The notes under the pieces: model-generated | The model's database searches: none | Told to the model about the DNA's origin: nothing | The model's input: only the letters and a program-made list of their open reading frames with translations | Shown here: piece after piece, positions 1-52,035 of the stretch | Layout: each line of letters begins with the position of its first letter | Position numbering within the stretch: position 1 is the stretch's first letter | From: an uncultured Piscirickettsiaceae bacterium | Lineage (GTDB): Bacteria > Pseudomonadota > Gammaproteobacteria > GCF-002020875 | Assembly: GCA_964416755.1 (NCBI GenBank) | Contig: CAYQFH010000002.1 | Coordinates: 1-52,035, forward strand | DNA length: 52,035 nucleotides | Reading direction: 5' to 3' | Made by a program: the position numbers and the translations under genes

Positions 1-1604
1 TGATTACGCGGCAGATAGACTTCATTAATCCCTTTCTCCACATTCACATCAATCACCACTCCTTGCCGATCGCGCTGGGGCTCCAAAAGCGCCACCACAT
101 CCTGCAAGAAGGCACGTGGCGCAAAGCGGCTCATCTGGAAAATCGGTTTTGCATTACTGCGCTGCAAGCGAATGATCTCGGAGATATCCTGAATCCCCCC
201 CTCAACCCGGCTCAGCGGCTCGTCCATCTCCTTTTTCATCAAGCGCCCAACCACCTCATGTGTTCGCGAGATCACCTCTCTCTGGGTCTCGGGAGGAATT
301 TCATCTCCACGTTCCACAAGCTTTTCCAGTACATTGATTGCATCACTGAGAGCTTCTCTACTGCGCTTGACCTTGTAGACCTGCCCGGTGATACCTGCCA
401 ACACATTCCCAATGTTGTGCATGATACTGATCGACATCTCGGCAATACCTGACTGAAATGCAACCATCTGCTCTTTCTCTTCGAGTTCACGCTGTTTGGT
501 AATATCCCTCACCAACATCAAGTGATATCCCTCTTCAGCATGGATCACCAATGGCGTAGAGGAGAGCTGCAAAGAAAGCTGGTTCTCTCTCCGGTCAGAA
601 AACAGCAGTGTCTCTGTCAGGTGCATCTCACCATGTAGGAGCTGAACAACCTGATCTCTGACCGTTTCCGGAAAGAGTGCAGCAAAATCGGGGGAGTCTG
701 TATCCTCTTCAAGCTGGGAGAAGAGTCGTGCAGCCGCCGGATTATAGACCCGTATATCCCCTGTGCTATCCACAACAAACAATCCATCCCCCATATGCTC
801 CATGACTGAGGTGAGTTGCTCATTGCTCTGTTTCAGGTCTCGGGTACGCTCCGTCACTTTCTCTTCCAGGGATGCCAACAACACCTCAAGCTCACCACGC
901 AACTGCATCTCTGCCGCCATACTTTTCTGCAACACTTCCACCCCTTCGCAGAGATGAATCAACTCCTTGGAGGCAAACTCTTGTGGAACAACGGAAATAT
1001 TCCCCCCTGACTCGACGCCACGCAGGTACCGATCCACACGATGAATTGGTTTTACAACCAGTTGTCGCACCATCACGAACAGCATCAATGCCAGAAACAG
1101 AACCGCTCCACCCATCAGGTAGACAAACTGCCGCACCTGCAGTTCAAGCGCATCAAGCTGCTGCTGCAGATCCCAACGCAGAGCCACTATCCCGAAACGT
1201 TCCCCCTCAAAGATGATGGGGCGCTGTGTGGTCATCACCCCTCCCTCCATTAGGGAGGGGCTCTCCTCTCCTTCTGCACAGTGAGGGGCATCTTTGCCCC
1301 AAGTGAGCAGCGGTTGGTTTTGATAGTTGCAGAACTCCGCCCCCACCAGATTGGGGTGAATCTCGATCAATCCCTGCAGTGTTGTCTCCAGAATGGGGAT
1401 ATCTTCACTGAGTAGCGCATCCAGCAGTGTTGTCGAAAACAGTGCAGCCCGCTTATCGACCTCCACCTCTATCTGCTCCAACTGAAGTGTATGCGCAACC
1501 CGCAAGAGCACACTGCCGCCCAGCCAGAGCAGCAGCAGACTGACTCCCAGCATCACCCAGAAAGTCTGGACACCAATCGACCAGCTTTTGGGAGAAAACA
1601 ACAT
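1..1604 (-). CDS. Sensor histidine kinase (TM - HAMP-like - PAS - HisKA/HATPase), 3' end cut by the window edge
   Basis: Absent from the ORF track because it runs off the left edge. My minus-strand translation from ATG 1604-1602 reads MLFSPKSWSIGVQTFWVMLGVSLLLLWLGG (TM), then a second TM followed by VVKPIHRVDRYL (HAMP-like), MGDGLFVVDSTGDIRVYNPAAARLF (PAS) and EMSISIMHNIGNVLAGITG (H-box region). It stays open to base 1. The start lies 15 nt after the stop of the upstream binding-protein gene. Confidence 0.8.
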   Translation of the reverse strand, partial: MLFSPKSWSIGVQTFWVMLGVSLLLLWLGGSVLLRVAHTLQLEQIEVEVDKRAALFSTTLLDALLSEDIPILETTLQGLIEIHPNLVGAEFCNYQNQPLLTWGKDAPHCAEGEESPSLMEGGVMTTQRPIIFEGERFGIVALRWDLQQQLDALELQVRQFVYLMGGAVLFLALMLFVMVRQLVVKPIHRVDRYLRGVESGGNISVVPQEFASKELIHLCEGVEVLQKSMAAEMQLRGELEVLLASLEEKVTERTRDLKQSNEQLTSVMEHMGDGLFVVDSTGDIRVYNPAAARLFSQLEEDTDSPDFAALFPETVRDQVVQLLHGEMHLTETLLFSDRRENQLSLQLSSTPLVIHAEEGYHLMLVRDITKQRELEEKEQMVAFQSGIAEMSISIMHNIGNVLAGITGQVYKVKRSREALSDAINVLEKLVERGDEIPPETQREVISRTHEVVGRLMKKEMDEPLSRVEGGIQDISEIIRLQRSNAKPIFQMSRFAPRAFLQDVVALLEPQRDRQGVVIDVNVEKGINEVYLPRN

Positions 1605-1618
1605 TCGAGTACCAGAAA

Positions 1619-2470
1619 CTATTGGTCGAAAAAGGCTCCGCTATGGTGGATTGCCTTGCGTACGGTGTCATAGGCTGCATCATCTCCAGCGACAAAACCA
1701 TCCTTCTTCAATACTTTCAGCGCCGCCTTGTCATCAAATGCAAGCAAGGTATCCACCAGCGCCTGCTGCTGCACGGAGGGAAGATCTGCACGTCCGGCCC
1801 AGGCCTTGGTCGCCAGTTTGAACTCTTTCAACACGCGGATCTTTCTACCCTTTTTAACCAATTTTTTGAAGGTGCTGGATTTCAATGCACCCGCATCAAA
1901 ATCCCCTTTGGCTACTGCCTCACCAACCCGGTCATGGCGCCCCAAATACTCATACTTCTGCAAGTCTCTCTCGTTGACCCCCGCCTCAGCCAACAACAGT
2001 TGTGCAAAATAGCGACCTATCGTCGATTTTTCACTGCCAAAGGCAAAACGTTTCCCTTTCAGTTCTGCCATCGAAGTGATGGGGCTCTCCTGATGGGCAA
2101 TGATGTAACCACTGCGCATCTTCTTCCCCTTTTTACTCTCCATCGCCAGTAGTGTAACTGCGGGATTCTTCTCTTTGGTCAATACATAGGAGGCAGGTCC
2201 AAAACGGGCAAAGTCAACCTCCCCTGTCGCCAGTTTATTGATGGCCTGCTCATACGTCGGCGAGATTCGAGTATGAATCTTGACCGCCTCTCCCAGCTGT
2301 TGGCTCAAGCGCTGCTCCAGCTGACTCAATAGCGGGCGAAACTGAGTCACTACGGCCGATGCCTTGTCTGACGCATAGAGACCAAAGTTGAGGGTAACCT
2401 CAGCATGCACTGCCCCCCCCTGCAGCATCAACCCCGTCACTGCCGGAGCGATCCACCGTTTAAAATTCAT
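1619..2470 (-). CDS. Periplasmic PhnD/phosphonate-type substrate-binding-like protein, probably sensor-associated
   Basis: 283-aa ORF with an ATG preceded by a GGGAGG SD and the signal peptide MNFKRWIAPAVTGLMLQGGAVHA. Overall resemblance to PhnD-family periplasmic binding proteins. It sits between a receiver gene and a kinase gene. Confidence 0.7.
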   Translation of the reverse strand: MNFKRWIAPAVTGLMLQGGAVHAEVTLNFGLYASDKASAVVTQFRPLLSQLEQRLSQQLGEAVKIHTRISPTYEQAINKLATGEVDFARFGPASYVLTKEKNPAVTLLAMESKKGKKMRSGYIIAHQESPITSMAELKGKRFAFGSEKSTIGRYFAQLLLAEAGVNERDLQKYEYLGRHDRVGEAVAKGDFDAGALKSSTFKKLVKKGRKIRVLKEFKLATKAWAGRADLPSVQQQALVDTLLAFDDKAALKVLKKDGFVAGDDAAYDTVRKAIHHSGAFFDQ

Positions 2471-2526
2471 TATCTCAACCTCCCTTGGGTCTCAAAAAAT
2501 TACACTAAACAGATTCAGATACAACG

Positions 2527-3075
2527 CTAGCCTGCTCTGTCCTTCAATACCCGACTCTCAGCTTCTCTCTCCTGCTCTCTTTGTCGATAGAGTGAAAAAA
2601 GTTCCGCAATCTGGGAGAGCTCTTCAGGAACAAATGGCTTTTTCAAATAGACAAAGTCCATGCCCAGTGCTTCACGAAGCTCGGCTGTGGAATAGTCTGC
2701 ATAGGCAGTGGCAATCACCAGATAGACTGATGGGTCGATTGCCCTGAGTCTGACTCCACACTCTACCCCTGTCATTCCCGGAGGCATTCGCACATCCAGG
2801 AACACGGTGGAAATGGGCTCATCCGCGTCAAACGCCTCACGGAAACAGTCGATCGCCTCTTCTGCAGAGCTTGCCTTGACGATCTTGAATGGTTGGCTGG
2901 GCTGAGTACCGTCACTACCCTCATCCCGATCTTCCGAGAGCAATTGCATCAATGCTGTTGTCTCGATCTGGTGTGTAGATCCCGCCAGGATCTCTTCGTA
3001 GGCGTTCAACACACCTTCGTCATCATCAACCACCATGATTTTTCGGCTAGACAGACTCAAGATTTTTCCATGCAC
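2527..3075 (-). CDS. Stand-alone CheY-like receiver protein (no output domain) with a ~30-aa acidic insertion
   Basis: Receiver motifs VVDDDE, FLDVRMPPGMTG (phospho-Asp), IATAYAD and LKKPF. The start is ambiguous (GTG 3075, TTG 3060 or ATG 3036). Confidence 0.8.
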   Translation of the reverse strand: MHGKILSLSSRKIMVVDDDEGVLNAYEEILAGSTHQIETTALMQLLSEDRDEGSDGTQPSQPFKIVKASSAEEAIDCFREAFDADEPISTVFLDVRMPPGMTGVECGVRLRAIDPSVYLVIATAYADYSTAELREALGMDFVYLKKPFVPEELSQIAELFSLYRQREQEREAESRVLKDRAG

Positions 3076-3129
3076 ACTTAAATTTCAATCAGAACTGTTC
3101 GCAAGCTAAATTTCCACCCTGTCGCAAGG

Positions 3130-3852
3130 TCAACGAATCTTGTGACAAGCGACACAAGGCCCCCGGTCATTATGTGGCATATCCCCGTTCTGTACCTGCT
3201 GTTGGGTAATATCGGGCGGAGGCAGAATAATCAGATCCGGATCCGGCATGGTAAAGCTGCCATCACCAATGGTATGGCAGTCGGTACAGGGGCCACGATA
3301 GGCATGAGGTCGCGGATCTCCCGGCAGGATCATCGGAGCACCCTCGGCCTGAGCAAAACCGAGCTCTAGGCGGGCACGGATGATATAGACCATGCGATGC
3401 ATCACATAACGACCATTACTATCCTTCTCCTCCCCCTTGCGCATCACAGTAACCGCTGCATGGCGCAGATTTTTCACCTGACGACTGGCCTCGACAAAAC
3501 TCTCCAGATCGGTAACCGGCATATCCTTGATTGCGACAATAATATCGCCGCCCAGCATACCGCTCAACGCTGCATTGAGTGTCACTTCATTGATGATCAC
3601 CCCCTGCATGCCACGCGGATAGCCCAGCTGTTGACGCAGTTCGGCAGTCAGTTTCATCACGTCCATCCCCTGCCAGTGCGCTTCATAAAGCTTCATCCTG
3701 GAGGGAATGAAATTGCCGCTGCCGGGTGCAGCCAGATTGTAGACCGGATCGTTGGGTTGCTGCAGCGATGCTGAACCCGTGACCGCACCAGCCAGTGACA
3801 CAGAAGCCAGTGAAAGTGCAGCACCCATCAGCAGAGGTTGAAGTTTCACCAT
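3130..3852 (-). CDS. mamP: MamP-like protein: N-terminal hydrophobic segment, PDZ domain, two magnetochrome-type c-haem motifs
   Basis: Hydrophobic N-terminus MVKLQPLLMGAALSLASVSLAGA and a PDZ-like core GVIINEVTLNAALSGMLGGDIIVAIKDMPVTDLESF. Two copies of PH-x(2,3)-RGPC-x2-CH follow: RPHAYRGPCTDCH (CTDCH codons 3274-3288) and MPHNDRGPCVACH (CVACH codons 3142-3156). The ORF-track start at 3879 is a TTG; the ATG at 3852 lies 4 nt after the mamO-like stop. Confidence 0.75.
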   Translation of the reverse strand: MVKLQPLLMGAALSLASVSLAGAVTGSASLQQPNDPVYNLAAPGSGNFIPSRMKLYEAHWQGMDVMKLTAELRQQLGYPRGMQGVIINEVTLNAALSGMLGGDIIVAIKDMPVTDLESFVEASRQVKNLRHAAVTVMRKGEEKDSNGRYVMHRMVYIIRARLELGFAQAEGAPMILPGDPRPHAYRGPCTDCHTIGDGSFTMPDPDLIILPPPDITQQQVQNGDMPHNDRGPCVACHKIR

Positions 3853-3856
3853 AATC

Positions 3857-5860
3857 TTACTGCAATAACAGGAGTGCAAACGCGATCACCAGCATGATCC
3901 CGATAAAGGTCCAGCGCTGCTGGGTCACTGTGGTCCGCTCCTGGAAGTAGTAACCGAGGAAACCACCACCATAGGTGCTGGGCACCAGAATCATGGCCAG
4001 CGTGAGCGGAGTCTGCCACTCAAAGGAGCCAATGGAGACACCATAACCCAGAGAGACCAGTGTTGCAGTCAGAGAGGCCCAGAAGACCATCACAATGGCA
4101 TTGGCTCGTGCATTCTCGGCAGAAAGCCCCGCATATTTGCGCTGGAAGTACTGCTCCACTACGCCACCACTCACCCCCAACAGACCGGTCAAAATGCCAA
4201 GAGGGCCACCCATGATGGGGGAAGTTGCCCAACCGCGCCGTACGTCGACCTCTTCCGAGTCAAGCAGGAAATTATCGATACGCTCCTCTTGATTCCTGGC
4301 CACCGGGCGCACATGGGATTCACGCTCTTGCAGATCTCCGCGCAACTCAAAATAGACCACCAGCGCCATTGCCAGCGCAAAGAGACCGAGTAAATAGCCG
4401 ATCACATGATCATAGAGATTATGTCCGAGGAAGTAGCCCAATACCGCACCCACGATGGTAGCCGGTAACAGCTCCTTGATACGGCGGGTAATGATCACCC
4501 CGGCAAACAGCTGGCGCAGGGCGGCAATACCGTAGGTGAAGAGGTTGGTGATGTAGATTACCGGACGCACCATGAAGACACCGTAACCAAACACCAACAT
4601 CATTCCGGCCACGGCGACAATGCCCCCTCCCATTGGTACCAGTGTACCCACTGCACCCGCAAAGACTCCCAACAATACCAGCCCGACAATGGCATCCAGC
4701 TTATAGAAGCCGAGATCAAAGCTGGAGTCATGCTCCAGATCCATCAAGCTGACCGAGTCCCCCGGTGCTCCGATATGCGCTACCCGCTGTTGCCCTTCTG
4801 CGGGCTCTGCGGTCACTGCAGCAACATTCTGAGCCAGTAGTGCTCCGGGATTGTTCTGATTCTGCTGATCCTGAATTGCAGCCAACTTCTCCTGACGGGT
4901 CTGCTGACGGGCCTGATCCCACCATGCAGCGGCCATCCCCTTGGCTGTACCCGACTGCATCGCACTATTTCCATTTGGAGTAATGGTTCCATTTTCAGCT
5001 GGCGCAACCGGTTTGGCAATCTTCTTCAACCCTTTGGAGGTCAGATCCACCACATCCTGAAAATGGGCACGAATCACGTGGGCAGGGACTACAAAACCTT
5101 CCGCCATCCCGCCTTGTCCCTGCAACAACAGACCGATCCCAACCAACTCTGCCTGCTGGTTGATTACCGCGCCACCGCCCTGCTCCCAACGCACCATCGC
5201 ATTGGTCTGCATCAGATGGGTTATCGGGTTGCCTGCAACCTGGCGTACCTGATCATTCAACTGCAAGATTCCAGGGTTGGCAACCACAGCCCCTTGCACA
5301 TCCTTGCCGATCGCAATCAACTGACTCTGCAGCGGAGCATTGCGGCTGTCTGCCAATTTCAGGTAGAGAAAACGATCATTGGTAACCATCTTCAGCAACA
5401 CCAGATCATGCGCTGGATGCTTCTTTACCACCTCGGTCTTGTAGAGACGAATACCGCTGCCACCCGCCACCTGAATCTGCAACTGATCCGGGTTATTTAC
5501 ACTGTGCAAAGTGGTAATGACATAACCATCCGGGTGCACTAAAACACCTGAAGAAACAACACCAGCACCTTGATTTACAATGGAAACAACCGCTGACCCA
5601 GCTGGAGTAACCAGATCAGTCTGTCCACCGGCAATATTCAAGCCACCCGCAAGACCACTCTGCGGTGTAGTATCCGAGGAGAACGATGAGAAGAAGTTGC
5701 TGACCGCATAGGATTCAACCTCATACTCTTCCAGATCAACATCATAGAGGTAGAGCGCCCAACCAAATAGCATCAGTGCTGCCAATGGCAACAGTGCCAG
5801 CGGGATCTGCCACGGCCTTTTACAGAAGACGATTTTGTTATCTAATCCTGCGAGTTTCAT
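3857..5860 (-). CDS. mamO: MamO-like fusion: TM anchor, degenerate trypsin/HtrA-like domain, C-terminal TauE/SafE-type transporter domain
   Basis: 667 aa. The protease-like region keeps His (YVITTLHSV) and Asp (HPAHDLVLLKM), but the GNSGG nucleophile box reads EQGGGAV (Ser replaced by Gly). The C-terminal ~270 aa are multi-TM with TauE-like glycine-rich helices (PMGGGIVAVAGMMLVFGYG, GILTGLLGVSGG). Confidence 0.75.
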   Translation of the reverse strand: MKLAGLDNKIVFCKRPWQIPLALLPLAALMLFGWALYLYDVDLEEYEVESYAVSNFFSSFSSDTTPQSGLAGGLNIAGGQTDLVTPAGSAVVSIVNQGAGVVSSGVLVHPDGYVITTLHSVNNPDQLQIQVAGGSGIRLYKTEVVKKHPAHDLVLLKMVTNDRFLYLKLADSRNAPLQSQLIAIGKDVQGAVVANPGILQLNDQVRQVAGNPITHLMQTNAMVRWEQGGGAVINQQAELVGIGLLLQGQGGMAEGFVVPAHVIRAHFQDVVDLTSKGLKKIAKPVAPAENGTITPNGNSAMQSGTAKGMAAAWWDQARQQTRQEKLAAIQDQQNQNNPGALLAQNVAAVTAEPAEGQQRVAHIGAPGDSVSLMDLEHDSSFDLGFYKLDAIVGLVLLGVFAGAVGTLVPMGGGIVAVAGMMLVFGYGVFMVRPVIYITNLFTYGIAALRQLFAGVIITRRIKELLPATIVGAVLGYFLGHNLYDHVIGYLLGLFALAMALVVYFELRGDLQERESHVRPVARNQEERIDNFLLDSEEVDVRRGWATSPIMGGPLGILTGLLGVSGGVVEQYFQRKYAGLSAENARANAIVMVFWASLTATLVSLGYGVSIGSFEWQTPLTLAMILVPSTYGGGFLGYYFQERTTVTQQRWTFIGIMLVIAFALLLLQ

Positions 5861-5890
5861 CTACTACACCATGATTTACGCTATCACCAA

Positions 5891-5933
5891 GAACAGACAA
5901 AGCCCCTGCAAGGTTGTACTCCTCAGCAGGGGC
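5891..5933 (-). terminator. GC-rich hairpin plus T-rich tail between the mamC-like and mamO-like genes (possible partial terminator/attenuator)
   Basis: The minus strand reads GCCCCTGC-(16 nt)-GCAGGGGC followed by TTTGTCTGTTCTT. The 8-bp perfect stem is at 5902-5909 / 5926-5933. Confidence 0.35.
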
Positions 5934-5959
5934 AGAGCGACTAAAACGACAACCGAATA

Positions 5960-6325
5960 TTAAGACTCAACGCCTTCAGCAAGAATTTCGTCCGCCTCAT
6001 CATTGTCACGCATGCGCAGCTCCAGCTGCTCCATGCCACGATCATAGGCATACTTGGCACCGGTTGCAGCAACCAGCGCAGTCCCCAGAGAGACCGCCAA
6101 ACCACCACCTACCGCACCAGCGGCCACTGCACTGAAAGCCGTTGCCAGCCCAGCACCCAGCCCCTCTTTACCAGTGTCATAGATTGCATCCTTGGTCTCT
6201 ACCAGACCATCACGGTGATCCTTGATATTCCTGGCCGCTGCACCAGAAGCACCAACCACCGCACCGAGCACACCCACACCGGAGGCGCTCTGTGCCAGAT
6301 ATTGCGCCAAATTAAATGCTGCCAT
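5960..6325 (-). CDS. mamC: MamC (Mms13/Mam12)-like small two-helix magnetosome membrane protein homologue
   Basis: 121 aa, with an ATG preceded by a GAGGGAGAA SD. It aligns by eye over nearly its full length with MamC as I remember it: [16 protein letters not shown], then [40 protein letters not shown], then an acidic tail. Confidence 0.75.
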   Translation of the reverse strand: [121 protein letters not shown]

Positions 6326-6361
6326 CTTCGTTCTCCCTCAATCTTCCAACAAGGATATATT

Positions 6362-6390
6362 GTTATAAATACTTCGACTTCCGTACACAA
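6362..6390 (-). promoter_or_regulatory. Candidate sigma-70 promoter upstream of the mamC-like gene
   Basis: Minus strand TTGTGT-(17 nt)-TATAAC. The -10 is at 6362-6367 and the -35 at 6385-6390 in plus-strand coordinates. The -35 is weak. Confidence 0.25.
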
Positions 6391-6451
6391 TCGAAAGTCT
6401 GAAGATCGATTAAACCATGTCCAAATGGAGTTGGCAAATCAATCTGTTTGC

Positions 6452-7048
6452 TCAGAAAAGCATCAGGTCATCTGCATTACGGTTACCGTACGCTTTGGCC
6501 TCCTGAATGGCCTCCTCTTTGGTCGCGCCACGCAGCAGCGCATCAAACAGCACCTTGCCCTCTTCCATGGTGAAAGAGCTGTAAACCTGATTTTGTAGCT
6601 CTTTCCACTCATTCGGGTTGAACAAGCGCTGCTGATCATTCACCAGATCGGCAGTGTTCTCCAGACTGCCTGCGATGTGGTTTAGCTGTTGGGTCAGACG
6701 ATCATAGAACTGAAAGCTGATGACTGCACTTTTCAGATCGCTGATCACCAGATCACACTTGTTATCGAGCCGATCCAGCATCTCCTGATACTGAGTACCA
6801 CAGCTCTCAGGCACTTCACCATCCACATCGCGCGCTGTCTGCTTGATTTCCTGCATATAGCGATTCATATTGGTGAAGGCCTCGATCAACGAAGTGATCG
6901 ACTCATCACCGGTAGACATGGAGTATTCGATGGCTGAGACTCCGACACGAAACATTCGTACCGTCTCTCGAACTTGACTCCAATCGAGGTCTGGCTTCTC
7001 AGCGGATGACGGAACGGATCGCAACTCACTCATGAATAATGCACTCAA
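6452..7048 (-). CDS. Soluble hypothetical protein with a CheZ-like F-Q-x-x-D-R-L-T-Q-Q helix motif
   Basis: 198-aa ORF (TTG 7048; first ATG at 7033) with no TM segment. The ISFQFYDRLTQQLNHI segment is reminiscent of the CheZ DFQDLTGQ active-site helix. The function is not established. Confidence 0.5.
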   Translation of the reverse strand: MSALFMSELRSVPSSAEKPDLDWSQVRETVRMFRVGVSAIEYSMSTGDESITSLIEAFTNMNRYMQEIKQTARDVDGEVPESCGTQYQEMLDRLDNKCDLVISDLKSAVISFQFYDRLTQQLNHIAGSLENTADLVNDQQRLFNPNEWKELQNQVYSSFTMEEGKVLFDALLRGATKEEAIQEAKAYGNRNADDLMLF

Positions 7049-7105
7049 AGAAAAACAATTAAGAATCTTCTTATTCTATCACGCCCGTTTTTCACTGCAC
7101 AGCGG

Positions 7106-7519
7106 TTATCGACGTCCAAACAGCCGGGAAAGCATTCTGAATGGGTGGCGAATCGCATAGGTTGTACTCTTCTTCTTCAGCAGTTTGAACTCCACCGCAG
7201 TCAACATATAGATGATCTCGCGGCTCAGGGCCTTTACCTCCAACAGCGCCTCGTTGGCCTCCTCTTTTCGACCGTGCTTATGGGAGCGAATCACCCGCCT
7301 CACCGCTTGGTGAAACTGTTTATGGTCACGCTCCAACTGCTGAATCTCGACATTGTTGCCAAACTCCCGCAATCCCTCCTCATAGAGCCATACCCCCAGC
7401 GGACAGTCCTCATGGGAGTCCACCTCAAGATGCTGCAGATGGTGTGTATCCAGCAACTCCTCCAGCTGCAGTTCCCAGGAGAGATGCACCAACCGCATAT
7501 AACCCAAATCAGAAATCAT
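7106..7519 (-). CDS. Stand-alone CZB (chemoreceptor zinc-binding) domain protein
   Basis: It matches the remembered CZB pattern exactly. HLSW (H-x2-W) is followed by 23 aa, then CPLGVW (C-x-L-G-x-W), then 21 aa, then HKQFH (H-x3-H). Its ATG overlaps the stop of the upstream ATPase-like gene (ATGA at 7516-7519). Confidence 0.85.
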   Translation of the reverse strand: MISDLGYMRLVHLSWELQLEELLDTHHLQHLEVDSHEDCPLGVWLYEEGLREFGNNVEIQQLERDHKQFHQAVRRVIRSHKHGRKEEANEALLEVKALSREIIYMLTAVEFKLLKKKSTTYAIRHPFRMLSRLFGRR

Positions 7520-8556
7520 GAAAGTCCCTTTCTCTTGAATAAAACCATGGAACGAATCTCCAGACGGTAACGCAATTCGCCACTGATCCTCCCCTCAAGA
7601 TGGCTGGAGAAGCTACGCTCAATCACCAGATCTGGAGTCAACTGCAAACAATAGATGGTCTTCCCTCCCTGGGCACTGCTCTGCAGAATGCGTGCACGCC
7701 GCCTCGACTTCTCATCAAATACGATATCTTCCGGCCGGATCAGCAGTTCAAGACGTGTTCCGTCCGGCAACCCGAAACCGGTGGGATGGTCAATCATGCC
7801 GAGCTCTGTATCGAGGCGCAGTTCATCATGCACTACCCCCTTGACCAGCACACCCGCTCCCATATAACGGGCCACACTCCGCTTCTGTGGTGTCGCATAC
7901 AGCTCCTGCGGTGCGCCCCACTGCAGCAGAATTTCGTTCTCCATCACACCGGCAAAATCACCCGCAAAAAGTGCGCCTTGCCGCACTGCCGTGGAAAGCA
8001 AAATACCGCAACCAAAATGTTCCACGATCCCCTCCAGACGATCCAGCAGGCGATAACGTGCCTCCACGCCAAGATCGAGCAGCGGCTCCTCCAGCAGCAG
8101 CAATACCGGACGGGTTACCAGTGCACGGGCAATCAACAGATAGCGTCTGGTCTCTTCATCCAGGACATCGGGGTAGCTGGCAGCATAATCCGCCAACTTC
8201 AACCCGGAAAGCACCTTCATACAGTGCTCACGCTTGTTGGAAATCCTGAAGTTCTGCAACACCAGACGCAGATTATCCAAAATAGTAAGATGTGGGTAGA
8301 AGCTTCCATCTCTCGGCACCCAGGCAATGGGGCGCTCCCAAGGGGGGGGAATTTTGCCACTCCGTGCAATCAGATCCCCACGCAGAAAGATCTCCCCCTC
8401 TTCAAACCCTTTCAATCCGGCGATCAGGCGGAGCAGTTCCCCTTTACCACTCTCCTCCTCCCCTAGAAGCAGACCGAGCTTACGCTCGGGAAGCGCCAGA
8501 GAAACTCTGGCACCGGTTGGCATTTGCAGTTGATGCAGCTTGAGTAGGTCAGCCAT
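7516..8556 (-). CDS. FbpC/PotA-family ABC ATPase-like protein with degenerate catalytic motifs and a C-terminal TOBE-like domain
   Basis: Collinear with ABC importer ATPases, but each motif is altered. Walker A is GEEESGKG (not GxxGxGKS/T), the signature is LDEETRRY (not LSGGQ), Walker B is LLLLEEP (not hhhhDEP), and the H-loop His is absent (LLSTAVRQ). The C-terminal LLIRPEDIVF block resembles FbpC. The ATG at 8556 overlaps the permease stop by 8 nt; the ORF-track GTG start is at 8580. Confidence 0.8.
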   Translation of the reverse strand: MADLLKLHQLQMPTGARVSLALPERKLGLLLGEEESGKGELLRLIAGLKGFEEGEIFLRGDLIARSGKIPPPWERPIAWVPRDGSFYPHLTILDNLRLVLQNFRISNKREHCMKVLSGLKLADYAASYPDVLDEETRRYLLIARALVTRPVLLLLEEPLLDLGVEARYRLLDRLEGIVEHFGCGILLSTAVRQGALFAGDFAGVMENEILLQWGAPQELYATPQKRSVARYMGAGVLVKGVVHDELRLDTELGMIDHPTGFGLPDGTRLELLIRPEDIVFDEKSRRRARILQSSAQGGKTIYCLQLTPDLVIERSFSSHLEGRISGELRYRLEIRSMVLFKRKGLS

Positions 8557-9295
8557 AGATAAAGGGCCCAAGTGCAACACCCAATGGCGTATAGAGCAGT
8601 GAAATCATCATCACCAGCAGCGTCCCTCGTGTCTTCATCGACACACGCCCTGCGCTTATCTGTTCAGGCAAAACCCGTGGCAATCTCCTGTAACTGCCCA
8701 GCAAGAGTGTCAGCGAAAGAGAGAGCAGCAGAACCCACTGCAGCAGCAACAATGGCTCTGGCTGTTCCAGAAGATAGAGCACCACCGGCAATGTCTCCAC
8801 CCCCAGCCGCTCAGCCACCCCGAAATCAAAATTGACCACCAACAGGGAGGCACCAAACACCCAAACCATCAACCGCAATAGCAGTGGTCGAACCACCATC
8901 GCCGGAGCCACACGATCAACCAACCCCAATTGGTAGCGCTGTTCACGCCCTACAGCCGCTGTGACTGCAAACAGTTTGACTGCAAACAGGGTTGAGAGGG
9001 CCACAGTTGAGAAAAGCAGCACAAAGAGGAGCGCAATACGCCCTTGGAAGAGTTCAATCCAGTGCAGCGGTACCCCTTCTGCAACCAATCTGGCCGGGGT
9101 AAGCAGCGCACTGAACACCGCCCCCCAGGCGATCCAGCGCATCAGCGTGCTGATTCTGCGGGTCACCAACATCCAGCCAATCCACCCTGAAAGCGGAAAT
9201 ACCAGGAGAGAGAGCGCCGCAGTTAATAACAGAGACTCCAGCAGCGGGGCAACGGCTGGAGGAAATTCAAGAAGCGGAAAATAGGACAGACTCAT
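8549..9295 (-). CDS. Multi-TM ABC permease-like membrane protein (divergent)
   Basis: 248 aa with about 6 hydrophobic segments and a weak EAA-loop-like stretch, FGVAERLGVETLPVV. Translationally coupled to the ATPase-like gene. Confidence 0.55.
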   Translation of the reverse strand: MSLSYFPLLEFPPAVAPLLESLLLTAALSLLVFPLSGWIGWMLVTRRISTLMRWIAWGAVFSALLTPARLVAEGVPLHWIELFQGRIALLFVLLFSTVALSTLFAVKLFAVTAAVGREQRYQLGLVDRVAPAMVVRPLLLRLMVWVFGASLLVVNFDFGVAERLGVETLPVVLYLLEQPEPLLLLQWVLLLSLSLTLLLGSYRRLPRVLPEQISAGRVSMKTRGTLLVMMISLLYTPLGVALGPFIYG

Positions 9296-9325
9296 CCGCC
9301 CTATTCTACCGCATCCATCTGGTGC

Positions 9326-9520
9326 TTAAAGTGAGTAGTTGTCTCTCAATCCCAATTTATTGCGATATGCCTCAGACTGATAGTGATCTCTTCGCTGACA
9401 ACAGAGGTTCCACAATCGAGAAACCTTGTAGAGAGAGAAAGAGAGCACCCCACTGAGAACTACTTTGGCGACAACCAGTACAGAAATTCCGAGAGAGGCA
9501 GCAATCAACATCATGATCAT
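9326..9520 (-). CDS. Small (64-aa) membrane protein, first gene after the Fur-box promoter
   Basis: The ATG at 9520 has an AAGGAG SD 7 nt upstream. The sequence is MIMMLIAASLGISVLVVAKVVLSGVLSFSLY followed by a basic/Cys tail. The longer ORF-track start at 9628 would overlap fur. Confidence 0.5.
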   Translation of the reverse strand: MIMMLIAASLGISVLVVAKVVLSGVLSFSLYKVSRLWNLCCQRRDHYQSEAYRNKLGLRDNYSL

Positions 9521-9557
9521 TATGGTACTCCTTACCTTGTTTGAACCAGTAAGGAGC

Positions 9558-9585
9558 ATTATATGCAAATGATAACGATTATCAA
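9558..9585 (-). promoter_or_regulatory. Sigma-70-type promoter with an embedded Fur box
   Basis: The minus strand reads TTGATA-(16 nt)-TATAAT. The 19-mer at 9565-9583, gcaaatgataacgattatc, matches the Fur consensus GATAATGATAATCATTATC at 15/19. The core palindrome TGATAAC-G-ATTATCA (9570-9584) lies across the -35/spacer. Confidence 0.7.
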
Positions 9586-9593
9586 TAGATATT

Positions 9594-10028
9594 TTACTCT
9601 TTTTTCTGGCAACTTCCGCAGACACCATAGAGCGTCAATGCATGGTCAGAGATCTGGAAAGAGTAATTGTCAGCAATTTCATGCTGCAGCTTCTCTATCT
9701 TGGCCTCAAAGAACTCCTCCACTGCACCACAGCTGGTACAGAGCAAATGGTCATGATGATCTCCACGATCCAACTCGAACACCGAGTGGCCGGTCTCGAA
9801 ATTGTGCCGCTTGAGTATTCCAGCCTGCTCGAACTGGGTCAATACGCGATAGACAGTGGCCAGTCCGATCTCCTCCTCTTTTTCGATGAGCGTACGGTAG
9901 ACCTCTTCTGCACTGAGGTGAATCTGTTCGCTCTCCTCCAGTAGCGCCAAAATACGCATACGGGGATGCGTTACCTTCAGGCCAGCACTCTTCAGTTGCT
10001 CTTTTTCAGATAGCGATTGATCAATCAT
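9594..10028 (-). CDS. fur: Ferric uptake regulator Fur
   Basis: 144 aa with LKVTHPRMRIL, ATVYRVLTQFEQAGI, the HHDHLLC-x2-CG motif and a C-terminal CGSC. A full-length Fur-family match. Confidence 0.95.
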   Translation of the reverse strand: MIDQSLSEKEQLKSAGLKVTHPRMRILALLEESEQIHLSAEEVYRTLIEKEEEIGLATVYRVLTQFEQAGILKRHNFETGHSVFELDRGDHHDHLLCTSCGAVEEFFEAKIEKLQHEIADNYSFQISDHALTLYGVCGSCQKKE

Positions 10029-10037
10029 CCCCCCCCC
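10029..10037 (-). repeat. Homopolymer G9 (minus strand) between the SD and the ATG of fur
   Basis: The plus strand has 9 consecutive C at 10029-10037. The minus strand reads AGGAAGGGGGGGGGATG. Confidence 0.9.
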
Positions 10038-10080
10038 TTCCTATTTTCATTCATGGTATCTATACAAAACAGAACAACTG

Positions 10081-11283
10081 TCAGAAGCGGATCGCTGTAC
10101 TGACCGGCTGCTCACCCTGTCTGATTTGTTGCTTTATGTCATCAATTTTATGTTGAAGCTGCAGTGTAGCATGCTTGACGATCTGATTGACCTCTGCCGA
10201 AGTGGTCACTGCATGTAATTTACTATTCAGCGCCTCCAACTGGCGACCATTGCTCTTTCTCACTTCACCAATCTCATAGCGCAACTCTTCCACAATACTC
10301 TTTTCACGACCATCCCCTCGCTGCAGTACCCCCTCATCCGCAGTCACCGGTATCCGTTGCTGGGAGAGCTGCTCCAACTGTTCAGCAAGCTGCTGCTGCG
10401 TCTGCTCAACAACTGCAAGTTGCTGCCTTAGCGGTTCCAGCAACGGTCGTAATTGCAACTCGGCAGGCACTTGCATGGAATCTATCTCATCTGTTGCTCC
10501 ACTGCCCTCAATCTGCTGCTGCATCTTCTGCATCAGGGCTGACTGTTCCGCAATCTGTCTGCTCTGCTCCAGAACCAACTGTTGAGTCTGCTTCAGTGCT
10601 CCCTGCAGTTGCTGCATTAATTGCGCCTGTTCAGCCTGCTGCTGTCTCGAATCATCAACAGCCTGTCTTGACTGTGCCAGCTCTTCATTCAACTGAGAAA
10701 AGCGTTGCTCGACCCCCCTGGAGATTTCGGCAGATTGCCGGGGTGCCACAGGTTGCTGTTGCCGGTTCAGTTCATTCAACTGCTGTTGCAGCTGAGCGAC
10801 TCTGTCCTCCATCTCCCGCAATTGCAGAGATTGAACCTCAGTCGAGTCACTTCCTCCCCCCTGTTCCAACTGATCCATACGCTTACCGATCCGGATCTGC
10901 TCCCGGCGGCTATTGGCCACCAGCTTGCCAATCTCACCCCGCATTTCATCCAGCGTAGAGGGAACCCCATCAATACGCTCTTTTAGCAACGCGACTTCAG
11001 ACTCCAACTGTTTTACCTCATGCTCAGAGAGGCTGGGAACGGGAACCACAACGGGTCGGGGCACTTCGCTCATCTCCTCAAGCGGCTGCTTAATCAGAAA
11101 TTCGGAAGTGACCGGCTCAATCACCGGTTCAGGCACACTATCCCCCTGCTGTATCAGCTGACCCAACGCATCGCCCTTAAAACAGCGATCCTCCCCAGGA
11201 CGATAGATGGCTTCTCCCAAATGGTCACCACTCACCTTAATACGGTCAAGCACCTGATTGCTAATCGATGAATCTACTTTCAT
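10081..11283 (-). CDS. Gln/Glu-rich coiled-coil protein of unknown function
   Basis: About 400 aa of heptad-like Q/E/L-rich sequence (LQQQLNELNRQQQ, QQQAEQAQLMQQLQG) after a ~60-aa N-terminal globular segment. The ATG at 11283 is preferred over the ORF-track GTG at 11373. Confidence 0.6.
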   Translation of the reverse strand: MKVDSSISNQVLDRIKVSGDHLGEAIYRPGEDRCFKGDALGQLIQQGDSVPEPVIEPVTSEFLIKQPLEEMSEVPRPVVVPVPSLSEHEVKQLESEVALLKERIDGVPSTLDEMRGEIGKLVANSRREQIRIGKRMDQLEQGGGSDSTEVQSLQLREMEDRVAQLQQQLNELNRQQQPVAPRQSAEISRGVEQRFSQLNEELAQSRQAVDDSRQQQAEQAQLMQQLQGALKQTQQLVLEQSRQIAEQSALMQKMQQQIEGSGATDEIDSMQVPAELQLRPLLEPLRQQLAVVEQTQQQLAEQLEQLSQQRIPVTADEGVLQRGDGREKSIVEELRYEIGEVRKSNGRQLEALNSKLHAVTTSAEVNQIVKHATLQLQHKIDDIKQQIRQGEQPVSTAIRF

Positions 11284-11433
11284 GACGTCCAGTATAAAAG
11301 GAGCCCTCTGACAGCACAACAGAACAACTGGATAAGGAAACGCCTGTTTTGCAAACTGTCTCTTCAGATCCACAGCATATGGACGCTAAATTCAGAGAAC
11401 CAACAGAAGAAAAACATCAATGGGACAAAACCA

Positions 11434-11628
11434 ATGAAACAGACAAAGAATTCTTCCCTCTCTCAAAAACACGAGATTCACTGGAATGCTGTTGGTGCTG
11501 GACTGGTCACTGCTGCCTTTATCTACCCTGAACAGCAGACCATTCTACTCTCCATGGGTGGCTCCAGCTTTATAACGGGAGTTATTCAGAAGCTGAGCAA
11601 GCGGAGACAACAGTCTGCCATTCAGTAA
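11434..11628 (+). CDS. Possible small hypothetical protein
   Basis: 64-aa ORF ending 40 nt before a strong terminator. The SD is weak and no family was recognised. Confidence 0.3.
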   Translation: MKQTKNSSLSQKHEIHWNAVGAGLVTAAFIYPEQQTILLSMGGSSFITGVIQKLSKRRQQSAIQ

Positions 11629-11667
11629 CCACACTACACCATGCAATAAACAGTAATTACTGCGTTC

Positions 11668-11706
11668 AAAAAAGCCCCCGGCTACACTGTAACCGGGGGC
11701 TTTTTT
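11668..11706. terminator. Bidirectional rho-independent terminator
   Basis: AAAAAA-GCCCCCGG-(11 nt)-CCGGGGGC-TTTTTT lying between convergent genes. Confidence 0.8.
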
Positions 11707-11740
11707 CAGCTGAGCCAATCGAGAACCGAGTACTCACAGC

Positions 11741-12019
11741 CTACCCAAACTCGTGCTCCTCATCAAAGATCTCATCGTGATGAGCACCTGCATGGCTGAC
11801 ACGATAAACCAGATAGATCAGATAAGGGGCTGCAACCAGAAGAATGACTCCAACATTCAGATTACCGGGAATCAGGCCATCATAGAAGCGGTCCAGATTG
11901 ATCCAGCCGGTCACAATCGACACGCCAATCGGGATCACAAACAGGCCAATCGAGAACCACACCAGAAAACGCAACCACTCCGTCCCTAACCACTCCGCAC
12001 AACAGATCACTCTATTCAT
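11741..12019 (-). CDS. Small two-TM membrane protein with an acidic/His-rich C-terminal tail
   Basis: The ATG at 12019 is preceded by AAGGTGAG. There are two hydrophobic helices, and the tail reads HAGAHHDEIFDEEHEFG. Confidence 0.55.
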   Translation of the reverse strand: MNRVICCAEWLGTEWLRFLVWFSIGLFVIPIGVSIVTGWINLDRFYDGLIPGNLNVGVILLVAAPYLIYLVYRVSHAGAHHDEIFDEEHEFG

Positions 12020-12257
12020 CACACTCACCTTAATCCGAAAAACGCTTTATCTATAACAACAAACTTACATAAATAATAATCTATAAGATTTGTTACTGAA
12101 ACCAATACAACAAATGTGCCAAGTGAAACGACAGTTTCTTGTCACTGGCGATATAACATTGAATTTCATGGAGTAAGCGAAAAACATTTCACAATCGAAA
12201 TATTACCAATATGTTATATTTGGCGTTTTATTCAGCCGATCACAACCGCTGCCTACT

Positions 12258-15200
12258 ATGCTTCTCCAGCCGCTGGCACTTTTTCGAAAATTGAAATTGA
12301 TCCACAGGATTCTGATCCTCCAGATCCTGTTGCTGGTTCCGTTTGTCCAACTGCTGCTCCACCACAATCAATCAGTCAGTGCGCTGCAATCCGAGAACAG
12401 ACTCTTCTCTCAAGGGGTGGAAAAAGTGCGGCAGCTTTCTCTGTTGCAAGAGCATATTGCACAATATCGCGGCCTTCACCATGGAGAGCAACAACGATCA
12501 CGCCCTGCCCGTTCCGAGACAACCGAACTACTGAAAGAGCTTCACCAGAACATTGACAGCGAAATTGCATCATTGAGTGACGCTACACTCCCCACACTCA
12601 ATCCGCATCTGATTGAGATCATCCAGACGCAGTGGCAGGCACTTGCCCACTCCTCCAACTCACATAAAGCCGACCATTTCAGCGGCTATACGAGACTGAT
12701 CAGTCAGGTTCACCACCTGATCAAACAGGTCTCCACAGTTAGCTCCCCAAAACTCAATCCCGAGCACCCGGAACTCCTCAAGATATACTCTCTCTCGACC
12801 CACACCATTGCAGCACTCAAGGAGCAGATGGGACAACTGCGAGGCATCACTTACGGAGCCCTTCAATCTGGACAGGATTTGACCAGCAATCAGCAGTTCC
12901 AGGTGCTGTTACCTATTACACTGTCTAAAATCGCAACCTACCGGGCTCTGGTTCGGGATCAACTCGTTGGCATTTACCAGTATAGCCCTGAACTCTACAG
13001 AGAGAGCTTTTCACTCTTTTCCGACTACTCCATCGAGTTGGCAGCACTCTTTGAACTGCTCAATTGGGAACTTGAAAACACTAGCGACGACTCTTCCTCG
13101 CTGCAACTATTCCAATCACCAGATGCCTTTTTCCAGCAGGTCAGTTTTCAGATCGAGCTGCTCGACCAGCTTATCCAGAATCTCTTTGCCCACATTGAGC
13201 AGCATCTGGCAGAAGAGCAGCAACAACTTATCCTCGAACATAACCGGCACCTGCTTTTACTGGTTCTGATACTGATTACAGCACTCCTCTCGCTCGTCTG
13301 GGTGCTCTACGACAACAATCGGGGAAATCTACAGTTACGCAGCTATCTACAACAAAAAGACCCCCTGCAACTGAACAACATGGAGACAGGTGACCACCTT
13401 TCCAATCTCGACCATGAACACTTGCAGATTTGGCAAGCCTACCACCATCTCGAGCAACATCTGGAACATGAAACCGCCCGACTACTCACACTGAAACAAG
13501 GTGTGGACCGTGCAGCAATGATCATGATTACCGACTTGGAGGGGGCCATTCTCTATGTCAACGAGTCCCTGATTGATCGAACCGGATACAGCGAAGCAGA
13601 ATTGTTGGGCAGTAAACCCAGCATATTGAAGTCAGGAGAGACATCCAGAGAGACCTACCAACGCCTCTGGAAGAGCATTCTTGCCGGCAAGATATGGAAA
13701 AACCAGCTCGCCAACCGAAGTCGTTCCGGCGAGCTATACTGGGTTGAGGAGACCATCGTCCCGCTACTGGATGACAATGATGAAGTCCAGGAGTTCTTCG
13801 CCATCCATGTCGAAATCACGACACAGATGATTGCGGAACAGCGCCTTGAGGGGGAGGTTAAAGAGCTGAAGGCGCTGCAGTCCGTTACTACAGAACATCA
13901 AAACCAGCAGTTGGATAGCGATTTCACAGTGACCTCACAGATGGAAGAGGACAATTCCCTCCTTCCGGTAGAGCCACAGAACGAACCCATCCGTGTGCTT
14001 GCCGTAGACGATGAGAAGGCCATTCTCGATAGCTACCGCGTACTACTGAGAGAGGATGACAGCGAAGCAGTGGATCAACTGGGCTCCTTGCTTGAGGGCT
14101 CTTCCATCACGTCCGAATATACTCCCCCCTTTATTCTGGAGTGTACAACCAGTGGTGAAATAGCCGTTGAGAAGCTGCGTTCTGCAATGAACCGTGGGAA
14201 GCCCTATCAGGTAGTCTATCTGGACATGTTGATGCCTGGCGGCTGGGATGGGCTCAAAACAGCAAAAGAGATTCTGCGCATCGACCCCATGGTGAGAATC
14301 ATCGTCATCAGTGCCTGGAGTGATCATAAACCTGCAGAGCTCAAACCTGTACTCGGAGAGCACTTCATCTATCTGAAAAAACCATTCAGCCGTGAAGAGT
14401 TGATCCAGCTTACCCACTATATGGCCGAGGATTGGCGCCGCACACAACAGCTGACACAAAGCAAGGAGTCACTCTCCCAGATCATGCTGGATCTTACAGA
14501 GAGTAACAGGCAGCGTCAGCACGAACTGGATAGCCAGCGAATTTATCAGATGATTCTGGTCACACTCTCGACCAGTGCACCACTCTTTTCCGGTGATCGC
14601 CAATCCGGATACAACGAGATCACACAAGCGACACTGGAGGCGCTGGGTGTAGACCGTGTCACACTATGGCGCCTGGAGGAGGAAGAGGGTGAACAGATAC
14701 TCATTGCCGACGACTGTTATAACGTGAAAGAGCAGCAACATCACTCTGGTGCCAGACAATACACAAGAGATTATCAGGAATTCTGGAACCAGATTGAGCA
14801 CCGGCAAGTTGTTCGCATCGATGACACAGCCCCCCTGCTCGAAAGCCTTTCTCAACCATCCAACTACTTCAATGAACACGATATTCAGTCGCTGATGATC
14901 TCTCCGATCTTCTATAACAACGAACAGACCGGTGTAATCACCGCTGAGGTGCAGACAGAATCGCGCGTCTGGAAACTGGAAGAAGCGACTTTCCTCTCCT
15001 ATGTCAGCAACCTCGTTCCAACCATTGAAATCTCAGCGGCACGCAAAGATGCAGAGACTCGTGCAGAAAATGCCAACAAGGCCAAGGATGATTTCCTGGC
15101 AACAATGAGCCACGAGCTCCGCACCCCGCTCTCCAGCATGATCGGCTATGGAGACATCCTCAGCGAAAGCCCATTGAACCATGACCAGCAAGATCTGGTG

Positions 15201-16517
15201 TGCACGATACAGCTGGCCGGAAAAACTCTGCTTGCACTCGTCAATGATATTCTTGACATCTCCAAGATCGAGGCGGGCAAATTTGAACTGGATCACGCTC
15301 CCTTCTCTCTGGAAACTCTGCTCCATGAGATGGACATGATGTTCTCTCCCAAAGCAACTCTCAATCAGATCGATTTCAAGATTGAGCAGAGCGGGCCACT
15401 CCCCTCCACCCAACTCGCCGGTGACGAGCGTCGTATCATACAGATATTGATCAACCTGATTGGCAACGCCATCAAGTTCACCAACGACGGATCGGTCTCG
15501 CTGACGCTCTCTCAAGAAAGAGATTCAATTACAGAAGATCCGCAGAGAGGGCTTTTCCACTTTGCCGTCAAGGATTCAGGCATCGGCATTGCCGCCGACG
15601 TGATGGATCGCCTGTTCCGCCCATTTGAACAGGCAGACGGCACCATCTCCCGAACTTTTGGGGGAACCGGATTAGGGCTCTATATCTCCAGAGTCCTGGC
15701 CCACATGATGGAAGGTGAGATTCAACTCCAGAGCATTGAAGGAGAAGGGTCTACCTTCACGCTCTCCATTCCGCTGGAGATCACCGACCTGCCACTCCCC
15801 GACTCTGCCACTCACACCATCCAGAAAACCGAGCGTGGCAATATTCGACTGAAAGGGAAGGTACTGATCGTCGAAGATACAGCAGAACTGCAACAGCTGG
15901 AGAAACGGCTGGTGGAGGCGACCGGTGCAACCGTTGAGTTGGCCAGTGACGGAGAAGAGGCACTTGCAATGGGGCTCGGTGGCTCTTACGACCTGATTCT
16001 AATGGATATGCAGATGCCGAAAATGGACGGTATTACTGCCACCCAGCTACTGCGAAACTCCAGTGTCACCACCCCAATCGTTGCCCTTACCGCCAACGTC
16101 ATGCAGAAACATCGCGATGAGTTCAACAGTGCCGGATGCAATGACTTTCTCTCCAAACCGATCGATCAGGCTGCACTGAAAAAGGTACTCTCCACCTATC
16201 TGGAAGAAGGAGAACTATCTGTCATTACTCCAGACACCAACCAGATGCCTCTCTCTGATGAGCTTACCGCTCTGTTCGTGGAACGCCTGATTGAGTCAGA
16301 ACAGCAGATCAATCAGTTTTTCGAGCAACAAGCGTGGGCTCAGCTACGCCAGGTCATTCATACGCTCAAGGGATCCGGCAGCTCTTTTGGCCACCCTGAA
16401 ATTACCGAACTCTCCCGATCTGTTGAGCAACTGCTCATCCAGGAAAATCACAGCGCTCTCGACGATGCACTCAATCAGCTCATCAAGGTGATACAGACCG
16501 CCCAATCAGCCTCCTGA
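12258..16517 (+). CDS. Multidomain hybrid sensor kinase (N-terminal sensor, TM, PAS, internal receiver-like domain, GAF-like, HisKA, HATPase, REC, HPt)
   Basis: 1419 aa. Domains in order: PAS (ITDLEGAILYVNESLIDRTGYSEAELLG), an internal REC (VLAVDDEKAIL ... YLDMLMPGGWDG ... LKKPF), the H-box FLATMSHELRTPL, HATPase (GTGLGLYIS), a REC (VLIVEDTAELQ ... LILMDMQMPKMDG) and HPt (HTLKGSGSSFG). Confidence 0.9.
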   Translation: MLLQPLALFRKLKLIHRILILQILLLVPFVQLLLHHNQSVSALQSENRLFSQGVEKVRQLSLLQEHIAQYRGLHHGEQQRSRPARSETTELLKELHQNIDSEIASLSDATLPTLNPHLIEIIQTQWQALAHSSNSHKADHFSGYTRLISQVHHLIKQVSTVSSPKLNPEHPELLKIYSLSTHTIAALKEQMGQLRGITYGALQSGQDLTSNQQFQVLLPITLSKIATYRALVRDQLVGIYQYSPELYRESFSLFSDYSIELAALFELLNWELENTSDDSSSLQLFQSPDAFFQQVSFQIELLDQLIQNLFAHIEQHLAEEQQQLILEHNRHLLLLVLILITALLSLVWVLYDNNRGNLQLRSYLQQKDPLQLNNMETGDHLSNLDHEHLQIWQAYHHLEQHLEHETARLLTLKQGVDRAAMIMITDLEGAILYVNESLIDRTGYSEAELLGSKPSILKSGETSRETYQRLWKSILAGKIWKNQLANRSRSGELYWVEETIVPLLDDNDEVQEFFAIHVEITTQMIAEQRLEGEVKELKALQSVTTEHQNQQLDSDFTVTSQMEEDNSLLPVEPQNEPIRVLAVDDEKAILDSYRVLLREDDSEAVDQLGSLLEGSSITSEYTPPFILECTTSGEIAVEKLRSAMNRGKPYQVVYLDMLMPGGWDGLKTAKEILRIDPMVRIIVISAWSDHKPAELKPVLGEHFIYLKKPFSREELIQLTHYMAEDWRRTQQLTQSKESLSQIMLDLTESNRQRQHELDSQRIYQMILVTLSTSAPLFSGDRQSGYNEITQATLEALGVDRVTLWRLEEEEGEQILIADDCYNVKEQQHHSGARQYTRDYQEFWNQIEHRQVVRIDDTAPLLESLSQPSNYFNEHDIQSLMISPIFYNNEQTGVITAEVQTESRVWKLEEATFLSYVSNLVPTIEISAARKDAETRAENANKAKDDFLATMSHELRTPLSSMIGYGDILSESPLNHDQQDLVCTIQLAGKTLLALVNDILDISKIEAGKFELDHAPFSLETLLHEMDMMFSPKATLNQIDFKIEQSGPLPSTQLAGDERRIIQILINLIGNAIKFTNDGSVSLTLSQERDSITEDPQRGLFHFAVKDSGIGIAADVMDRLFRPFEQADGTISRTFGGTGLGLYISRVLAHMMEGEIQLQSIEGEGSTFTLSIPLEITDLPLPDSATHTIQKTERGNIRLKGKVLIVEDTAELQQLEKRLVEATGATVELASDGEEALAMGLGGSYDLILMDMQMPKMDGITATQLLRNSSVTTPIVALTANVMQKHRDEFNSAGCNDFLSKPIDQAALKKVLSTYLEEGELSVITPDTNQMPLSDELTALFVERLIESEQQINQFFEQQAWAQLRQVIHTLKGSGSSFGHPEITELSRSVEQLLIQENHSALDDALNQLIKVIQTAQSAS

Positions 16518-16586
16518 ATCGCGGATAGTCGATAAAATAGACCACACACTATTGTTACCAAACGTAACACTAGATACACTCTGCCA

Positions 16587-16787
16587 ATGCGTTCAAATAA
16601 CTCTGCTCAGGGGCGCGGGATCTCTGCACTTCTGGTTACACTGCTCTCACTGCTCCTGATTGCCTCCCCACTGTTGCAATGGTGGGGCAATAGCGAGAGC
16701 CTCTGGTACACCCCCTATCTATTGTGGGGAGGTGTCATTCTGTTGATTGCCGCCTTGAATATTCACCGGAGCCAATATGACCAGTGA
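16587..16787 (+). CDS. Small two-TM protein overlapping the start of the SSS-kinase gene (cbrX-like position)
   Basis: 66 aa with an ATG start and two hydrophobic helices. Its stop at 16785-16787 overlaps the downstream ATG (16777) by 11 nt. Confidence 0.5.
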   Translation: MRSNNSAQGRGISALLVTLLSLLLIASPLLQWWGNSESLWYTPYLLWGGVILLIAALNIHRSQYDQ

Positions 16788-19704
16788 AGTGCTGCCACTG
16801 TTCATTGCCGGTATTGTCTACTTGCTGATTCTCTCGCTGATTGCACATTTTGCTGATCAAGGCCATTTTCCTGAGCGGTGGATCAACAACCCCTGGGTCT
16901 ACACACTCTCTCTGGGGGTCTATGCCACCTCCTGGAGCTTTTACGGCTCGGTCGGGTTTGCCCAATCCCATGGCTATCAGTTTATTGCGATCTATATCGG
17001 GGCAACACTCGCCTTCATGTTGAGCCCTCTGCTGCTACGCCCGATCCTGCGACTCACCCAGGAGCACCAACTCTCTTCACTCGCGGATCTGTTCGCCTTC
17101 CGCTACCGCAGTCAGCTGGCCGGTGTGCTGGTCACACTGTTCATGCTGATCGGTGCACTGCCCTACATCGCGCTGCAGATCCGCGCAATCAGCGAATCAC
17201 TCCATGTACTGACACAAGAGCTTCCCTCAGAGATGATCGCACTGGGATACTGTCTACTGATCATCTTCTTCTCCATTCTGTTCGGTGCCAAACACATCTC
17301 CAGCCGTGAAAAGCACCATGGACTGGTGGTGGCCATTGCCTTTGAGAGTCTGATCAAGCTGATCGCCATCAGCACTGTTGCACTGATTGCGCTGTTTGGG
17401 CTGTTCAGTGGCCCTGCAGGACTGAATAGCTGGTTACAGCAGCACCCTGAAGCGATTGAGGCACTCTACCAACCCATCCAGCAGGGGCCATGGGCCACCC
17501 TACTATTCCTCGCCTTTGCAGCTGCCTTTCTACTGCCACGCCAATTTCACATGATCTTCTCGGAGAACCTCAACCGCAACCATCTCAACACTGCCAGCTG
17601 GGCCTTCCCGCTCTATCTGCTGCTCTTCAACCTATCCATCCCCATCCTGCTCTGGGGAGGGCAACGGCTGGGGCTCTCCATCCCTGCCGACTACTATATT
17701 CTGGGAATTGCACTCCAGAGTGAGGTCGAATGGCTCCCTGCACTCACTTTCATTGGCGGGCTCTCTGCAGCCAGCTCGATGATTATTGTCACCACGCTGG
17801 CTCTCACCTCCATGTGCATGAACCACCTGCTGCTACCAGTCAACTATCCTGCCCCGACCGTCAACCTCTACCAGTGGCTGCTCTGGGGGCGACGCGCACT
17901 GGTGATCCTGATCATTTTTGCAGGCTACCTCTTCTATACCTTTCTGCAACACAACGAAGGGTTGGTTCAGCTGGGGCTGATCTCCTTTGTCGCAGTAACT
18001 CAGTTCATACCCGGAATTATCGGTCTACTCTATTGGCGCGAAGCAACCCGTCCGGGTCTAATCTGGGGGTTATTGAGTGGCATTCTGATCTGGTTTGTTA
18101 TCTTGATACTGCCACTGCTGGAACAGTCGAATTTGATCCATACCCAATTCTCATGGGATTCACTCTATACCAGCCACGGCATGGAATCCTGGGAGTTTGC
18201 CACACTACTCTCTCTACTTATCAACAGCAGCCTTTTTATTCTAGTCTCTCATCTGACGCGACAATCCACAGCAGAGCAGGAGAGTGCCTATGCCTGCTGC
18301 ACCGACAGCTTCTTCCCCCGCCAAGGCATTGTCACAGCGGCCTCTCCTGAAGAGTTCAGGGAAGCACTGGCCGTCAGTCTGGGGAAACAGACCGCACAAC
18401 GCGAAGTGGATCAGGCGATGCAGGAGCTCAATCTGGCTGCATCAGAGACGCGTCCCACGGAATTGCACCGACTGCGTGAACGGTTGGAACAGAATCTTTC
18501 CGGACTCATTGGCCCACAAATGTCCCATGTCATCATCAACCAGAGACTTCATCTTGACACGGAAGGCAAGACAGCACTGGCCGATTCAATCCACTATATG
18601 GAGGAGCGATTGGAGAATTCCAATACCCAATTGATGGGGTTGAATGCCGAGCTGGATGAGCTGCGACGCATGCAGCGCCAGATTCTGCAGCAACTTCCGA
18701 TCGGTGTCTGTGTGCTGGATGGCCAGAAAAATATCGCCATCTGGAACAATATGATGGCTCTGCTAAGCGGCATTCAGGGGCAGGATGCCCGTCAGCAGAA
18801 TCTCTATCACCTGCCTGAGCCATGGCGTGCTCTGATCCAGCAACTACTGCACGCCTCGAGTGATCACCTCTACCGCATCCATGCCCATATTGATGGAAGA
18901 GACTCCTGGTTCAACCTCCACCGCTCCCGTTATCAGGAGCCATACCGTAACCGTACACGTGGCGATCAGGGGATGGTCATTCTGATTGAAGATGTCTCTG
19001 CACTGAAGCAGTTGGAGTCAGAGCTGGCACACAGCGACCGTCTCGCCTCTATCGGACGTCTGGCAGCGGGTGTGGCACATGAGATTGGCAATCCGGTAAC
19101 CGGCATCTCCTGCGTTGCCCAGAATCTTCTGCATGGTGCCACTACAGAGAACCAGCGCGCCTATGAAGACATCCTGACCCAGACAGAGCGCATTAACCGT
19201 ATCTTGAAGGCGCTCACCAACTTCAGTCGCAGTGACTTCCAGATCCAGAGCCATGAGCGCTTTGATCTGCAACCTGTCATCCTCTCCTCTGTTCACCTTG
19301 CTGAGCTGACCTACAAGAAGGCTGGCATCCGATTTGAGGTTGATTGTGATCAAGCGCTACAGCTGATCGGGGATCCCCAGGCTATCACTCAAGTATTGAT
19401 CAATCTATTGAGCAACGCGGCCGATGCTTCTGCACAGGATTCAACAGTGTATATCACTGCACAACAGCAATCACAACAAATCCAGATCGAGATAACAGAT
19501 TCTGGAAGCGGGATTCCGGAACAGATTCAGGACAGACTTTTTGACCCCTTCTTCACCACAAAATCGGTTGGCGAAGGAACCGGTCTTGGACTCTCAATTG
19601 TGCACCGAATCATTGAGGAGCATGGAGGCAACATATCCATCCACTCTCTGGTCGGCCAGGGCACCACCGTTACCATCAAATTTACAACCAATACAACACC
19701 ATGA
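16777..19704 (+). CDS. CbrA-like sensor kinase: sodium/solute symporter (SLC5/SSS) domain fused to PAS-HisKA-HATPase
   Basis: 975 aa. The first ~500 aa hold about 13 TM helices with a symporter-like pattern. These are followed by a PAS-like region, the H-box AAGVAHEIGNPVTGI and the HATPase motif GEGTGLGLSIV. Confidence 0.9.
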   Translation: MTSEVLPLFIAGIVYLLILSLIAHFADQGHFPERWINNPWVYTLSLGVYATSWSFYGSVGFAQSHGYQFIAIYIGATLAFMLSPLLLRPILRLTQEHQLSSLADLFAFRYRSQLAGVLVTLFMLIGALPYIALQIRAISESLHVLTQELPSEMIALGYCLLIIFFSILFGAKHISSREKHHGLVVAIAFESLIKLIAISTVALIALFGLFSGPAGLNSWLQQHPEAIEALYQPIQQGPWATLLFLAFAAAFLLPRQFHMIFSENLNRNHLNTASWAFPLYLLLFNLSIPILLWGGQRLGLSIPADYYILGIALQSEVEWLPALTFIGGLSAASSMIIVTTLALTSMCMNHLLLPVNYPAPTVNLYQWLLWGRRALVILIIFAGYLFYTFLQHNEGLVQLGLISFVAVTQFIPGIIGLLYWREATRPGLIWGLLSGILIWFVILILPLLEQSNLIHTQFSWDSLYTSHGMESWEFATLLSLLINSSLFILVSHLTRQSTAEQESAYACCTDSFFPRQGIVTAASPEEFREALAVSLGKQTAQREVDQAMQELNLAASETRPTELHRLRERLEQNLSGLIGPQMSHVIINQRLHLDTEGKTALADSIHYMEERLENSNTQLMGLNAELDELRRMQRQILQQLPIGVCVLDGQKNIAIWNNMMALLSGIQGQDARQQNLYHLPEPWRALIQQLLHASSDHLYRIHAHIDGRDSWFNLHRSRYQEPYRNRTRGDQGMVILIEDVSALKQLESELAHSDRLASIGRLAAGVAHEIGNPVTGISCVAQNLLHGATTENQRAYEDILTQTERINRILKALTNFSRSDFQIQSHERFDLQPVILSSVHLAELTYKKAGIRFEVDCDQALQLIGDPQAITQVLINLLSNAADASAQDSTVYITAQQQSQQIQIEITDSGSGIPEQIQDRLFDPFFTTKSVGEGTGLGLSIVHRIIEEHGGNISIHSLVGQGTTVTIKFTTNTTP

Positions 19705-21002
19705 ACAAAATTCTGATTATTGAAGACGAACAGGTGATCCGCGATGCACTGATCATGCTACTGGAACGCAACAATTTTGAGGTTACCGGCGTCAACTCTG
19801 TGGAAGAGGCAGTGACCCATAATTTTCAGGAGTACCATTTGATTATCAGTGACGTTCGCCTCCCCGGTGCACCGGGGATTGAGGTCATTGAACAAGCCGC
19901 CCCTACCCCGGTCATTATCATGACCAGCTTCTCCGGAGTAGAGTCTGCTGTAGAAGCGATGCGGCTCGGTGCTGTCGACTACATCTCGAAGCCGTTCAAC
20001 CATGACGAGATGCTGATTGTAATTGAGCGTGCACTACAGTGCCGAATGGAACAGAAATCACACGATGCCATGAAGAAGGAGATCTCTGCACTCTATCCAG
20101 TCGATGAGATCGTGGGCAAGAGTGAGGGGATGGTAAAGATGTTCCGTCGCATTGATCGTGTCGCCCCAACCGACAGTACCGTACTGATTATTGGAGAGTC
20201 TGGTACCGGAAAGGAGCTGATAGCACGGGCACTTCACGCCAAGAGCCTGCGTGCCGAAGCACCGTTTGTCACTTTCAGCTGCGCCTCTGTCTCCAAGGAT
20301 ATGATGGAGTTTGAGCTGTTCGGACTCAACCGTCGAGATGGTGACAACAGTCGCTGCCTGGTCGATGAAGCGGAGGGGGGAACCCTTTTCCTGGATGAGA
20401 TCGGAGAACTCCCGCTCTCAGCACAGGGACGGCTGCTGCAACTACTCCAATCCGGAGACCATGATACCAACCATAATAACATACGAATCATCGCCTCTAC
20501 TCATCAGGACCTGCGCAAGCTGGTTCAGGAAGAGGAGTTTCGTAGCGATCTCTACTTCAGATTGCGCGTGATCGAGATTACCCCTCCGCCCCTGCGTGAG
20601 CGGGGAGATGATATTACTCTGCTTGCTCTCTATCTGTTGAAGAAGAGTTGCCAGCAACTCAACATCCAGCCACTGCAGATCAGCAAGGCCTCCTTCGAGG
20701 CAATTCGACGCTATCGCTGGCCTGGAAATGTACGTGAACTCGCCAACACCATGGAGCGGGCTGCTCTACTCTGTGAAGAGGAGAGCATTACCCCTGAGCT
20801 ACTCTCAATCGACCACAATATCGGTATGGGGCAAGCGGAGCAGGAGATCGATGACAAACTCTCTCTGGAAGAGTACTTCCGTAATTTTGTACTCCAGCAC
20901 CAGGAGCAGATGACAGAAACCGAGTTGGCAAAGCGACTGGGGATCAGCCGCAAGGCACTGTGGATGCGCAGACAACGCTTTGGTATACCACGCAAGAAAT
21001 AG
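19701..21002 (+). CDS. NtrC-family sigma-54-dependent response regulator (CbrB-like)
   Basis: REC ([11 protein letters not shown] ... [10 protein letters not shown]), AAA+ ([21 protein letters not shown]-equivalent region, ESELFG-like FELFGL) and a C-terminal HTH. An ATGA overlap links it to the kinase gene. Confidence 0.9.
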
Positions 21003-21065
21003 CCACCTTGTGAAAAAAATGACAAAATACCCGCCCCGTTAATCACCCAATTTGGAACCTATGGA

Positions 21066-21497
21066 ATGGCTACTGAAAATATGATCGATCTCAACCAGCT
21101 ATTGACTCAAGCACATCAGGGAGAAATTGAAGTAGAGCAGTTCATGTCACTCTTTCTGCAAACTCAGATCTTCATGCCGGTAACCGATCCCGAAGACTCA
21201 TCCAATAGTGCCCCCATCGGCTTTCAAAAATCCGACAAGGCACAGCCCCTCACTCTGGAGACTGAAGAGGGTTTTAAAACCATGATTGTTTTCAGCGATC
21301 CTCAACAGTCAAAAAGCTTTCTCAAGAATTTTCCTGAATATAGTGGTGGGTTTGTTGCAGAAGTGCCCTGGATGCTGGAGCGTATTGGTGAGGGGATGGG
21401 GTTTTCACTCAACCCGGGACTGGAAAATGGAATCGATTTTGATCCGCAAACAGTACGTCAGCTAATTACACTACATCACCAACAGCAAAAAAAATAG
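21066..21497 (+). CDS. SseB-family-like small protein
   Basis: 143 aa. The N-terminal pattern LLTQAHQGEIEVEQFMSLFLQTQIFMPV resembles the SseB N-terminal domain. This is a weak, by-eye call. Confidence 0.45.
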   Translation: MATENMIDLNQLLTQAHQGEIEVEQFMSLFLQTQIFMPVTDPEDSSNSAPIGFQKSDKAQPLTLETEEGFKTMIVFSDPQQSKSFLKNFPEYSGGFVAEVPWMLERIGEGMGFSLNPGLENGIDFDPQTVRQLITLHHQQQKK

Positions 21498-21516
21498 AAT
21501 AGAAATTCATCCATTT

Positions 21517-21542
21517 AAAAAGGCCGCTGATGCGGCCTTTTT
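21517..21542. terminator. Bidirectional rho-independent terminator
   Basis: AAAAA-GGCCGC-(tgat)-GCGGCC-TTTTT lying between convergent genes. Confidence 0.8.
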
Positions 21543-21566
21543 ATTATCCAAACGGTGAGCAACCAA

Positions 21567-21920
21567 TTATCCCTGGTTGGCTATTTTCAGCCCTTCACGA
21601 CCACCATGTTTGGCCTCAGCCTCTGCAATCCACAGTGGCGCACGTCCACGACCCGTCCATGTCTGATCGTGATTGTCCGGATTACGATAAACCGGTGCCA
21701 CTTTCGCCCGTTTTTTGCCCACTGGACGGCCTCGCCCCTTGCCTTTGGTATTGGCTGCCAAACGCTTGATAGTTGCCGCACCATATTTCTTTGTCAGTGC
21801 TGCCAACTCTTTCTCAGCCTTGGCTGTCGCAGAATTCGCTTTTTTCCTACGTGCAATTTCAGCATTTACATCTTTCAGTAGTGCATTCAATTTTGCATCA
21901 GACATCTTATCCAGTTTCAT
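21567..21920 (-). CDS. H-NS family nucleoid-associated DNA-binding protein
   Basis: 117 aa with an N-terminal coiled coil, a basic linker, and the C-terminal H-NS signature TWTGRGRAPLWI. Confidence 0.8.
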   Translation of the reverse strand: MKLDKMSDAKLNALLKDVNAEIARRKKANSATAKAEKELAALTKKYGAATIKRLAANTKGKGRGRPVGKKRAKVAPVYRNPDNHDQTWTGRGRAPLWIAEAEAKHGGREGLKIANQG

Positions 21921-21992
21921 ATCGCCCCTCTTAAAACTTATTTGTTCTTGAAATATATCACTGAAGAGTATTTTCTCTACAGAAGTGGATTG

Positions 21993-22021
21993 ACTATATT
22001 ACATAGAAAAAAAAAATTCAA
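21993..22021 (-). promoter_or_regulatory. Candidate sigma-70 promoter of the H-NS-like gene
   Basis: Minus strand TTGAAT-(17 nt)-TATAGT in an AT-rich intergenic region containing a T10 tract. Confidence 0.3.
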
Positions 22022-22054
22022 ACAGGTTTCATTAAACAGAATAACTGAAAAGAA

Positions 22055-24211
22055 TTATTTTCTATTTGCGCGGATCACATTTTTCATTCTCAACAGGTGA
22101 TCCAGTATTCTTCCAATATCCTCACCACTATTCAACTCCACTACCACTTGAATCATAGCAATATGGCGCTTTTTATCGGTTTGAGTCTGAATCGAATCAA
22201 TATTGACCGACTTCTCACTCAACAGCAGTGTAATATCACGCAACAAACCTGCCCGGTCATACGCCTCAATCTCTATTGTCATCTGTTGACGATTTTGAAC
22301 ACCTTCTCCCCAGGAGACCTCAATGACCCGCTCTGGCTCAGTCTCAATCAGATGCAGAGCATTAGGGCATTCTTGCCGATGAATAGTGACACCACGACTT
22401 CGGGTAATGAAACCAATAATTGAATCCGGATGATGTGGCGTACAGCAGTTGGCTGGTGCAGTCATCAAGTTGCCAACACCACAAATGGTAACCTCCCCCT
22501 CCTCTGCAGCACCCTCCACCACCTCTTTACGGGAGCGACGCTTCTCTGTCTGCTGCACATTTTTGGGCATAACAATGGCTTGAATACCACCAGCAATCTG
22601 GCCCGAGGTGATGTCTCCCTGCCCCACAGCCGCATAAAGATGGTCCAGATCCAGTTGTTCATACCGTTTTACCAACAGTTCCAAATCCAGTTCAGGAGAG
22701 CCTGCCCGCACCAACTCCCTTTCAATCATGGCTCGACCAGCCGTCACATTCTCATCAAAATCCTGCCTCCTAAACCACTGCCTTACTCGATAGCGGGCAC
22801 GTGAGGTGTGCAGATAACCGAGATTGGGGTTCATCCAGTCTCGCGTCGGCCCACCCTCCTTCACTGTCAGGATCTCGATTCGTTGTCCCGACAGCAGAGG
22901 CTGGTTGAGTGGCACAATCTTGCCATCCGCCTTTGCCCCACGGGTGCGATGCCCCAATCCGGAATGGATGGTGTAGGCAAAATCAAGGGCAGTACCTCCC
23001 TCCGGCAGTTCAATCACCTCCCCTTCCGGGGTGAGCAGGTAGATGTGCTCATCAGCCATCTCATCCTTGAACTGCTCTGAGATCTCCTCCTGCTCAACCA
23101 GCTCCTCCTTCCACTCCAACAGCTGCCGTAACCACTCGATCTTGCGTTCAAAACCGGGATCGTAACGGGTTCCCTCCTTGTAGCGCCAGTGAGAAGCGAC
23201 GCCCAACTCTGCTGCCTCATGCATCTCATGAGTACGGATCTGCACCTCCAACACACGCCCTTGCGGGCCAAAAACCGCAGTGTGGATGGAACGATAGTTA
23301 TTCCCCTTGGGATTGGCGATATAATCATCAAACTCCTTGGGGATATGGTTCCAGAGCCCATGCACTACCCCCAATGCGGTATAACAGTCGGAGACACTAT
23401 CTACCAGAATACGCACCGCATTAAGATCATAGAGATCTTCCACTCCAACCTGTTTTCGGTCCATCTTTTTCCAGATACTGTAGAGATGCTTGGTTCTACC
23501 ACTCACATCACCCTTGACACCCTCCCGTTCCAACGTACTTTTAATGGCCTCGATCGATGTCTCAATATAACGCTCCCGCTCCTCTCGCTTCAGCTCGATC
23601 TGTCGGGAGAGCGCCTGGTAGGTCTCTGGATCGAGCACACGAAAAGCAATATCCTCCAACTGCCACTTGAGCACCCCCATCCCCAGTCGATTTGCCAGTG
23701 GTGCCAGAATATTACGGGTGAGCTGTGCATTGTTAAGCTGCGCTTCACGACTCAGGTCACCCGGTGTGCGCATCCGCTCCAGATGTTCTGCCAGTTTGAT
23801 CACCACCACTCGCACATCCTTGGCCATCGCCAACAACATCTTGCGCAGATTCTCATGGTGGATATCATGACTCACACCACCCGCAGCCGAGGAATCCTGT
23901 AGCGCGGTCATCTCGACACAGCCTGATACCAGCTGCATCACCTCGGCTCCCATCTGCTCACTCAAAGCCTCACTGAATGTGCTCCCTGCTCTCTGCTGAT
24001 AGCCATAGAGAATTGCCGCCACCTCCATTGCACGATCCTGCGGAGCAATCTCAGCGACGGAATGGGCGACAGTCTCCAACGTAGCGAGCAACCGTCGACT
24101 CTCCTGCGCTTCGATATGCTCATCCATATCCTGTTGCACCCACCCCCAGGCCACAGCCCGCCTGTCGACAGTCTCTACAGAATCTGCCACTTTGTCCTTC
24201 ACTTCGCTCAT
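22055..24211 (-). CDS. relA: GTP pyrophosphokinase RelA ((p)ppGpp synthetase I)
   Basis: RelA/SpoT synthetase core (YSIWKKM, NYRSIHTAV, ELGVASHWRYKEG) plus TGS and ACT regions. No HD hydrolase motif is present in the N-terminal domain. The ATG at 24211 overlaps the ygiQ stop (TGATG). Confidence 0.9.
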   Translation of the reverse strand: MSEVKDKVADSVETVDRRAVAWGWVQQDMDEHIEAQESRRLLATLETVAHSVAEIAPQDRAMEVAAILYGYQQRAGSTFSEALSEQMGAEVMQLVSGCVEMTALQDSSAAGGVSHDIHHENLRKMLLAMAKDVRVVVIKLAEHLERMRTPGDLSREAQLNNAQLTRNILAPLANRLGMGVLKWQLEDIAFRVLDPETYQALSRQIELKREERERYIETSIEAIKSTLEREGVKGDVSGRTKHLYSIWKKMDRKQVGVEDLYDLNAVRILVDSVSDCYTALGVVHGLWNHIPKEFDDYIANPKGNNYRSIHTAVFGPQGRVLEVQIRTHEMHEAAELGVASHWRYKEGTRYDPGFERKIEWLRQLLEWKEELVEQEEISEQFKDEMADEHIYLLTPEGEVIELPEGGTALDFAYTIHSGLGHRTRGAKADGKIVPLNQPLLSGQRIEILTVKEGGPTRDWMNPNLGYLHTSRARYRVRQWFRRQDFDENVTAGRAMIERELVRAGSPELDLELLVKRYEQLDLDHLYAAVGQGDITSGQIAGGIQAIVMPKNVQQTEKRRSRKEVVEGAAEEGEVTICGVGNLMTAPANCCTPHHPDSIIGFITRSRGVTIHRQECPNALHLIETEPERVIEVSWGEGVQNRQQMTIEIEAYDRAGLLRDITLLLSEKSVNIDSIQTQTDKKRHIAMIQVVVELNSGEDIGRILDHLLRMKNVIRANRK

Positions 24212-26286
24212 CACTTTCTATTTCTTTGTGGTTTACCTTTACCGCTGCTCCGGCCTTTCTTCACCATTGGTTCTCTTCGCTGCTGTCGTTTTGCCTGTAC
24301 TCTGCCACGAAAGCGCTCTGAAGCGGCTGGAATCAGTTGCTCTTTTCCAGAACCAATCAGATATTCCATCCCCAGTTCCATCAATACCTGACGCAGCAGC
24401 GGCCAATTCTTTGGATCATGATAACGGAGGAACGCCTTGTGAACCCGTCGTCTCCTCCCCCCCCTGGGGATCGGAATCGGACTGCTACTGCGCTTCACCT
24501 TGCGTAGTGGATTGAATGTCGAGTGGTACATTGTGGTCGCCAGCGACATCGGAGTGGGCAGGAAATTCTGCACCTGATCCGGGCGGAATCTGTTGCGCTT
24601 GAGCCAGAGCGCCAGATGTACCATATCCTCATCACTGGTTCCGGGATGAGCGGCAATAAAATAGGGGATCAGATACTGCTCCTTTCCCGCCTTGCGGGAG
24701 AAGCGTTCAAACAGTTCCCGGAAGCGATAGAAAGTGTCGACACCGGGCTTCATCATCTTGCTGAGCGGTTCCGGCTCGGTATGCTCCGGAGCAATCTTCA
24801 GATACCCCCCGACATGGTGCGTCACCAACTCCTCAACATACTCCGGTGAGCGAACCGCCAGGTCATAACGCAATCCGGAAGCGACAAAGATCCGCTTGAT
24901 ACCGGGGACTTTACGGGCATTTCGGTAGAGGCTGATCAGCGCGTCATGGCTGGTATCCATATGCTTGCAGATATCGGGATAGACGCAAGAGAGCCTGCGA
25001 CAGGCGGCCTCAATCTTTTCACTCTTGCAGCGCATCCGGTACATATTGGCCGTTGGACCACCCAGATCGGAGATGTGGCCATTGAAGCCTGGCTGCTTCT
25101 GAATCTCTCCAATTTCACGCAATATCGATCCCTCTGAGCGACTCTGGATAATGCGCCCTTCATGCTCGGTAATCGAACAGAAGGTACACCCCCCAAAGCA
25201 GCCACGCATAATATTGATGGAGAAGCGGATCATCTCAAACGCCGGAATCCGTTGCCCACCGTAGGCAGGGTGCGGTTGGCGACTGTAGGGCAGCTCATAC
25301 ACTTGATCCAGCTCTTCGCTATCCAGCGGGACCGGTGGCGGAGTCAGCCAGAGATACTGATTGCCATGCGGCTGCAGCAACGCACGCGCATTACCCGGAT
25401 TGGTCTCCAGATGAAATAGGCGTGAGGTATGTGCGTAGCGCTGTTTATCGCTTCGCAACATCTCATAAGATGGCAACTGAAGCACCCCTTGTTGACGTGA
25501 GGTGCTCGAACGTTGTGTCTGTATCGGCTCCTCTGGAGGCAGATCAGTATTGTCCAGCAGTTGCCACTTCCCCTGCTCCAGTTGCTGCTCCAACTCCTGT
25601 CGATTGAGTAGAAAAGCCGAACCACGCAAATCCCGAATCTGCTGTGGAATCTCTCCGGCAGCCAACCGGTGCGTCAATTCGACAATGGCTCGCTCGGCAT
25701 TGCCGAACAACAACAGATCTGCACGGGCATCCACCAGAATGGAGCGGCGTACCTTGTCTGACCAGTAGTCATAGTGGGCCATGCGACGCAGACTCGCCTC
25801 AATCCCACCAATCACAATCGGCACATCACCATACGCCTCCCGACAGCGTTGACTGTAGACAATGGTAGAACGATCCGGGCGGCTACCGCCCTCACCGCCC
25901 GCTGTGTAGGCATCTTCTTTACGCAGTTTGTGATCCGAGGTATAGCGATTGACCATCGAATCCATGTTACCGGCAGTCACCCCAAAAAAGAGGTTGGGCT
26001 TACCCAACACCTTGAATGGCTCTGCACTCTTCCAGTTCGGTTGCGAGAGAATTCCAACCCGAAACCCTTGCGCCTCCAGCAGTCGCCCAATCAGTGCCAT
26101 CCCGAAACTGGGATGATCCACATAGGCATCCCCCGTCACCAGAATGACATCGCAGCTGTCCCATCCCAGATCATCCATCTCACTACGCGACATCGGCAAC
26201 ACGGGTGCAATACCAAAGCGGTGCGCCCAAAACTTTCGTCTGGAGAAGAGACCTTTCATAAGAACACTATTATACGCTGTCGGCAC
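24211..26286 (-). CDS. ygiQ: YgiQ-family (UPF0313) radical SAM protein
   Basis: [32 protein letters not shown], the [10 protein letters not shown] cluster motif and a basic C-terminal tail. The start is either GTG 26286 or ATG 26259. Confidence 0.9.
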
Positions 26287-26315
26287 AGCGTACGCGGAAG
26301 GATGGAAGAGTGCGA

Positions 26316-27446
26316 CTAACGCTTGAGCCTGATGGTCACCGGAAAGGCAAAACGCACCTTGTCACTCTTGACACCGGCAGGCAGCTGGTTGAAGGGTTGC
26401 GCAAATTCCACCATCTTCTCAACCGCCTGATCCAGTGCAGGGTGGCCTGAACTCTCCAGAATCTCGGTATCCTCCAGGCGACCTTCACGATTGATGGTAA
26501 AACCGACCACCACCTTACCCTCGACCCCCTGCTCTTCTGCCACCGCCTTGGGATAGAGCACAAACTGTGTCAATGTAGCGCGCATCTGCTTGCGATAACC
26601 GGCACCGATCCCCTTTGCACCGGCATAGCGGCGCTTCCACCCCTGACTCTGACTCGCGCTCATCGAGGGGAGCTCAGGGCTCCACTCCTCTGCCTTCACC
26701 TCAGGCAGGGCCTTGAAAATCGCCTCATCAAACTCTATCTGTTCGATGGTGATCTCAGCCAAAATCACCTCGGACTGATTGCCCGCCTCAGGCATGGCAA
26801 TCTCTGGCATCAGCGGAACCTCTTCAGTCATTGCAGGATCTGTCACTGTTTCAACCAGCGCCAGCTCCTCCATCTCCGGTAGCGTCTCTACCGAAGAGAT
26901 CGATTCAGGAGACAGCTCCAACGTTTCCGCCGGAACTGACTCCATTGACGCACTCATCTGCGCCACACTCTCCGGGGTCAATACCGCCACATTGGAAAGC
27001 GAAGGGACGGAAGTCTGTTCAGGCGGTGTCAAGTCAGCGCTTTCCAGCAGATTAAGCATCTGTTCCCCCGCCACACTCAACTCTGGTTGATCTTCCAGGG
27101 CAACCTCTTCAGAATCTGCTGCCACCATCTCTGTACTATCTCCAGATACAATCAGTTCCAGAGATTCACCGCTGGCAGCAATTTCTGCTGCCGGCTCAAC
27201 CGCCTCAATCTCGTTCTGATCCCCCTCATCCAGAGAGATCAGAGGAATTACATCACTGCTGGCAGCCTCCGGATCCTCCAACACCAACTGCTCTACCGTC
27301 TCCTGATCACTCAACAGCACCGTAAAGGGCAGCTCATCCACTTCACGTTCGATCTGCTGGTACTCAAAAAAATTAACCGAGTAGATCACCCAACCATGCA
27401 GCAATGCCGACAAAATCAGTGCAAAAAACCAGTGGTGTGGACGCAT
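26316..27446 (-). CDS. tonB: TonB-family energy transducer with an unusually long acidic linker
   Basis: N-terminal TM with the SALLHG motif, a ~230-aa E/D/S/V-rich linker, and a C-terminal TonB domain ([27 protein letters not shown] ... [11 protein letters not shown]). ATG 27446 is preferred over TTG 27458. Confidence 0.8.
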
Positions 27447-27454
27447 CACCAGAT

Positions 27455-27859
27455 TCAAGGGGTCACCTCGGTGATCAGATCGACCTGTTCGACACCGGCC
27501 CCACGCACCTCTTCCAGCAATTTGATCAACTCATGGGAGTCAACCCGACTATCCGCATGGATCTCGACCGATGGCGGTGTATCATCCACAAAGTTTTCAT
27601 CAATCAGGTAGCGTAGCTGAAAACGGTTCTTCACCTCTCGCTCCGCCACTGCGCGACGTCCCTCATGATCGATGAAGATGGAGAGACTCATCGGCTCTGC
27701 CCGTGCCTCACTGCTGGATTGAGGATGTTCGATATCCCAGAACGCTGGAGAGCGGACAGTACCGGCAACCAGAAAGAAGATGATCAACAGAAAAATGACA
27801 CTGACAAGCGGGGTCATATCCAGCTCTTTGTGTCGACTTCTGTGGTAATGAAAACGCAT
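27455..27859 (-). CDS. exbD: ExbD/TolR-family biopolymer transport protein
   Basis: DMTPLVSVIFLLIIFFLV single TM plus a periplasmic domain, in an operon with exbB and tonB. Confidence 0.85.
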   Translation of the reverse strand: MRFHYHRSRHKELDMTPLVSVIFLLIIFFLVAGTVRSPAFWDIEHPQSSSEARAEPMSLSIFIDHEGRRAVAEREVKNRFQLRYLIDENFVDDTPPSVEIHADSRVDSHELIKLLEEVRGAGVEQVDLITEVTP

Positions 27860-27861
27860 TG

Positions 27862-28260
27862 TCAACGCACCAGTGTCACCTTGTCCGCCCCACCACTACG
27901 CAGTTGATCCATCACCACAACCACCTGCTGCAGAGGCAACCCTGCATCCGGACGAACAATAAAGCGGGTCTGTGGACGCTTTTCCAGCAACTGTCGGGTC
28001 TTGTCGGCAATCTGATCGATATGGAAAGGCATGCCGTTGAAGTCGACTCTGGAATCTGCATGAACTCGTACCAGTGATCCCCCCTGCCATGCACTCTTTC
28101 CCTTGCCCTGACTGGCAGGCATATCCAGATCCAGCATCCGCTGTTGCGAGAAACTGGTGGTCAGCATGAAGAAGATCAGCAGCAGGAATACGACATCAAT
28201 CAGCGAGGTCAGACTGAGCCAGCGCCTCCTGGTTCTGAGACCGACTGGTTCAAATTGCAT
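27862..28260 (-). CDS. exbD: ExbD/TolR-family biopolymer transport protein (second copy)
   Basis: LTSLIDVVFLLLIFFMLT single TM plus a periplasmic domain. Confidence 0.85.
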   Translation of the reverse strand: MQFEPVGLRTRRRWLSLTSLIDVVFLLLIFFMLTTSFSQQRMLDLDMPASQGKGKSAWQGGSLVRVHADSRVDFNGMPFHIDQIADKTRQLLEKRPQTRFIVRPDAGLPLQQVVVVMDQLRSGGADKVTLVR

Positions 28261-28266
28261 AATGGT

Positions 28267-28896
28267 TTATCCGGAGCGACGCATGGAAGCGAGCGTACGC
28301 GTCACCGCATCTCCCATATCTTGACGCACGCGCTCAACAATCCCCTCCAGCCAATTGACTGCGGCTAGCGCCGGAATCGCTACAGCCAATCCGAATGCAG
28401 TGGTAATCAGCGCCTCCCAGATGCCTCCGGCAAGCATGGTCACATCGATACGAACACCCGCTGCCTCCAACTGCATGAAAGCCTGAATCATTCCGAGTAC
28501 GGTACCCAACAGCCCCAACAGAGGACTTAGATGAGCTACTGCATCCAACCCTCTGATATAAGAGGTCAACTGCTCCAATTGCAGACGCCCTTCACTCTCC
28601 AACTCCTCTTTTGCTGCGCTACTCATCTCCGATGAGGAGCAGAGATTGATTGACTTCACCATCACTGCTGCCATCGGGCTTCTCTTCTTTTTGGAGAGCG
28701 CTGTAAGCGCCATCTGTACCTGTCCACGCTCAATCTGATTGATGGTTCGATCGATCAGCTTTCTGGAACCAAACAGCACCCCGCGAGACTGAAAGTGATA
28801 GAGCTTGAGCAGCAGAATGGCCAAACCATAGACGGAAAGCGCCAAAAGGATAAGGGCAACCGGGCCACCCTTGGAGACAAGCAGCTCTACATCCAT
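28267..28896 (-). CDS. exbB: ExbB (MotA/TolQ/ExbB proton channel family)
   Basis: 209 aa with three TM segments and the conserved LGLLGTVLGMI ... ALITTAFGL pattern. Confidence 0.9.
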   Translation of the reverse strand: MDVELLVSKGGPVALILLALSVYGLAILLLKLYHFQSRGVLFGSRKLIDRTINQIERGQVQMALTALSKKKRSPMAAVMVKSINLCSSSEMSSAAKEELESEGRLQLEQLTSYIRGLDAVAHLSPLLGLLGTVLGMIQAFMQLEAAGVRIDVTMLAGGIWEALITTAFGLAVAIPALAAVNWLEGIVERVRQDMGDAVTRTLASMRRSG

Positions 28897-28905
28897 GAGA
28901 ACATC

Positions 28906-29334
28906 CTATTTAAAGAGTTTAACGCTACCTTTAGCGCCAGTATTCAGCTTACGCAGACAGTCCGTAACTTCCTGATCACCACTCTTGCAGGCAGTCATCC
29001 GGTTGAGCAGTACACTACCCACTTCACTGCAAACCGTATCTTTCATCGGCACCAGTTTGACCACAGTCTTGTTGGCCATCACCTGCTGAAAATCAGCAAG
29101 AAAATGGGCGGTAATCACATCCTCTTTATTGAAGGCAAAGAGTTCCGACTTGAACTCGGAGAACTCGGTCTCACTCTTGTTGGAGAAACGGACGTAGGCT
29201 ACGCAAAGATCATCTCTCTGCTCCAGCTTGTTGATTTCCATATAGAGCCCAGCCTCTTCTGCCTGGACAGTAAAAGAGAGCGATAATAGTACCGCCAAGG
29301 CCCAACGCATCTTTTGAAACATAACGACTCCCAT
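28906..29334 (-). CDS. Secreted hypothetical protein upstream of exbB
   Basis: Signal peptide MRWALAVLLSLSFTVQA and 4 Cys residues. No family recognised. There are several possible ATG starts (29334, 29322, 29310). Confidence 0.55.
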   Translation of the reverse strand: MGVVMFQKMRWALAVLLSLSFTVQAEEAGLYMEINKLEQRDDLCVAYVRFSNKSETEFSEFKSELFAFNKEDVITAHFLADFQQVMANKTVVKLVPMKDTVCSEVGSVLLNRMTACKSGDQEVTDCLRKLNTGAKGSVKLFK

Positions 29335-29356
29335 TTATCGTTCAGGTAACAACAGA

Positions 29357-30007
29357 TTAACGGTTGCAGTGCAGCGCCAGATACTCCAGATCGCTATCCT
29401 CAACCTCTCCCAACTCCCACTCGCCACGCTGGTTCGCGTGAGTAATCGCGGCACTTACCTCGGCAGCACTACTCTGCTGAGGAACTGCCAGAACCTGTCC
29501 AGCATAGATCAGATCCGCATCGACAATCTGCTCTTTGTTGGCACAGAGCAACAGTGGCCACAACTCTGCATTACCATAGACCTGTGTATTGGCAGCAATC
29601 GTCCACAGACTATCAAGGTCTCCCACTTCCACTTCATTCAATTTCTGCACAGCACTGTCTGCTGATTCGACCTCTCCGACAGTAACCGACGCAGTTGGGG
29701 TGACCTCCTCTATCCTGGCCGCCTCCATCTCTGCGATGACAGCAGGTTTGGCTGGTGCTGGCAGCCCCTCTTTCTCAGCCTTCTCTACGTCAAAGGCGTA
29801 TTTGGCACGCACCTCCAGCACTTCATCACACTCAGGCTGCGCATAATCTTTGGTCCAGTAACCGGTATGGATACATTCGTTATATGGAGTACGCACAATA
29901 TTGCCATTACTATCCGTCAGATATCCCTCAAAACTCCCTGCTTGCAGTGAAGTGGTCAACGCCAACGCTGGCAGCGCCATCCAGGCAGCAACATCCATCT
30001 TTTTCAT
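29357..30007 (-). CDS. Secreted LysM-domain protein
   Basis: Signal peptide MKKMDVAAWMALPALALTTSLQA and a C-terminal LysM (VGDLDSLWTIAANTQVYGNAELWPLLLCANKEQIVDADLIYAGQVLAVP). The ATG at 30007 has a GGAAAGAG SD. Confidence 0.75.
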   Translation of the reverse strand: MKKMDVAAWMALPALALTTSLQAGSFEGYLTDSNGNIVRTPYNECIHTGYWTKDYAQPECDEVLEVRAKYAFDVEKAEKEGLPAPAKPAVIAEMEAARIEEVTPTASVTVGEVESADSAVQKLNEVEVGDLDSLWTIAANTQVYGNAELWPLLLCANKEQIVDADLIYAGQVLAVPQQSSAAEVSAAITHANQRGEWELGEVEDSDLEYLALHCNR

Positions 30008-30198
30008 CACTCTTTCCTTCCGGTTACTCATATATTGGTTTATCACTCGATCTGCCAAAGCAAAAGCTATTGATTCAGCAGTTGAACCCCGCAATCTTAC
30101 TGTAGTAACTCTGTTTTTTCCATGTCCTTTTCAAGAAAAAAGCCGTAGCAACGATGGTATGATAACGGCCAATGGAAATTGGTTGATCAAGGACAAAA

Positions 30199-30741
30199 AT
30201 GATGACAAAAAACCGCATTCCACTTATTGGAATACTTCTACTTGCCGCTTCCCATTGGGCATCTGCAGAGTCTGTTCAGCAGATGCCAATCTCTCAACAG
30301 AAAGAGCCCATCCCTGATGATATCTGGGACACCATTGCCTCCCCTTTTGATCCCATCAGCAATCCACCTGGATTTACCCCGCCACCGCAGCGCATAGAAC
30401 AGATGCGTCCACAACAACGACTTGCCGCTCCGGTACGACGAACCATCTCACCGGTCTCTCAACCTCTTCCGCAAGTCGCACCTCAACAGCCCATCGTGCA
30501 GGATCTCAGCACCCCGGCGGCACCACGCAACCGTTATCCTGCAGAGCCGATCACTACACCTGCCCCGGTAACCACACCTCCTGCCGTACCGTATCAGCTC
30601 CCCCCACAAGAGAAGACAGTAGTCGCAGAATACCCGGAAGAGTACTGGAACTGTCTACTCAACAACCTGCAAGGTGTAGGTAGTGATGTAGCCGCCAAGT
30701 TGATCACCCGGGCCTGTCAAAAGAAACACCCTAAACGGTAA
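30199..30741 (+). CDS. Secreted proline-rich hypothetical protein
   Basis: Signal peptide [23 protein letters not shown], a P/Q-rich middle region and a Cys-containing C-terminal ~40 aa. Its 3' end overlaps the ubiA 3' end by 11 nt (convergent). Confidence 0.5.
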
Positions 30742-31588
30742 CAATTCGATCGAGCGCAACCCCTAGGAAGACCGTCATCCCCAGCCAGTGGTTATGAAGA
30801 AAGGCCTGAAAACAGGCCTTACGCGCCCGCTCCCGGATAAGCCATTGATGGTACAACCCTAAAACGGTGGCGAGCGCCAGTCCGGCAAAGTAGATCGTTC
30901 CCAACCCAAAGGCGTTACCCGCCTGCAGCAGCAGTGCCAGCATCAGCAACTGGAACAGACCGATGATCAGCCGATCCCGATGCCCAAACAGGATCGCCGT
31001 GGAGCGAATCCCGACCTTGAGATCATCCTCACGATCCACCATCGCATACATGGTGTCATAGACCACCGCCCAGCAAAGGGTAGCCAGAAACAGTAGCCAT
31101 GCAGCCGCAGGCACCGTTCCGGTCACTGCTGCAAATGCCATCGGTACCGCCCAGCCAAAGGCCGCCCCGAGAAAGAGTTGCGGCAGATGAGTGTAACGCT
31201 TCATGAAGGGATAGAGTGAAGCCAGCGCTACAGCAGCAAATGAGAGCAGTATCGTGAGCTGGTTCATGGTCAGCACCAAAAGGAAAGCAATCAAAACCAG
31301 AAAAACAAACAGTTGCAACGCCTCTTTCGGAGCAACCAGACCACTGGTAATGGGGCGGTTTGCAGTGCGTTCCACATGACGATCCACCTCCCGATCAGCA
31401 TAATCATTGATGATACAGCCAGCAGAACGCATCAGCACCACCCCGGCGAGGAAGACCAGCAACACACTCCAGGAGGGCAGTCCATCGGCGGCAATCCAGA
31501 GCGCCCACAGAGTGGGCCAGAGCAGCAGCAGGATACCGATTGGCTTATCCAACCGCATCAGCTGAACATAGCCCTGCCATTTATCCAC
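30731..31588 (-). CDS. ubiA: 4-hydroxybenzoate polyprenyltransferase UbiA
   Basis: [22 protein letters not shown] and the [15 protein letters not shown] motif. Multi-TM. GTG start one nt after the tadA stop. Confidence 0.9.
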
Positions 31589-31589
31589 G

Positions 31590-32066
31590 TTACGTCTCCT
31601 TCTGCCGGTTACGTCGCGTACGGAAGAACTGTTTCAACAGATCCCCGCACGCCTCTTCCAGTACACCTGCATGGATTTCACAATAGTGGTTCAGTTCCGG
31701 GTGTTGCAGTAGCTGAAATTGTGATTCAACCGCACCTGCGCGAGGATCTCTGGCTCCGAACACGACCCGATCAATACGTGCCTGGATGATCGCTCCGGCA
31801 CACATCGGACAGGGCTCCAGGGTGACATAGAGGGTGGTTCCGGGGATACGGTAGTTGTTCAACTTCAATGCAGCTGCACGAATAGCCCGAATCTCGGCAT
31901 GGGCAGTTGGGTCGTGCTCAGCAATCGGGGCATTCCACCCCTCCCCCAACAGCTCTCCACTGGCAACCACAACCGCACCGACCGGCACCTCCCCCTCAGA
32001 TTCTGCATGCTGCGCCAGCTTCAGCGCATGCTGCATCCAGCGGAGGTCTGAATCACTCCCACTCAA
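31590..32066 (-). CDS. tadA: tRNA adenosine(34) deaminase TadA
   Basis: [24 protein letters not shown] and PCPMCAGA deaminase motifs. The start is uncertain: TTG 32066 gives an E. coli-like N-terminal length, ATG 32036 is the alternative, and the ORF-track start at 32126 overlaps guaA by 74 nt. Confidence 0.85.
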
Positions 32067-33633
32067 TGGTCGCCGGGGGCTTGCCCGAGATATCATAGGC
32101 CACGCGAGAAATACCATTAATCTCATTGATTATACGGGTAGATACATTCCCCAGAAACTCGTATGGAAGATGTGCCCAGCGTGCAGTCATGAAGTCGATC
32201 GTCTCTACTGCACGCAGCGAAACCACATAGTCATACTGACGATTATCCCCCATCACTCCGACCGAGCGTACCGGGAGGAAGACCACAAAGGCCTGGCTGA
32301 CCGAATCATAGAGATCAGCCGCACGCAGCTCGGAGATGAAAATATCATCAGCCAGACGCAACAGGTCGGCAAACTCCTTCTTTACTTCACCGAGGATACG
32401 CACCCCCAGCCCTGGACCGGGGAACGGATGACGATAGACCATCTCCGAAGGGAGTCCCAGCTCAATACCAATCTTGCGTACCTCATCCTTGAACAGCTCG
32501 CGTAGCGGCTCCAGCAGCTCCAGCTTCATATCTTCCGGCAGACCACCGACATTGTGGTGCGACTTGATCACCTTGGCCTTGCCTGACTTGGCACCCGCCG
32601 ACTCGATCACGTCGGGGTAGATGGTCCCCTGCGCCAGCCACTTCACGTTGGTCAGCTTGGCCGATTCCTCGTCAAACACCTCGATAAAGGTGTGGCCGAT
32701 AATCTTGCGCTTCTTTTCCGGATCGGTCTCCCCTTTCAGATTATCGAGGAAGCGCTGCTCGGCATCGGCACGGATCACCCGAATCCCCATATGCTCGGCA
32801 AACATCGACATCACCTGATCGCCCTCGTTGAGACGTAGCAGGCCGTTGTCGACAAAGACACAGGTGAGCTGGTCGCCAATCGCACGGTGTAGCAGCGCCG
32901 CCACCACCGAGGAGTCGACCCCACCGGAGAGTCCCAGCAGCACATCATCATCCCCCACCTGCTTGCGGATCTGTTCAATACTCTCTTCGATGATATTGGC
33001 CGGATTCCACAGTGCGGCACAACCACAGATGTCGATCACAAAACGGTTGAGGATACGGTCACCCTGCTTGGTGTGGGTCACCTCCGGATGGAACTGCACA
33101 CCGTAGAAGTTGCGACTCTCGTCTGCCATTCCGGCCAGCGGCGCATTTTCGGTCGAGGCCATAACGATAAAGCCATCAGGCAGCTCGGCCACCCGATCGC
33201 CATGGCTCATCCAGACATCCAGCAGACCGTACCCTTCTGGCGAGGCGTGATCCTCGATATCCTTCAGTAGTGCGGTGTGACCGCGGGCGCGTACCTGCGC
33301 GTAACCATACTCGTGATGATCGGCGTTCTCGGTCTTGCCTCCAAGCTGCGCCGCCATCGTCTGCATGCCGTAGCAGATCCCCAGTACCGGCACCCCCAGC
33401 TCAAACACGACCTGTGGTGCCTCAGGCGACTCCTCTGCTGTAGTCGACTCCGGGCCACCGGAGAGGATGATCCCCTTCGGTGCAAATTCATGGATCGCAT
33501 CCTCCTCCATATCCCATGGATAGAGTTCGCAGTAGACCCCCGCCTCACGCACACGGCGGGCAATCAGCTGAGTGTACTGTGACCCAAAGTCGAGGATCAG
33601 AATACGGTCATTATGGATATTCGCACTCATCAT
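32053..33633 (-). CDS. guaA: GMP synthase (glutamine-hydrolysing) GuaA
   Basis: Full-length match: [36 protein letters not shown]-terminal ATIEWE. Confidence 0.97.
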
Positions 33634-33657
33634 TAGATCCTTTCAATAAGACACTGT

Positions 33658-35115
33658 TTATACTCTATAATTTGGCGCTTCTTTGGTGATGCTCACGTCA
33701 TGCACATGGCTCTCGACCATACCGGCACCGGTCACCTGTACAAACTCTGGACGGGTGCGCATCTCTTCGATATTGGCACAGCCAGTGTAGCCCATACTGG
33801 AACGCAAACCACCCATCATCTGGTGAACAATCGCGGTCATCGGCCCCTTGTAGGGTACACGTCCCTCGATCCCCTCCGGCACCAGCTTCTCGGCCCCCTG
33901 GTTCTTGTCCTGGAAATAACGGTCACTGGAACCCTGCTGCATCGCCCCCAGCGATCCCATGCCACGGTAGGACTTGTAGGAGCGGCCTTGATATAGCTCC
34001 ACCTCACCCGGCGCCTCTTCGGTACCCGCCAGCATGCCGCCCACCATGATGGAGTGAGCACCAGCCACAATTGCCTTGGACATATCACCGGAGTAGCGGA
34101 TACCGCCATCGGCAATCGCCGGCACGCCGGTCCCCTCCAATGCCTTGACCACATTGGAAACTGCGGTAATCTGTGGCACACCAACACCAGCAACAATTCG
34201 GGTGGTGCAGATGGAACCTGGACCGATACCAACCTTGACCGCATCGGCACCCGCTGCTACCAGATCCTTCGCTGCTGCACCAGTGGCAATATTGCCTCCA
34301 ATCACCTGAATCTGCGGGAAATTGGCCTTGACCCATTTCACACGATCGAGCACGCCTTGCGAATGGCCATGTGCGGTATCGACCACCACCACATCGACCC
34401 CTGCTTCGGCCAGCGCCGCCACACGATCCTCGGTATCGGCACCGGTACCCACCGCAGCACCCACACGCAGACGCTCCTGACTGTCCTTGCAGGCGTTAGG
34501 CTTATCGGTTGCTCGCTGGATGTCCTTGACAGTGATCATCCCACGCAGTTCAAAATTGTCATTCACCACCAGCACCTTCTCAATGCGGTGCTCATGCAAT
34601 AGCGCCTTCACCTTCTCCCGGTCTGTCCCCTCTGTCACCGTAACCAGACCCTCTTTTGGTGTCATCACCGCAGAGACTTTCTCATCCAGACGGGTCTCGA
34701 AACGGAGGTCACGACTGGTGACGATACCGACCAGATCGGTGCCATCCACAACCGGCAGCCCGGAAATGCCATATCTGCGAGTCAACTCCATCACTTCACC
34801 GATCGTCGCCACCGGGGAGATGGTTACCGGATCAGTCACTACACCACTCTCGAAGCGCTTCACCTTCAACACTTCACGCGCCTGCTCCTTGGCGGTCATG
34901 TTCTTGTGGACGATACCAATCCCCCCCTCCTGGGCCAACGCAATCGCCAGACGGGATTCGGTCACGGTATCCATCGCTGCCGAGATCAGTGGAATATTGA
35001 GCTCAATCTCACGCGTCAAACGAGAGCGGAGGGAGACCTCCGCAGGCACTACGGTAGAGTGTGCAGGAACAAGAAGGACATCATCAAAGGTAAGGGCTTG
35101 TTCGATAAGACGCAT
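33658..35115 (-). CDS. guaB: IMP dehydrogenase GuaB
   Basis: Full-length match: [13 protein letters not shown] pair, [19 protein letters not shown]. Confidence 0.97.
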
Positions 35116-35152
35116 GGCGTACTCCAGAAAGCGGGGAAAAATAGAGGCGCGA

Positions 35153-35181
35153 ATTATAAATGGATTGGCGCCTCAAGTCAT
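35153..35181 (-). promoter_or_regulatory. Candidate guaB promoter
   Basis: Minus strand ATGACT-(17 nt)-TATAAT followed by the GC-rich discriminator TCGCGCC. A 7-bp inverted repeat GAGGCGC/GCGCCTC flanks the -10. Confidence 0.3.
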
Positions 35182-35301
35182 TCCAGAAAAATGATTATTG
35201 GAGTCCCAAAGGCTTAATCAAAGCACCACAGCACATTTACGCAATATTTTAATTATGTTAAATATTTACCTGTATCCAGACGGCACAACCATGCCAAACA
35301 G

Positions 35302-35478
35302 CTATTTCCCCTGGTTCAGCTCCTTGGGAATGCAGAGCGCATACCCTTTGCCCACCTTCTGCGCCAGGATCTCGCGCTGCTCATCACACTCTTTCTTGTT
35401 CGGAAATTCATAACGTAACGTCTGACCACATGACCAGAAGGAGATTCCCAAACAGGCTGTCAGTATGTAGGTTCCCAT
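35302..35478 (-). CDS. Possible 58-aa lipoprotein-like small protein (below the ORF-track length cutoff)
   Basis: My translation is MGTYILTACLGISFWSCGQTLRYEFPNKKECDEQREILAQKVGKGYALCIPKELNQGK. A GAGG sits 7 nt upstream of the ATG, and there is an LTAC lipobox-like motif. Confidence 0.3.
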   Translation of the reverse strand: MGTYILTACLGISFWSCGQTLRYEFPNKKECDEQREILAQKVGKGYALCIPKELNQGK

Positions 35479-35570
35479 TGCAGTGCCTCAAAAATATTCC
35501 AATGTTCCGAAGTGGACATGGTCATTCTAACAACTCTTGCTCCAGCTGTATCTCCCTTCCCTATACTTCA

Positions 35571-36314
35571 CTATTCAAGCGTCAGCAGCATGCCATTTGT
35601 CTTCAGCCAGTCTCTGTGCAGACGGTAATCCGGGATAATCTGCTCTACATAGCGCCAGAACGATGCCGAGTGGTTGAGTTGAACAAGGTGTGCAAGCTCA
35701 TGTACCACGACATAATCAATCACTGCATCAGGTGCCATCACAACTCTCCAGTTGTAGGAGACTACGCCACGGGAGGAGCAGCTTCCCCAACGGGCACTGT
35801 AGGATTTGACCACCACCTGCTGCGGTTCCACCCCCATTCGGGCAGCATAGTGTGCCGTCTTGTCTGGCAACAGCCGTTGCGCCTGATTGCAGTACCACTG
35901 CTGCAACTGCCGGTGAACCTCCTGCACACGCTCATTGTGGTCTACTCCACCATCAAGAGAGACTTGAAAGCGGCCAGACTGCAGCTTCACTCCCCTCTCA
36001 ACTGATGCCTCAACAACCTTCAATGCATACGCTCTGCCACGATAGCGAAAGCGCTCACCATCCACATACTGTTTCGGCACAAGCACCGGAAGCGCGGCCT
36101 GACTGCGCAACTTCTCTCTGATCCACCGGCTCTTGCGGTCGATCAACCGCTGCAGCTCATGCTCGGACAGCCATTTGGGGACAACAATCTGAACCCGGCC
36201 AGCATTAACCTTGATGGTTGCACTCTTCCTGCGATTGGTACGTACCACCTCATACGAGAACTCAGAACGATGCCATTTCGTCCCCGACAATTGTTCAAAC
36301 AGCCGCTTGATCAT
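35571..36314 (-). CDS. YgjP-like (DUF45) M48-family metal-dependent hydrolase
   Basis: The VVHELAHLVQLNHSASFW zincin motif near the C-terminus. The start overlaps the upstream stop (TAATG). Confidence 0.8.
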   Translation of the reverse strand: MIKRLFEQLSGTKWHRSEFSYEVVRTNRRKSATIKVNAGRVQIVVPKWLSEHELQRLIDRKSRWIREKLRSQAALPVLVPKQYVDGERFRYRGRAYALKVVEASVERGVKLQSGRFQVSLDGGVDHNERVQEVHRQLQQWYCNQAQRLLPDKTAHYAARMGVEPQQVVVKSYSARWGSCSSRGVVSYNWRVVMAPDAVIDYVVVHELAHLVQLNHSASFWRYVEQIIPDYRLHRDWLKTNGMLLTLE

Positions 36315-36799
36315 TACTCCACCTGCAGCACCATGGTTCCGCTCCGCTGCTGAATAGAGAGACGCTTGAGAAAATTCATCCCCAGCAGTGGCTGTTTCAA
36401 CTCCGGTACCACAACAGCAGCAACATGATTCTGCTCAATCACCGAAAATCGAACCGAGTCAACCATCACCTTGTGTGCAGTCACCTGACCGGCCGCCGTC
36501 TCCAGCAACACCCGACTGGAGGGTGTTGCCGTATCCAGCTTCAAGGTATGGGCCATTGACAATGGAATCGAGAGATAACTGGCCCCGGTATCCACCAGAA
36601 ATTCGACAGGTACACCATTGATCGCCCCTTTTCCGCGAAAGTGGCCTGAGCGATCTGCATGGAGTGTGACTGTTGCCCCCTGCCCGGAGACCATCACCTG
36701 CGGTGGTGGGCTCTCGATCAGTACCGAAAAGAGCATATAAATCAGCACAAAGGCCAATAGCACATAGAGCAGATCCCGCAATCTTGTCGTAGACGCCAT
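36314..36799 (-). CDS. Membrane-anchored retropepsin-like (clan AA) aspartic protease
   Basis: N-terminal TM, then FLVDTGASYLSIP (D-T-G active-site motif). Confidence 0.75.
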   Translation of the reverse strand: MASTTRLRDLLYVLLAFVLIYMLFSVLIESPPPQVMVSGQGATVTLHADRSGHFRGKGAINGVPVEFLVDTGASYLSIPLSMAHTLKLDTATPSSRVLLETAAGQVTAHKVMVDSVRFSVIEQNHVAAVVVPELKQPLLGMNFLKRLSIQQRSGTMVLQVE

Positions 36800-36840
36800 T
36801 GGTTATCTCAATCCATCAATGTATACAGCAGGCAGCCTGA

Positions 36841-39800
36841 TCACAACGAACCGGCCAGCATCTGATAGTGGTTGAAACGGGCACTCACCTCCTCCTGTGC
36901 CTGCTGTTGCAGTGCTTCAGCCTCCTTCGGATGGCTGCGTAACAGCGCATTGAAACGCTCCTCCCCCTGCATGAACTCGGCATAGGCGCGTGTCGGCGGT
37001 TTGGAGTCCAGCTGCATCGGGCTCTTCCCTTGATCACGTCGACGAGGATCATATCGAAACAGCGGCCAGTGTCCACTCTCGACCGCCAGCCGCTGGCGGT
37101 TATGGTTTTCACCCAACTCCACCCCGTGGGCGGTACAAGGGGCATAGGCGATAATCATGGAAGTCCCCGGGTAGGACTCCGCTTCCAAAAATGTTTTCAG
37201 TGTCTGCATATCCCTGGCCCCATAGGCTACCTGCCCGACATAGACGTTGCCATAGCTGATGGCGACATCGGCCAGATTCTTCTTGGCCGACATCTTGCCA
37301 CCCGCAGAGAACTTGGCAACCGCACCACGGGGAGTCGCCTTGGAGGTCTGCCCACCGGTATTGGAGTAGACCTCGGTATCGAGCACCAGAATATTGAGAT
37401 CACGCCCGGAGGCAAGCGCATGATCCACGCCACCAAATCCGATATCATAGGCCCAACCGTCACCACCGATAATCCAGACACTGCGGCGCACCAACACCTC
37501 GATCAGTTCATCCAGTGCCAACGCCTCTTCAGTGCCAACCTGATAGAGAAGCTCACTCAACTGCTCCACCGACAGACGCTGTTGATAGATACCGCTCTCA
37601 CTACTCTGATCACGACTCAATAGCTCGTCAACCATGCGCTCACCCAGCTCTGCCCGCATCTGCAGCAATCCATCCTTCACCTCATCCAGTTGGTGATCGA
37701 GCGCAATACGCATTCCCATTCCAAACTCGGCATTATCCTCAAACAGCGAATTGTTCCACGCCGGACCACGCCCCTCCGTGGTCACTGTCCATGGGGTTGT
37801 CGGCAGATTACCTCCATAGATTGATGAGCAACCAGTCGCATTGGCCACCAGCATACGCTCTCCAAACAGCTGGCTGGCAAGACGGACATAAGGGGTTTCA
37901 GCACACCCGGTACAGGCACCGGAGAACTCAAACAACGGCTGAAACAGCATCGCCCCTTTCAACGTGTTGGGTCGCACCAGTGTACGATCATACTCCGGCA
38001 GTTTCCGAAAGAACTCCCAGTTGGCACATTCCTGTTCCAGCAGCATCTGTTCAACTGGCACCATATCCAATGCTTTGTGACCCGGATTCTGCCTGTCCTC
38101 TACCGGACAAACCTCCACACAGAGGCCGCAGCCTGTACAATCTTCCGGGGCAACCTGATAACTGATCTGGATCTGCGGCGCGAACTCCTTGCCCTTGGCC
38201 GGGGCATACTTGAATCCTGCCGGACTCTGTACGGCATGTTCCAGATCAAATACCTTGCTACGAATCGCCGAGTGCGGACAGACAAAGGGGCATTTTCCAC
38301 AGTCGATACAGAGCCTCTCATCCCAACACGGAATCTCCAATGCCAGGTTACGTTTCTCCCATTGGGTCGTACCTGTTGGCCAGGTACCATCCTGGGGAAA
38401 GACACTCACCGGCAACTGCTCTCCATCCCCTGCAATCAACACTGCAGTGACCTGTTGCACAAATGGCGGAGCATCCTCCGGTACCGGCTGCACCAGCTCC
38501 AATGTTGAAGTTGCCCGCTCTGGCACCACAACCGGGTAGAGGTGGTTGAGCGCAGCATCAATGGCATTGAAATTCTGCTGCACCACCGCCTCCCCTTTCT
38601 TGCCGTAACTCTGCTCCACTGCACGCTTCATCGCAGCAATTGCTACTGCAGGCGGCAACACTTCGGAGATTGCAAAAAAGCAGCTCTGCATCACGGTGTT
38701 GACCCGCTTACCCATCCCCACACCGGCTGCAACGCGAGAGGCATCAATCACATAGAGGCGCAACTTCCGGTCAATCACAACCTGTTGCTGTGAACGGGGC
38801 AGCGTATCCCACACGCTCTCAGGCGACTGACTGCTATTGAGTAGAAATACTGCTCCCGGTTTTGCCATCTCCGCCATTCTGTAACGGGTGAGAAAGCGCT
38901 CCTGATGACAGGCGACAAAATCGGCCTCTCCCCCGGTAATCAGATAGGAGGAGCGTACCGGAGTGTCCCCAAAACGAAGATGTGAGATGGTGACTGCTCC
39001 ACTCTTCTTCGAATCGTAGACAAAATATCCCTGACCGTAGCGATCCGACTCTTCACCAATGATCTTGATCGCATTGCGGTTGGCACTGACCGTGCCATCA
39101 CTCCCCAGACCGTAGAAGAGCGCCTTGAACTGGTTCTGTACGGCATCGGGACGGAAGTTCCTCTCCCACTGAAGACTACTTCCCGTCACATCATCCTCAA
39201 TTCCAACGGTAAATGAGGGTTTGGGCTGGCGCTCAAGCATCTCGAAGATCGCTTTCACCATCGCTGGTGTAAACTCCTTGGAGGAGATCCCGTAGCGCCC
39301 CCCCACAATCTGCGGCATCTCGCCCTTCCACAGTGCCTCCCGGCCAATATTCATCGCCAACGCTGTCACCACATCCTTGTAGAGCGGTTCACCACCGGCA
39401 CCCGGCTCTTTCATTCTGTCCAGCACAGCCATCCGTTTTATGTTGCCCGGCAATACCTGCAACAGATGTTTTGCCGAGAAGGGGCGATAGAGTCTCACCT
39501 TTACCAACCCGACTCTCTCTCCCCGTGCGACCAGGTGCTCAACCGTCTCCTCTGCTGCACCAACACCGGAGCCCATCAATACAATGACGCGCTCTGCATT
39601 CGCTGCACCAACATAGTCAAACAGACGATAGCGACGTCCAGTCAACGTCATGAAACGCTCCATTGCTTTTTCGACAAGCTCCGGTGCCCTCTCATACCAC
39701 GGAGTGATTGCCTCACGCTGCTGAAAGAAGGTATCAGGATTTTGCGAGGTACCACGCACTACGGGATGATCCGGGTTCATTGCACGTTGTCGATGCTGAT

Positions 39801-40389
39801 GGATCGCAGATTCACTCAACATTGAACGGATTACTTCAACCGGAATCTCATCAACCCGGTTGATCTCATGGGAGGTTCGGAAGCCATCAAAGAAGTGCAA
39901 GAATGGGATGCGTGAGGAGAGCGAGACGGACTGTGCAATCAATGCAAAATCGTGTGCCTCTTGAACTGAACTTGCCGCCAACATCGCAAATCCGGTACCA
40001 CGCACTGCCATCACATCACTATGGTCACCAAAGATGGAGAGTGCATGGGTCGCCAACGTACGGGCCGAAACATGAAAGACTGTCGGTGTCAGCTCGCCAG
40101 CAATCTTGTACATATTAGGAATCATCAGTAGCAGCCCCTGCGAGGCGGTAAAGGTGGTAGCCAGCGCGCCACCCTGCAAAGCACCATGAATCGCCCCTGC
40201 AGCACCTGCCTCACTCTGCATTTCGATCACCTCGGGTACATTGCCCCAGATATTCCTCTTTCCTGCTGCAGACCAGACATCGGAGAGCTCTCCCATCGGT
40301 GATGCTGGCGTAATGGGATAGATTGCAATCACCTCATTGGTCTGGTGTGCAATCCGGGCAACCGCCTCATTTCCATCCATCATTGCCAT
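36841..40389 (-). CDS. nifJ: Pyruvate:ferredoxin (flavodoxin) oxidoreductase, NifJ/YdbK type
   Basis: 1182 aa in a single chain, with two 4Fe-4S ferredoxin motifs (CIDCGKCPFVCP, CTGCGLCVEVCP) and the TPP-binding GGDGWAYDIG. Confidence 0.95.
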   Translation of the reverse strand: MAMMDGNEAVARIAHQTNEVIAIYPITPASPMGELSDVWSAAGKRNIWGNVPEVIEMQSEAGAAGAIHGALQGGALATTFTASQGLLLMIPNMYKIAGELTPTVFHVSARTLATHALSIFGDHSDVMAVRGTGFAMLAASSVQEAHDFALIAQSVSLSSRIPFLHFFDGFRTSHEINRVDEIPVEVIRSMLSESAIHQHRQRAMNPDHPVVRGTSQNPDTFFQQREAITPWYERAPELVEKAMERFMTLTGRRYRLFDYVGAANAERVIVLMGSGVGAAEETVEHLVARGERVGLVKVRLYRPFSAKHLLQVLPGNIKRMAVLDRMKEPGAGGEPLYKDVVTALAMNIGREALWKGEMPQIVGGRYGISSKEFTPAMVKAIFEMLERQPKPSFTVGIEDDVTGSSLQWERNFRPDAVQNQFKALFYGLGSDGTVSANRNAIKIIGEESDRYGQGYFVYDSKKSGAVTISHLRFGDTPVRSSYLITGGEADFVACHQERFLTRYRMAEMAKPGAVFLLNSSQSPESVWDTLPRSQQQVVIDRKLRLYVIDASRVAAGVGMGKRVNTVMQSCFFAISEVLPPAVAIAAMKRAVEQSYGKKGEAVVQQNFNAIDAALNHLYPVVVPERATSTLELVQPVPEDAPPFVQQVTAVLIAGDGEQLPVSVFPQDGTWPTGTTQWEKRNLALEIPCWDERLCIDCGKCPFVCPHSAIRSKVFDLEHAVQSPAGFKYAPAKGKEFAPQIQISYQVAPEDCTGCGLCVEVCPVEDRQNPGHKALDMVPVEQMLLEQECANWEFFRKLPEYDRTLVRPNTLKGAMLFQPLFEFSGACTGCAETPYVRLASQLFGERMLVANATGCSSIYGGNLPTTPWTVTTEGRGPAWNNSLFEDNAEFGMGMRIALDHQLDEVKDGLLQMRAELGERMVDELLSRDQSSESGIYQQRLSVEQLSELLYQVGTEEALALDELIEVLVRRSVWIIGGDGWAYDIGFGGVDHALASGRDLNILVLDTEVYSNTGGQTSKATPRGAVAKFSAGGKMSAKKNLADVAISYGNVYVGQVAYGARDMQTLKTFLEAESYPGTSMIIAYAPCTAHGVELGENHNRQRLAVESGHWPLFRYDPRRRDQGKSPMQLDSKPPTRAYAEFMQGEERFNALLRSHPKEAEALQQQAQEEVSARFNHYQMLAGSL

Positions 40390-40469
40390 TTCGATCTCTC
40401 TCTGACTTTTTCATATCCAACCATACCACCCACACCTCACCATTCAACCTTTGCGGTATAGTTGAACCA

Positions 40470-42164
40470 ATGGGAGCTCACACCAAATCACTCAAAATTC
40501 TGCTGCTGACTCACAGTTTCAACGGCCTGAGCCAGCGGCTGTTTGTCGATTTGCGATGTACCGGACATCAACTCTCTGTGGAGCTCGATATCAATGACCG
40601 CATGACCCAGGAGGCCATTGATCTATTTCAGCCGGACCTGCTGCTCGCCCCCTTTCTCAAGCGTCCGATACCGGAGTCGATCTGGAGCCAGTTGCCCTGC
40701 CTGATCATCCACCCCGGCCCGGCAGGTGAACGTGGCCCAGCCTCACTGGACTGGGCGATTCTCCATCGTGAAAACGAATGGGGGGTTACCCTGCTGCAGG
40801 CAAACGAGATCATGGATGGTGGCCCCATCTGGGGAGAGGCACCCTTTCCCATGCGCAACGCTTCCAAAGGGAGCCACTATCGTCACGAAGTGGCTGAAGC
40901 TGCCAGCCAGATCACCCTACAGGCACTCTCATCATGGATTGATGGCAACCTCCAGCCACGCTCTCAGAAACAGCTCAACACTCCAATCGGAGAACGTCCC
41001 TGGATGCAACAGCAGCAGCGTGCAATCGACTGGCAGCAAGACTCTCAAGAGACTGTGCTGCGCAAAATTTACTCTGCCGATGGAAGCCCCGGCCTACTGG
41101 ACTCAATCTGCGGTAGAGCATTCTATCTTTATGATGCACATCCTGAGAACCATCACAGTGGCGCTCCCGGAGAGATCATCGGGCGACATGGCCCGGCCAT
41201 CTGTCGCGCTACTGCAGATGGCAAAGGGGTATGGATCGGCCATCTGCGGGAGAAAGAGGGGAAATTCCCCTTCAAATTACCGGCCACACACCTGCTCTCC
41301 GAAACGGTGGCAAAGAATCCGGAAATCGACAGTGACTACCACGAAATCAAATACCGGGAGATCGATAACATCGGCCTGCTCCACTTCAACTTCTACAATG
41401 GAGCGATGTCAGCTCATCGCTGTCAACAGCTGCAGCAGGCACTGCAACAGGCAAAAGCGCGCCCTACACAAGCCATTCTGCTGTTTGGCGGTGAGGAGTA
41501 CTGGTCCAACGGCATGGATCTCAACCAGATCGAGGCTGCCGAGAGCGCCGCAGACGCCTCCTGGGAGAACATCAATGCGATGGATGATCTTGCACTGGAG
41601 ATCATCAACACCAGACAACTGACCATCAGTGCACTGCAGGGCAATGCCGCTGCCGGTGGCGTCTTTCTGGCACGTGCAGCCGACCGGGTCTGGGCACGTA
41701 GTGGAGTAATTCTCAATCCCCACTACAAGGATATGGGCAACCTGCATGGCTCTGAATACTGGAGTTATCTCCTCCCCCGTTACTGTGGAGAGAGTCATGC
41801 CAGACAGATCATGCAGGCACGACTGCCGATGGGTACGGCAGAAGCGATGCAGTTGAGATTGATTGATGACCACTTTTCTGGAACACATGAACAATTTCGC
41901 CAACACTGCATGGATCAAGTCCACAATCTGATCCGCCAACCTGACTTCTCACATACCCTGGAACAGAAACTTCAGCACCGACTAGCGGATGAGGCGGAGC
42001 GGCCACTCTCCAGCTATCGTGATACTGAATTGGAACAGATGAAGCGCAACTTCTACGGCTTCGACCCCAGCTACCACATTGCACGCTACAACTTTGTCCA
42101 CAAAGTGCCCAAGTCACGCACTCCTATCACCCTTGCCAACCACCGACAACAGGGAAAACCATGA
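40470..42164 (+). CDS. hypX: HypX/HoxX hydrogenase maturation protein (formyltransferase-like N-domain plus enoyl-CoA hydratase-like C-domain)
   Basis: The ATG at 40470 gives MGAHTKSLKILLLTHSFNGLSQRL. A formyltransferase-like IIHPGPAGERGPASLDWAI block is present, and the crotonase-like C half contains GNAAAGGVFLA. The upstream part of the ORF-track ORF overlaps the nifJ start region. Confidence 0.8.
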   Translation: MGAHTKSLKILLLTHSFNGLSQRLFVDLRCTGHQLSVELDINDRMTQEAIDLFQPDLLLAPFLKRPIPESIWSQLPCLIIHPGPAGERGPASLDWAILHRENEWGVTLLQANEIMDGGPIWGEAPFPMRNASKGSHYRHEVAEAASQITLQALSSWIDGNLQPRSQKQLNTPIGERPWMQQQQRAIDWQQDSQETVLRKIYSADGSPGLLDSICGRAFYLYDAHPENHHSGAPGEIIGRHGPAICRATADGKGVWIGHLREKEGKFPFKLPATHLLSETVAKNPEIDSDYHEIKYREIDNIGLLHFNFYNGAMSAHRCQQLQQALQQAKARPTQAILLFGGEEYWSNGMDLNQIEAAESAADASWENINAMDDLALEIINTRQLTISALQGNAAAGGVFLARAADRVWARSGVILNPHYKDMGNLHGSEYWSYLLPRYCGESHARQIMQARLPMGTAEAMQLRLIDDHFSGTHEQFRQHCMDQVHNLIRQPDFSHTLEQKLQHRLADEAERPLSSYRDTELEQMKRNFYGFDPSYHIARYNFVHKVPKSRTPITLANHRQQGKP

Positions 42165-44485
42165 AAGGGGTTACCATTCAGGTGAACGGAGTTGTACAGG
42201 GGGTGGGGTTTCGCCCCACGGTCTGGAAGATCGCCAACCAACTGAAGCTGACCGGAACTGTCTGGAATGGGGCAGACGGGGTCACCATCGAGTTGTGGGG
42301 GGCAGAGCAACCACTGGAACAGTTCATCCAGCAGCTGCAGCAGGAGCCTCCCCCACTCGCAATCATCGAAGAGATCCACACTTCACCCCTACGGGGGAGC
42401 GCACCCGACCGGTTCACCATCACCGAGAGCCATGATGGAACGGTAACTACCGGGGTAGCGGCCGATGCTGCCACCTGTACTGCCTGCCTTGAAGATATTC
42501 ACGATCCGGAAAACCGCCGCTACCACTACCCCTTCACCAACTGCACCCACTGCGGCCCCCGTCTCTCGATCATCCGTGCAATCCCCTATGATCGCCCCAA
42601 CACCTCAATGGCCCCTTTTCTCCTCTGTCCCGATTGCGACCGGGAGTACAGAGATCCGGCAGACCGACGTTTCCACGCTCAGCCCAACTGCTGCCCGGTA
42701 TGTGGACCTAAACTCTGGCTGGAAGATCGACAACAGCAGCAGCTCAAAGGTAATCCCATTCAACAGGCTGCTGAACAACTCAAGCAGGGAAACATTGTGG
42801 CAATCAAGGGGATTGGCGGCATCCACCTCGCCTGTGATGCAACCAACGAAACCGCCGTCGTCAAACTACGTCAACGCAAGTTGCGCCCCACCAAGGCGCT
42901 GGCAGTAATGGTTCGTTCCAAGGCAGAGGCCCTGCGCTATGCAACACCGTCTGCTCAAGAGATTGAGGTGCTGCAGAGCCGCGCTGCCCCTATCGTCATC
43001 CTGGACAAGGGGGTAGAGCCGCTCGCCCCCTCCATTGCACCACTACAACAGAGCATCGGAATCATGCTCCCCTATTCGCCACTCCACCATCTGCTGATGG
43101 AAACGGTAGAGCGCCCCATTGTATTGACCTCCGGCAACCTCAGCGGACAACCGCAATGTATTCACAACCAAGATGCACGTGATGAATTGAACACCATTGC
43201 AGACTACTGGCTGCTGCATGATCGCGAGATCATCAATCGGGTGGATGACTCTGTGGTACGACTGATTGACGGCAGCATACGCACACTACGCCATGCACGC
43301 GGCTATGCCCCTGAGACGCTCACGCTCCCGGATGGATTTGAAGAGAGCCCCGATCTGCTGGCCATGGGTGGAGAGCTCAAAAATGGATTTGCACTACTAC
43401 GTGGCAACCAGATCACCCCCTCTCAATATATCGGTGACCTGGAAGAGCCGACGGTTCTACAGGAGTACCGACATACCCACCAACTTTTCCAGCAGCTGTT
43501 TGACCACCATCCCACTGCCATTGCTGTAGACCAACACCCGGACTATCTACCGACGCAACTGGGTACACAGTGGGCTACCGAACAGCAGATCCCACTGATT
43601 TCTGTGCAGCACCACCACGCTCATATTGCAGCGGTGATGGTTGAACAACAGCTACCACTGGATACCCCACCCCTGCTCGGCATTGCTCTGGATGGGCTCG
43701 GCTACGGTGAAAACGGCGAGATCTGGGGGGGAGAGTTTCTGCTAACCCGATACACCGACTACCGCAGGGTGGGGCGCGTTGCTCCGATTGCAATGCCTGG
43801 TGGTGCCAAAGCGAGTCGTGAACCGTGGAGAAACAGTGCCGCTCACCTGCTGGCTACAGTCGGTCTGGAAGCACTGTTCTCGGAGCACAAAACGCTAGAA
43901 CTGATTCAATATCTGCAGCAGAAACCACTCACCACACTGCAGCAGATGGTTAGCAGACAACTCAACAGCCCTCCGGCTTCGTCTTGTGGCCGACTGATTG
44001 ATGCCGTTGCTGCAGCAGTCGGCATCTGCCGCGAGCAACTCAGTTTTGAGGGGGAAGCAGCCATTGCGCTGGAGTCGCTGGCTGAGAAAGTAGATGACTC
44101 CGCACATTACCCCTGCCAGATCATTCAAACAGGTCCGGAACTACTGCAGCTGGAGTGGGGACCACTCTGGCAAGCCATTCTGGAGGATATCCACAAAAAG
44201 TGTACCAGAGAGCGTATCGCCGCCCGCTTTCACAACAGTCTGATTCATGCGATCACGACTATGGCGCTACAACTCTGTGAAACACATCAACTGAAGACCG
44301 TGGCGCTGGGGGGTGGGGTGTTTCAGAATCGTATCCTGCTGGAAGGAATCTCTGCTCAGCTTCGTCAACAGAGATTGCATGTGCTCAGTGCAGAAAAAAC
44401 ACCATCCAATGATCAGGGCATTGCCAATGGACAGTGTGCCATTGCCGCTGCACGCGCCATTACAGGCTCCCAACAGTTAAAGTAA
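42161..44485 (+). CDS. hypF: Carbamoyltransferase HypF
   Basis: Acylphosphatase domain (VQGVGFRPTVWKIA), four CxxC zinc-finger motifs, then YrdC-like and Kae1-like domains. An ATGA overlap links it to hypX. Confidence 0.95.
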   Translation: MKGVTIQVNGVVQGVGFRPTVWKIANQLKLTGTVWNGADGVTIELWGAEQPLEQFIQQLQQEPPPLAIIEEIHTSPLRGSAPDRFTITESHDGTVTTGVAADAATCTACLEDIHDPENRRYHYPFTNCTHCGPRLSIIRAIPYDRPNTSMAPFLLCPDCDREYRDPADRRFHAQPNCCPVCGPKLWLEDRQQQQLKGNPIQQAAEQLKQGNIVAIKGIGGIHLACDATNETAVVKLRQRKLRPTKALAVMVRSKAEALRYATPSAQEIEVLQSRAAPIVILDKGVEPLAPSIAPLQQSIGIMLPYSPLHHLLMETVERPIVLTSGNLSGQPQCIHNQDARDELNTIADYWLLHDREIINRVDDSVVRLIDGSIRTLRHARGYAPETLTLPDGFEESPDLLAMGGELKNGFALLRGNQITPSQYIGDLEEPTVLQEYRHTHQLFQQLFDHHPTAIAVDQHPDYLPTQLGTQWATEQQIPLISVQHHHAHIAAVMVEQQLPLDTPPLLGIALDGLGYGENGEIWGGEFLLTRYTDYRRVGRVAPIAMPGGAKASREPWRNSAAHLLATVGLEALFSEHKTLELIQYLQQKPLTTLQQMVSRQLNSPPASSCGRLIDAVAAAVGICREQLSFEGEAAIALESLAEKVDDSAHYPCQIIQTGPELLQLEWGPLWQAILEDIHKKCTRERIAARFHNSLIHAITTMALQLCETHQLKTVALGGGVFQNRILLEGISAQLRQQRLHVLSAEKTPSNDQGIANGQCAIAAARAITGSQQLK

Positions 44486-44489
44486 CCGC

Positions 44490-47309
44490 CTATTCTACCA
44501 CTGCTTCAGAGTGTTTTTTCTGGTGGCCGACCCGATCAAACAGCTGCCGTATGGAGGAGAAGACCTCCTCCAGCAACTGCGACAACTGCTGGAGCTGCTC
44601 CAGAGTGACCTCATCCCCTGAACGCAACAGATGCTCGATCTCTTTAGCTTCAGCTGCCAGCGCATTAGCAGAGATGGTACCCGCTACCCCTTTTAGTGAA
44701 TGCATTAACTTGATCATTCCATCACTGTCTTCTTCCTCATTCAAGCGGGTATACTGCTCGATAAAATTCCGCTTCTCGGAGATAAAATTCTCCAGCGCAT
44801 GAAGATAGATCTTTCGATTCCCGACAACCCGCCTGACCCCTTCTGCCACAACAAGTCCGGGAAGTGCCTCCGGCCAACTTTCAACCTCTGCATCACTGCT
44901 GTTTTTTTCTACTGATATTGACGCTTTCACCACACTGGAATGTGGCTGGTGTTGTAGCGTCCGGGAGATCCATAAACCCAGCTTTTCATGCAGCTTGTCC
45001 ACTTCAACCGGCTTGGATAGATAGTCGTTCATCCCGGCCTGCAGTGCCTTCTCCCGGTCTCCCTTCATCGCATTAGCCGTCATTGCAATGACCGGAAGTC
45101 GATCAGAAGAGTAACGCTCTCGAATTTTCCGTGTTGCCTCATAACCATCCATTACCGGCATCTGAATATCCATCAAGACTGCACTAAATTGCTGCTCACT
45201 GACCTGTTCCACCGCCTCCAGACCATTATTTGCGATGGAGACACGCATACCTGCATCCAGCAAAATCTCTCTGGCAACCATCTGGTTCACCGTGTTGTCT
45301 TCAACCAGCAGCACCTCCTTCCCTTCGAGCACTGCTGAATCGCTGACCACATCAGCCTCTGAAGCCTCTTCATGAGTATCAACAGCTGTTTTCCGGGACA
45401 GTGATCGTGCAACCATATTCAACAGATGTGCCGGATAGAATGGTTTGGTGATCCAGCCAGCAAGGTCAACTCCGGTTGCCTGACTCTCAACCTCCTCACG
45501 ATGGTATGCAGTAATCATGATAATGACTGGTGGTGCTATGAGATCAAGCTCTTGCTGTATTTTTTCCGTAGTCTCAATACCGTCCAGTTTCGGCATCTGC
45601 CAATCCATCAACACCACCTGATAGGGCACCTGCTGCCATTGTGCCTGCACAAGTGCCTGGATGGCCTCTTCACCAGAGGTGACAACCTCAAGGTGCAGCG
45701 GATACTCGCTCAACGCATGCTCCAGGATCTGACGCGATGCCTCATTATCATCTACCACCAGAATTTTGATCCCATCCAGAGCCTGATGCAGATCAACCAC
45801 CTCCTGATGCATCTCACCAATCCCCAGCTGCACCGTGAAATGGAACGTGGTACCCACTCCATATTCACTCTCCACCCAGATACGCCCGCCCATGCACTCG
45901 ACCAGCTGTTTCGAGATTGCCAGTCCCAAACCGGTTCCACCATATTTTCGAGTGGTTGAGCTATCTGCCTGAGAGAATGACTGAAACAGTCGCGTCAGTT
46001 GCTCATCCGTCATTCCGATTCCGGTATCACTGACCGAGAAGTGGATCTCGGCCACCCCTTGTTGCTCCTGCTTCAGACGAGCCTCTATGACAACTTCTCC
46101 CTGCTCGGTGAACTTGATCGCATTATTGGTCAGATTCACCAACACCTGCTGCAGTCGCAGAGGATCACCAATCAGCTGCTGGGGTACGGCACGATCCACA
46201 TCAAACAACAGTTCAAGCCCCACTTCCGAGGCCTTGAAAACCGTAATATCCGCAAGCTGACTCAACACCTCTCCCAAGGAAAAGTCGATCTGTTCAAACT
46301 CCAGCTGACCCGCCTCAATCTTCGAGAAGTCGAGGATATCATTGATGATCTCCAACAGAGAGTGAGCGGAAGACTCAATCTTGTCCATATAGTCCTGTTG
46401 ATGAGAGGGCAGTTCTCCCTTCTGAATCAGGTGGGTCAAACCGATAATACCGTTCATCGGAGTACGAATCTCATGACTCATATTGGCAAGAAAATCACTC
46501 TTTGCCCGGTTGGCCGCCTCGGCCTCGCTCTTGGCCTCCTCCAGCTGGCTGGTGCGGGCAATGATCTGCTGCTCCAGGTTTTCCCGGTGTTCTGCCAACT
46601 TCCGGTCACGATTCTCAATCTGCTTCAACATCGTGCTGAAACCACTGGAGAGCACATCCAGCTCGGCAATCTCACTCTGCTGCGCACGTACCGTATAGTC
46701 CGCCTGTTCGGAAACACGATTCATCATTGCACTCAGCGCAGTCACCGGTTCCAGCACTGAACGGGTCAATCGGGAGAGGATGATTCTGGCAATGAATAGT
46801 CCCAACAGCATCGTCACGAGCGCAATCAACAACTGCCACAACAGAGTATGGTAGAGCGCAGAGAGATCAATATTGAGTAGTAACGTGCCCTGACGCTCCC
46901 CATCGTGGACCACCTCTGTTCGCAACCAGATATGACTTAAGGTTGCTCCCATCTCCTTGCTCTGGGCATCCAGATAGGGCGAGAGCAGTGAAGCACACTG
47001 GATCACCCGCTGATACTGTGAAAAGAGTGCCCCTTCACGAGTATAGAGGGCCGCACAATAGACATCCGGGGTATGACGCATGCTCATCAATAGCTCTTCT
47101 GCCGCTTTGACATCCCCAAACATCAAACTTGCACTGGCATTATCTGCCAAAATCTGGCTGCGAGCCTTATTGCTTTCGACCAGTGAGGAGAGTTGCATCG
47201 CCAGATTGGTACCAACGAAAATCACCATCACAAAACTCAGCACTGTAATCAGTGTATGACGGTTGATGCGTCTGAGCCGATGCTCCAGTTGAACCCGTTG
47301 TCGACTCAT
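44490..47309 (-). CDS. Hybrid sensor kinase (CHASE8-like periplasmic domain, HAMP, HisKA, HATPase, two REC, HPt)
   Basis: 939 aa. H-box [15 protein letters not shown] and HATPase GTGLGLAIS. The REC domains carry [12 protein letters not shown] and [12 protein letters not shown]. HPt is [12 protein letters not shown]. The N-terminal ~150 aa between two TM segments resemble CHASE8. Confidence 0.9.
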
Positions 47310-47824
47310 CGCACCACCCTCTTTGCCAGACGCAATAACTTGGAGCTGATCTCAAGACCGTGTTGTTTGACTACTGGAAGATTGACCTCAAAACTGACCT
47401 TGCCACGCTGAGTCTCCATATTGATCATGACACCACCATCCAGCGCGCCTTTACTATCTGCTACAGTCAGAACAGGTTGACCAACAATATGTTTCTGAAT
47501 CTGCTGGATGTGGCTACTGGCTGAAGGGGCAACAAAAATCATCTGACACCCTTCAACGCCCTCAATGGTTCTGACTGTACGTGTGGTAATAGGACGCCGG
47601 TTGATTTTCCTGGATGCAATCTGCTTCAGAATGCTTCCAAAAGGGTCTTTACCAAAAACACAAAGTTCAAAATCCTCAAACTCAACAGGCCACTCTGTAA
47701 AAGAGGCGAAATTATAGAGATATGCAGCTTTCAGCTTGTATTCTGGAATATCTCCACCCCAAGCTGACGTAGAGGTCAGACACAGTAGAGCAGCGTAAAG
47801 CACTCTTTTGATGCCTGAAGGCAT
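47306..47824 (-). CDS. YfiR-family (DUF4154) periplasmic protein
   Basis: Signal peptide [23 protein letters not shown], plus [16 protein letters not shown] and [12 protein letters not shown] signature stretches. The stop overlaps the kinase ATG (ATGA). Confidence 0.85.
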
Positions 47825-47904
47825 GCGAAGATACTGTCTCTCTGTCGAACTCCCCATTGGTTGGCCTACCAATTTTTTGATACGGATCGAAAATCTGCTG
47901 TACG

Positions 47905-49851
47905 TTAAAATTGATAGCGCGCTTCAAGGAAAATATTGCGTTCTGGTAATGCCAAGTCACTACGAGCACTACCCCCTGTATACTCCATGGCATCATCATC
48001 AAACAGGTTACGTACTGAGGCTGCCAATTCCCACTTTTTCAGACCACTATAACGAAGGGTACTGTCTACGATGAAATTGTTATCCATCTCGTCTCTTGTA
48101 TCAGGCGTAGAATCTCCATCATAATTTCTCCTACGGTCTGCAATCCAGTTGGCCTGTAGATTCAAGTTCCAATCCGGTTTGTAACGCCAATCCATACGCA
48201 GATAGGCATCCTTATAAGGCTCATACAGCTTTCGTGAGGCATTGTTATCCGGATTGCGAGCAGTAATGTTGCCAGACAATCTCAAATCATCACGCGGCTG
48301 CCATGTACCTTCCAGCTCGATCCCACGTGTCGAGAAATCAACACCATTCCAGTAACCTGTACTCCCCTGGCGAACCATATTCTCTATATCAAAGACAAAA
48401 AGATTACTTCCGAGCGTCAACTCTTCCGAGGCTTTCCAGGTAAATGCCAACTCATAAGTTTGAGTTTTTTCTCCTGAACCGGTAGGTGTATTTGAGTTAT
48501 GAGGGTCATCAATTTCCCGGAAGGTTAATGGACGGAACCCTTCACCATACATCAATTTGGTAACAAGGCTGTCTGTTGTCTGCCAAACCAGAGCCGTGCG
48601 CGCATTGGAGGTGTTACCAAAGTCGTTATAGCGATCCCAACGGTTGCCTATAGTCAACTCCCAATCCTGATTGATTTGCCACACATCCTGAACAAACAGT
48701 GAATGGGTTGTGCGAGAGTGTGCAGTAACAAATGGAGTCGAATCTGCAACACCATCATCCAAATCTATAATATCATCCAGATTCTGATAACTTATTCCGC
48801 CACCAATACGAATAGAGTGGCCTGCAATCCCTTTAAACAATCCACTCATCTCTGTTTTCAGCAGTTGTTCGGTTGCTCCTTCCTGATTCAGGTAAGTTGT
48901 CTCATTAAACCCATCACCAGAATCATATTTCAGCTTCTGGTAACGAATATCTGCATCCAATCCCCAGTTCTCCGAATAATTGCTGTCTTTGAACAGCCAG
49001 GCCAAATTAAGACGTTCTGTATCTCCCTCAGCAGTATTGTCATAAACAGCATTGCCCGTCAGACCAATCTCTACATCTGTTTGGCGCGTGTAATCCGCCT
49101 GCAAACGCCACAGTTCATCCGCAATATAACCTCGGAAATCAACATTATTCCATGCAAGCCCCAGAGATCTGACATCTCCACTGTTATCAAAAGTGGGATC
49201 ATGCCCCTCTGTTGTCGAGAACTGTCCAGTCATGCCTACATCGTAGCCATTCCATTGACTCCCATTCTGCACCCAGGTTTCAGCACTACCAAACTGTCCA
49301 ATCCTGATTCCAGCCTCCGCTTTCTCAATCGTACCCGCCGTCTTGGTGATAATATTGATCACACCTGCGCTGGCGTTGGCCTCGTACAGTGCAGAGCCAG
49401 GACCGCGAACAACCTCAATCCGCTCTATTGCACTGACAGGAAGCCCTTTCCAAAATTGATCTTGAGGCCAAGCTGATGCATGGCTACGCATAGAGACTCC
49501 ATTTACCATCAACAGCGTCTGATTGGTATTGGTTCCTCGAATATGGACAAAGGGGCTGTACCCCATACGATTGAAACGAACATGAATCCCTGGCACCATC
49601 TCCAGCGCCTCAATTGCATTGGTATACCCGGTCTTTTTCAAATCATCTGCAGTGATCAAGGTAACCACAGCTGGTGCTTTACTCAGGGATTTCTTGGTTC
49701 CGGTAGCAATCTCCACCTCCATCCCCATCAGCTCTTCAAGGCTGAGTTCAAACAGATCATCGGTTGTACCTTGTGCCTGTAGAGAGAAAGGGGCCAAAAT
49801 AGAAACCGATAACGCACAACACCGTGCACTCTTGTTAAAAAGGGTATGCAT
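47905..49851 (-). CDS. TonB-dependent outer-membrane receptor
   Basis: The ATG at 49851 has a GAGGAG SD. Signal peptide MHTLFNKSARCCALSVSILAPFSLQA, a plug domain (VTLITADDLKKTGYTNAIEALEMVPG), a beta-barrel, and a terminal RYQF. Confidence 0.9.
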   Translation of the reverse strand: MHTLFNKSARCCALSVSILAPFSLQAQGTTDDLFELSLEELMGMEVEIATGTKKSLSKAPAVVTLITADDLKKTGYTNAIEALEMVPGIHVRFNRMGYSPFVHIRGTNTNQTLLMVNGVSMRSHASAWPQDQFWKGLPVSAIERIEVVRGPGSALYEANASAGVINIITKTAGTIEKAEAGIRIGQFGSAETWVQNGSQWNGYDVGMTGQFSTTEGHDPTFDNSGDVRSLGLAWNNVDFRGYIADELWRLQADYTRQTDVEIGLTGNAVYDNTAEGDTERLNLAWLFKDSNYSENWGLDADIRYQKLKYDSGDGFNETTYLNQEGATEQLLKTEMSGLFKGIAGHSIRIGGGISYQNLDDIIDLDDGVADSTPFVTAHSRTTHSLFVQDVWQINQDWELTIGNRWDRYNDFGNTSNARTALVWQTTDSLVTKLMYGEGFRPLTFREIDDPHNSNTPTGSGEKTQTYELAFTWKASEELTLGSNLFVFDIENMVRQGSTGYWNGVDFSTRGIELEGTWQPRDDLRLSGNITARNPDNNASRKLYEPYKDAYLRMDWRYKPDWNLNLQANWIADRRRNYDGDSTPDTRDEMDNNFIVDSTLRYSGLKKWELAASVRNLFDDDAMEYTGGSARSDLALPERNIFLEARYQF

Positions 49852-49872
49852 AAAATTCTCCTCAATCCAGCC

Positions 49873-49922
49873 ATTTGACAAATATGACCAACAGCGACTG
49901 ATGCTACTGATTTGTCATATTT
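49873..49922. promoter_or_regulatory. Inverted/direct repeat element upstream of the TonB-dependent receptor gene (candidate operator)
   Basis: AAATATGAC (49880-49888) and its exact reverse complement GTCATATTT (49914-49922) are 25 nt apart. ATTTGACAAAT (49873-49883) recurs as ATTTGTCATAT (49910-49920). Confidence 0.3.
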
Positions 49923-49932
49923 ACAGCAAACC

Positions 49933-51855
49933 TTAATTAAGCTGATCCTCAAACACAACAACATCAGCCACATTACGCAGTGCAGAGACGTAGCTCTGGT
50001 AGTGACTTGCCAAATGCTTGTCCTTTAATTGGCGGCTGAGTTGGCTCTTTTTCTCTTCATCCAGCACGTTAAGATCACCATTTTCGATCCTGGAGAGCTC
50101 AACCAGAACGTACCCACCACGATTGAGTTCCACTCCACCATACTGCAAACCACCCTCGGCATGGGGTTTCATCTGGAAAAGCCGGACAACAACCTCCTGA
50201 GGCATAACAAAGTCATCCCGCTTTACGCGTTGCTCCGCATCCCAACTCAACTGACTCTTCTCTGTCACCTGCTCTGGCGTACTATTGCCCTGCTGCAGTT
50301 CGGTCAACAGCACCACCCCCTCTTTTTTCGCTTCCTCAGCAGCACGCCGTAGCAACACAGCATCCACCACCTCTGCCTTGACGGTATCCAGAGGCTTGCG
50401 GCTGGCCGGTTTGTGCTCAGCTACACGAATGATGACCATATGGTCATCCGCCAGTTCGATCGGGTCACTATTCTTACCCTCATTGAGGACGAGTTCAGAA
50501 AATGCTGCCCGCACCACTGCAGGTTTGCTCACAACCCCTGTGACACCACCCTGCCGATTGAAGAGCATACTCTGTTCAATCTTGATCTCTACAGCCGCTG
50601 CCGCACCCGCCAGTGAGTCCGGCTCTTCATAAGCGATATTGGAGATGGTCTCGGAGTGCTCATAGAAGAGCTCTTCCGCCTTGATTCTCTGCAACTCCTC
50701 GCTCAACTCAGTGCGCGCATCTTCAAATGAGCGCATCTCCGCTGCCTGAATCTCATGCAGACGAATCAGGTGGTATCCGAACTGGGTACGAACCGGTTCC
50801 GAAGTTTCACCTGCCGCCATGCTGAATACCACCTCATCAAATGCCGGCACCATGATGCCACGCGGGAAGAAACCGAGATCACCACCGACAGAGGCTGAAC
50901 CGGGATCATCCGAATACGCCTTTGCCAGCGACTCAAAACTCTCTCCTGCCACCAATTTCTCTTGTATCTCCTTCAGTCGCAGGTCTGCTGCTGAAACTGC
51001 TGCATCATCCGCCCCTTCCGGCAGTTCAATCAGAATATGGCTGGCCAGACGCTCCTCATCTGCCACCAGACTCTCCTTGCGCTCCTGGTAGAGTTTCTCT
51101 ACTTCACTCTCCTCCACCACAACCCCTTCTGCCAGCTTGGCGACAGAGAGTTCGATATACTCGATGGAGACCTGTTCCGGAATTTCATACCGTTTTGCAT
51201 TCATCTCATACTGAGCAGAGATCTCCTCATCACTCACCTCACGGTTCTGCAGGCGCTCTATGGTCGCAGGAATGGTGAGGATGCGCGCTGTACGCTGCTG
51301 CTCCTGCAGGCGCATCGCCTCCTGCAGCTCATAATCGGTAACAAAGGCAGCCTGACGGAAGCCAGTCAGCAACTGCGCCTGCATGATGTCACTACGCAGA
51401 CTATTTTCAAAGAAGGGTTTGCTCATCCCTTGCGAGGCAAGCACCTGCTCATAGAGGGCTGGACTGAATACACCATCATGCTGAAAAGCGCCAATCTGCT
51501 GCAGCTGAGAGAAGAGGATTGCATCGTTGATGCGGAAACCATCCTCATGCACTGCCTGGCTGATCAGATCATTCTCCACCATCGCATCCAGCACGGCACG
51601 GCGCATCTGCGGGTTCTCCAGCAGTTCCGGACTGTAGTTGGCTCCCAGCATGGAGCGCATACGCTGACGCTGCTGCTGCAATGAACGCTGGTAATCCCGC
51701 AGACTGATCTCCGATCCATTGACCTCGGCAACCACTCCGCCACCACCTCCTTCAAAATAGGAGTTAATCCCCCATAGTGCAAACGGAATAATCAATAGTC
51801 CGACAATCACCCAGGCGATCCAGCTCTGTGCCTGATCATGAATTCTTTGCAACAT
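49933..51855 (-). CDS. ppiD: Periplasmic chaperone / peptidyl-prolyl isomerase PpiD
   Basis: 640 aa. N-terminal anchor MLQRIHDQAQSWIAWVIVGLLIIPFALWG and a parvulin-like segment (GGDLGFFPRGIMVPAFDEVVF). Typical position next to tRNA genes. Confidence 0.9.
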   Translation of the reverse strand: MLQRIHDQAQSWIAWVIVGLLIIPFALWGINSYFEGGGGGVVAEVNGSEISLRDYQRSLQQQRQRMRSMLGANYSPELLENPQMRRAVLDAMVENDLISQAVHEDGFRINDAILFSQLQQIGAFQHDGVFSPALYEQVLASQGMSKPFFENSLRSDIMQAQLLTGFRQAAFVTDYELQEAMRLQEQQRTARILTIPATIERLQNREVSDEEISAQYEMNAKRYEIPEQVSIEYIELSVAKLAEGVVVEESEVEKLYQERKESLVADEERLASHILIELPEGADDAAVSAADLRLKEIQEKLVAGESFESLAKAYSDDPGSASVGGDLGFFPRGIMVPAFDEVVFSMAAGETSEPVRTQFGYHLIRLHEIQAAEMRSFEDARTELSEELQRIKAEELFYEHSETISNIAYEEPDSLAGAAAAVEIKIEQSMLFNRQGGVTGVVSKPAVVRAAFSELVLNEGKNSDPIELADDHMVIIRVAEHKPASRKPLDTVKAEVVDAVLLRRAAEEAKKEGVVLLTELQQGNSTPEQVTEKSQLSWDAEQRVKRDDFVMPQEVVVRLFQMKPHAEGGLQYGGVELNRGGYVLVELSRIENGDLNVLDEEKKSQLSRQLKDKHLASHYQSYVSALRNVADVVVFEDQLN

Positions 51856-51950
51856 GGTTCTCTATCCTCAGCTAAAAATGGTTCTGCACCCGTAAAAACA
51901 GAGGCGAATTGTGCCTGAATTTGGCGCTCAAGAGGAGGGGTTCAGGCAAT

Positions 51951-51982
51951 AAAAAAGCGCATCTGAAACCAGATGCGCTTTT
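51951..51982 (-). terminator. Rho-independent terminator downstream of tRNA-Asp
   Basis: The minus strand reads GCGCATCTG-(gttt)-CAGATGCGC followed by TTTTTT. Confidence 0.8.
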
Positions 51983-51988
51983 GGTAGA

Positions 51989-52035
51989 TGGCGGAGCGGA
52001 CGGGACTCGAACCCGCGACCCCCGGCGTGACAGGC
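51989..52035 (-). tRNA. tRNA-Asp (GUC), 3' portion; the 5' part lies beyond the window
   Basis: The reverse complement reads GCCTGTCACGCCGGGGGTCGCGGGTTCGAGTCCCGTCCGCTCCGCCA. That covers the anticodon loop with GTC, the T-arm GGTTCGAGTCC, and the acceptor end with CCA. It is near-identical to E. coli tRNA-Asp as remembered. Confidence 0.9.

Follow-up and report, generated by a model that had tools for sequence, protein, structure and literature searches.

A conserved fur-mamC-mamO-mamP gene array as a probable second part of a split magnetosome gene cluster in uncultured gammaproteobacteria

MamC is a magnetosome-membrane protein, and we know of no role for it outside magnetosomes. Distant gammaproteobacterial magnetosome gene clusters (MGCs), namely L072, L073 and L044, share about 41–43% MamO identity with the locus described here and also contain mamC-(mamN)-mamO2-mamP, in a different arrangement of the neighbouring genes. 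A gene for a chemoreceptor zinc-binding (CZB) protein adjoins in L072 and L073, the same degenerate FbpC-like protein as found here (MAD[LF]LK N-terminus, TOBE-like tail) is encoded beside mamC-mamO2-mamP in L072 and L044, and fur beside mam genes was seen among them in L072 only. In AMB-1, the di-histidine metal-binding site of MamO is required for magnetite nucleation (PMC4794232). Six gammaproteobacterial MAGs with mam genes have been described (Uzun et al., 2020; PMC7449369). This clade comprises uncultured marine gammaproteobacteria that NCBI labels as Piscirickettsiaceae or Gammaproteobacteria MAGs. The window, that is the whole 52,035-nt stretch of DNA analysed, most likely holds one part of a split MGC, referred to here as part B, from a clade known from its genes alone.

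Thirteen genes, all on the minus strand, span the region from position 11283 down to base 1 (Table 1). All ORFs named in the first-pass annotation of this co-directional array exist, and the gene calls recur in L158, which was assembled independently from this lineage. Pfam matches were obtained for Fur, CZB, ABC_tran, Trypsin_2 with TauE, PDZ with two magnetochromes, a receiver domain (REC), a Phosphonate-bd solute-binding protein (SBP) and a PAS kinase. Three of the four junctions reported previously were reproduced: the ATGA at 7516-7519 is the stop of the ABC-like gene and the start of the CZB gene, which are thus translationally coupled; the overlap at 8549-8556 is 8 nt, given the ABC-like start at ATG 8556 (MADLLK...) that is used in all relatives and results in 346 aa; and the mamO-mamP gap at 3853-3856 is 4 nt when MamP, with 240 aa both here and in relatives, starts at 3852. 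The gap between the kinase and SBP genes (1605-1618), however, measures 14 nt and not 15. The conserved block continues just beyond the array, where tblastn matches the small divergent ORF in L005/6, L010/L160 and L011 (56–65% identity), each time on the strand opposite the array; it is also among the gene calls of L005, L158 and L160. TM95 is 68–74% identical in L005/6, L010/L160 and L011, with its position unchanged.

Table 1. Features of the array and of the adjoining conserved block.
Feature	Position	Strand	Remark
TM95, conserved small membrane protein, 95 aa	11741..12028	-	upstream edge of block
Conserved small divergent ORF, 64 aa, one TM	11434..11628	+	just beyond array
CC400, Q/E-rich coiled-coil protein	10081..11283	-	always precedes fur
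fur (ferric uptake regulator), canonical type	9594..10028	-	Pfam FUR E 2e-45
Promoter TTGATA-16-TATAAT	9558..9585	-	Fur box over -35 hexamer and spacer
Small single-TM protein, 64 aa	9326..9520	-	first gene behind Fur-box promoter
TM248, clade-restricted membrane protein, ~6 TM segments	8549..9295	-	overlaps ABC-like gene by 8 nt
FbpC-type ABC ATPase homolog, degenerate motifs	7516..8556	-	best PDB match FbpC 3FVQ, E 2e-28
Stand-alone CZB protein	7106..7519	-	Pfam CZB 44.6 bits vs cut-off 29.4
Conserved extended -10 element TGATAGAAT	7073..7081	-	upstream of p193
p193, 193-aa helical-hairpin protein	6452..7033	-	start ATG at 7033
Conserved sigma-70-type promoter TTGCCA-17-(TG)TTTAAT	6409..6437	-	upstream of mamC
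MamC, magnetosome membrane, crystal-associated protein, 121 aa	5960..6325	-	NCBIfam NF038051
GC-rich hairpin then U-rich tract, terminator or attenuator	5903..5932	-	between mamC and mamO2
MamO2, inactive trypsin-like domain fused to TauE/TSUP transporter domain	3857..5860	-	Pfam Trypsin_2 and TauE
MamP, PDZ and two magnetochromes	3130..3852	-	Pfam MCR and PDZ_2
Stand-alone REC protein, probable start ATG 3036 (169 aa)	2527..3075	-	Pfam Response_reg E 9e-12
Periplasmic PhnD-type SBP paired with kinase	1619..2470	-	Pfam Phosphonate-bd E 6e-52
Sensor histidine kinase (HK), N-terminal 534 aa (TM, PAS, H-box)	1..1604	-	cut by contig end

A gene-neighbourhood search, as proposed in the first-pass annotation, recovered the order coiled-coil/fur/small TM/TM248/ABC-like/CZB/p193/mamC/mamO/mamP in at least six related lineages, so the order is conserved and the lack of conservation that the annotation named as a refutation is not observed; among the lineages sharing it, MamO is 69–88% identical. 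Flanks and the cargo behind mamP vary among lineages, and an 11-gene core is constant. Between lineages, pN in the array is about 0.04–0.25 against a saturated pS of 0.6–0.75, and strong purifying selection on every array gene is indicated. The proposed linkage of Fur and a Fur-box promoter with mam genes is accordingly found as a conserved, selected unit in at least six lineages. The REC/SBP/HK trio, whose domains had been correctly recognised according to Pfam, lies outside the conserved unit: it is missing in L010/L160, and a mamN-like gene is in its place in L001/L009. REC (DD...D(FLDVRMP)...T...K) has orthologs of 49–51% identity solely in L005-L007, an SBP ortholog (82%) occurs solely in L005/L006, and the HK, absent from L001, L009 and L010/L160, has an ortholog in L005 (57% identity, 655 aa) with HATPase_c, followed by convergent proS. 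By this distribution, the trio is variable cargo.

The presence of CZB-, MamC-, MamO- and MamP-type genes was confirmed by Pfam, NCBIfam and PDB matches, and by homology the MamC, MamO and MamP of the array are genuine. MamC reaches 130.3 bits with the NF038051 equivalog (cut-off 100), its orthologs match PF26373, and conservation within the array is highest for this gene, with 83–94% identity across lineages and a pN of 0.04–0.10. MamO2 (NCBIfam 532 bits, under the cut-off of 800) matches the MamO protease domain (PDB 5HMA/5HM9, E 1e-41). Its H151/H266 align with the di-His metal site H148/H263 of AMB-1 MamO and its H119/D152 with H116/D149, and the nucleophile position is Gly228. MamP, a predicted Fe(II) oxidase, scores 299.6 bits against an NCBIfam cut-off of 300, carries the CXXCH haem motifs CTDCH and CVACH, aligns at both PCxxCH motifs with the MamP structure 4JJ0 in the PDB (E 2e-47), and shares 50–57% identity with MamP from magnetotactic bacteria in culture. 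Of the promoter upstream of mamC, 5 lineages preserve the -35 and extended -10 blocks but not the remaining spacer. The CCCCTG...CAGGGG hairpin site between mamC and mamO2 is unique in the window (MFE -22.2 kcal/mol, z -2.8) and over 5 lineages comprises 12 pairs, with compensatory changes at 3.

At the other end of the array, CC400 gives just weak SMC-type coiled-coil matches (Pfam, NCBIfam); its N- and C-termini are conserved and its middle is variable, with 35–45% identity across relatives. Fur (NCBIfam PRK09462, 182.7 bits, over the cut-off of 146) is 75–82% identical in relatives and constant in position. The promoter behind it is the sole 11/12 match in 1-12300. Two further conserved promoters exist, at 6437-6409 and 7081-7073, and a weak candidate suggested at 6362-6390 is not conserved. 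At 9570-9584 lies a putative Fur box, TGATAATcGTTATCA, with one mismatch to the 7-1-7 Fur consensus. It is the only site of such quality across 52 kb, where the chance expectation is 1.55 sites if up to 3 mismatches are allowed. Six lineages share the 28-nt promoter/Fur-box block in near-invariant form, between flanks that are unalignable. A conserved Fur box within part B of the clade, as read from the alignments, is still new.

The small TM gene has an AGGAG ribosome-binding site and an ATG at 9520, and gene calls of 59–64 aa with 43–66% identity are present in all relatives. TM248 contains an EAA-loop-like motif (E-x5-G-x9-VVRP), of which G124 and VVRPL134-138 are invariant; no match was found in Pfam or NCBIfam, and relatives number only 8 among 1.84 billion representative proteins. 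Its earlier designation as a permease is unsupported by any homology test, and comparison with the BPD_transp_1 permease of L072 gave no significant similarity. In the ABC-like protein, Walker A reads GEEESGKG, the signature LDEET and Walker B LLLEEP, and the Q-loop has R for Q and the H-loop A for H. This degeneracy recurs across all lineages, the distant L072 and L044 included, while the TOBE-like C-terminal domain is strongly conserved and pN is 0.18–0.29 vs a pS of about 0.65–0.72. The assignment as a dead ABC system holds in that, judged by its motifs, the protein is a catalytically degenerate pseudo-ATPase whose loss of catalytic motifs is ancient and itself conserved. In CZB, 72–85% identical across lineages (pN about 0.1), H12, C39, H66 and H70 fit the H...C.LG.W...H-x3-H pattern. 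The lost ATPase motifs and the restriction of the contig to three mam genes could suggest that magnetotaxis was lost in this lineage and that what remains of its magnetosome cluster is decaying. This is extremely improbable, since every ORF is intact in every lineage, MamC, MamO and MamP have a pN of 0.04–0.19 vs saturated pS, the CXXCH haem motifs, the di-His site, the CZB zinc ligands, the promoters and the hairpin are conserved, and the ABC degeneracy is itself old and maintained.

p193, previously given as 198 aa, is 193 aa long with its ATG at 7033. An AlphaFold model (pLDDT 71) shows two long helices, and QFYD-x3-Q is invariant; upstream, cgTGaTAGAAT is kept in 5/6 lineages within an otherwise divergent spacer. 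Its description as CheZ-like failed every test run, and no Pfam, PDB or CheZ match was found. The 218 homologs include proteins of Methylophaga and Methylocucumis with 35–46% identity, and the occurrence of the family in non-magnetotactic gammaproteobacteria counts against the assignment of the array to a split MGC, as does the lack of a Fur box in the matching spacer of the distant L072 cluster. In those bacteria the p193 family is common and paired with CZB, as in Methylocucumis, where a relative adjoins an MCP-CZB gene. These data would fit a mere neighbourhood of a housekeeping fur, a chemotaxis-related p193 and mamC-O-P that share no function and have yet to separate in a young clade; so would the separate conserved promoter of each block, the canonical equivalog type of Fur, the lack of a Fur box in the corresponding spacer of L072, and the identity of at least 69% in MamO among all exact-order lineages. 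We consider this unlikely, as we do the accompanying view of the Fur-regulated small TM-TM248-pseudo-ABC-CZB genes as the leftover of an Fbp-type iron importer. Saturated synonymous sites (pS 0.6–0.75) imply ample time to rearrange, yet the 11-gene core is constant; CZB (L072, L073), the degenerate FbpC-like protein (L072, L044) and fur (L072) adjoin mamC-mamO2-mamP even in distant MGCs; and the TM248 family is confined to the array context.

The first-pass annotation had set the array apart from canonical magnetosome clusters, which the relatives do not support. Among those with long contigs, the closest (CCWXVF010000015.1 / ERZ930061) has the array directly downstream of mamQ-R-B-S-T-(239 aa)-mmsF-mamH-I-E-(377 aa)-mamK, continuing it on the 3' side. 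The best non-clade matches of this MamK, by homology a true MamK, are those of BW-2, SHHR-1 and Magnetovirga frankeli (56–59%). In the abundant lineage HON68, the canonical part (part A) MamK and the part-B p193 share an NCBI locus-tag prefix and therefore come from one MAG. Part A of the clade reads mamM-mamO1-mamA-Q-R-B-S-T...mmsF-mamH-I-E...mamK, without mamP, and MamO1 is without the second His of the di-His pair. A mamO paralog split between parts A and B is, on present sequences, still new. A self-contained module for iron redox chemistry or biomineralisation, iron-responsive and independent of magnetosomes, in an organism that lacks a canonical mamAB cluster would agree with the 52-kb contig, which holds no mam genes beyond mamC, mamO and mamP (of 17 Magnetospirillum UT-4 Mam proteins used as tblastn queries, only MamO and MamP matched). 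The array also stands alone in most lineages, between regulatory genes and proS-ilvBNC; it brings Fur as a sensor, possibly a membrane complex and, in the window, a two-component system. Such a module is nevertheless very unlikely given the contiguity with mamQRBST...mamK in one relative, the joint occurrence in the HON68 MAG, MamK lineages (P0032-P0037) as many as MamO2 lineages, and the restriction of MamC, as far as is established, to magnetosomes. A mamAB-type part that has neither mamP nor a di-His MamO likewise fits complementation, not independence. On this evidence the array is not a separate new biomineralisation system.

With the array read as part B of a split MGC, the hairpin and the three promoters, all of them conserved, argue against a single transcription unit, and the array is not one operon. 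CC400-fur would form a first unit and small TM-TM248-pseudo-ABC-CZB, under the Fur-box promoter, a second, whose translational coupling makes one membrane complex probable. Fe(II)-Fur bound over the -35 hexamer and spacer would repress this second unit under iron-replete conditions and release it at low iron; the predicted induction at low iron is a non-intuitive direction for biomineralisation and counts against part B. p193 would be transcribed from its own extended -10 promoter as a third unit and mamC from its strong conserved promoter as a fourth, with the hairpin passing only part of the mamC transcripts into mamO2-mamP, which would result in high MamC and lower MamO/MamP levels. The REC/SBP/HK trio would have been inserted as cargo specific to some lineages, with mamP on one side and the convergent proS on the other. 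The pseudo-ABC/CZB set would act on biomineralisation, and part A and magnetosome formation are presumably present in the window's own genome. Part A, which in one lineage lies just upstream of the array and otherwise at another place in the genome, would encode membrane, iron-transport, protease and cytoskeleton functions. By homology, part B would contribute MamC, a MamO paralog that keeps the di-His site and is fused to a TauE transporter domain, and a magnetochrome Fe(II) oxidase in the form of MamP, the only one in the clade, and may thus supply the functions that the canonical part lacks.

Within the complete 52,035-bp contig, every real gene from position 11283 down to base 1 lies on the minus strand. 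With the start codons common to all orthologs, the minus-strand array of the first-pass annotation was reproduced together with its overlaps and gaps, apart from the gap at 1605-1618, which measures 14 nt and had been given as 15 nt. The genes of the array and selected genes of the comparison loci are compiled in the table. Upstream of the array, a plus-strand ORF of 64 aa with one TM segment (11434-11628) and a minus-strand 95-aa TM protein (11741-12028) are kept at the same positions in the relatives L005/6, L010/L160 and L011, so that the conserved block reaches past 11283 and is not strictly unidirectional there. Between 12258 and 21002, divergent from the array, the plus strand carries genes for a hybrid kinase of 1419 aa (PAS-GAF-HisKA-HATPase-REC-REC-Hpt), for a kinase of 975 aa and for a sigma-54 activator. 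Internally, the hybrid kinase contains a REC-like stretch (13992-14414) with 35% identity to the REC protein of the array; this kinase also borders the array in L158, an independent assembly of this lineage. Further iron-related loci on the minus strand of the contig (26316-29334 and 44490-49881) comprise ExbB-ExbD-ExbD-TonB and a TonB-dependent receptor with a YfiR-like protein and a CHASE8 hybrid kinase. Scanning the window for tRNAs and Rfam families yielded no match, and thus neither an integration-site nor a riboswitch signal.

Coordinates of the genes of the array and of MamO- and Fur-family genes in the comparison loci
Feature	Sequence	Position	Strand
CC400, Q-rich coiled coil	window	10081-11283	-
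fur	window	9594-10028	-
64-aa single-TM protein	window	9326-9520	-
TM248, membrane protein	window	8549-9295	-
ABC-like protein (pseudo-ATPase)	window	7516-8556	-
CZB protein	window	7106-7519	-
p193, helical-hairpin protein	window	6452-7033	-
MamC	window	5960-6325	-
MamO (MamO2)	window	3857-5860	-
MamP	window	3130-3852	-
REC	window	2527-3075	-
PhnD-type binding protein	window	1619-2470	-
PAS kinase, truncated at contig end	window	1-1604	-
MamO paralog, mamM-mamO-mamA position	L074	6052-7905	
MamO paralog, mamM-mamO-mamA position	L075	2954-4807	
MamO paralog, mamM-mamO-mamA position	L072	4425-6317	-
MamO paralog, mamM-mamO-mamA position	L073	9324-11201	
Fur-family gene near mamO	L018	16703-17071	-
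Fur-family gene near mamO	L021	16623-16991	-
Fur-family gene near mamO	L032	16636-17004	-
Fur-family gene near mamO	L037	17774-18127	-
Fur-family gene near mamO	L061	13343-13699	-

When 17 Mam proteins of the Magnetospirillum UT-4 locus were used as queries, only MamO and MamP were detected in the window, and the full mamK-M-N-O-P-A-Q-R-B-S-T series was found in dozens of other loci. The mamC-, mamO- and mamP-like genes recognised earlier are genuine, as judged by the NCBIfam MamC score, the alignments to 5HMA/5HM9 and 4JJ0, and the key residues. MamC (121 aa) passes the NCBIfam NF038051 equivalog cut-off (130.3 bits vs. 100), and its orthologs in the relatives carry PF26373. In MamP, a Pfam PDZ_2 domain precedes two magnetochromes (MCR x2, CXXCH), the combination expected of a MamP; its entire sequence can be aligned with the MamP structure 4JJ0 (E 2e-47), the two PCxxCH motifs falling in register, and its NCBIfam score of 299.6 bits is marginally below the cut-off of 300. 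The MamO of the window, named here MamO2, consists of a trypsin-like domain, which matches the MamO domain 5HMA/5HM9 (E 1e-41), fused to a TauE domain, and with 532 bits under the NCBIfam MamO cut-off of 800 it is a divergent member by that criterion. Its residues H151, H266, H119, D152 and Gly228 align with H148, H263, H116, D149 and T225 of the AMB-1 protein. In the latter, according to Hershey et al. (2016; PMC4794232), nucleation strictly requires the metal ligands H148 and H263, H116 and D149 have a part in the maturation of the crystal, and T225, the nucleophile, can be dispensed with. With glycine at the nucleophile position and both di-His residues present, MamO2 is predicted to be a metal-binding pseudoprotease with a fused TauE domain.

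The gene order CC/fur/small TM/TM248/ABC-like/CZB/p193/mamC/mamO/mamP is conserved in at least six lineages with MamO identities of 69-88%, including MAGs labelled Piscirickettsiaceae or Gammaproteobacteria; an absence of this order from every other genome, which would have spoken against a common module, was thus not observed. Among them is an abundant lineage, represented by the MAG with the locus-tag prefix HON68, which occurs in more than 260 collection blocks. Synonymous sites between the lineages are saturated (pS 0.6-0.75), and pN amounts to 0.04-0.10 for MamC, about 0.09-0.22 for CZB, p193, Fur, MamO and MamP, and 0.18-0.29 for the pseudo-ATPase; all seven genes are under purifying selection. 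Throughout, the block lies upstream of the convergent genes proS-MIF-ilvBNC, with the exception of L162, a variant of the abundant lineage, in which surA-pdxA-ksgA follow mamP instead (14056-17187); the array has accordingly moved, or its flank has been rearranged, at least once. The interval between mamP and proS contains nothing in L010/L160, a mamN-like ArsB/CitMHS gene in L001 and L009, and the REC, binding-protein and kinase genes only in the lineage of the window and in L005-L007. Since this content varies, the two-component set is cargo rather than core, and its description as a dedicated part of the module was abandoned for want of co-conservation with the core genes across the relatives.

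From the core set of magnetosome gene clusters (mamA, B, M, K, I, Q, E, O, P), the window contains only mamO and mamP, in addition to mamC. The remaining core genes were found in the relatives, contiguous with the array in L067/L068, within one MAG but on a different contig in HON68, and in L074-L076 as the mamAB-type remainder of the clade, referred to here as part A. In the relative with the longest contig, mamQ-mamR-mamB-mamS-mamT-(239 aa)-mmsF-mamH-mamI-mamE-(377 aa)-mamK precedes the array on the same strand, and mamK is followed by small proteins, a rubredoxin, a REC protein and two acidic coiled-coil proteins. Its MamK is a true MamK, whose best matches outside the clade are those of BW-2, SHHR-1 and Magnetovirga. 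The abundant lineage has ndk-rlmN-rodZ-ispG-hisS after the mamK part, and the two parts are thus separate there; nevertheless, the NCBI locus tags HON68_09765 (MamK) and HON68_09415 (p193) assign both to one MAG. A metagenome scan with the MamB of the clade revealed the upstream end of part A, mamM-mamO1-mamA-mamQ-mamR-mamB-mamS-mamT, with no mamP in the mamO1-mamA interval. We therefore consider it probable that the array represents a detached, satellite portion of a magnetosome gene cluster that is split in this putatively magnetosome-forming clade. The interval between mamK and the array, or the corresponding end of part A, is itself kept in the clade (L001 693-4071 / L067 11107-14485; L069 11517-14987) and encodes a basic-tailed TM protein, a rubredoxin, a CheY-like REC protein and two divergently oriented acidic Q-rich coiled-coil proteins. 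Beyond Rubredoxin and REC, no Pfam match was found for these proteins, which are possible clade-specific magnetosome chain or redox factors. In L082, a MOXF01 metagenome contig of the same clade (5193-10857), mamM, mamO and mamB each appear in two tblastn pieces, which could be frameshifts or assembly errors.

In a comparison with mamAB-type clusters of magnetotactic Alpha- and Gammaproteobacteria, both cultured and uncultured (Magnetospirillum, Magnetovibrio MV-1, LM-1 and MAGs such as X1_MaxBin.010), the MamO, MamP and MamC of the window are orthologs that agree in domain architecture and in the key residues, and mamP directly follows mamO in both. However, canonical clusters form one operon, mamK-M-N-O-P-A-Q-R-B-S-T, whereas in the window mamC-mamO2-mamP stand apart from mamM and mamA, behind fur, the pseudo-ABC set, CZB and p193. 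In this clade, the slot between mamM and mamA is instead occupied by a MamO paralog without the di-His pair, in an operon lacking mamP. This paralog, MamO1, is 36-39% identical to MamO2 and has no His at the second metal-ligand column. In the gammaproteobacterial clusters L074, L075, L072 and L073, the MamO paralogs in the mamM-mamO-mamA position have no His at the column of AMB-1 H263, and those of L072 and L073 none at the H148 column either; the paralog adjoining mamP keeps His at both columns.

The comparison also covered more distant gammaproteobacterial clusters, namely L072 (ERZ23498458), L073 (GCA_036937345.1), L044 (nS315bin38) and L041 (a Sedimenticola MAG). As in the window, all four contain mamC-(mamN)-mamO2-mamP as a separate block, and L072 and L073 show the same split with two MamO paralogs, one of them in mamM-mamO1-mamA. 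The block is adjoined by CZB in L072 and L073, by fur in L072, and by a degenerate FbpC-like ATPase, as in the window, in L072 and L044. However, the MamO2 of these clusters is only 41-43% identical to that of the window, their accessory genes are differently arranged, and TM248, the small TM protein, p193 and CC400 are missing from them. A recognisable BPD_transp_1 permease, FMN_bind and PepSY/FeoA occur in L072, a ferric reductase lies beside the block in L072 and L073, and FeoAB in L073; no Fur box was detected in the fur/permease spacer of L072. The association of mamC-mamO2-mamP with genes for iron handling and for sensing is accordingly older than the clade of the window, which has a streamlined, derived form of it. 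A Fur-family gene with 35-44% identity to the Fur of the window is also present in several magnetosome loci of Alphaproteobacteria (LM-1, WMHbin7, nKLKbin1, ELA004 and Magnetospirillum SS-4), where it is encoded a few kb downstream of mamO and in the opposite orientation.

The Fur protein of the array is of the canonical type (PRK09462, 182.7 bits vs. a cut-off of 146). The promoter noted earlier in front of the small TM gene was confirmed as TTGATA-16-TATAAT at 9585-9558 (minus), the sole 11/12 match in the region. It contains the putative Fur box TGATAATcGTTATCA, which matches the 7-1-7 consensus at 14 of 15 positions and overlaps the -35 hexamer and the spacer. No second site of this quality occurs in the window, and the 19-nt classical Fur consensus gave no match with up to three mismatches. 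In the spacer alignment of six lineages, this promoter forms a near-invariant island of 28 nt. A canonical fur gene is thus accompanied by a promoter that is predicted to be Fur-regulated. Another Fur-box-like site with two mismatches (49347-49361) lies within the TonB-dependent receptor gene and not in a promoter position. The same alignment revealed a conserved extended -10 element, TGATAGAAT, at 7081-7073 before p193 and a conserved TTGCCA-17-(TG)TTTAAT at 6437-6409 before mamC, whereas the weak promoter formerly proposed at 6362-6390 is not conserved in the relatives. Downstream of mamC, a hairpin (5932-5903; -22 kcal/mol, z -2.8) is followed by a U-rich tract, and three of its 12 pairs show compensatory changes among five lineages. 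The three conserved promoters and the hairpin suggest that the array is divided into several transcription units, and the idea of one operon, with these elements lying between its first and last gene, was dropped. From the arrangement of mamC and the hairpin, strong expression of MamC and attenuated expression of mamO2-mamP would be expected.

For the ABC-like protein, the closest match is FbpC, the ATPase of an Fe(III) importer (3FVQ, E 2e-28), and the array shares an FbpC-like ATPase, a TOBE-like C-terminal domain and a Fur box over the promoter with FbpABC-type Fe(III) importers, as well as the translational coupling of the ATPase to an upstream membrane protein. In contrast to FbpABC, however, the Walker A Thr, Q-loop Gln, LSGGQ, Walker B Asp and H-loop His are all replaced (Walker A GEEESGKG, Q-loop Q to R, signature LDEET, Walker B LLLEEP, H-loop H to A), the conserved core contains no solute-binding protein, and the membrane partner TM248 has no detectable permease homology. 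The fold is homologous and the catalytic motifs are degenerate in all lineages, so that the designation as a dead ABC ATPase was correct. An active ATPase of the FbpC/PotA/MalK type, which has an intact Walker A (GxxGxGK[ST]), Q-loop, LSGGQ, Walker B (hhhhDE) and H-loop, was rejected. The best-conserved parts are the N-terminus and the TOBE-like C-terminal domain; with the catalytic motifs lost and this tail conserved, the protein more probably serves in ligand sensing or as a scaffold than as the motor of a transporter. TM248 has no Pfam or NCBIfam match, and a search of 1.84 billion representative proteins found only eight relatives, all restricted to the clade. As a recognisable permease it gained no support, since neither this search nor a BLASTP comparison with the BPD_transp_1 permease of L072, which was not significant, revealed homology; its invariant G-x9-VVRP resembles the EAA loop, a hint at the motif level only.

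The CZB protein is a bona fide member of its family by its Pfam score (44.6 bits vs. a gathering threshold of 29.4) and by its His/Cys pattern, H12, C39, H66 and H70 (H/C/H/H), the 3His/1Cys zinc-ligand pattern known from DgcZ and TlpD. Unlike the CZB-containing chemoreceptors of the TlpD and DgcZ type, it has no MCP or GGDEF output domain. For p193, a long helical hairpin is predicted (AlphaFold, pLDDT 71) with an invariant QFYD-x3-Q, the D-x3-Q of which falls on the second helix. E. coli CheZ is likewise a helical hairpin with a D-x3-Q motif on the second helix, and p193 had been called CheZ-like. Three independent approaches were negative, as none of the 42 family members matches Pfam CheZ, no CheZ was among the matches of a profile search against PDB sequences, and Foldseek found no CheZ (best E-value 0.28). 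The assignment was rejected, and only the D-x3-Q on a helical hairpin remains of the resemblance. The p193 family also occurs in the non-magnetotactic Methylophaga and Methylocucumis. In Methylocucumis oryzae, the gene directly follows that of a chemoreceptor with a C-terminal CZB domain (L156 3896-5537, L157 1085-4538), so that the pairing of CZB and p193 exists outside magnetosome clusters too; in a Methylophaga MAG (L154 2026-5531), it follows a pair of PilS/PilR-like kinase and sigma-54 activator.

The first-pass annotation had interpreted the array as an iron-responsive module distinct from canonical magnetosome clusters; its gene order, Mam proteins, Fur-box promoter and dead ABC protein were retained, while the single operon, the CheZ-like protein, the two-component core and the distinctness from magnetosome clusters were given up. 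By homology, the protease domain of MamO2 would bind iron via H151/H266 and start magnetite nucleation, its TauE domain would transport a solute, MamC would modulate the crystal, and MamP would oxidise Fe(II) through its magnetochromes, a role described for MamP (PMC11648623). At the 9585-9558 promoter, Fe(II)-Fur may block access to the -35 hexamer and the spacer, in which case the coupled small TM/TM248/pseudo-ATPase/CZB genes would be expressed chiefly when iron is low. Their products may act on biomineralisation, iron partitioning or behaviour. A more far-reaching reading, which we regard as rather unlikely, is that this promoter together with the small TM protein, TM248, the pseudo-ATPase, CZB and possibly p193 forms a dedicated iron/redox checkpoint inside the magnetosome cluster, which gates nucleation and Fe(II) oxidation by MamO2 and MamP according to the cellular iron status. 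The pseudo-ATPase may contribute to it as an FbpC-derived protein with a ligand-binding TOBE-like tail, and CZB as a zinc/oxidant sensor. If true, a magnetosome cluster would for the first time be seen to encode its own iron-sensing circuit in cis, and an ABC importer would have been converted into a sensor.

Magnetosome formation requires large iron fluxes. To our knowledge, the tie between magnetosome genes and cellular iron sensing is poorly understood, and the clusters studied come from few Alphaproteobacteria. The magnetosome gene cluster itself is an already known kind of system, and gammaproteobacterial MAGs with mam genes have been reported (Uzun et al.; PMC7449369). In the literature searched on Piscirickettsiaceae magnetosomes, Magnetovirga and OMZ gammaproteobacterial clusters, and in Liu et al. 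(2022), no description of the fur/ABC/CZB association with mamC-O-P was found; nor did the searched literature describe the split organisation, the di-His difference between MamO1 and MamO2, the embedded fur with a conserved Fur box or the pseudo-ABC/CZB/TM248/p193 set. For annotation, mamO, mamP and mamC alone on a contig are no sign of a new system, as the rest of the cluster may be located elsewhere in the genome. Beside mamC-mamO-mamP, the clade has a fur gene of canonical type and a Fur-box promoter under strong conservation, a regulatory link that is directly testable. Its HON68-type lineage has been sampled widely. The clade also has MamO divided naturally between two paralogs, of which only one retains the metal-binding His residues, and this could help to separate nucleation from a MamE-activating or transport role.

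Follow-up and report, generated by a model that had tools for sequence, protein, structure and literature searches.

A contig from an uncultured marine gammaproteobacterium carries three consecutive genes resembling mamC, mamO and mamP, which raises the question of whether these are genuine magnetosome genes and why they stand apart from the rest of a magnetosome gene cluster. The stretch analysed, hereafter the window, comprises 52,035 nt of contig CAYQFH010000002.1 (assembly GCA_964416755.1; uncultured Piscirickettsiaceae bacterium, GTDB Gammaproteobacteria, GCF-002020875). A sequence-only reading of this DNA had described the trio as an orphan and offered three scenarios: a satellite of a full cluster elsewhere, a relic of a lost cluster, or a repurposed iron-handling module in a non-magnetotactic organism.

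The trio and its proteins

The trio consists of genuine magnetosome genes, mamC, mamO and mamP, arranged in that order on the minus strand exactly where the sequence-only reading had placed them (Table 1). Its three identifications are upheld by Pfam, NCBIfam and PDB matches, with the MamC, MamO and MamP models each matching the corresponding protein. MamC aligns with the entire NCBIfam equivalog NF038051 (model positions 1-97 of 97; 130.3 bits, E 2.4e-38), exceeding the cut-off of 100 bits. Its hydropathy profile reveals a Gly/Ala-rich hydrophobic N-terminal segment that falls under the threshold used, an acidic loop at approximately residues 32-53 and a clear second transmembrane (TM) segment, and by analogy with characterised families it would be a membrane protein that influences crystal shape through its acidic loop. 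Orthologues of the same length, 83-94% identical, occur in five related loci (L001, L005, L010, L011 and L079). The usual home of mamC in Magnetospirillum is the mamGFDC operon; while the window's protein passes the MamC equivalog, its gene has no adjoining mamD, mamF or mamG, and the MamD-like and mmsF-like genes of relatives are located in the main cluster.

For MamP, the mechanically called open reading frame spans 3130-3879 (TTG at 3879, 249 aa); the start at 3852 is the probable one, since orthologues are 240 aa long and begin 4 nt past the mamO stop. Pfam identifies a PDZ_2 domain and two magnetochrome MCR domains, with CXXCH motifs CTDCH at 198 and CVACH at 242 (numbering of the 249-aa frame). 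The protein scores 299.6 bits against the NCBIfam MamP model (E 2.7e-89), 0.4 bit short of the cut-off of 300, and matches the MamP structure 4JJ0 from strain MO-1 over residues 49-248 (E 3e-47). Judging from characterised families, it would be an iron oxidase of the dihaem magnetochrome type, controlling the balance between Fe(II) and Fe(III).

MamO combines an N-terminal TM segment predicted by hydropathy (approximately residues 18-41) with Trypsin_2 (104-242) and TauE (394-662) domains, confirming, together with the MamP domains and motifs, the architectures initially proposed for both proteins. It matches the NCBIfam MamO model over its full length (532 bits, E 1.4e-159), by far the top-scoring model, and lies under the equivalog cut-off of 800 bits, as does the main-cluster MamO paralogue of relatives (587 bits). 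The best solved structure is 5HMA, the protease domain of AMB-1 MamO (E 1e-41). H151 and H266, invariant across 28 homologues, align with the AMB-1 metal-binding residues H148 and H263, and D152 with D149, while G228 occupies the nucleophile position (AMB-1 T225) with no Ser nucleophile present. In AMB-1, H148, H263 and T225 have been experimentally characterised, the two histidines constituting a di-histidine metal site (PMC4794232). The window's MamO is accordingly predicted to possess a degenerate catalytic site alongside the di-histidine pair. It would combine a TauE-type transporter with a trypsin-like domain that is catalytically dead and whose histidine pair binds a transition metal to promote magnetite nucleation. 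The closest MamO (P0002, 88% identical) derives from run SRR13694707, in which a mamK locus is present as well.

The resemblance to the canonical mamAB operon of AMB-1 and MSR-1 extends to the MamO design of dead protease, di-histidine pair and TauE domain, to a MamP with PDZ and two magnetochromes whose best PDB match is 4JJ0, and to the adjacent, nearly abutting mamO and mamP. In contrast, the window's MamO is only 33-40% identical to alphaproteobacterial MamO and has Gly in place of Thr at the site of the former nucleophile, mamN is missing upstream and mamA-Q-R-B downstream, and mamC precedes mamO. The placement of mamC, previously viewed as a departure, proved to be the normal order in this lineage and recurs in the distant loci L041 (Sedimenticola) and L044 (nS315bin38), the latter also with an ABC ATPase homologue 2 kb upstream of mamC. 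The gammaproteobacterial MTB MAGs nS315bin38 and nTSbin2 reportedly come from Lin et al.

All three genes are intact, with dN/dS of 0.04-0.13 against five relatives, and the MamC/O/P branch leading to the window carries 30 unique changes versus 64 for L079, its nearest relative. The trio is under strong purifying selection and is not accelerated.

Table 1. Features of the window that bear on the trio, in order of position (strand as annotated; a point marks a feature without strand).
Feature	Coordinates	Strand	Basis and remarks
Kinase, truncated by contig end	1-1604	-	Pfam; downstream of mamP
PhnD-like binding protein	1619-2470	-	Pfam; downstream of mamP
Receiver	2527-3075	-	Pfam; downstream of mamP
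mamP, 240 aa from ATG at 3852	3130..3852	-	Signal/anchor segment, PDZ, two magnetochrome c-type haem motifs
mamO, paralogue type 2, 667 aa	3857..5860	-	N-terminal TM, trypsin-like pseudoprotease, C-terminal TauE/TSUP
mamC, 121 aa	5960..6325	-	Small magnetosome-membrane protein; NCBIfam MamC equivalog
Conserved helical protein, 193 aa	6452..7033	-	Directly upstream of mamC; orthologues 67-89% identical, same position, all relatives
Stand-alone CZB (chemoreceptor zinc-binding) protein, 137 aa	7106..7519	-	Pfam CZB E 1.9e-11; syntenic in all relatives
ABC transporter ATPase, PotA/FbpC/WtpC type	7516..8580	-	Pfam ABC_tran, best NCBIfam matches; syntenic in all relatives
Polytopic membrane protein, 248 aa, 5-6 TM segments	8549..9295	-	Hydropathy; overlaps ABC ATPase gene
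Single-TM protein, 64 aa	9326..9520	-	First gene past Fur box; orthologues in all relatives
Predicted sigma-70-like promoter and overlapping Fur box	9558..9585	-	TTGATA-16-TATAAT, 11/12
fur, 144 aa	9594..10028	-	Pfam FUR E 2.4e-45; NCBIfam Fur equivalog 182.7 bits (cut-off 146)
Glutamine-rich coiled-coil protein, 430 aa, fast-evolving	10081..11373	-	Weak SMC-like coiled-coil matches only
Two-TM protein, 95 aa	11741..12028	-	Hydropathy; upstream end of syntenic block; orthologues in L005, L010, L011
Hybrid histidine kinase, PAS-GAF-HisKA-HATPase-2xREC-Hpt	12258..16517	+	Pfam; last gene common to relatives' clusters
Synteny breakpoint	16518..16776	.	Similarity to L080 and L071 ends right past kinase stop codon

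A syntenic block with fur and a predicted Fur box

The trio forms the distal end of a 12-gene block that recurs in every relative recovered and in which genes for the coiled-coil protein and Fur, the Fur box, and genes for the small TM protein, a permease-like protein, the ABC ATPase, the CZB protein and the helical protein lead into mamC-mamO-mamP. The 248-aa membrane protein is syntenic in relatives (35-63% identical) and has no Pfam or NCBIfam match; it is presumed to be the permease partner of the ATPase. Orthologues of the 430-aa coiled-coil protein are 35-37% identical in L001, L010 and L011. AlphaFold2 models the 193-aa protein as a long hairpin of helices (pLDDT 70) for which the PDB holds no significant match, and the protein's family is widespread in non-magnetotactic Gammaproteobacteria. 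As this family is common there and Fur passes the housekeeping Fur equivalog, the portion from fur to the 193-aa gene may belong to the native chromosome and not to the cluster.

A predicted Fur box, TGATAACGATTATCA, lies inside the predicted promoter (9570-9584, plus strand), with one mismatch to the 7-1-7 consensus and a chance expectation of 0.16 matches in the window. It is kept at the orthologous site in five species, occurring once per locus with 0-2 mismatches in L001/L067, L005, L009, L010 and L011. The same-strand gene string would start at this promoter, just downstream of fur, and end with the trio. Promoter and terminator scans returned counts at or under the shuffle expectation, such that the operon structure is deduced from spacing only. 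The ABC and CZB genes, at least, are likely to be iron-regulated, and mamC-mamO-mamP are possibly regulated through the same Fur box. A canonical fur and a conserved Fur box heading the gene string suggest a route by which iron could control magnetite nucleation genes.

The remainder of the cluster in relatives

To the other side of the trio, Pfam bears out the receiver, PhnD-like protein and kinase recognised earlier beyond mamP. These constitute a variable cassette between mamP and proS: L005 has the same cassette, MamN occupies the site in L001 and L009, and the site is empty in L010, with proS-MIF-ilvBNC coming next in all relatives.

No further mam gene was recognised in the initial reading of the 52 kb, and systematic searches agree. 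In-house HMMs that covered MamH, I, E, J, K, L, M, N, A, Q, R, B, S, T and U and were based on known MTB loci strongly detected H, I, E, K, N, Q, R, B, S and T in related loci, and MamL, MamM and MamA in further related contigs, yet in the window found only MamO and MamP. A tblastn search of the window with 30 lineage-specific cluster proteins likewise yielded no additional mam gene; the matches were MamO-1 to MamO, MamT to the MamP magnetochromes, and one response-regulator query weakly and generically to receiver domains of kinases. Pfam assigned housekeeping functions to the remaining genes; genes for TonB-ExbBD and a TonB-dependent receptor are present in the window as well. No other mam gene therefore lies in the 46 kb upstream or 3 kb downstream of mamO, and of the system-level core set mamA, B, E, I, K, M, O, P and Q (plus L) the window holds O and P, together with mamC.

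In two sister species (MamO 79-81% identical) the block is on the same contig as the main cluster, 10-18 kb downstream of mamK and at the end of the order mamQRBST, mamD-like, mmsF, mamHIE, mamK. Both parts are carried by a contig of GCA_973355605.1 (L067 and L001; mamK 10.4 kb upstream of mamO) and by ENA k141_1258803 (L080 and L006; 18.4 kb). Related contigs add mamL, mamM, a second mamO (MamO-1) and mamA, giving a main cluster of mamL-M-O1-A-Q-R-B-S-T, mamD-like, mmsF, mamH-I-E and mamK in the sequence retrieved. Its MamM, Q, B, H, I, K and D exceed NCBIfam cut-offs, and Mam models are the best NCBIfam matches of A, R, S, T, E, N and O; a MamO-1-type copy within mamL-M-O-A-Q-R is also found in the gammaproteobacterial MTB locus L047. 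No MamP or MamC was found in approximately 21 kb of main cluster from four species, and within the sequence retrieved the window-type module carries the lineage's only mamP.

The two MamO paralogues are 37-39% identical and belong to different old clades. MamO-2, the window type, keeps the canonical H/D and second His, while MamO-1 has H-N and a displaced His; of the two ancient paralogues, only the module's copy thus retains the experimentally essential di-histidine site. The co-occurrence of both in one genome is inferred from synteny and shared MAG membership rather than from a single fetched stretch.

The two parts do not share a contig in all relatives. In MAG CAYFOU01, contig 113 carries mamCOP and contig 66 carries mamK, the latter contig ending in the orthologue of the window's hybrid kinase. 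In a widespread species of the lineage both parts are in one MAG but unlinked, the mamK side running into ndk-rlmN, a precedent for a natural split; MamK HON68_09765 and the mamC neighbour HON68_09415 bear the locus tags of one MAG. The window's species is separate from this one (MamO 71% identical; GC 52.5%), and three MamK sequences from NCBI assemblies (P0171, P0172 and P0169) fall at its expected phylogenetic position.

Why the trio stands alone

The reading we favour, and consider probable, is that the magnetosome cluster has been split, that its main part sits elsewhere in the genome and that the trio forms an essential module of it. It would represent the distal mamC-mamO-mamP operon of this marine gammaproteobacterium's cluster, separated by a rearrangement right past the shared hybrid kinase, with the main cluster expected on another contig of the same genome. 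As the main cluster has a divergent MamO and no MamP, the module would supply functions absent from it. The trio looks orphaned because the contig lacks the remainder of the cluster that sister species carry beside the same genes; the term orphan consequently holds for this contig but not for the lineage, since sister species link the block to the main cluster. Of the scenarios offered by the sequence-only reading, the satellite of a full cluster is favoured by this linkage, by the unlinked parts within one MAG elsewhere and by the MamK sequences of the expected clade.

The position of the break is also what would be expected if a cluster contiguous as in L080 had been disrupted by a chimeric contig joining the kinase end to unrelated DNA, either from this genome or from a related one. 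The window's hybrid kinase is 59-69% identical to the kinase between the mamK and fur-mamP parts in L080 and L071, the two relatives from which the region past this kinase was recovered, where it is followed by the same four conserved genes, two more conserved genes, a receiver, rubredoxin and mamK; similarity to both loci ends immediately after the kinase stop codon, beyond which the window continues with an unrelated kinase, an NtrC-type regulator and housekeeping genes, and the source is evidently a metagenome-assembled contig. However, neither a repeat nor a tRNA marks the junction at approximately 16.5 kb and composition does not shift there, GC content and tetranucleotide profile being even on both sides and GC skew negative throughout. 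Given that another species of the lineage has the parts naturally unlinked, on contigs of 97-156 kb, and that gene content between them varies among species anyway, we regard an assembly artefact as unlikely.

Rather less likely is that the main cluster was lost or never present, leaving fur, the ABC/CZB genes and mamC-mamO-mamP as an iron-handling device, periplasmic or membrane-located, without magnetosomes. While the lack of any further mam gene across 52 kb, the adjoining fur, Fur box and transporter, the TonB-ExbBD system with its receptor, and the absence of a MamK sequence tied to the window's assembly are compatible with this scenario, every relative with more sequence carries a main cluster and MamK sequences of the expected clade are present in NCBI assemblies. 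The relic and repurposed-module scenarios also sit poorly with intact genes under such constraint on a branch slower than that of the nearest relative, and MamO, MamP and MamC are known only as magnetosome-membrane proteins that act within the vesicle formed by MamI, L, Q and B (PMC9840458). The strongest form of the lost-cluster scenario, in which the main cluster is truly absent and purifying selection has kept the Fur-linked ABC, CZB, mamC, di-histidine mamO and mamP genes as a stand-alone device for iron oxidation and nucleation, is a shade less probable again; if true, it would be the first evidence of a selectable function of MamO, MamP and MamC outside the magnetosome organelle. Least credible is a duplicated, dispensable copy of main-cluster genes like the AMB-1 islet or limO, for although the lineage has two MamO paralogues and mam genes can have duplicates elsewhere than in the main operon (PMC9840458), these paralogues are old and differ at the metal site, no MamP or MamC was found in the approximately 21 kb of main cluster from four species, and the module is conserved in every relative.

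A split cluster would extend a familiar pattern, as mam genes outside the main operon are known (PMC9840458), with limO as one example (PMC4794232). The AMB-1 islet with limO/limE, 'mamAB-2' remnants, and scattered mamCDFG, mms6 and feoAB resemble the window in this respect but are mostly duplicates or accessory genes, whereas the window's module holds the only mamP retrieved from its lineage and a di-histidine mamO. The lineage's cluster is modular: mamC-mamO-mamP is anchored beside proS-ilv, and its connection with the main cluster appears to have been severed independently in different species. This is relevant to the gain, rearrangement and loss of magnetosome clusters.

Public metagenomes contain clusters of this lineage, and at least part of them had been described in 2020, insofar as the six marine Gammaproteobacteria MAGs with magnetosome gene clusters of Uzun et al. 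(GC 48.4-49.1%; PMC7449369) can be likened to it by class and by the nearby GC of the widespread relative (47.5-48.5%); the window's species differs from these published MAGs in its GC and in having the module unlinked from the main cluster. Relatives are labelled Piscirickettsiaceae or Gammaproteobacteria at NCBI, and all members are uncultured MAGs or metagenome contigs. Single proteins of the lineage occur on more than 100 contigs in marine metagenomes, making it a candidate pelagic magnetotactic group.

The mamC-mamO-mamP module and its syntenic block

Protein-family models agree with the identities that the sequence-only reading had assigned to three consecutive genes, mamC, mamO and mamP, each of which lies where it was proposed. 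MamO matches its model from end to end (E 1.4e-159; 532 bits, under the 800-bit cut-off), and its best solved relative is the AMB-1 MamO protease domain (5HMA, E 1e-41). MamP scores 299.6 against a model cut-off of 300 and matches the MamP crystal structure 4JJ0 (E 3e-47); orthologues place its true start at the ATG at 3852 (240 aa), 4 nt past the mamO stop. No sequence in the PDB matched MamC. The receiver, PhnD-like protein and kinase proposed to follow mamP are likewise present.

Features of the trio and of the syntenic block in the window
Feature	Position	Strand	Setting	Remarks
95-aa TM protein	11741-12028		syntenic block	
Coiled-coil protein	10081-11373		syntenic block	
fur	9594-10028		syntenic block	
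64-aa TM protein	9326-9520		syntenic block	
Polytopic membrane protein	8549-9295		syntenic block	
ABC ATPase	7516-8580		syntenic block	
CZB protein	7106-7519		syntenic block	
193-aa helical protein (u193)	6452-7033		syntenic block	
mamC, mamO, mamP together	3130-6325	minus	syntenic block	
mamC	5960-6325	minus	syntenic block	121 aa; passes NCBI MamC equivalog, 130 bits vs cut-off 100
mamO	3857-5860	minus	syntenic block	667 aa; Trypsin_2 104-242, TauE 394-662
mamP	3130-3879 (ORF)	minus	syntenic block	PDZ and two magnetochrome domains, CTDCH and CVACH motifs
Receiver, PhnD-like binding protein, kinase	downstream of mamP			kinase cut by contig end

Close homologues of the window MamO were found at 68-88% identity; those with a named source come from uncultured marine Gammaproteobacteria MAGs, and some single sequences occur on more than 100 contigs. 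The block is common to all relatives examined, and the mamC-mamO-mamP order extends to two more distant gammaproteobacterial MAGs. On the downstream side, proS, MIF and ilvBNC are fixed in every relative, while the interval between mamP and proS varies in content, forming a cassette on a chromosomal anchor that stays fixed (window 1-3075; 12799-14076 in L001, part of a contig of sister-species assembly GCA_973355605.1; 12768-13110 in relative L010). This cassette contains mamN in L001 and in relative L009, is empty in L010, and holds the receiver, PhnD-like protein and kinase in relative L005 and the window. As mamN was found only between mamP and proS in the sequence retrieved, the window's species may be without it.

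A search of the window with profiles for 17 Mam proteins, built from mamAB operons of known magnetotactic bacteria, found MamO and MamP alone. In related loci the same profiles detected MamH, I, E, K, N, Q, R, B, S and T at 85-650 bits (the MamE profile contained MamO sequences, so MamE calls rest on its top matches and NCBIfam), and MamL, MamM and MamA in further related contigs. A six-frame search of the window with 30 proteins of the relatives' clusters gave three kinds of match: the second MamO of the relatives to the window MamO, MamT to the MamP magnetochromes, and one response-regulator query, weakly and generically, to kinase receiver domains. Both searches agree with the sequence-only reading, which had recognised no further mam gene in the 52 kb. 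The rest of the window is housekeeping sequence, comprising kinases, NtrC, RelA/SpoT, YgiQ, TonB-ExbBD, UbiA, TadA, GuaA, GuaB, PFOR, HypF, a TonB-dependent receptor and PpiD. The TonB-ExbD-ExbD-ExbB genes and the receptor lie at 26316-28896 and 47905-49881; a Fur-box-like site with two mismatches inside the receptor gene (49347-49361) is probably due to chance.

The main cluster of related species

On CCWXVF010000015.1, whose MamO is 81% identical to that of the window, the block shares a contig with main-cluster genes, being preceded by mamQ-R-B-S-T, a 239-aa gene, an mmsF-like gene, mamH-I-E, a 377-aa gene, mamK, a rubredoxin and a receiver. The contig ENA k141_1258803 (MamO 79-80% identical) has the same main cluster, then four conserved genes, a hybrid kinase and the block, followed by the downstream cassette that it has in common with the window. 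The left half of the cluster was recovered by a metagenome search with MamB: in JGI contigs of related species it reaches leftward to a receiver, mamL, mamM, a second mamO and mamA. In an NCBIfam check of the relatives' cluster, MamM, Q, B, H, I, K and D exceeded their cut-offs, and a Mam model was the best match for A, R, S, T, E, N and O. Taken together, these contigs show that a complete cluster of magnetite type exists in the lineage and that the trio is its far end.

The second MamO (MamO-1) belongs to a different old clade and is 37-39% identical to the window type (MamO-2). It has H-N instead of H-D, so that the first His is without its canonical Asp neighbour, and its second His is displaced by one residue. 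MamO-1 sits within mamL-M-O-A-Q-R-B-S-T (L082, a contig of the widespread relative species, 5911-7917; also L083 2897-4816, L084 and L087) and groups with the MamO of the gammaproteobacterial MAG L047. In AMB-1 MamO, H148 and H263 coordinate a transition metal, each is essential for magnetite nucleation, and the protease site is dead (PMC4794232). The window MamO has H151, D152 and H266 at the corresponding positions and Gly in place of the former nucleophile. By extension from characterised families, the trio module would provide a nucleating MamO, an iron-oxidising MamP and a crystal-shaping MamC, and the remaining cluster genes would build vesicles and chain.

Two further features of the relatives were observed. 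A second MamK-family actin gene (L073 8716-12082, L074, L075, L076 2247-5362) matches the cluster MamK at 81-83% identity across the 204 C-terminal residues that served as query. Its neighbours are receiver genes and a homologue of the 211-aa gene found after mamK, and since the context is one of housekeeping genes (mutS, cinA, ligT), it has the look of a mamK mini-module that was duplicated outside the cluster. In the widespread species, the left flank of the main cluster (L082 1-4600) carries toxin-antitoxin-like pairs, identified from ORF translations, and an IstB-like fragment, content typical of a genomic-island border.

A probable split cluster and its alternatives

The hybrid kinase of the window (12258-16517) is 59-69% identical to those of the relatives L080 and L071, and similarity to the relatives stops directly after its stop codon, where 35 kb of unrelated genes begin. 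A chimeric contig, in which the two sides of this junction were falsely joined, would leave such an edge; we consider it unlikely. No compositional break was found at the junction, and a screen of tRNAs, Rfam families and long repeats as possible marks of an island border or breakpoint was negative throughout. In the widespread species the two parts are naturally unlinked, the mamK side continuing into ndk-rlmN, and its MamK (HON68_09765) and mamC neighbour (HON68_09415) carry locus tags of one MAG. For the window's own genome, a main cluster elsewhere is suggested by three indirect lines: the run that yielded the nearest MamO (88%) yields a mamK locus too; a tight MamK clade (95-99% mutual identity), which takes in P0171, P0172 and P0169 from NCBI assemblies, mirrors the MamO clade holding the window's MamO; and NCBI and Logan sources both list the window's u193, and likewise P0171, which is a lead and not a link. 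Near the junction, an H-NS-family gene lies about 5 kb past the breakpoint (21567-21920), between an SseB-domain gene and relA/spoT. The window encodes the hybrid kinase itself as a single unbroken ORF of 1419 aa; in the species of L080 and L005 the orthologue is spread over three consecutive ORFs of 417, 432 and 326 aa (L080 18341-21029; L005 1-3531), which suggests frameshifts or decay there.

A relic of a lost cluster, or a repurposed module, would account for a trio standing by itself and is very unlikely. Each of the three genes has the full length of its orthologues, and pairwise dN/dS between the trio and five relatives is 0.04-0.13. These values are rough, given that dS is saturated (at least about 0.9), and do not exceed those between the relatives. 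A relative-rate test with the nearest relative, L079, counts 30 lineage-specific changes on the window's MamC/O/P branch and 64 on that of L079 (p < 0.001), with no asymmetry in neighbouring genes; a decaying relic would show the reverse. A redundant satellite, suggested by the presence of a second MamO, is highly improbable, neither MamP nor MamC having been found in the ~21 kb of main-cluster sequence that four species provided.

We conclude that the trio probably forms an essential module of a magnetosome cluster that has become split. The interpretation in the sequence-only reading is partly supported: of its three scenarios the ordinary one, a satellite of a full cluster elsewhere, is favoured, and relic and repurposed module are not. 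The kind of finding is already known: mam genes scattered or duplicated outside the main operon include mamCDFG, mms6, mamXY, feoAB and 'mamAB-2' (PMC9840458), as well as limO (PMC4794232). In 2020, six marine gammaproteobacterial MAGs with mam-only clusters and a GC content of 48.4-49.1% were described (PMC7449369); the widespread relative is like them in GC. The presence of two MamO types, the Fur box and the repeated breakage of the cluster are of secondary interest.

Predicted regulation and possible origin of the fur-to-u193 interval

From the 64-aa gene to the kinase, genes form a one-strand string with gaps of -32 to 126 nt. At its start, directly past the fur stop codon, lies a predicted near-consensus promoter, TTGATA-16-TATAAT (11/12; 9558-9585, minus strand). 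Promoter and terminator scans performed no better than shuffles. A predicted Fur box of 7-1-7 form with one mismatch (chance expectation 0.16 per window) overlaps this promoter and is kept at the orthologous place in five species, perfectly in L009; the classical 19-mer had zero matches at three or fewer mismatches. The adjacent regulator passes the Fur equivalog. From promoter, conserved box and adjacent Fur together, it is likely that the transporter genes at least are controlled by iron, and transcription may read through into mamCOP.

The fur-to-u193 genes may be native chromosome flanked by cluster parts and not cluster cargo. Non-magnetotactic Gammaproteobacteria, Methylophaga and Methylocucumis among them, commonly carry the u193 family, and most of its at least 218 proteins come from bacteria of this kind; one source names it 'chemotaxis protein'. 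An invariant PDLDWSQ.RET motif is present, as is a QFYD motif; the AF2 model of u193 is a long helical hairpin, and in this lineage the protein always adjoins a stand-alone CZB protein. No function emerged from Pfam, NCBIfam, structure prediction or fold search, and the PDB gave no significant match. Against a native origin, ABC ATPase and CZB homologues recur beside mam genes in two distant magnetotactic gammaproteobacterial MAGs (L044 and L047) and Magnetospirillum sp. UT-4 (L023), and Fur-family genes lie near the cluster in several alphaproteobacterial loci. The canonical type of the Fur, like the frequency of the u193 family outside magnetotactic bacteria, makes it less certain that the interval is part of the cluster proper. 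The CZB-like gene stands beside the cluster in UT-4 and directly before mamL in L047, and the Fur-family genes are ~3-7 kb from mamO in L018, L021, L032, L037 and L061; genes of both kinds may be recurrent companions of magnetosome clusters.

Follow-up and report, generated by a model that had tools for sequence, protein, structure and literature searches.

Magnetochrome domains are defined by the pattern psi-x5-9-PH-x5-9-CxxCH-psi, in which the histidine of the PH pair is the sixth haem ligand (PMC3971196). The original prediction described two such signatures in a PDZ protein encoded on a 52,035-nt stretch of DNA from an uncultured Piscirickettsiaceae bacterium (the whole analysed stretch is referred to here as the window). 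We asked which protein carries these signatures and how its gene relates to the magnetosome genes of related bacteria. Our answer is that the open reading frame at 3130-3852 represents mamP in an uncultured gammaproteobacterium whose clade, in its other sampled members, carries full magnetosome gene clusters, a reading to which we assign a probability of about 0.93. The product is an ordinary MamP ortholog that is unnamed in public records, and the family to which it belongs is already well characterised.

The mamP reading frame and its haem motifs

The mamP coding sequence (240 aa) lies on the minus strand at 3130..3852, running from an ATG at 3852 to a TGA at 3130-3132, and was delimited by its open reading frame together with profile, PDB, and fold matches. 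The ATG at 3852 is also where the publicly annotated gene begins (P0001, 240 aa, 100% identical), and it agrees with the N-termini of the orthologs. An upstream in-frame TTG at 3879 brought no gain in any profile score. Two plus-strand ORFs (3142-3369 and 3397-3774) were rejected as shadow ORFs, as both lie fully within the conserved minus-strand frame, for which dN/dS was 0.08-0.18.

Translation of the minus strand placed the first motif, PHAYRGPCTDCH, at aa 182-193, with CTDCH at aa 189-193 (3274-3288), and the second, PHNDRGPCVACH, at aa 226-237, with CVACH at aa 233-237 (3142-3156). Both pentapeptides were therefore located to the base as originally predicted. The predicted spacing of 39 residues (residues 194-232) was also recovered, as was the position of the second motif at the extreme C-terminus: only K-I-R comes after CVACH, so that the motif ends three residues from the stop. 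Both haem motifs stand in a PH-x5-CxxCH context. When the whole 52-kb window was translated in six frames, PH-x5-9-CxxCH occurred twice, both times inside the mamP ORF; in 100 mononucleotide shuffles of the DNA the pattern occurred at a mean of 0.02 per window with a maximum of 1. This comparison ruled out a chance origin of the motif pair. CxxCH as such was found 10 times in the six-frame translation, compared with about 3 times in mononucleotide shuffles, and the eight occurrences outside mamP lacked the PH context.

Domain architecture of the product

The first 24 residues (MVKLQPLLMGAALSLASVSLAGAV; 3781..3852, minus strand) form a putative N-terminal export signal or membrane anchor, in which AGA followed by V resembles a signal-peptidase site. 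By inspection, the N-terminus is short and signal-peptide-like, reading MVKLQPLLMGAALSLASVSLAGA before this V. The structure of the product was modelled with AlphaFold as a monomer from a 64-sequence alignment. The model had a mean pLDDT of 80, with low values over residues 1-35 and values below 50 in the linker 201-208.

A PDZ domain, recognised by Pfam PDZ_2 and by the AlphaFold model, occupies approximately aa 45-170 (3343..3720, minus strand). The PDZ_2 match covered aa 77-144 and scored 28.1 bits against a gathering score of 27, and the PDZ core was modelled with a pLDDT of 88-98, in agreement with the PDZ assignment of the original prediction. The beta-hairpin of this domain is extended by 10-12 residues (aa ~141-153), and its strands (131-143 and 149-159) were modelled confidently.

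The PDZ domain is followed by two magnetochrome domains. Profile alignment, proposed earlier as a check, yielded a match to Pfam MCR (PF18509) of 46.5 bits against a gathering score of 30.4, in two stretches, both of which agree with the published definition. Magnetochrome domain 1 corresponds to the best MCR stretch (aa 173-197; 3262..3336, minus strand), and its predicted ligands are the distal His183 of the PH pair and the proximal His193, with haem attachment at C189/C192. Magnetochrome domain 2 corresponds to the second stretch (aa ~218-239; 3136..3201, minus strand), for which His227 of the PH pair, C233/C236, and His237 are the predicted counterparts. The magnetochrome segments had a pLDDT of about 70-75, as expected for a model without haem.

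Assignment to the MamP family

Among the NCBIfam models, MamP (NF040965) was by far the best match, at 299.6 bits (E 2.8e-89). The score was the same with either start codon and fell 0.4 bits short of the cutoff of 300, because the first ~83 profile positions, which represent the long alphaproteobacterial N-terminus, were unmatched. Four other gammaproteobacterial MamPs (P0098, P0007, P0014, and P0093) scored 280-299 bits and likewise stayed under 300, whereas Magnetospira QH-2 matched the full profile at 387.7 bits and Magnetofaba IT-1 reached 321. As a consequence of this narrowly missed cutoff, the public orthologs are named only "PDZ domain-containing" or "magnetochrome domain-containing protein."

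The structural comparisons gave the same assignment. A phmmer search matched the crystal structure of MamP from MO-1 (4JJ0) with an E of 2.4e-47 over aa 40-239, and the identity to the crystallised protein was ~47-50% over these ~200 residues. In a Foldseek search with the AlphaFold model, the top three PDB folds were 4JJ0_A, 4JJ0_B, and 4JJ3_B (E 3.6e-19 to 1e-17; target-normalised TM 0.74-0.77), of which 4JJ0_A gave an E of 3.6e-19 and a TM of 0.76 normalised to the target. HtrA/DegQ-type PDZ domains came next.

To place the individual residues, 15 MamPs from Gammaproteobacteria, Alphaproteobacteria, and Magnetococcus-type bacteria, including MO-1, were aligned. The window MamP retained all 41 of the 41 invariant columns. 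Those kept include E57, W60, Q61, and G62; P182, H183, R186, G187, C189, T190, C192, and H193; the linker motifs PDPD (203-206) and PP (211-212); and P226, H227, R230, G231, and C233. C236 and H237, which are nearly invariant, are also kept. All of the family-invariant acidic residues of this alignment (E57, E71, E89, D103, E170, D204, and D206) are present. The 64-sequence alignment gave a shorter invariant list, again kept in full by the window MamP. Amino acid identity of MamP to its orthologs was 56-81%, with a dN/dS of 0.08-0.18, values that are rough as dS was near saturation. Across mamC, mamO, and mamP, dN/dS against orthologs ranged from 0.04 to 0.18; with dS nearly saturated these values are qualitative, and in that qualitative sense they point to purifying selection on all three genes.

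The mamC-mamO-mamP genes and the upstream Fur module

Immediately upstream of mamP, and on the same strand, lies mamO (3857..5860; 667 aa), with 4 nt between the mamO stop and the mamP ATG. Its product was identified by Pfam Trypsin_2 and TauE, by NCBIfam MamO (532 bits, cutoff 800), and by the MamO protease domain structures 5HM9/5HMA (E ~1e-41). The position of the serine reads WEQGGGAV, where GGG replaces the HtrA catalytic serine motif, so that no catalytic Ser is present. MamO is a non-catalytic, metal-binding pseudoprotease, and the GGG of the window protein is consistent with this. Next comes mamC (5960..6325, minus strand; 121 aa), which scored 130.3 bits with NCBIfam MamC (NF038051; cutoff 100) and was 90-94% identical to mamC of relatives. 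The 4-nt gap suggests coupled expression of MamP with the nucleation factor MamO; mamP is probably translationally coupled to mamO and in an operon with mamC.

Upstream of mamC, also on the minus strand, we found a module at 6452..10028, delimited by Pfam and NCBIfam matches and by conserved gene order. From the mamC side, it comprises a protein of 193/198 aa (6452-7048), a CZB-domain protein (7106-7519), an ABC ATPase (7516-8580), a 248-aa protein (8549-9295), an ORF of ~64 aa (9329-9520), and Fur (9594-10028; 182.7 bits against a cutoff of 146). The CZB-domain protein and the ATPase were recognised by Pfam/NCBIfam, and the 193-aa, 248-aa, and 64-aa proteins by conserved order. Upstream of Fur is a 430-aa coiled-coil protein (10081-11373, minus strand) with a weak SMC-like match only; its counterpart in a relative has 403 aa and is 36% identical, which is far less conserved than the neighbouring genes. 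Neither Pfam nor NCBIfam assigned a family to the 193-aa, 248-aa, and 64-aa proteins of the module or to the 430-aa protein.

The genes downstream of mamP encode a response regulator (2527-3075), a PhnD-like binding protein, and, where the contig ends (1-1616), a kinase. The gene after mamP is not conserved, being ArsB in GCA_973355605.1 and a response regulator in the window. Signalling genes thus surround the mam genes, namely this response regulator, the CZB-domain protein, and the contig-end kinase; the main cluster of relatives opens with a single-domain response regulator (L006 4259-4666). No Rfam family reached its gathering threshold in 1-12500. Promoter and terminator scans of 2400-7300 gave counts at or below the shuffle expectation and left the operon boundaries undefined. 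No tRNA genes were found, and GC was uniform at ~52%; signatures of horizontal transfer were not seen.

The module in related genomes

MamP homologs at 60-87% identity came from unnamed or "Gammaproteobacteria bacterium" MAGs. GTDB species representatives, a collection outside which the window's own genome lies, were scanned with one chimeric MamP+MamB query. The nearest genomes were "uncultured Piscirickettsiaceae bacterium" ERP019367_co1_36 and co2_115 and the Gammaproteobacteria MAGs SRR3724456_binner123, SI037_bin54, and co234_bin55.

In GCA_973355605.1, a 71-kb contig (CCWXVF010000015.1) carries on one strand, in order, PFOR and hyp genes, a response regulator, and a main cluster reading mamL-M-O-A-Q-R-B-S-T-x-F-H-I-E-x-K. 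After it follow a few unassigned genes, Fur, a 64-aa ORF, a 251-aa protein, the ABC and CZB genes, a 193-aa protein, mamC-mamO-mamP, ArsB, and ProRS. The layout recurs on a 53-kb contig from ENA that belongs to a second species, so that in two relatives the main cluster is followed on one contig by the module, in the order main cluster, Fur block, mamC. The module from Fur to mamP was conserved in at least six lineages, and its gene order was shared by L002/L003, L004/L022, L009/L021, L023, and L031. Its proteins showed 45-85% amino acid identity to the reference relative L009, the window itself showing 66-85%; mamC was not detected by tblastn in lineage L031.

In the main clusters of five relatives, tblastn found no mamP at its canonical site between mamO and mamA. 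Two MamO paralogs, ~36% identical to each other, occur in the clade: one in the main cluster (mamM-mamO-mamA; L006 6010-7938) and the other adjacent to mamP (L009 7960-9996). The window MamO is of the second, mamP-adjacent type (MamO2). The gene orders suggest that, in this clade, mamP has been moved to, or retained in, an accessory operon with a second divergent mamO. The arrangement also suggests a specialised MamO-MamP pair for nucleation and oxidation, and the conserved adjacency of the Fur module hints at a functional link to mamP. In GCA_015231435.1, a more distant gammaproteobacterial MAG, mamC-mamO-mamP is oriented divergently beside mamM, a protease gene, mamQ, mamB, mamS, and mamT. 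Between mamM and mamQ, the same MAG encodes a protein of 300 aa (L005 3691-4593) that combines a MamO-like N-terminus with a trypsin domain and lacks TauE, and near this a 320-aa glycine/alanine-rich protein with LG repeats that is MamD/Mms6-like (6140-7102).

The core magnetosome genes

The core magnetosome set consists of mamA, B, E, I, K, L, M, O, P, and Q (PMC3971196). The mam genes of the window were mamC, mamO, and mamP only; profile searches and tblastn, the latter with 29 proteins of one relative (17 encoded at the main-cluster locus and 12 at that of the module), found none of mamA, B, E, I, K, L, M, and Q in the 52 kb. The remaining ~40 kb encodes two histidine kinases, a sigma-54 regulator, RelA/SpoT, a radical-SAM protein, TonB/ExbBD, UbiA, GuaA, and IMPDH, as well as PFOR, HypX/HypF, a TonB-dependent receptor, and PpiD. 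The PFOR gene (36841-40389) has 76% nucleotide identity to its homolog beside the main cluster of GCA_973355605.1. In the region compared (11374-40389), the window has ~26 kb of housekeeping genes between PFOR and the Fur module, whereas the relative has hyp genes and a mamAB-like cluster, a difference produced by either rearrangement or loss.

A MamB (P0133) and a MamQ (P0234), both recorded from NCBI plus Logan on one 4179-nt contig, were 95% and 94% identical, respectively, to those of GCA_973355605.1. This contig may belong to the genome of the window, as its divergence and source pattern are as expected. We consider it very probable that the core cluster is present elsewhere in the genome. 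With the core genes absent from the 52 kb, the organism of the window is a putative magnetosome producer.

Alternative explanations

Because CxxCH motifs and PDZ domains are each common on their own, the gene might in principle belong elsewhere, either with MamT, MamX, or a fragment of MamE among the magnetochrome proteins or with generic PDZ dihaem c-type cytochromes unrelated to magnetosomes. The NCBIfam models of MamT and MamE did give weak matches (28.7 and 25.7 bits), but the MamP model scored ten times higher, and the domain content is also against this alternative: there is no trypsin domain as in MamE and no MamS/MamX domain as in MamX, and a PDZ domain is present, which does not fit MamT. 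The relatives, moreover, hold mamT and mamE as separate genes in their main clusters. Both the full-length alignment and the best fold led to MamP 4JJ0; no generic multihaem cytochrome family was matched in the Pfam search of the product, and none was among the Foldseek fold matches of the model. As far as sequence and fold decide, the Pfam, NCBIfam, phmmer, and Foldseek results refute this alternative, which we regard as extremely improbable. The original prediction had assigned the protein to the magnetochrome class of MamP/E/T/X and had noted that placement in a generic multihaem family would count against it; the class was borne out, and profile, structure, and context narrowed it to MamP. 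The same three lines of evidence support its view of a magnetosome-linked iron-redox protein, for which homology predicts haem binding and Fe(II) oxidation, and its remark that these domains are essentially restricted to magnetosome-associated proteins is consistent with the literature (PMC3971196).

The second alternative accepts MamP and concerns the genome. The locus could be a retained cluster fragment in an organism that lost the core mamAB genes or never had them, with MamP, MamO, and MamC surviving as a relic or in a non-magnetosome periplasmic iron-redox role beside Fur. A window that holds only mamC-mamO-mamP is what this explanation calls for, as is the stretch of ~26 kb with IMPDH, GuaA, UbiA, ExbBD/TonB, RelA/SpoT, and histidine kinases at the place where GCA_973355605.1 has its main cluster, between PFOR and the Fur module. 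Such a relic is nevertheless difficult to reconcile with three mam genes that are all intact at a dN/dS of 0.04-0.18 against orthologs, in DNA of uniform GC content with no sign of decay. In every sampled relative where both regions are visible the full cluster is present, and the MamB/MamQ pair, possibly of this genome, has the expected divergence. MAG assemblies, furthermore, often split magnetosome clusters; CAYFNH01 splits a region that was assembled whole in GCA_973355605.1. We therefore judge it unlikely, at well below one chance in ten, that the locus is such a fragment, and equally unlikely that, in the genome of the window, mamC-mamO2-mamP and the Fur-ABC-CZB genes have been separated from the core mamAB cluster or have persisted after it was lost. 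Were the core genes truly absent, the magnetochrome domains of MamP would be working outside the magnetosome, for example in a Fur-linked periplasmic Fe(II) oxidase. Better supported than core loss is the reading that magnetotactic bacteria of the clade express mamP from an accessory operon of its own, together with a second, highly divergent MamO dedicated to it.

Proposed function and implications

The following mechanism is modelled on the characterised proteins of MO-1 and AMB-1. The hydrophobic N-terminal segment would take the protein across the inner or magnetosome membrane or anchor it there. One haem would be attached at C189/C192 and one at C233/C236 by the cytochrome c maturation system, with His193 and His237 as the likely proximal ligands and His183 and His227 of the PH motifs as the likely distal ligands. 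PDZ-mediated pairing of two monomers could create an acidic "crucible" with four solvent-exposed haems around it. Fe(II) bound in the crucible would be oxidised to Fe(III) (ferrihydrite), which may provide the Fe(III) that magnetite requires and so determine its balance of Fe(II) and Fe(III), and the electrons would pass on to a partner. For MO-1 MamP, a dimeric crucible, ferroxidase activity, and the formation of ferrihydrite and magnetite in vitro have been reported, and mutants of the acidic pocket in AMB-1 support the role of MamP (PMC3971196; PMC3840617).

By its mamP gene, the contig can be attributed to a clade of uncultured Gammaproteobacteria that bears magnetosome genes and whose MAGs are labelled Piscirickettsiaceae or Gammaproteobacteria. 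The MamPs of this clade are left unnamed by automated annotation, a systematic gap through which surveys of magnetotactic bacteria can miss these organisms; a related MamP (P0100, of the P0011 cluster) is recorded on 111 contigs. To magnetochrome biochemistry the window MamP adds nothing new. The relocation of mamP to an operon with mamC and mamO2, in a conserved position beside the Fur/ABC/CZB genes, is an observation of comparative genomics and the only mildly unusual feature of the locus, and the unassigned proteins of the module are uncharacterised candidates for a magnetosome-associated or iron-regulatory role.

Comparison with known magnetochrome proteins

Tandem MCR domains are shared by MamP with MamT, MamE, and MamX (PMC3971196), and the three differ from it in what accompanies them: MamT lacks a PDZ domain, in MamE the MCRs are preceded by a trypsin domain and followed by PDZ domains, and MamX carries a MamS/MamX-type domain. 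The window MamP shows none of these arrangements. With alphaproteobacterial MamP (Magnetospira QH-2 and Terasakiella SH-1; NF040965) it has the domain order and the invariant residues in common. The alphaproteobacterial proteins are 270-370 aa long, with a long N-terminal membrane anchor and linker, whereas the window MamP has 240 aa and a much shorter N-terminus, matching NF040965 only from profile position ~84. In Alphaproteobacteria, mamP also occupies its canonical site directly after mamO.

The closest comparison is with MamP of MO-1 (PDB 4JJ0 and 4JJ3; Siponen et al. 2013, via PMC3971196 and PMC3840617). Both proteins consist of a PDZ domain and two C-terminal magnetochrome domains with identical PH-x5-CxxCH spacing, and both have the PDPD and LPPP linker motifs. 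The window MamP differs in the 10-12 additional residues of its PDZ beta-hairpin, which fall in a gap of the 4JJ0 alignment and are absent from MO-1, in four added residues in the linker between MCR1 and MCR2, and in its short, signal-peptide-like N-terminus. The setting of the gene differs as well: in MO-1 it is the mamAB operon, whereas in the window mamP follows a second copy of mamO in the probable mamC-mamO-mamP operon.

Follow-up and report, generated by a model that had tools for sequence, protein, structure and literature searches.

The magnetosome protein MamO of Magnetospirillum magneticum AMB-1 consists of a membrane anchor, a degenerate trypsin fold, a linker and a TauE domain, and its protease domain has been solved in the apo (5HM9) and Ni-bound (5HMA) forms (PMC4794232). 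The structure is locked in an inactive state with a tryptophan in loop L1, and this residue and a non-glycine at position 193 are the structural reasons why the protein cannot catalyse, while a T225A substitution is without phenotype (Hershey et al. 2016, PMC4794232). Metal binding in vitro persists in the H148A/H263A double mutant, and LimO, encoded in the R9 region, can take over metal binding in trans (Hershey et al. 2016, PMC4794232). In AMB-1, activation of the true protease MamE depends on MamO, whose linker is cleaved by MamE at the motif TQTV|AAGS. The family was described in 2016 as specific to the Alphaproteobacteria; the gammaproteobacterial strains available at that time, two in number, carried duplicates of MamE in its place. 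Later work treats MamO as monophyletic across Pseudomonadota and Nitrospirota.

The window analysed here, a stretch of 52,035 nucleotides, comes from a lineage labelled gammaproteobacterial, unlike AMB-1. Its mamO gene (3857-5860, minus strand) is a single, intact reading frame with an ATG start, 667 codons plus stop and no internal stops in the ORF listing and translation, in agreement with the homologue lengths of 660-680 amino acids. The N-terminal membrane anchor is predicted at residues 18-38 (5747-5809, minus) from a helix in the AF2 model and from hydropathy (window 17-42), and it is preceded by F12, C13 and W17, which are invariant columns in an alignment of 27 full-length homologues (A1). 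The degenerate trypsin/HtrA-fold domain spans residues 97-271 (5048-5572, minus), as delimited by a gapless phmmer alignment and supported by Foldseek and AF2, and contains a Pfam Trypsin_2 match at residues 104-242 (E 7.5e-16). It is followed by a linker at residues 276-390 (4691-5035, minus; AF2 and invariant columns), which is mostly disordered, with pLDDT below 50 at residues 276-318 and 336-386. The linker includes a conserved helix (311-336) with W313, W314 and A317 invariant, and D374 and H377 near-invariant, among the 27 homologues. The MamE cleavage motif has no recognisable counterpart in this poorly conserved linker.

The first-pass annotation had assigned the C-terminal half to a TauE/SafE-type multi-TM domain, and the Pfam TauE profile (PF01925) indeed covers residues 394-662 (3875-4681, minus; E 4.9e-26, 92 bits) at profile positions 1-236 of 237. 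In the AF2 model, this polytopic membrane domain forms two helix bundles parted by a charged loop (508-547), with pLDDT of about 80-90; a sequence search for a related solved structure found none. It is the most conserved part of the protein, with 90% amino acid identity to the close relative L001 and a dN/dS of 0.04. The anchor, the N-terminal trypsin-like domain and the C-terminal TauE domain are thus all contained in one polypeptide. While the profile of the TSUP family of anion transporters is covered completely by the C-terminal 270 residues, ordinary TSUP proteins are stand-alone, about 250 amino acids long and lack a protease-like domain. LimO shares the metal-binding pseudo-protease domain, but is a stand-alone domain without TauE, whereas mamO in the window encodes the full fusion.

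To place the protein relative to MamE and the Deg proteases, it was compared with family models, solved structures and homologous domains. The NCBIfam MamO model NF040961 matched with 532 bits (E 1.4e-159) over model positions 13-648 of 648, about nine times the score of the next family, with MamE (60 bits) and DegP (54-57 bits) as the runners-up. This full-length match lies below the curated equivalog cutoff of 800 bits, which is an annotation threshold and no biological feature. The top PDB sequence matches were the AMB-1 MamO protease domains 5HMA/5HM9 (146 bits), with DegP at 50 bits. The phmmer alignment to 5hma_A (E 9.9e-42) pairs residues 97-271 with chain residues 17-191 without a gap over 175 residues, of which 78 (45%) are identical; at full length, the identity to AMB-1 MamO is 33-36%. 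The E-values to the family model and to the solved domain are far beyond chance. The AF2 model has pLDDT values of 73-88 in the protease domain, and Foldseek returned the Ni-bound 5hma_A as its best match, with a TM-score of 0.91 and an rmsd of 1.8 Å, followed by DegS with a TM-score of 0.80 or less.

In a neighbour-joining tree of 81 protease domains, a distance method only, the window domain fell within the MamO clade with 100/100 bootstrap support, and this clade excludes MamE and the DegP, DegQ and DegS proteins of E. coli. Diagnostic columns were counted in 52 MamO-class sequences from fetched loci and 29 MamE/Deg sequences; they read H/H/D/W/E/Q/x/G/G/H in the MamO class and H/x/D/Q/G/N/S/G/G/F in the MamE/Deg class. 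MamE resembles the window protein in its trypsin-2/HtrA fold, its restriction to magnetosomes and the retained His-Asp pair, but it has an intact GNSGG box and magnetochrome and PDZ domains, and lacks both TauE and the di-histidine pair. DegP, DegQ and DegS have the same fold and their triad histidine and aspartate align, but they are about 25% identical to the window protein and are active serine proteases with PDZ domains, whereas the window protein has the box EQGGG and no PDZ domain. The MamO-like identity proposed from the sequence thus agrees with the fit to the solved protease domain and stood up to the phylogenetic comparison with Deg proteases, which had been suggested as a test of it. 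The gene is very probably an orthologue of mamO, and its product is a typical member of the published family from a poorly annotated gammaproteobacterial lineage.

The mamP gene is a neighbour of mamO in AMB-1 as in the window, but AMB-1 mamO lies within the mamAB operon, while in the window it belongs to a three-gene unit with mamC. The mamC gene (5960-6325, minus; NCBIfam MamC, 130 bits, cutoff 100) is located 99 nt upstream of mamO. On the other side, mamP (3130-3879, minus; Pfam MCR and PDZ_2; NCBIfam MamP, 299.6 bits) encodes a PDZ domain and two magnetochrome CXXCH motifs, and likely starts at the ATG at 3850-3852, four bases past the mamO stop codon. Since the three genes are co-oriented and this closely spaced, they are probably co-expressed as an iron-handling and nucleation module, in which MamP would serve as a magnetochrome Fe(II) oxidase. 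The same unit is present in at least nine related contigs, and the related contigs come from samples of the oxygen-minimum-zone type. In L001 and L062-L064, mamP is followed by mamN, which was not found in the window by tblastn; its place is taken by genes for a response regulator, a binding protein and a kinase. The mamC-mamO-mamP(-mamN) unit is embedded between a block of fur, ABC transporter and CZB sensor genes, which adjoin it, and a two-component module.

No other mam gene accompanies the three in the window, as mamE, mamB, mamM, mamK, mamI and mamQ were not found anywhere in the 52 kb. The unit is situated in the core chromosome, away from a mamAB-type operon, and its flanks hold housekeeping genes (guaAB, relA, ubiA, tadA and a pyruvate:ferredoxin oxidoreductase gene) and iron-related genes (fur, tonB-exbBD and a TonB-dependent receptor). 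In the sister-clade contigs L034 and L037, mamC-mamO-mamP is flanked by feoB, an MsrQ-like gene and genes for citrate synthase and malic enzyme, and in the variant common to the window and L065/L066, the 10-40 kb upstream are free of mamK. All of this would be in line with a unit that serves outside magnetosomes, for example in periplasmic iron oxidation or handling under the control of Fur. However, MamC is known only as a magnetosome-membrane protein. Moreover, relatives have a complete cluster: L001 carries mamK on the same contig, 9.4 kb upstream, and MamB-S-T-D-H-I-E-K occur together on a contig whose MamK is 83% identical and whose MamE has kept the GNSGG box intact. A magnetosome gene cluster that has been split is therefore the simpler reading, and a role outside magnetosomes appears quite improbable.

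The residues that distinguish MamO from a protease can be compared with those in AMB-1. The histidine and the aspartate of the catalytic positions are retained, as the first-pass annotation had noted: H119 (5504-5506, minus; AMB-1 H116) lies in TTLHSV at residues 116-121 and its column is a histidine in 51 of the 52 MamO-class sequences, and D152 (5405-5407; AMB-1 D149) lies in AHDLVLLK at residues 150-157. The nucleophile box reads WEQGGGAV (residues 225-232; 5165-5188, minus), as had likewise been reported, where GNSGGP would be expected; MamE and the Deg proteins have G-N-S-G-G at the box columns in 29 of 29 sequences. The comparison of residue columns adds two features to this, as W225 is located in loop L1 and E226 occupies chymotrypsin position 193. 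Both the Trp in L1 and the Glu at 193 are shared with AMB-1 MamO, as are the WEQxGG box and the retained His-Asp pair. The nucleophile position 195 itself is occupied by G228 (5177-5179), where AMB-1 MamO has a threonine.

The description of this position as a serine replaced by glycine holds only relative to the HtrA proteases, as several residues (S, N, T and G) are candidates for the ancestral state within MamO. Among 62 family representatives, the column contains S in 19, N in 19, G in 11, T in 7 and A in 3, which agrees with the absence of a phenotype for T225A in AMB-1. Glycine marks the clade of the window protein, where it alternates with serine. Some members of this clade, such as L003/P0010 and P0012, have the serine, which together with the retained H119 and D152 would be in line with a domain that is still proteolytic, either through an unconventional nucleophile or through water activated by the His-Asp pair. 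Yet G228 offers no side chain, E226 stands in place of the oxyanion-hole Gly193, W225 fills loop L1 as in the inactive AMB-1 structure, and free variation among G, S, N, T and A is not what is seen at a catalytic residue, the serine being present in all 29 MamE/Deg sequences. A proteolytic function is therefore hardly credible, and by analogy with AMB-1 the domain would be inert as a protease. The H119-D152 pair would then probably serve to hold loop LC in place behind the metal site and have no part in catalysis.

The first-pass annotation had also pointed to the histidine before D152 and to the histidines in FVVPAHVIRAH (residues 256-266, with H261 and H266) as candidates for a metal-binding pair. 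In the gapless alignment to 5HMA, H151 (5408-5410; the H151-D152 pair at 5405-5410, minus) and H266 (5063-5065, minus; model helix 2, residues 260-267) occupy exactly the columns of the Ni-binding residues H148 and H263 in AMB-1 MamO, and H151 and H266 are thus the putative di-histidine site. Both are invariant in 27 of the 27 full-length homologues, and the wider set has a histidine in 53 of 62 and 52 of 62 representatives at the H151 and H266 columns, respectively. DegP, DegQ and DegS instead have Ser/Thr at the first and Leu/Ile at the second column. The gapless alignment and the fit at a TM-score of 0.91 suggest that H151 and H266 are juxtaposed, and the work on AMB-1 that they may bind a transition metal.

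Of the other candidates, H261 was considered as a third ligand and rejected. It aligns with Q258 of AMB-1, and since it is five residues away from H266 on the helix, the two do not share a face. Q258 served as a fluorophore-labelling site and is 12.8 Å from the metal in AMB-1 MamO (Hershey et al. 2016, PMC4794232), which makes H261 an improbable ligand. A further difference from AMB-1 is H148 of the window protein (5417-5419, minus), an extra histidine three residues before H151 (HPAHD; motif HxxHD on loop LC), where AMB-1 has Ile145. A histidine is present at this column in 7 of the 52 locus sequences and 17 of the 62 representatives, nearly all of them from the clade of the window protein or from the sister clade. 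A role for window H148 as a metal ligand is speculative. It is possible, if doubtful, that the metal site of this clade has been enlarged (H148, H151 and H266) while the nucleophile position lost its side-chain bulk (Gly) and mamO left the mamAB operon for a mamC-mamO-mamP(-mamN) unit of its own, whose setting between the fur/ABC-transporter/CZB block and the two-component module could give magnetite nucleation a separate iron- or zinc-responsive control. In the radical version of this reading, the mamC-mamO-mamP triad may work without the other magnetosome machinery.

All domains of MamO are under strong purifying selection. Compared with three orthologues, the whole gene has a dN/dS of 0.08-0.13, at nearly saturated synonymous sites, and the value for the protease domain is 0.07-0.10. 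Such constraint fits a function inside and outside magnetosomes alike. The position of mamO apart from the rest of the cluster and the replacement of mamN by the response regulator, binding protein and kinase genes might suggest a gene in decay, left behind by a lost magnetosome island and turning into a pseudogene, but this is extremely unlikely given the intact frame of 667 codons with all family-invariant residues kept, the low dN/dS against the three orthologues and the synteny kept across at least nine contigs.

By analogy with AMB-1, the helix at residues 18-38 would anchor MamO in the membrane, so that the trypsin/HtrA-fold domain faces the periplasm-derived lumen of the magnetosome. 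H151 in loop LC and H266 on helix 2 correspond to the pair that, in the MamO of Magnetospirillum, coordinates a transition-metal ion and has to be present for magnetite formation to start. The flexible linker would connect this domain to an eight-helix, TauE/TSUP transporter-like domain. As in AMB-1, the window protein may thus contribute to nucleation and to the activation of MamE.

The published MamO signature, which consists of the di-histidine site, the Trp in L1, a residue other than glycine at 193 and a nucleophile that can be dispensed with, is unchanged in lineages that carry the labels Gammaproteobacteria, Piscirickettsiaceae and Sedimenticola. A literature search for Piscirickettsiaceae and magnetosomes found nothing. 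The NCBI MamO model NF040961 misses these proteins (532 versus 800 bits), which explains why several relatives are deposited at NCBI only under the name "TSUP family transporter", and in MAGs of this kind magnetosome genes can escape notice. The variation among Gly, Ser, Asn, Thr and Ala at the nucleophile position, against the conserved di-histidine site, provides independent comparative confirmation of the AMB-1 mutagenesis. Beyond annotation, the importance of the window protein is small, since all its features are those of the published family.

The remaining observations concern the window itself. A promoter and terminator scan of positions 2400-7200 gave a site count not above that of shuffled sequence, and a search of the window with Rfam at gathering thresholds gave no matches. 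Magnetospirillum loci contain short ORFs (about 290 amino acids) that are MamO-like, but none was found in the window. A degraded gene in the seemingly ORF-free positions 1-1600 was considered and rejected, as this segment holds an open sensor kinase frame that continues beyond the left edge of the window.

The mamO gene of the window is one intact ORF (3857..5860, minus strand) that starts with ATG and encodes 667 amino acids; its strand was left unstated in the first-pass annotation. As proposed in the first-pass annotation, the protein fuses a protease-like domain, which Pfam matches to Trypsin_2 at amino acids 104-242, to a TauE domain that is complete and spans amino acids 394-662. The motifs quoted there were all recovered: TTLHSV at amino acids 116-121 with H119, AHDLVLLK at 150-157 with H151 and D152, WEQGGGAV at 225-232 with a Gly, G228, in the nucleophile box, and FVVPAHVIRAH at 256-266 with H261 and H266. 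Two further motifs lie outside the annotated domains. The first is F-C-x3-W, with the family-invariant residues F12, C13 and W17 (window 5810-5827), directly before the N-terminal membrane anchor, and the second is an A-A-W-W-x2-A helix with the family-invariant W313 and W314 (window 4919-4924) within the otherwise disordered linker. The near-invariant D374 and H377 are located after this helix, directly before the TauE domain.

The suggested likeness to MamO holds in sequence, structure and phylogeny. The protein matches positions 13-648 of the 648 in the NCBIfam MamO equivalog model with 532 bits (E 1.4e-159), compared with 60 bits for MamE and 54-57 bits for DegP/HtrA, which rank next. Among all PDB sequences, the top two matches both come from Magnetospirillum magneticum AMB-1, whose MamO protease domain was crystallized in a Ni-bound (5HMA, E 9.9e-42) and an apo form (5HM9, E 8.2e-41); both score near 146 bits, compared to about 50 bits for DegP. 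The alignment to 5HMA pairs residues 97-271 with chain positions 17-191 with zero gaps and 78 identities in 175 columns. An AlphaFold2 model inferred with 27 homologues as input has pLDDT values of 73-88 in the protease domain and about 80-90 in the TauE domain. In a Foldseek search against the PDB, the model superimposes best on 5hma_A (target-normalised TM 0.91, rmsd 1.8 Å, 187 columns), followed by 5hm9_A and then by DegS domains at TM <= 0.80 and rmsd 3-6 Å. For phylogenetic placement, every trypsin-like ORF found in 59 related genomic loci was combined with the E. coli proteins DegP, DegQ and DegS, and the resulting 81 protease domains were analysed by neighbour joining. The 52 domains of the MamO class, among them the window protein and the crystallized AMB-1 sequence, share a clade in 100/100 bootstraps from which the MamE and Deg proteins are excluded, and the window protein therefore does not group with ordinary DegP.

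Four traits mark the MamO family (Hershey et al. 2016, PMC4794232): the triad is degenerate, chymotrypsin position 193 is not glycine, loop L1 holds a bulky Trp, and there is a di-histidine pair. The window protein has H119/D152/G228 as the triad, E226 at position 193 and W225 as the L1 Trp. In AMB-1, the di-histidine pair consists of H148 on loop LC and H263 on helix 2, which both coordinate Ni2+ in the crystal and are indispensable for magnetite nucleation, while the predicted nucleophile, T225, is dispensable (PMC4794232). The histidine preceding the catalytic-position Asp, earlier put forward as one half of the pair, is H151, the exact equivalent of AMB-1 H148. The proposal for the histidines of FVVPAHVIRAH stands for the last one, H266, which corresponds to AMB-1 H263, but not for H261, which aligns with Q258. 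Since Q258 was the chosen fluorophore site in AMB-1, 12.8 Å from the metal (PMC4794232), H261 is an unlikely metal ligand.

Both H151 and H266 are invariant in a full-length alignment of 27 sequences, in which the nucleophile column is less than 90% conserved. Among 62 family representatives, taken from 1.84 billion cluster representatives, the two positions are His in 53/62 and 52/62, respectively, and the nucleophile column holds Ser (19), Asn (19), Gly (11), Thr (7) or Ala (3). All cases of Gly belong to the window's own clade, and close relatives (L003/P0010, a related locus and public homologue) have Ser instead. The G-N-S-G-G box is present in 29/29 MamE and Deg sequences, and residual protease activity in the window protein is unlikely. 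In contrast to the His residues of MamO, MamE and Deg proteins mostly have an aliphatic residue in the H151 column, most commonly Leu, and Phe, Leu, Met or Ile in the H266 column.

An additional histidine, the window's own H148 in an HPAHD motif (window 5417-5419), is located three residues before H151 at a site where AMB-1 has Ile. It is almost confined to the gammaproteobacterial clade of the window and its sister clade, and could be a third metal ligand. The gammaproteobacterial MAG nTSbin2 (locus L040) has two protease domains of the MamO class (459-1380 and 9964-11845), separated by about 9.5 kb. Both have Ala in the H266 column, and one also has Ser in place of the first metal His. This MamO lineage has lost the di-histidine site.

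Compared with its orthologues on three related contigs, which share 71-81% amino acid identity with it, mamO has a dN/dS of 0.08-0.13 over its full length; the ratio is 0.07-0.10 within the protease-like domain and 0.04-0.10 within TauE. All of these are rough values, as dS is above 1. Such low ratios on a domain that is presumably catalytically dead suggest a maintained non-catalytic function, and it is unlikely that mamO is a decaying remnant. The best-supported reading is that the protein would act as MamO does in AMB-1; direct observation covers its sequence, fold, phylogeny, selection and neighbourhood, and the functional steps are extrapolated from AMB-1. By this analogy, the lumenal pseudo-protease domain would bind iron via H151 and H266 and promote nucleation, and the retained, hydrogen-bonded H119-D152 pair would prop up loop LC from the side that lies opposite the metal site. 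Mutating the His-Asp pair in AMB-1 gave only conditional crystal-maturation defects (PMC4794232). The whole of MamO would be required to activate MamE, MamE would cut the inter-domain linker, and the TauE domain would be required for biomineralization; that this domain controls solutes affecting MamE is a speculation of the AMB-1 authors (PMC4794232).

MamO is the sole trypsin-like ORF of the 52 kb window. It is flanked by mamC, which ends 99 nt upstream (NCBIfam 130 bits, cutoff 100), and by mamP, with a likely ATG four bases past the mamO stop, a PDZ domain and two magnetochrome CXXCH motifs. No other magnetosome gene was found in the window, and searches for MamK and MamN in it were negative. 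Directly after mamP follows a signalling module of a receiver-only response regulator (2527-3075), a PhnD-like binding protein (1619-2470) and a sensor kinase (1-1640, minus strand, frame 0), which is stop-free, has membrane, HAMP/PAS-like and H-box regions and continues past the left end of the window, so that it is absent from the ORF list. Upstream of the three genes are a 198-aa ORF, genes for a CZB-domain protein, an ABC ATPase and a putative permease, fur, and a gene for a Gln-rich coiled-coil protein. Beyond them, in the same direction, come two sensor kinases, an NtrC-type regulator, relA, ygiQ, tonB-exbBD, ubiA and tadA, as well as guaA, guaB, a pyruvate:ferredoxin oxidoreductase gene, hypF and a TonB-dependent receptor. 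The RelA-type synthetase and a PpiD also encoded in the window fit a gamma- or betaproteobacterial host in view of the RelA/SpoT duplication. The genomes nearest to it, at 71-81% identity, are MAGs that carry the label "Piscirickettsiaceae" or "Gammaproteobacteria".

The 198-aa ORF (6452-7048, minus strand), between the CZB gene and mamC, has no match in Pfam or NCBIfam. It is kept at 67-81% identity in the related loci L001-L004 and L065/L066 but is absent from L062/L063, and could encode an undescribed magnetosome-associated protein. The Gln/Glu-rich coiled-coil protein upstream of fur (10081-11373, minus strand; about 400-430 aa) is conserved mainly at both ends. In L001 (2246-5440), the stretch between the coiled-coil gene and mamK also holds a rubredoxin, a CheY-like gene and two more acidic proteins with coiled coils. 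The coiled-coil proteins of the window and L001 have no family match and are reminiscent of MamJ-like or chain-organising proteins.

The order coiled-coil/fur/small ORF/membrane/ABC ATPase/CZB/(orf198)/mamC/mamO/mamP (window 3130-11373) is conserved in L001-L004 and L062-L066. The cargo past mamP differs: L001 and L062-L064 have mamN, both the window and L065/L066 have the signalling module described above, and L003 has none; proS and the ilv genes lie beyond the cargo. In the sister clade (L034, "Sedimenticola sp.", and L037), mamC-mamO-mamP are found amid feoB, MsrQ-like, citrate synthase and malic enzyme genes. At the edge of locus L001 (1-567), 9.4 kb upstream of mamO, is a MamK gene of which the locus covers the C-terminal half; the window's variant has sensor kinases in this place. 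An 83%-identical MamK is encoded on the metagenome contig L072 (125-10519) in the order MamB-MamS-MamT-MamD/Mms6-MamH-MamI-MamE-(523 aa)-MamK. The GNSGG box of the MamE on this contig is intact, and the protein has three CXXCH motifs. The lineage thus probably possesses a normal set of magnetosome genes, with the active partner protease among them; mamC-mamO-mamP(-mamN), at a conserved site in the chromosome, is probably a sub-cluster that is distal or detached, and a non-magnetosome role for the three genes is unlikely.

In 2016, the MamO family was held to be specific to the Alphaproteobacteria, and two cultured gammaproteobacterial strains were reported with MamE duplicates lacking the di-histidine motif (Hershey et al. 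2016, PMC4794232). A 2022 survey already treats MamO as a monophyletic group that spans Pseudomonadota and Nitrospirota, and MAGs of Gammaproteobacteria that carry mam genes are in the literature, so that the window gene joins a known family. The earlier observation is confirmed and its interpretation supported for a protein that is ordinary for its family, with the nucleophile-position Gly, the extra His148 and the detached three-gene arrangement as minor clade-specific traits. With 532 bits, the protein misses the NCBIfam MamO cutoff of 800 bits, and MamP also falls just short of its own (299.6 versus 300). The public MamO homologues P0010, P0016, P0017 and P0027 are named "TSUP family transporter" at NCBI because the 800-bit cutoff excludes all but Magnetospirillum-like sequences.

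Follow-up and report, generated by a model that had tools for sequence, protein, structure and literature searches.

A mamC gene with conserved putative expression signals in a complete magnetosome gene set of an uncultured gammaproteobacterium

By its sequence, the open reading frame at 5960–6325 of the window is a genuine MamC and an ordinary member of the family. The window is the whole 52,035-nt stretch analysed; it is contig C2 of a metagenome-assembled genome (MAG) of 224 contigs, 2.75 Mb and 95% completeness. The gene is not an orphan. The gene content of this gammaproteobacterial MAG shows it to belong to a complete set of magnetosome genes, and it heads a conserved satellite block, mamC-mamO'-mamP, which is the source of the genome's only mamP. 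The explanation as a whole, namely that the product is MamC (Mms13) of the magnetosome membrane, encoded within a complete mam set and transcribed as a unit of its own, is considered very probable.

The coding sequence is intact, comprises 121 codons (121 aa) and lies on the minus strand at 5960–6325, with the ATG at 6325–6323 and the TAA at 5962–5960; it is supported by the ORF list, NCBIfam NF038051 and Pfam PF26373. NF038051, the MamC equivalog model, is matched over model positions 1–97 of 97 with 130.3 bits (E = 2.4e-38), against a curated equivalog cut-off of 100 bits. Searched against the 2.75-Mb genome, the same model hits exactly one place, the mamC of the window, and it has no match in 14 control genomes. 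PF26373 (Pfam MamC) is precomputed for the protein; a Pfam-A scan of the protein returns no match, the Pfam copy scanned being one without the PF26373 model. Relatives in a large protein collection number 62, and 60 of these, including all full-length ones, carry PF26373. Among named relatives, identity is 63% to MamC of Magnetofaba australis IT-1, 57% to that of Magnetococcus marinus MC-1 and 57% to that of Magnetospirillum. The recognition of a MamC homologue in an earlier note, made from the letters of this DNA, is thus confirmed by the bit score and by 57–63% identity to the MC-1 and IT-1 proteins. Several proteins of "Gammaproteobacteria bacterium" MAGs are 79–80% identical and are already called MamC by NCBI; the window protein is unnamed in every source searched. 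In a maximum-likelihood tree it forms a well-supported clade with its genus (99/94). This clade is nested in a larger one of unnamed metagenomic sequences (97/92), separate from the clades of Magnetococcales and of alphaproteobacteria. A PDB sequence search with the protein gives chance matches only (E > 1), and a Foldseek search of the AF2 model against the PDB gives nothing below E = 0.3, with weak matches to unrelated membrane helices; the MBP-loop fusion is not among the matches. To our knowledge, no structure of a full-length MamC has been solved.

Gly/Ala-rich segments and a charged loop at residues 32–54 are read straight from the mamC sequence. Two hydrophobic Gly/Ala-rich helices (about 14–31 and 55–90) appear to flank a lumenal loop of about 23 residues, placed at codons 32–54 (6164–6232, minus strand), in which D46 is encoded at 6188–6190, D50 at 6176–6178 and K53-E54 at 6164–6169. 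The protein is small, as is the family (about 12–13 kDa), and has two hydrophobic helices round a hydrophilic loop of about 20 residues, the topology being predicted. The loop string quoted in the earlier note is correct on translation. In an alignment of 56 homologues N33, D50, T51, K53 and E54 are each at least 90% conserved: Asp stands at position 50 in 53 of the 56, and K53 and E54 are each kept in 55. Position 46 is Glu in 34 homologues and Asp in 16, hence acidic in 50 of 56. In the window protein residue 46 is Asp, a conservative E to D change, followed by D50 and T51-G52-K53-E54.

The literature reports Glu66 and Asp70 of the MamC loop, spaced i/i+4 on a helix at about 8 Å, as magnetite contacts or template (PMC6584501); in a loop peptide Asp14 and Gly16 were identified, that is, the D and G of D-T-G (PMC6584501). 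By alignment of the motif E-A-A-I-D-T-G, E66/D70 correspond to D46/D50 in the window protein and the G of D-T-G to G52. Both reported contact positions are therefore acidic in the window MamC, and T-G-K-E follows. The AF2 model (pLDDT 87), for which the 56 aligned sequences served as input, shows helices at 14–38, 44–72 and 76–120 and a turn at 39–43; because the predicted helix 44–72 spans both residues, D46 and D50 would lie one helical turn apart. It had been claimed that the AI-DTGKE block and the acidic residues of the loop are retained. Alignment with MamC/Mms13 orthologues agrees: D46 and D50 are acidic, D-T and K-E are more than 90% conserved in the 56 homologues, and the loop motif and contact positions are kept.

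MamC of MC-1 (Mmc1_2265) and IT-1, respectively 57% and 63% identical to the window protein, is of the same length class and helix-loop-helix layout. The loop motif [ED]-A-x-x-D-T-G-K-E is common to all three, with both contact positions acidic. The window protein differs in having Asp, not Glu, at the first contact, in the more acidic N-terminal half of its loop (D36, D39, E43) and, relative to Magnetococcales, in its placement in a separate clade of gammaproteobacterial and unnamed metagenomic sequences (97/92). MamC/Mms13 of Magnetospirillum belongs to the same NCBIfam equivalog family, the MamC of Magnetospirillum sp. SS-4 being about 57% identical. It is described as an abundant modulator of crystal size in the magnetosome membrane (PMC3982052, PMC8536778), a role expected of the window protein too, and in one of the two papers as the most abundant magnetosome membrane protein of Magnetospirillum (PMC3982052). 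In M. gryphiswaldense MSR-1 and M. magneticum AMB-1 the gene lies in a mamGFDC operon, whereas mamC of the window is a putative single-gene unit before a second mamO and the only mamP. Neither mamG, nor mamF or mamD in an operon with mamC, is seen here; mms6/mamD-like and mmsF-like genes are located on contig C60. A literature search for the lineage returned only the six gammaproteobacterial MAGs of Uzun et al. 2020 (PMC7449369). These are of 2.1–2.9 Mb, possess mam genes only, and share with the present genome the gammaproteobacterial affiliation and the presence of mam genes; their G + C content is about 49%, versus 53% here.

Expression signals are found on both sides of the gene. The Shine-Dalgarno sequence GAGGGAGAA is located at 6331–6339 (minus strand), with GGAG at 6333–6336, 7 nt before the ATG. 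All eight orthologous loci have GGA at this position, and AGGAG is nearly invariant there; by this conservation the site is real. Its duplex with the 16S 3' end has −8.5 kcal/mol, that of mamO' −5.4. The description of this site as the best in the region holds with respect to mamO' but not beyond it, the binding-protein gene at 2470 (AAGGGAGGT, −13.4) and fur (−11.3) having better ones. The best anti-SD duplex of mamP, also −13.4, depends on pairing with GAUC added 5' of the anti-SD core and is judged spurious.

The upstream alignment covers the eight loci, namely this window, two close metagenomic relatives and five sister species, with a mean column identity of 41%. Conserved in it are the ATG, the AGGAG and the block TTG(C/T)C(A/T)-N14-TG-N-T-N-TAAT, and no other blocks. 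In the window the third block is a candidate sigma-70-type promoter with an extended −10 (6409–6437, minus strand): −35 TTGCCA at 6432–6437, −10 TTTAAT at 6409–6414, and a spacer of 17 nt ending in TGG (extended −10 TGn, 6415–6417). Positions TTG.C ... TG.T.TAAT are invariant across the eight loci. The block is kept in sister species G007, where the 198-aa gene upstream is missing, and in G005, at a mamC copy among housekeeping genes. Its pattern has a single occurrence in the window (0 expected) and likewise one in the 2.75-Mb genome; since it was derived from the same site, the case for the promoter lies mainly in the conservation. The sole reason why a consensus scan misses 6409–6437 is the T at position 2 of the −10. 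The conserved block is taken to be the likely mamC promoter; it is situated about 45 nt upstream of the promoter proposed in the earlier note, TTGTGT-17-TATAAC at 6362–6390 (minus strand). That string is present but poorly supported. It agrees with the consensus at 8 of 12 positions (3/6 and 5/6), has C at the near-invariant last position of the −10 and is unreported by the consensus scan. Its −35 is lost in the 93%-identical locus L023, the site cannot be aligned in more distant species, and conservation extends no further than the two closest relatives. It is probably not the functional promoter. An Rfam scan of 5700–6700 gives no family, and the 5' UTR bears no sign of a known riboswitch or leader. 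The gene directly upstream of mamC (6452–7048, minus strand) encodes a 198-aa protein without family match. Five relatives conserve this protein, a paralogue of 34% identity is encoded on contig C62, and G007 (contig C289) lacks it.

Between mamC and mamO' a terminator-like hairpin is predicted by RNA folding at 5889–5933 (minus strand). The stem GCCCCUGC/GCAGGGGC is at 5926–5933 and 5902–5909, with a 4-bp inner stem, and is followed by the T-tract TTTGTCTGTTCTT at 5889–5901. The window hairpin is bulged, and its fold z-score is modest (−1.95). Six of the seven same-context loci keep CCCCTG...CAGGGG with a T-rich tail, and two of the pairs are compensatory. Of six loci folded separately, five fold well (z = −2.2 to −5.1), among them the one with the different, strong hairpin of the G005 mamC copy (z = −3.5); in L023 the hairpin is degraded (z = +0.55). 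A simple promoter/terminator scan reports neither of the two promoters nor the bulged hairpin. Because a conserved promoter block, a Shine-Dalgarno site and a hairpin with T-tract are all present, mamC looks like a self-contained transcription unit. The contention that the gene has expression signals of its own is thus well founded, with the promoter block at 6409–6437 in place of the site first proposed.

Codon comparisons indicate strong purifying selection on mamC and exclude relaxed selection. The closest relative with DNA, L026 (98% protein identity), differs at 33 nucleotides, with 30 synonymous and 2 non-synonymous codon changes (dS 0.42, omega 0.022); for L023 (93% identity) omega is 0.05. 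All omega values are pairwise NG86 estimates. Among the six species of the genus they range from 0.035 to 0.11 and are rough, since dS is saturated (>1) for most pairs. When eight syntenic genes are compared between this genome (G000) and sister species G010, mamC comes lowest in both dN (0.04) and omega (0.035); the omega of fur, 0.063, is higher. The open reading frame is intact in all six carrier species. Gene decay is excluded because mamC is intact, is under strong purifying selection and has conserved expression signals of its own. The earlier argument that an intact copy speaks against simple decay is accordingly strengthened by an omega of 0.022, by values of 0.02–0.11 overall, all purifying, and by the rank of the gene as the most constrained of the eight.

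Core mamAB genes are not visible within the window, the flanks of which are two-component and ABC genes. Directly downstream of mamC is mamO' (3857–5860, minus strand), a second MamO paralogue with trypsin-like and TauE domains (Pfam Trypsin_2 and TauE), for which NCBIfam MamO is the best match at 532 bits, below the cut-off of 800. Two genes downstream of mamC is mamP (3130–3879, minus strand), with 299.6 bits to NCBIfam MamP against a cut-off of 300; in a search of the genome itself it is the sole MamP-like gene, all other matches being at or below 41 bits. The remaining magnetosome genes are on three other contigs. C60 carries mamH (624 bits), mamI (85.6), mamE (487) and mamK (494), a gene for an acidic 477-aa protein, a mms6/mamD-like gene and a mmsF-like ORF, the last of these matched by no family model and named by eye. 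C58 carries an 80-aa mamL-like ORF (mamL?), mamM (442 bits) and the first mamO (571 bits). C167 carries mamA, mamQ, mamR, mamB, mamS and mamT. MamH, MamI and MamK (C60), MamM (C58), and MamQ and MamB (C167) are above their NCBIfam cut-offs; MamE, MamO, MamA, MamR, MamS and MamT are best matches below theirs. The mam genes of C58, C60 and C167 are free of internal stops. With mamC encoded beside mamO' and mamP, and with the core mam genes present elsewhere in the genome, the puzzle implied by the earlier note, a MamC without magnetosomes, disappears.

The end of C167 (L031) and the start of C58 (L012) share an exact 55-nt overlap, which joins mamL?-mamM-mamO to mamA-Q-R-B-S-T. By this overlap mamA follows mamO after about 38 nt, which leaves no mamP in the main mamAB operon. 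In four sister genomes mamO and mamB are spaced by about 2.0–2.1 kb, in agreement with such an operon. The two MamO proteins (window 3857–5860; L012:11–1945 on C58) are both full-length, with trypsin-like and TauE parts, and are only 36.6% identical; for this reason they are regarded as old paralogues, and an assembly duplication of mamO was rejected. The pair is kept in at least G004, G010 and G013. In G010, contig C4, homologues of window 3130–11373 directly adjoin homologues of C60 1049–11236 (mamH-I-E-K), and the mamC-mamO'-mamP block is therefore part of a magnetosome island, contiguous in that species. The junction is near 46200 of that contig (L027/L028), where a coiled-coil gene (homologue of window 10081–11373) abuts homologues of C60 9472–11236. 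At 11373–12258, approximately, the window runs into unrelated histidine-kinase genes where G010 has the C60 homologues. This indicates that, in the present genome, a rearrangement or insertion splits the island near that position. A fur gene is located at 9594–10028 of the window (minus strand; 183 bits to the ferric uptake regulator model), within a block that directly joins mam genes in G010, G005 and G007; it is a conserved part of the island in the genus. At positions 1–240 (L011, plus strand) C60 opens with the 3' portion of a second gene like mamT; it resembles the mamT of C167 without being identical to it and probably explains the assembly break.

Searches across the order (17 genomes, G000–G016) find MamC and MamO in one shared set of six genomes and MamK in eight genomes, all of one genus. 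Within the genus the distribution is patchy: of 15 species, 6 have MamC and MamO, and 8 have MamK; G011 and G012 have MamK and no match to MamC or MamO. MamC without MamO is found in no genome of the order. Carriers of mam genes are mostly of 2.5–3.1 Mb, non-carriers mostly of 1.5–2.0 Mb. Species G005 (contig C121, L029, 6282–7276; loci L013–L016) has a short 121-aa mamC with a Sel1-repeat gene, inserted between a type I secretion HlyD-type gene and a HhH-GPD gene that are adjacent in the present genome (contig C16). The product is 80% identical to the window MamC and identical to P0007, seen in 276 collection blocks. This copy is without mam neighbours and retains the promoter block, a hairpin of its own and the contact residues. 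G005 also possesses MamK and mamO'-mamP, and at the ancestral site it has a further, long mamC; because of that long copy, relocation of mamC was dropped in favour of duplication. The long MamC variant (194–206 aa, cluster P0008) has an N-terminal extension of A/P/Q/V-rich repeats. It is located in G005 on contig C77 (L049) from about 3795 onward, upstream of mamO' and broken by scaffold Ns, and in G007 on contig C47 (L022) at 1378–1962, inside the main cluster; it was not found in the present genome. In summary, mamC heads the satellite block that contains the only mamP, a copy of it with promoter block and hairpin stands among housekeeping genes in G005, and the long variant coexists with it in two sister species. 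On this basis mamC in the genus could, as a tentative reading, be a portable promoter-gene-terminator cassette, with copy number and position tuned independently of the rest of the cluster. If so, dosage control of a crystal-shaping protein would be an evolving trait in a planktonic gammaproteobacterial magnetotactic lineage.

Other explanations were weighed. A likeness to MamC produced by chance, through generic Gly/Ala-rich transmembrane helices, has a negligible probability. The protein is Gly/Ala-rich, and PDB sequence and fold searches yield only weak matches to unrelated membrane helices; yet the curated equivalog model is matched at E = 2.4e-38 and finds nothing in the 14 control genomes, and the gene adjoins mamO and mamP. 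The earlier note had named a likeness confined to such helices as what would undo its identification, but near-invariant residues (N33, D50, T51, K53, E54) lie in the hydrophilic loop too. A decaying or relict orphan mamC-mamO-mamP trio, of no current function in a lineage that lost magnetosomes, is extremely improbable. The window taken alone, with two-component and ABC genes for flanks and no core mamAB genes, would suit it, as would the patchy occurrence of mam genes in the genus (MamC in 6 of 15 species). It is contradicted by the full mam set on other contigs, without internal stops, by an open reading frame intact in six species with omega of 0.02–0.11, the most constrained of its neighbourhood, and by the conserved promoter, Shine-Dalgarno site and hairpin.

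Use of a MamC-family protein outside magnetosomes, for instance as a general small membrane or iron-handling protein, is suggested by the 80%-identical 121-aa copy that stands alone in G005 between the type I secretion set and the HhH-GPD gene. It is very unlikely: the magnetite-contact residues are kept in that copy, the same genome has MamK, mamO'-mamP and the long mamC at the ancestral site, and no genome of the order has MamC without MamO. The arrangement of transcription leaves more room. All genes from 11373 down to 1 are on the same strand with short gaps, the hairpin may be an RNA stabiliser rather than a terminator, and the candidate −10 is non-canonical at position 2; mamC might thus be co-transcribed with the upstream 198-aa, CZB and ABC genes and with mamO'-mamP, the conserved block being, for example, a regulator site. 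This is unlikely. The block has exact −35/17-nt/TGn/−10 geometry, stays with mamC where the upstream gene differs (G007, G005), and is accompanied by a hairpin even at the G005 copy without mam neighbours.

In the preferred reading, that of a magnetosomal MamC expressed from its own unit, transcription would start from the extended −10 promoter at 6409–6437 and give a 5' UTR of about 75–80 nt, and translation would start from the conserved AGGAG. The hairpin and U-tract at 5889–5933 would largely end transcription or stabilise the 3' end; read-through or an unrecognised promoter would serve mamO'-mamP. Such a layout would allow a much higher output of MamC than of MamO' and MamP, which would fit the abundance of MamC in Magnetospirillum. 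By analogy, MamC would insert in the magnetosome membrane so that its loop faces the lumen. The loop's C-terminal half, helical in the model, would present D46 and D50, then K53 and E54, and the acidic C-terminal tail (91–121) is predicted to face the cytoplasm. The acidic helical face may bind iron and magnetite surfaces and help to set crystal size, as proposed by analogy with MamC of Magnetococcus and Magnetospirillum.

The MamC family, related MAG MamC proteins and gammaproteobacterial clusters with mam genes only are known already; the window protein is a further member, and current understanding of MamC is unchanged by these results. The satellite block with the only mamP and the duplicated forms of mamC in sister species are modestly interesting, not surprising. 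For annotation, the gene receives a firm name, its likely promoter is corrected, and the main mamAB operon is seen to be without mamP, which is supplied by the satellite block. A divergent MamC clade is added in which the acidic contact pair is kept, the first position having Asp instead of Glu; it offers in-vitro work on magnetite a naturally occurring variant. The mamC-mamO-mamP trio appears to be no relic; it would work as part of a full set of magnetosome genes, in a gammaproteobacterial genus that is uncultured and little described.
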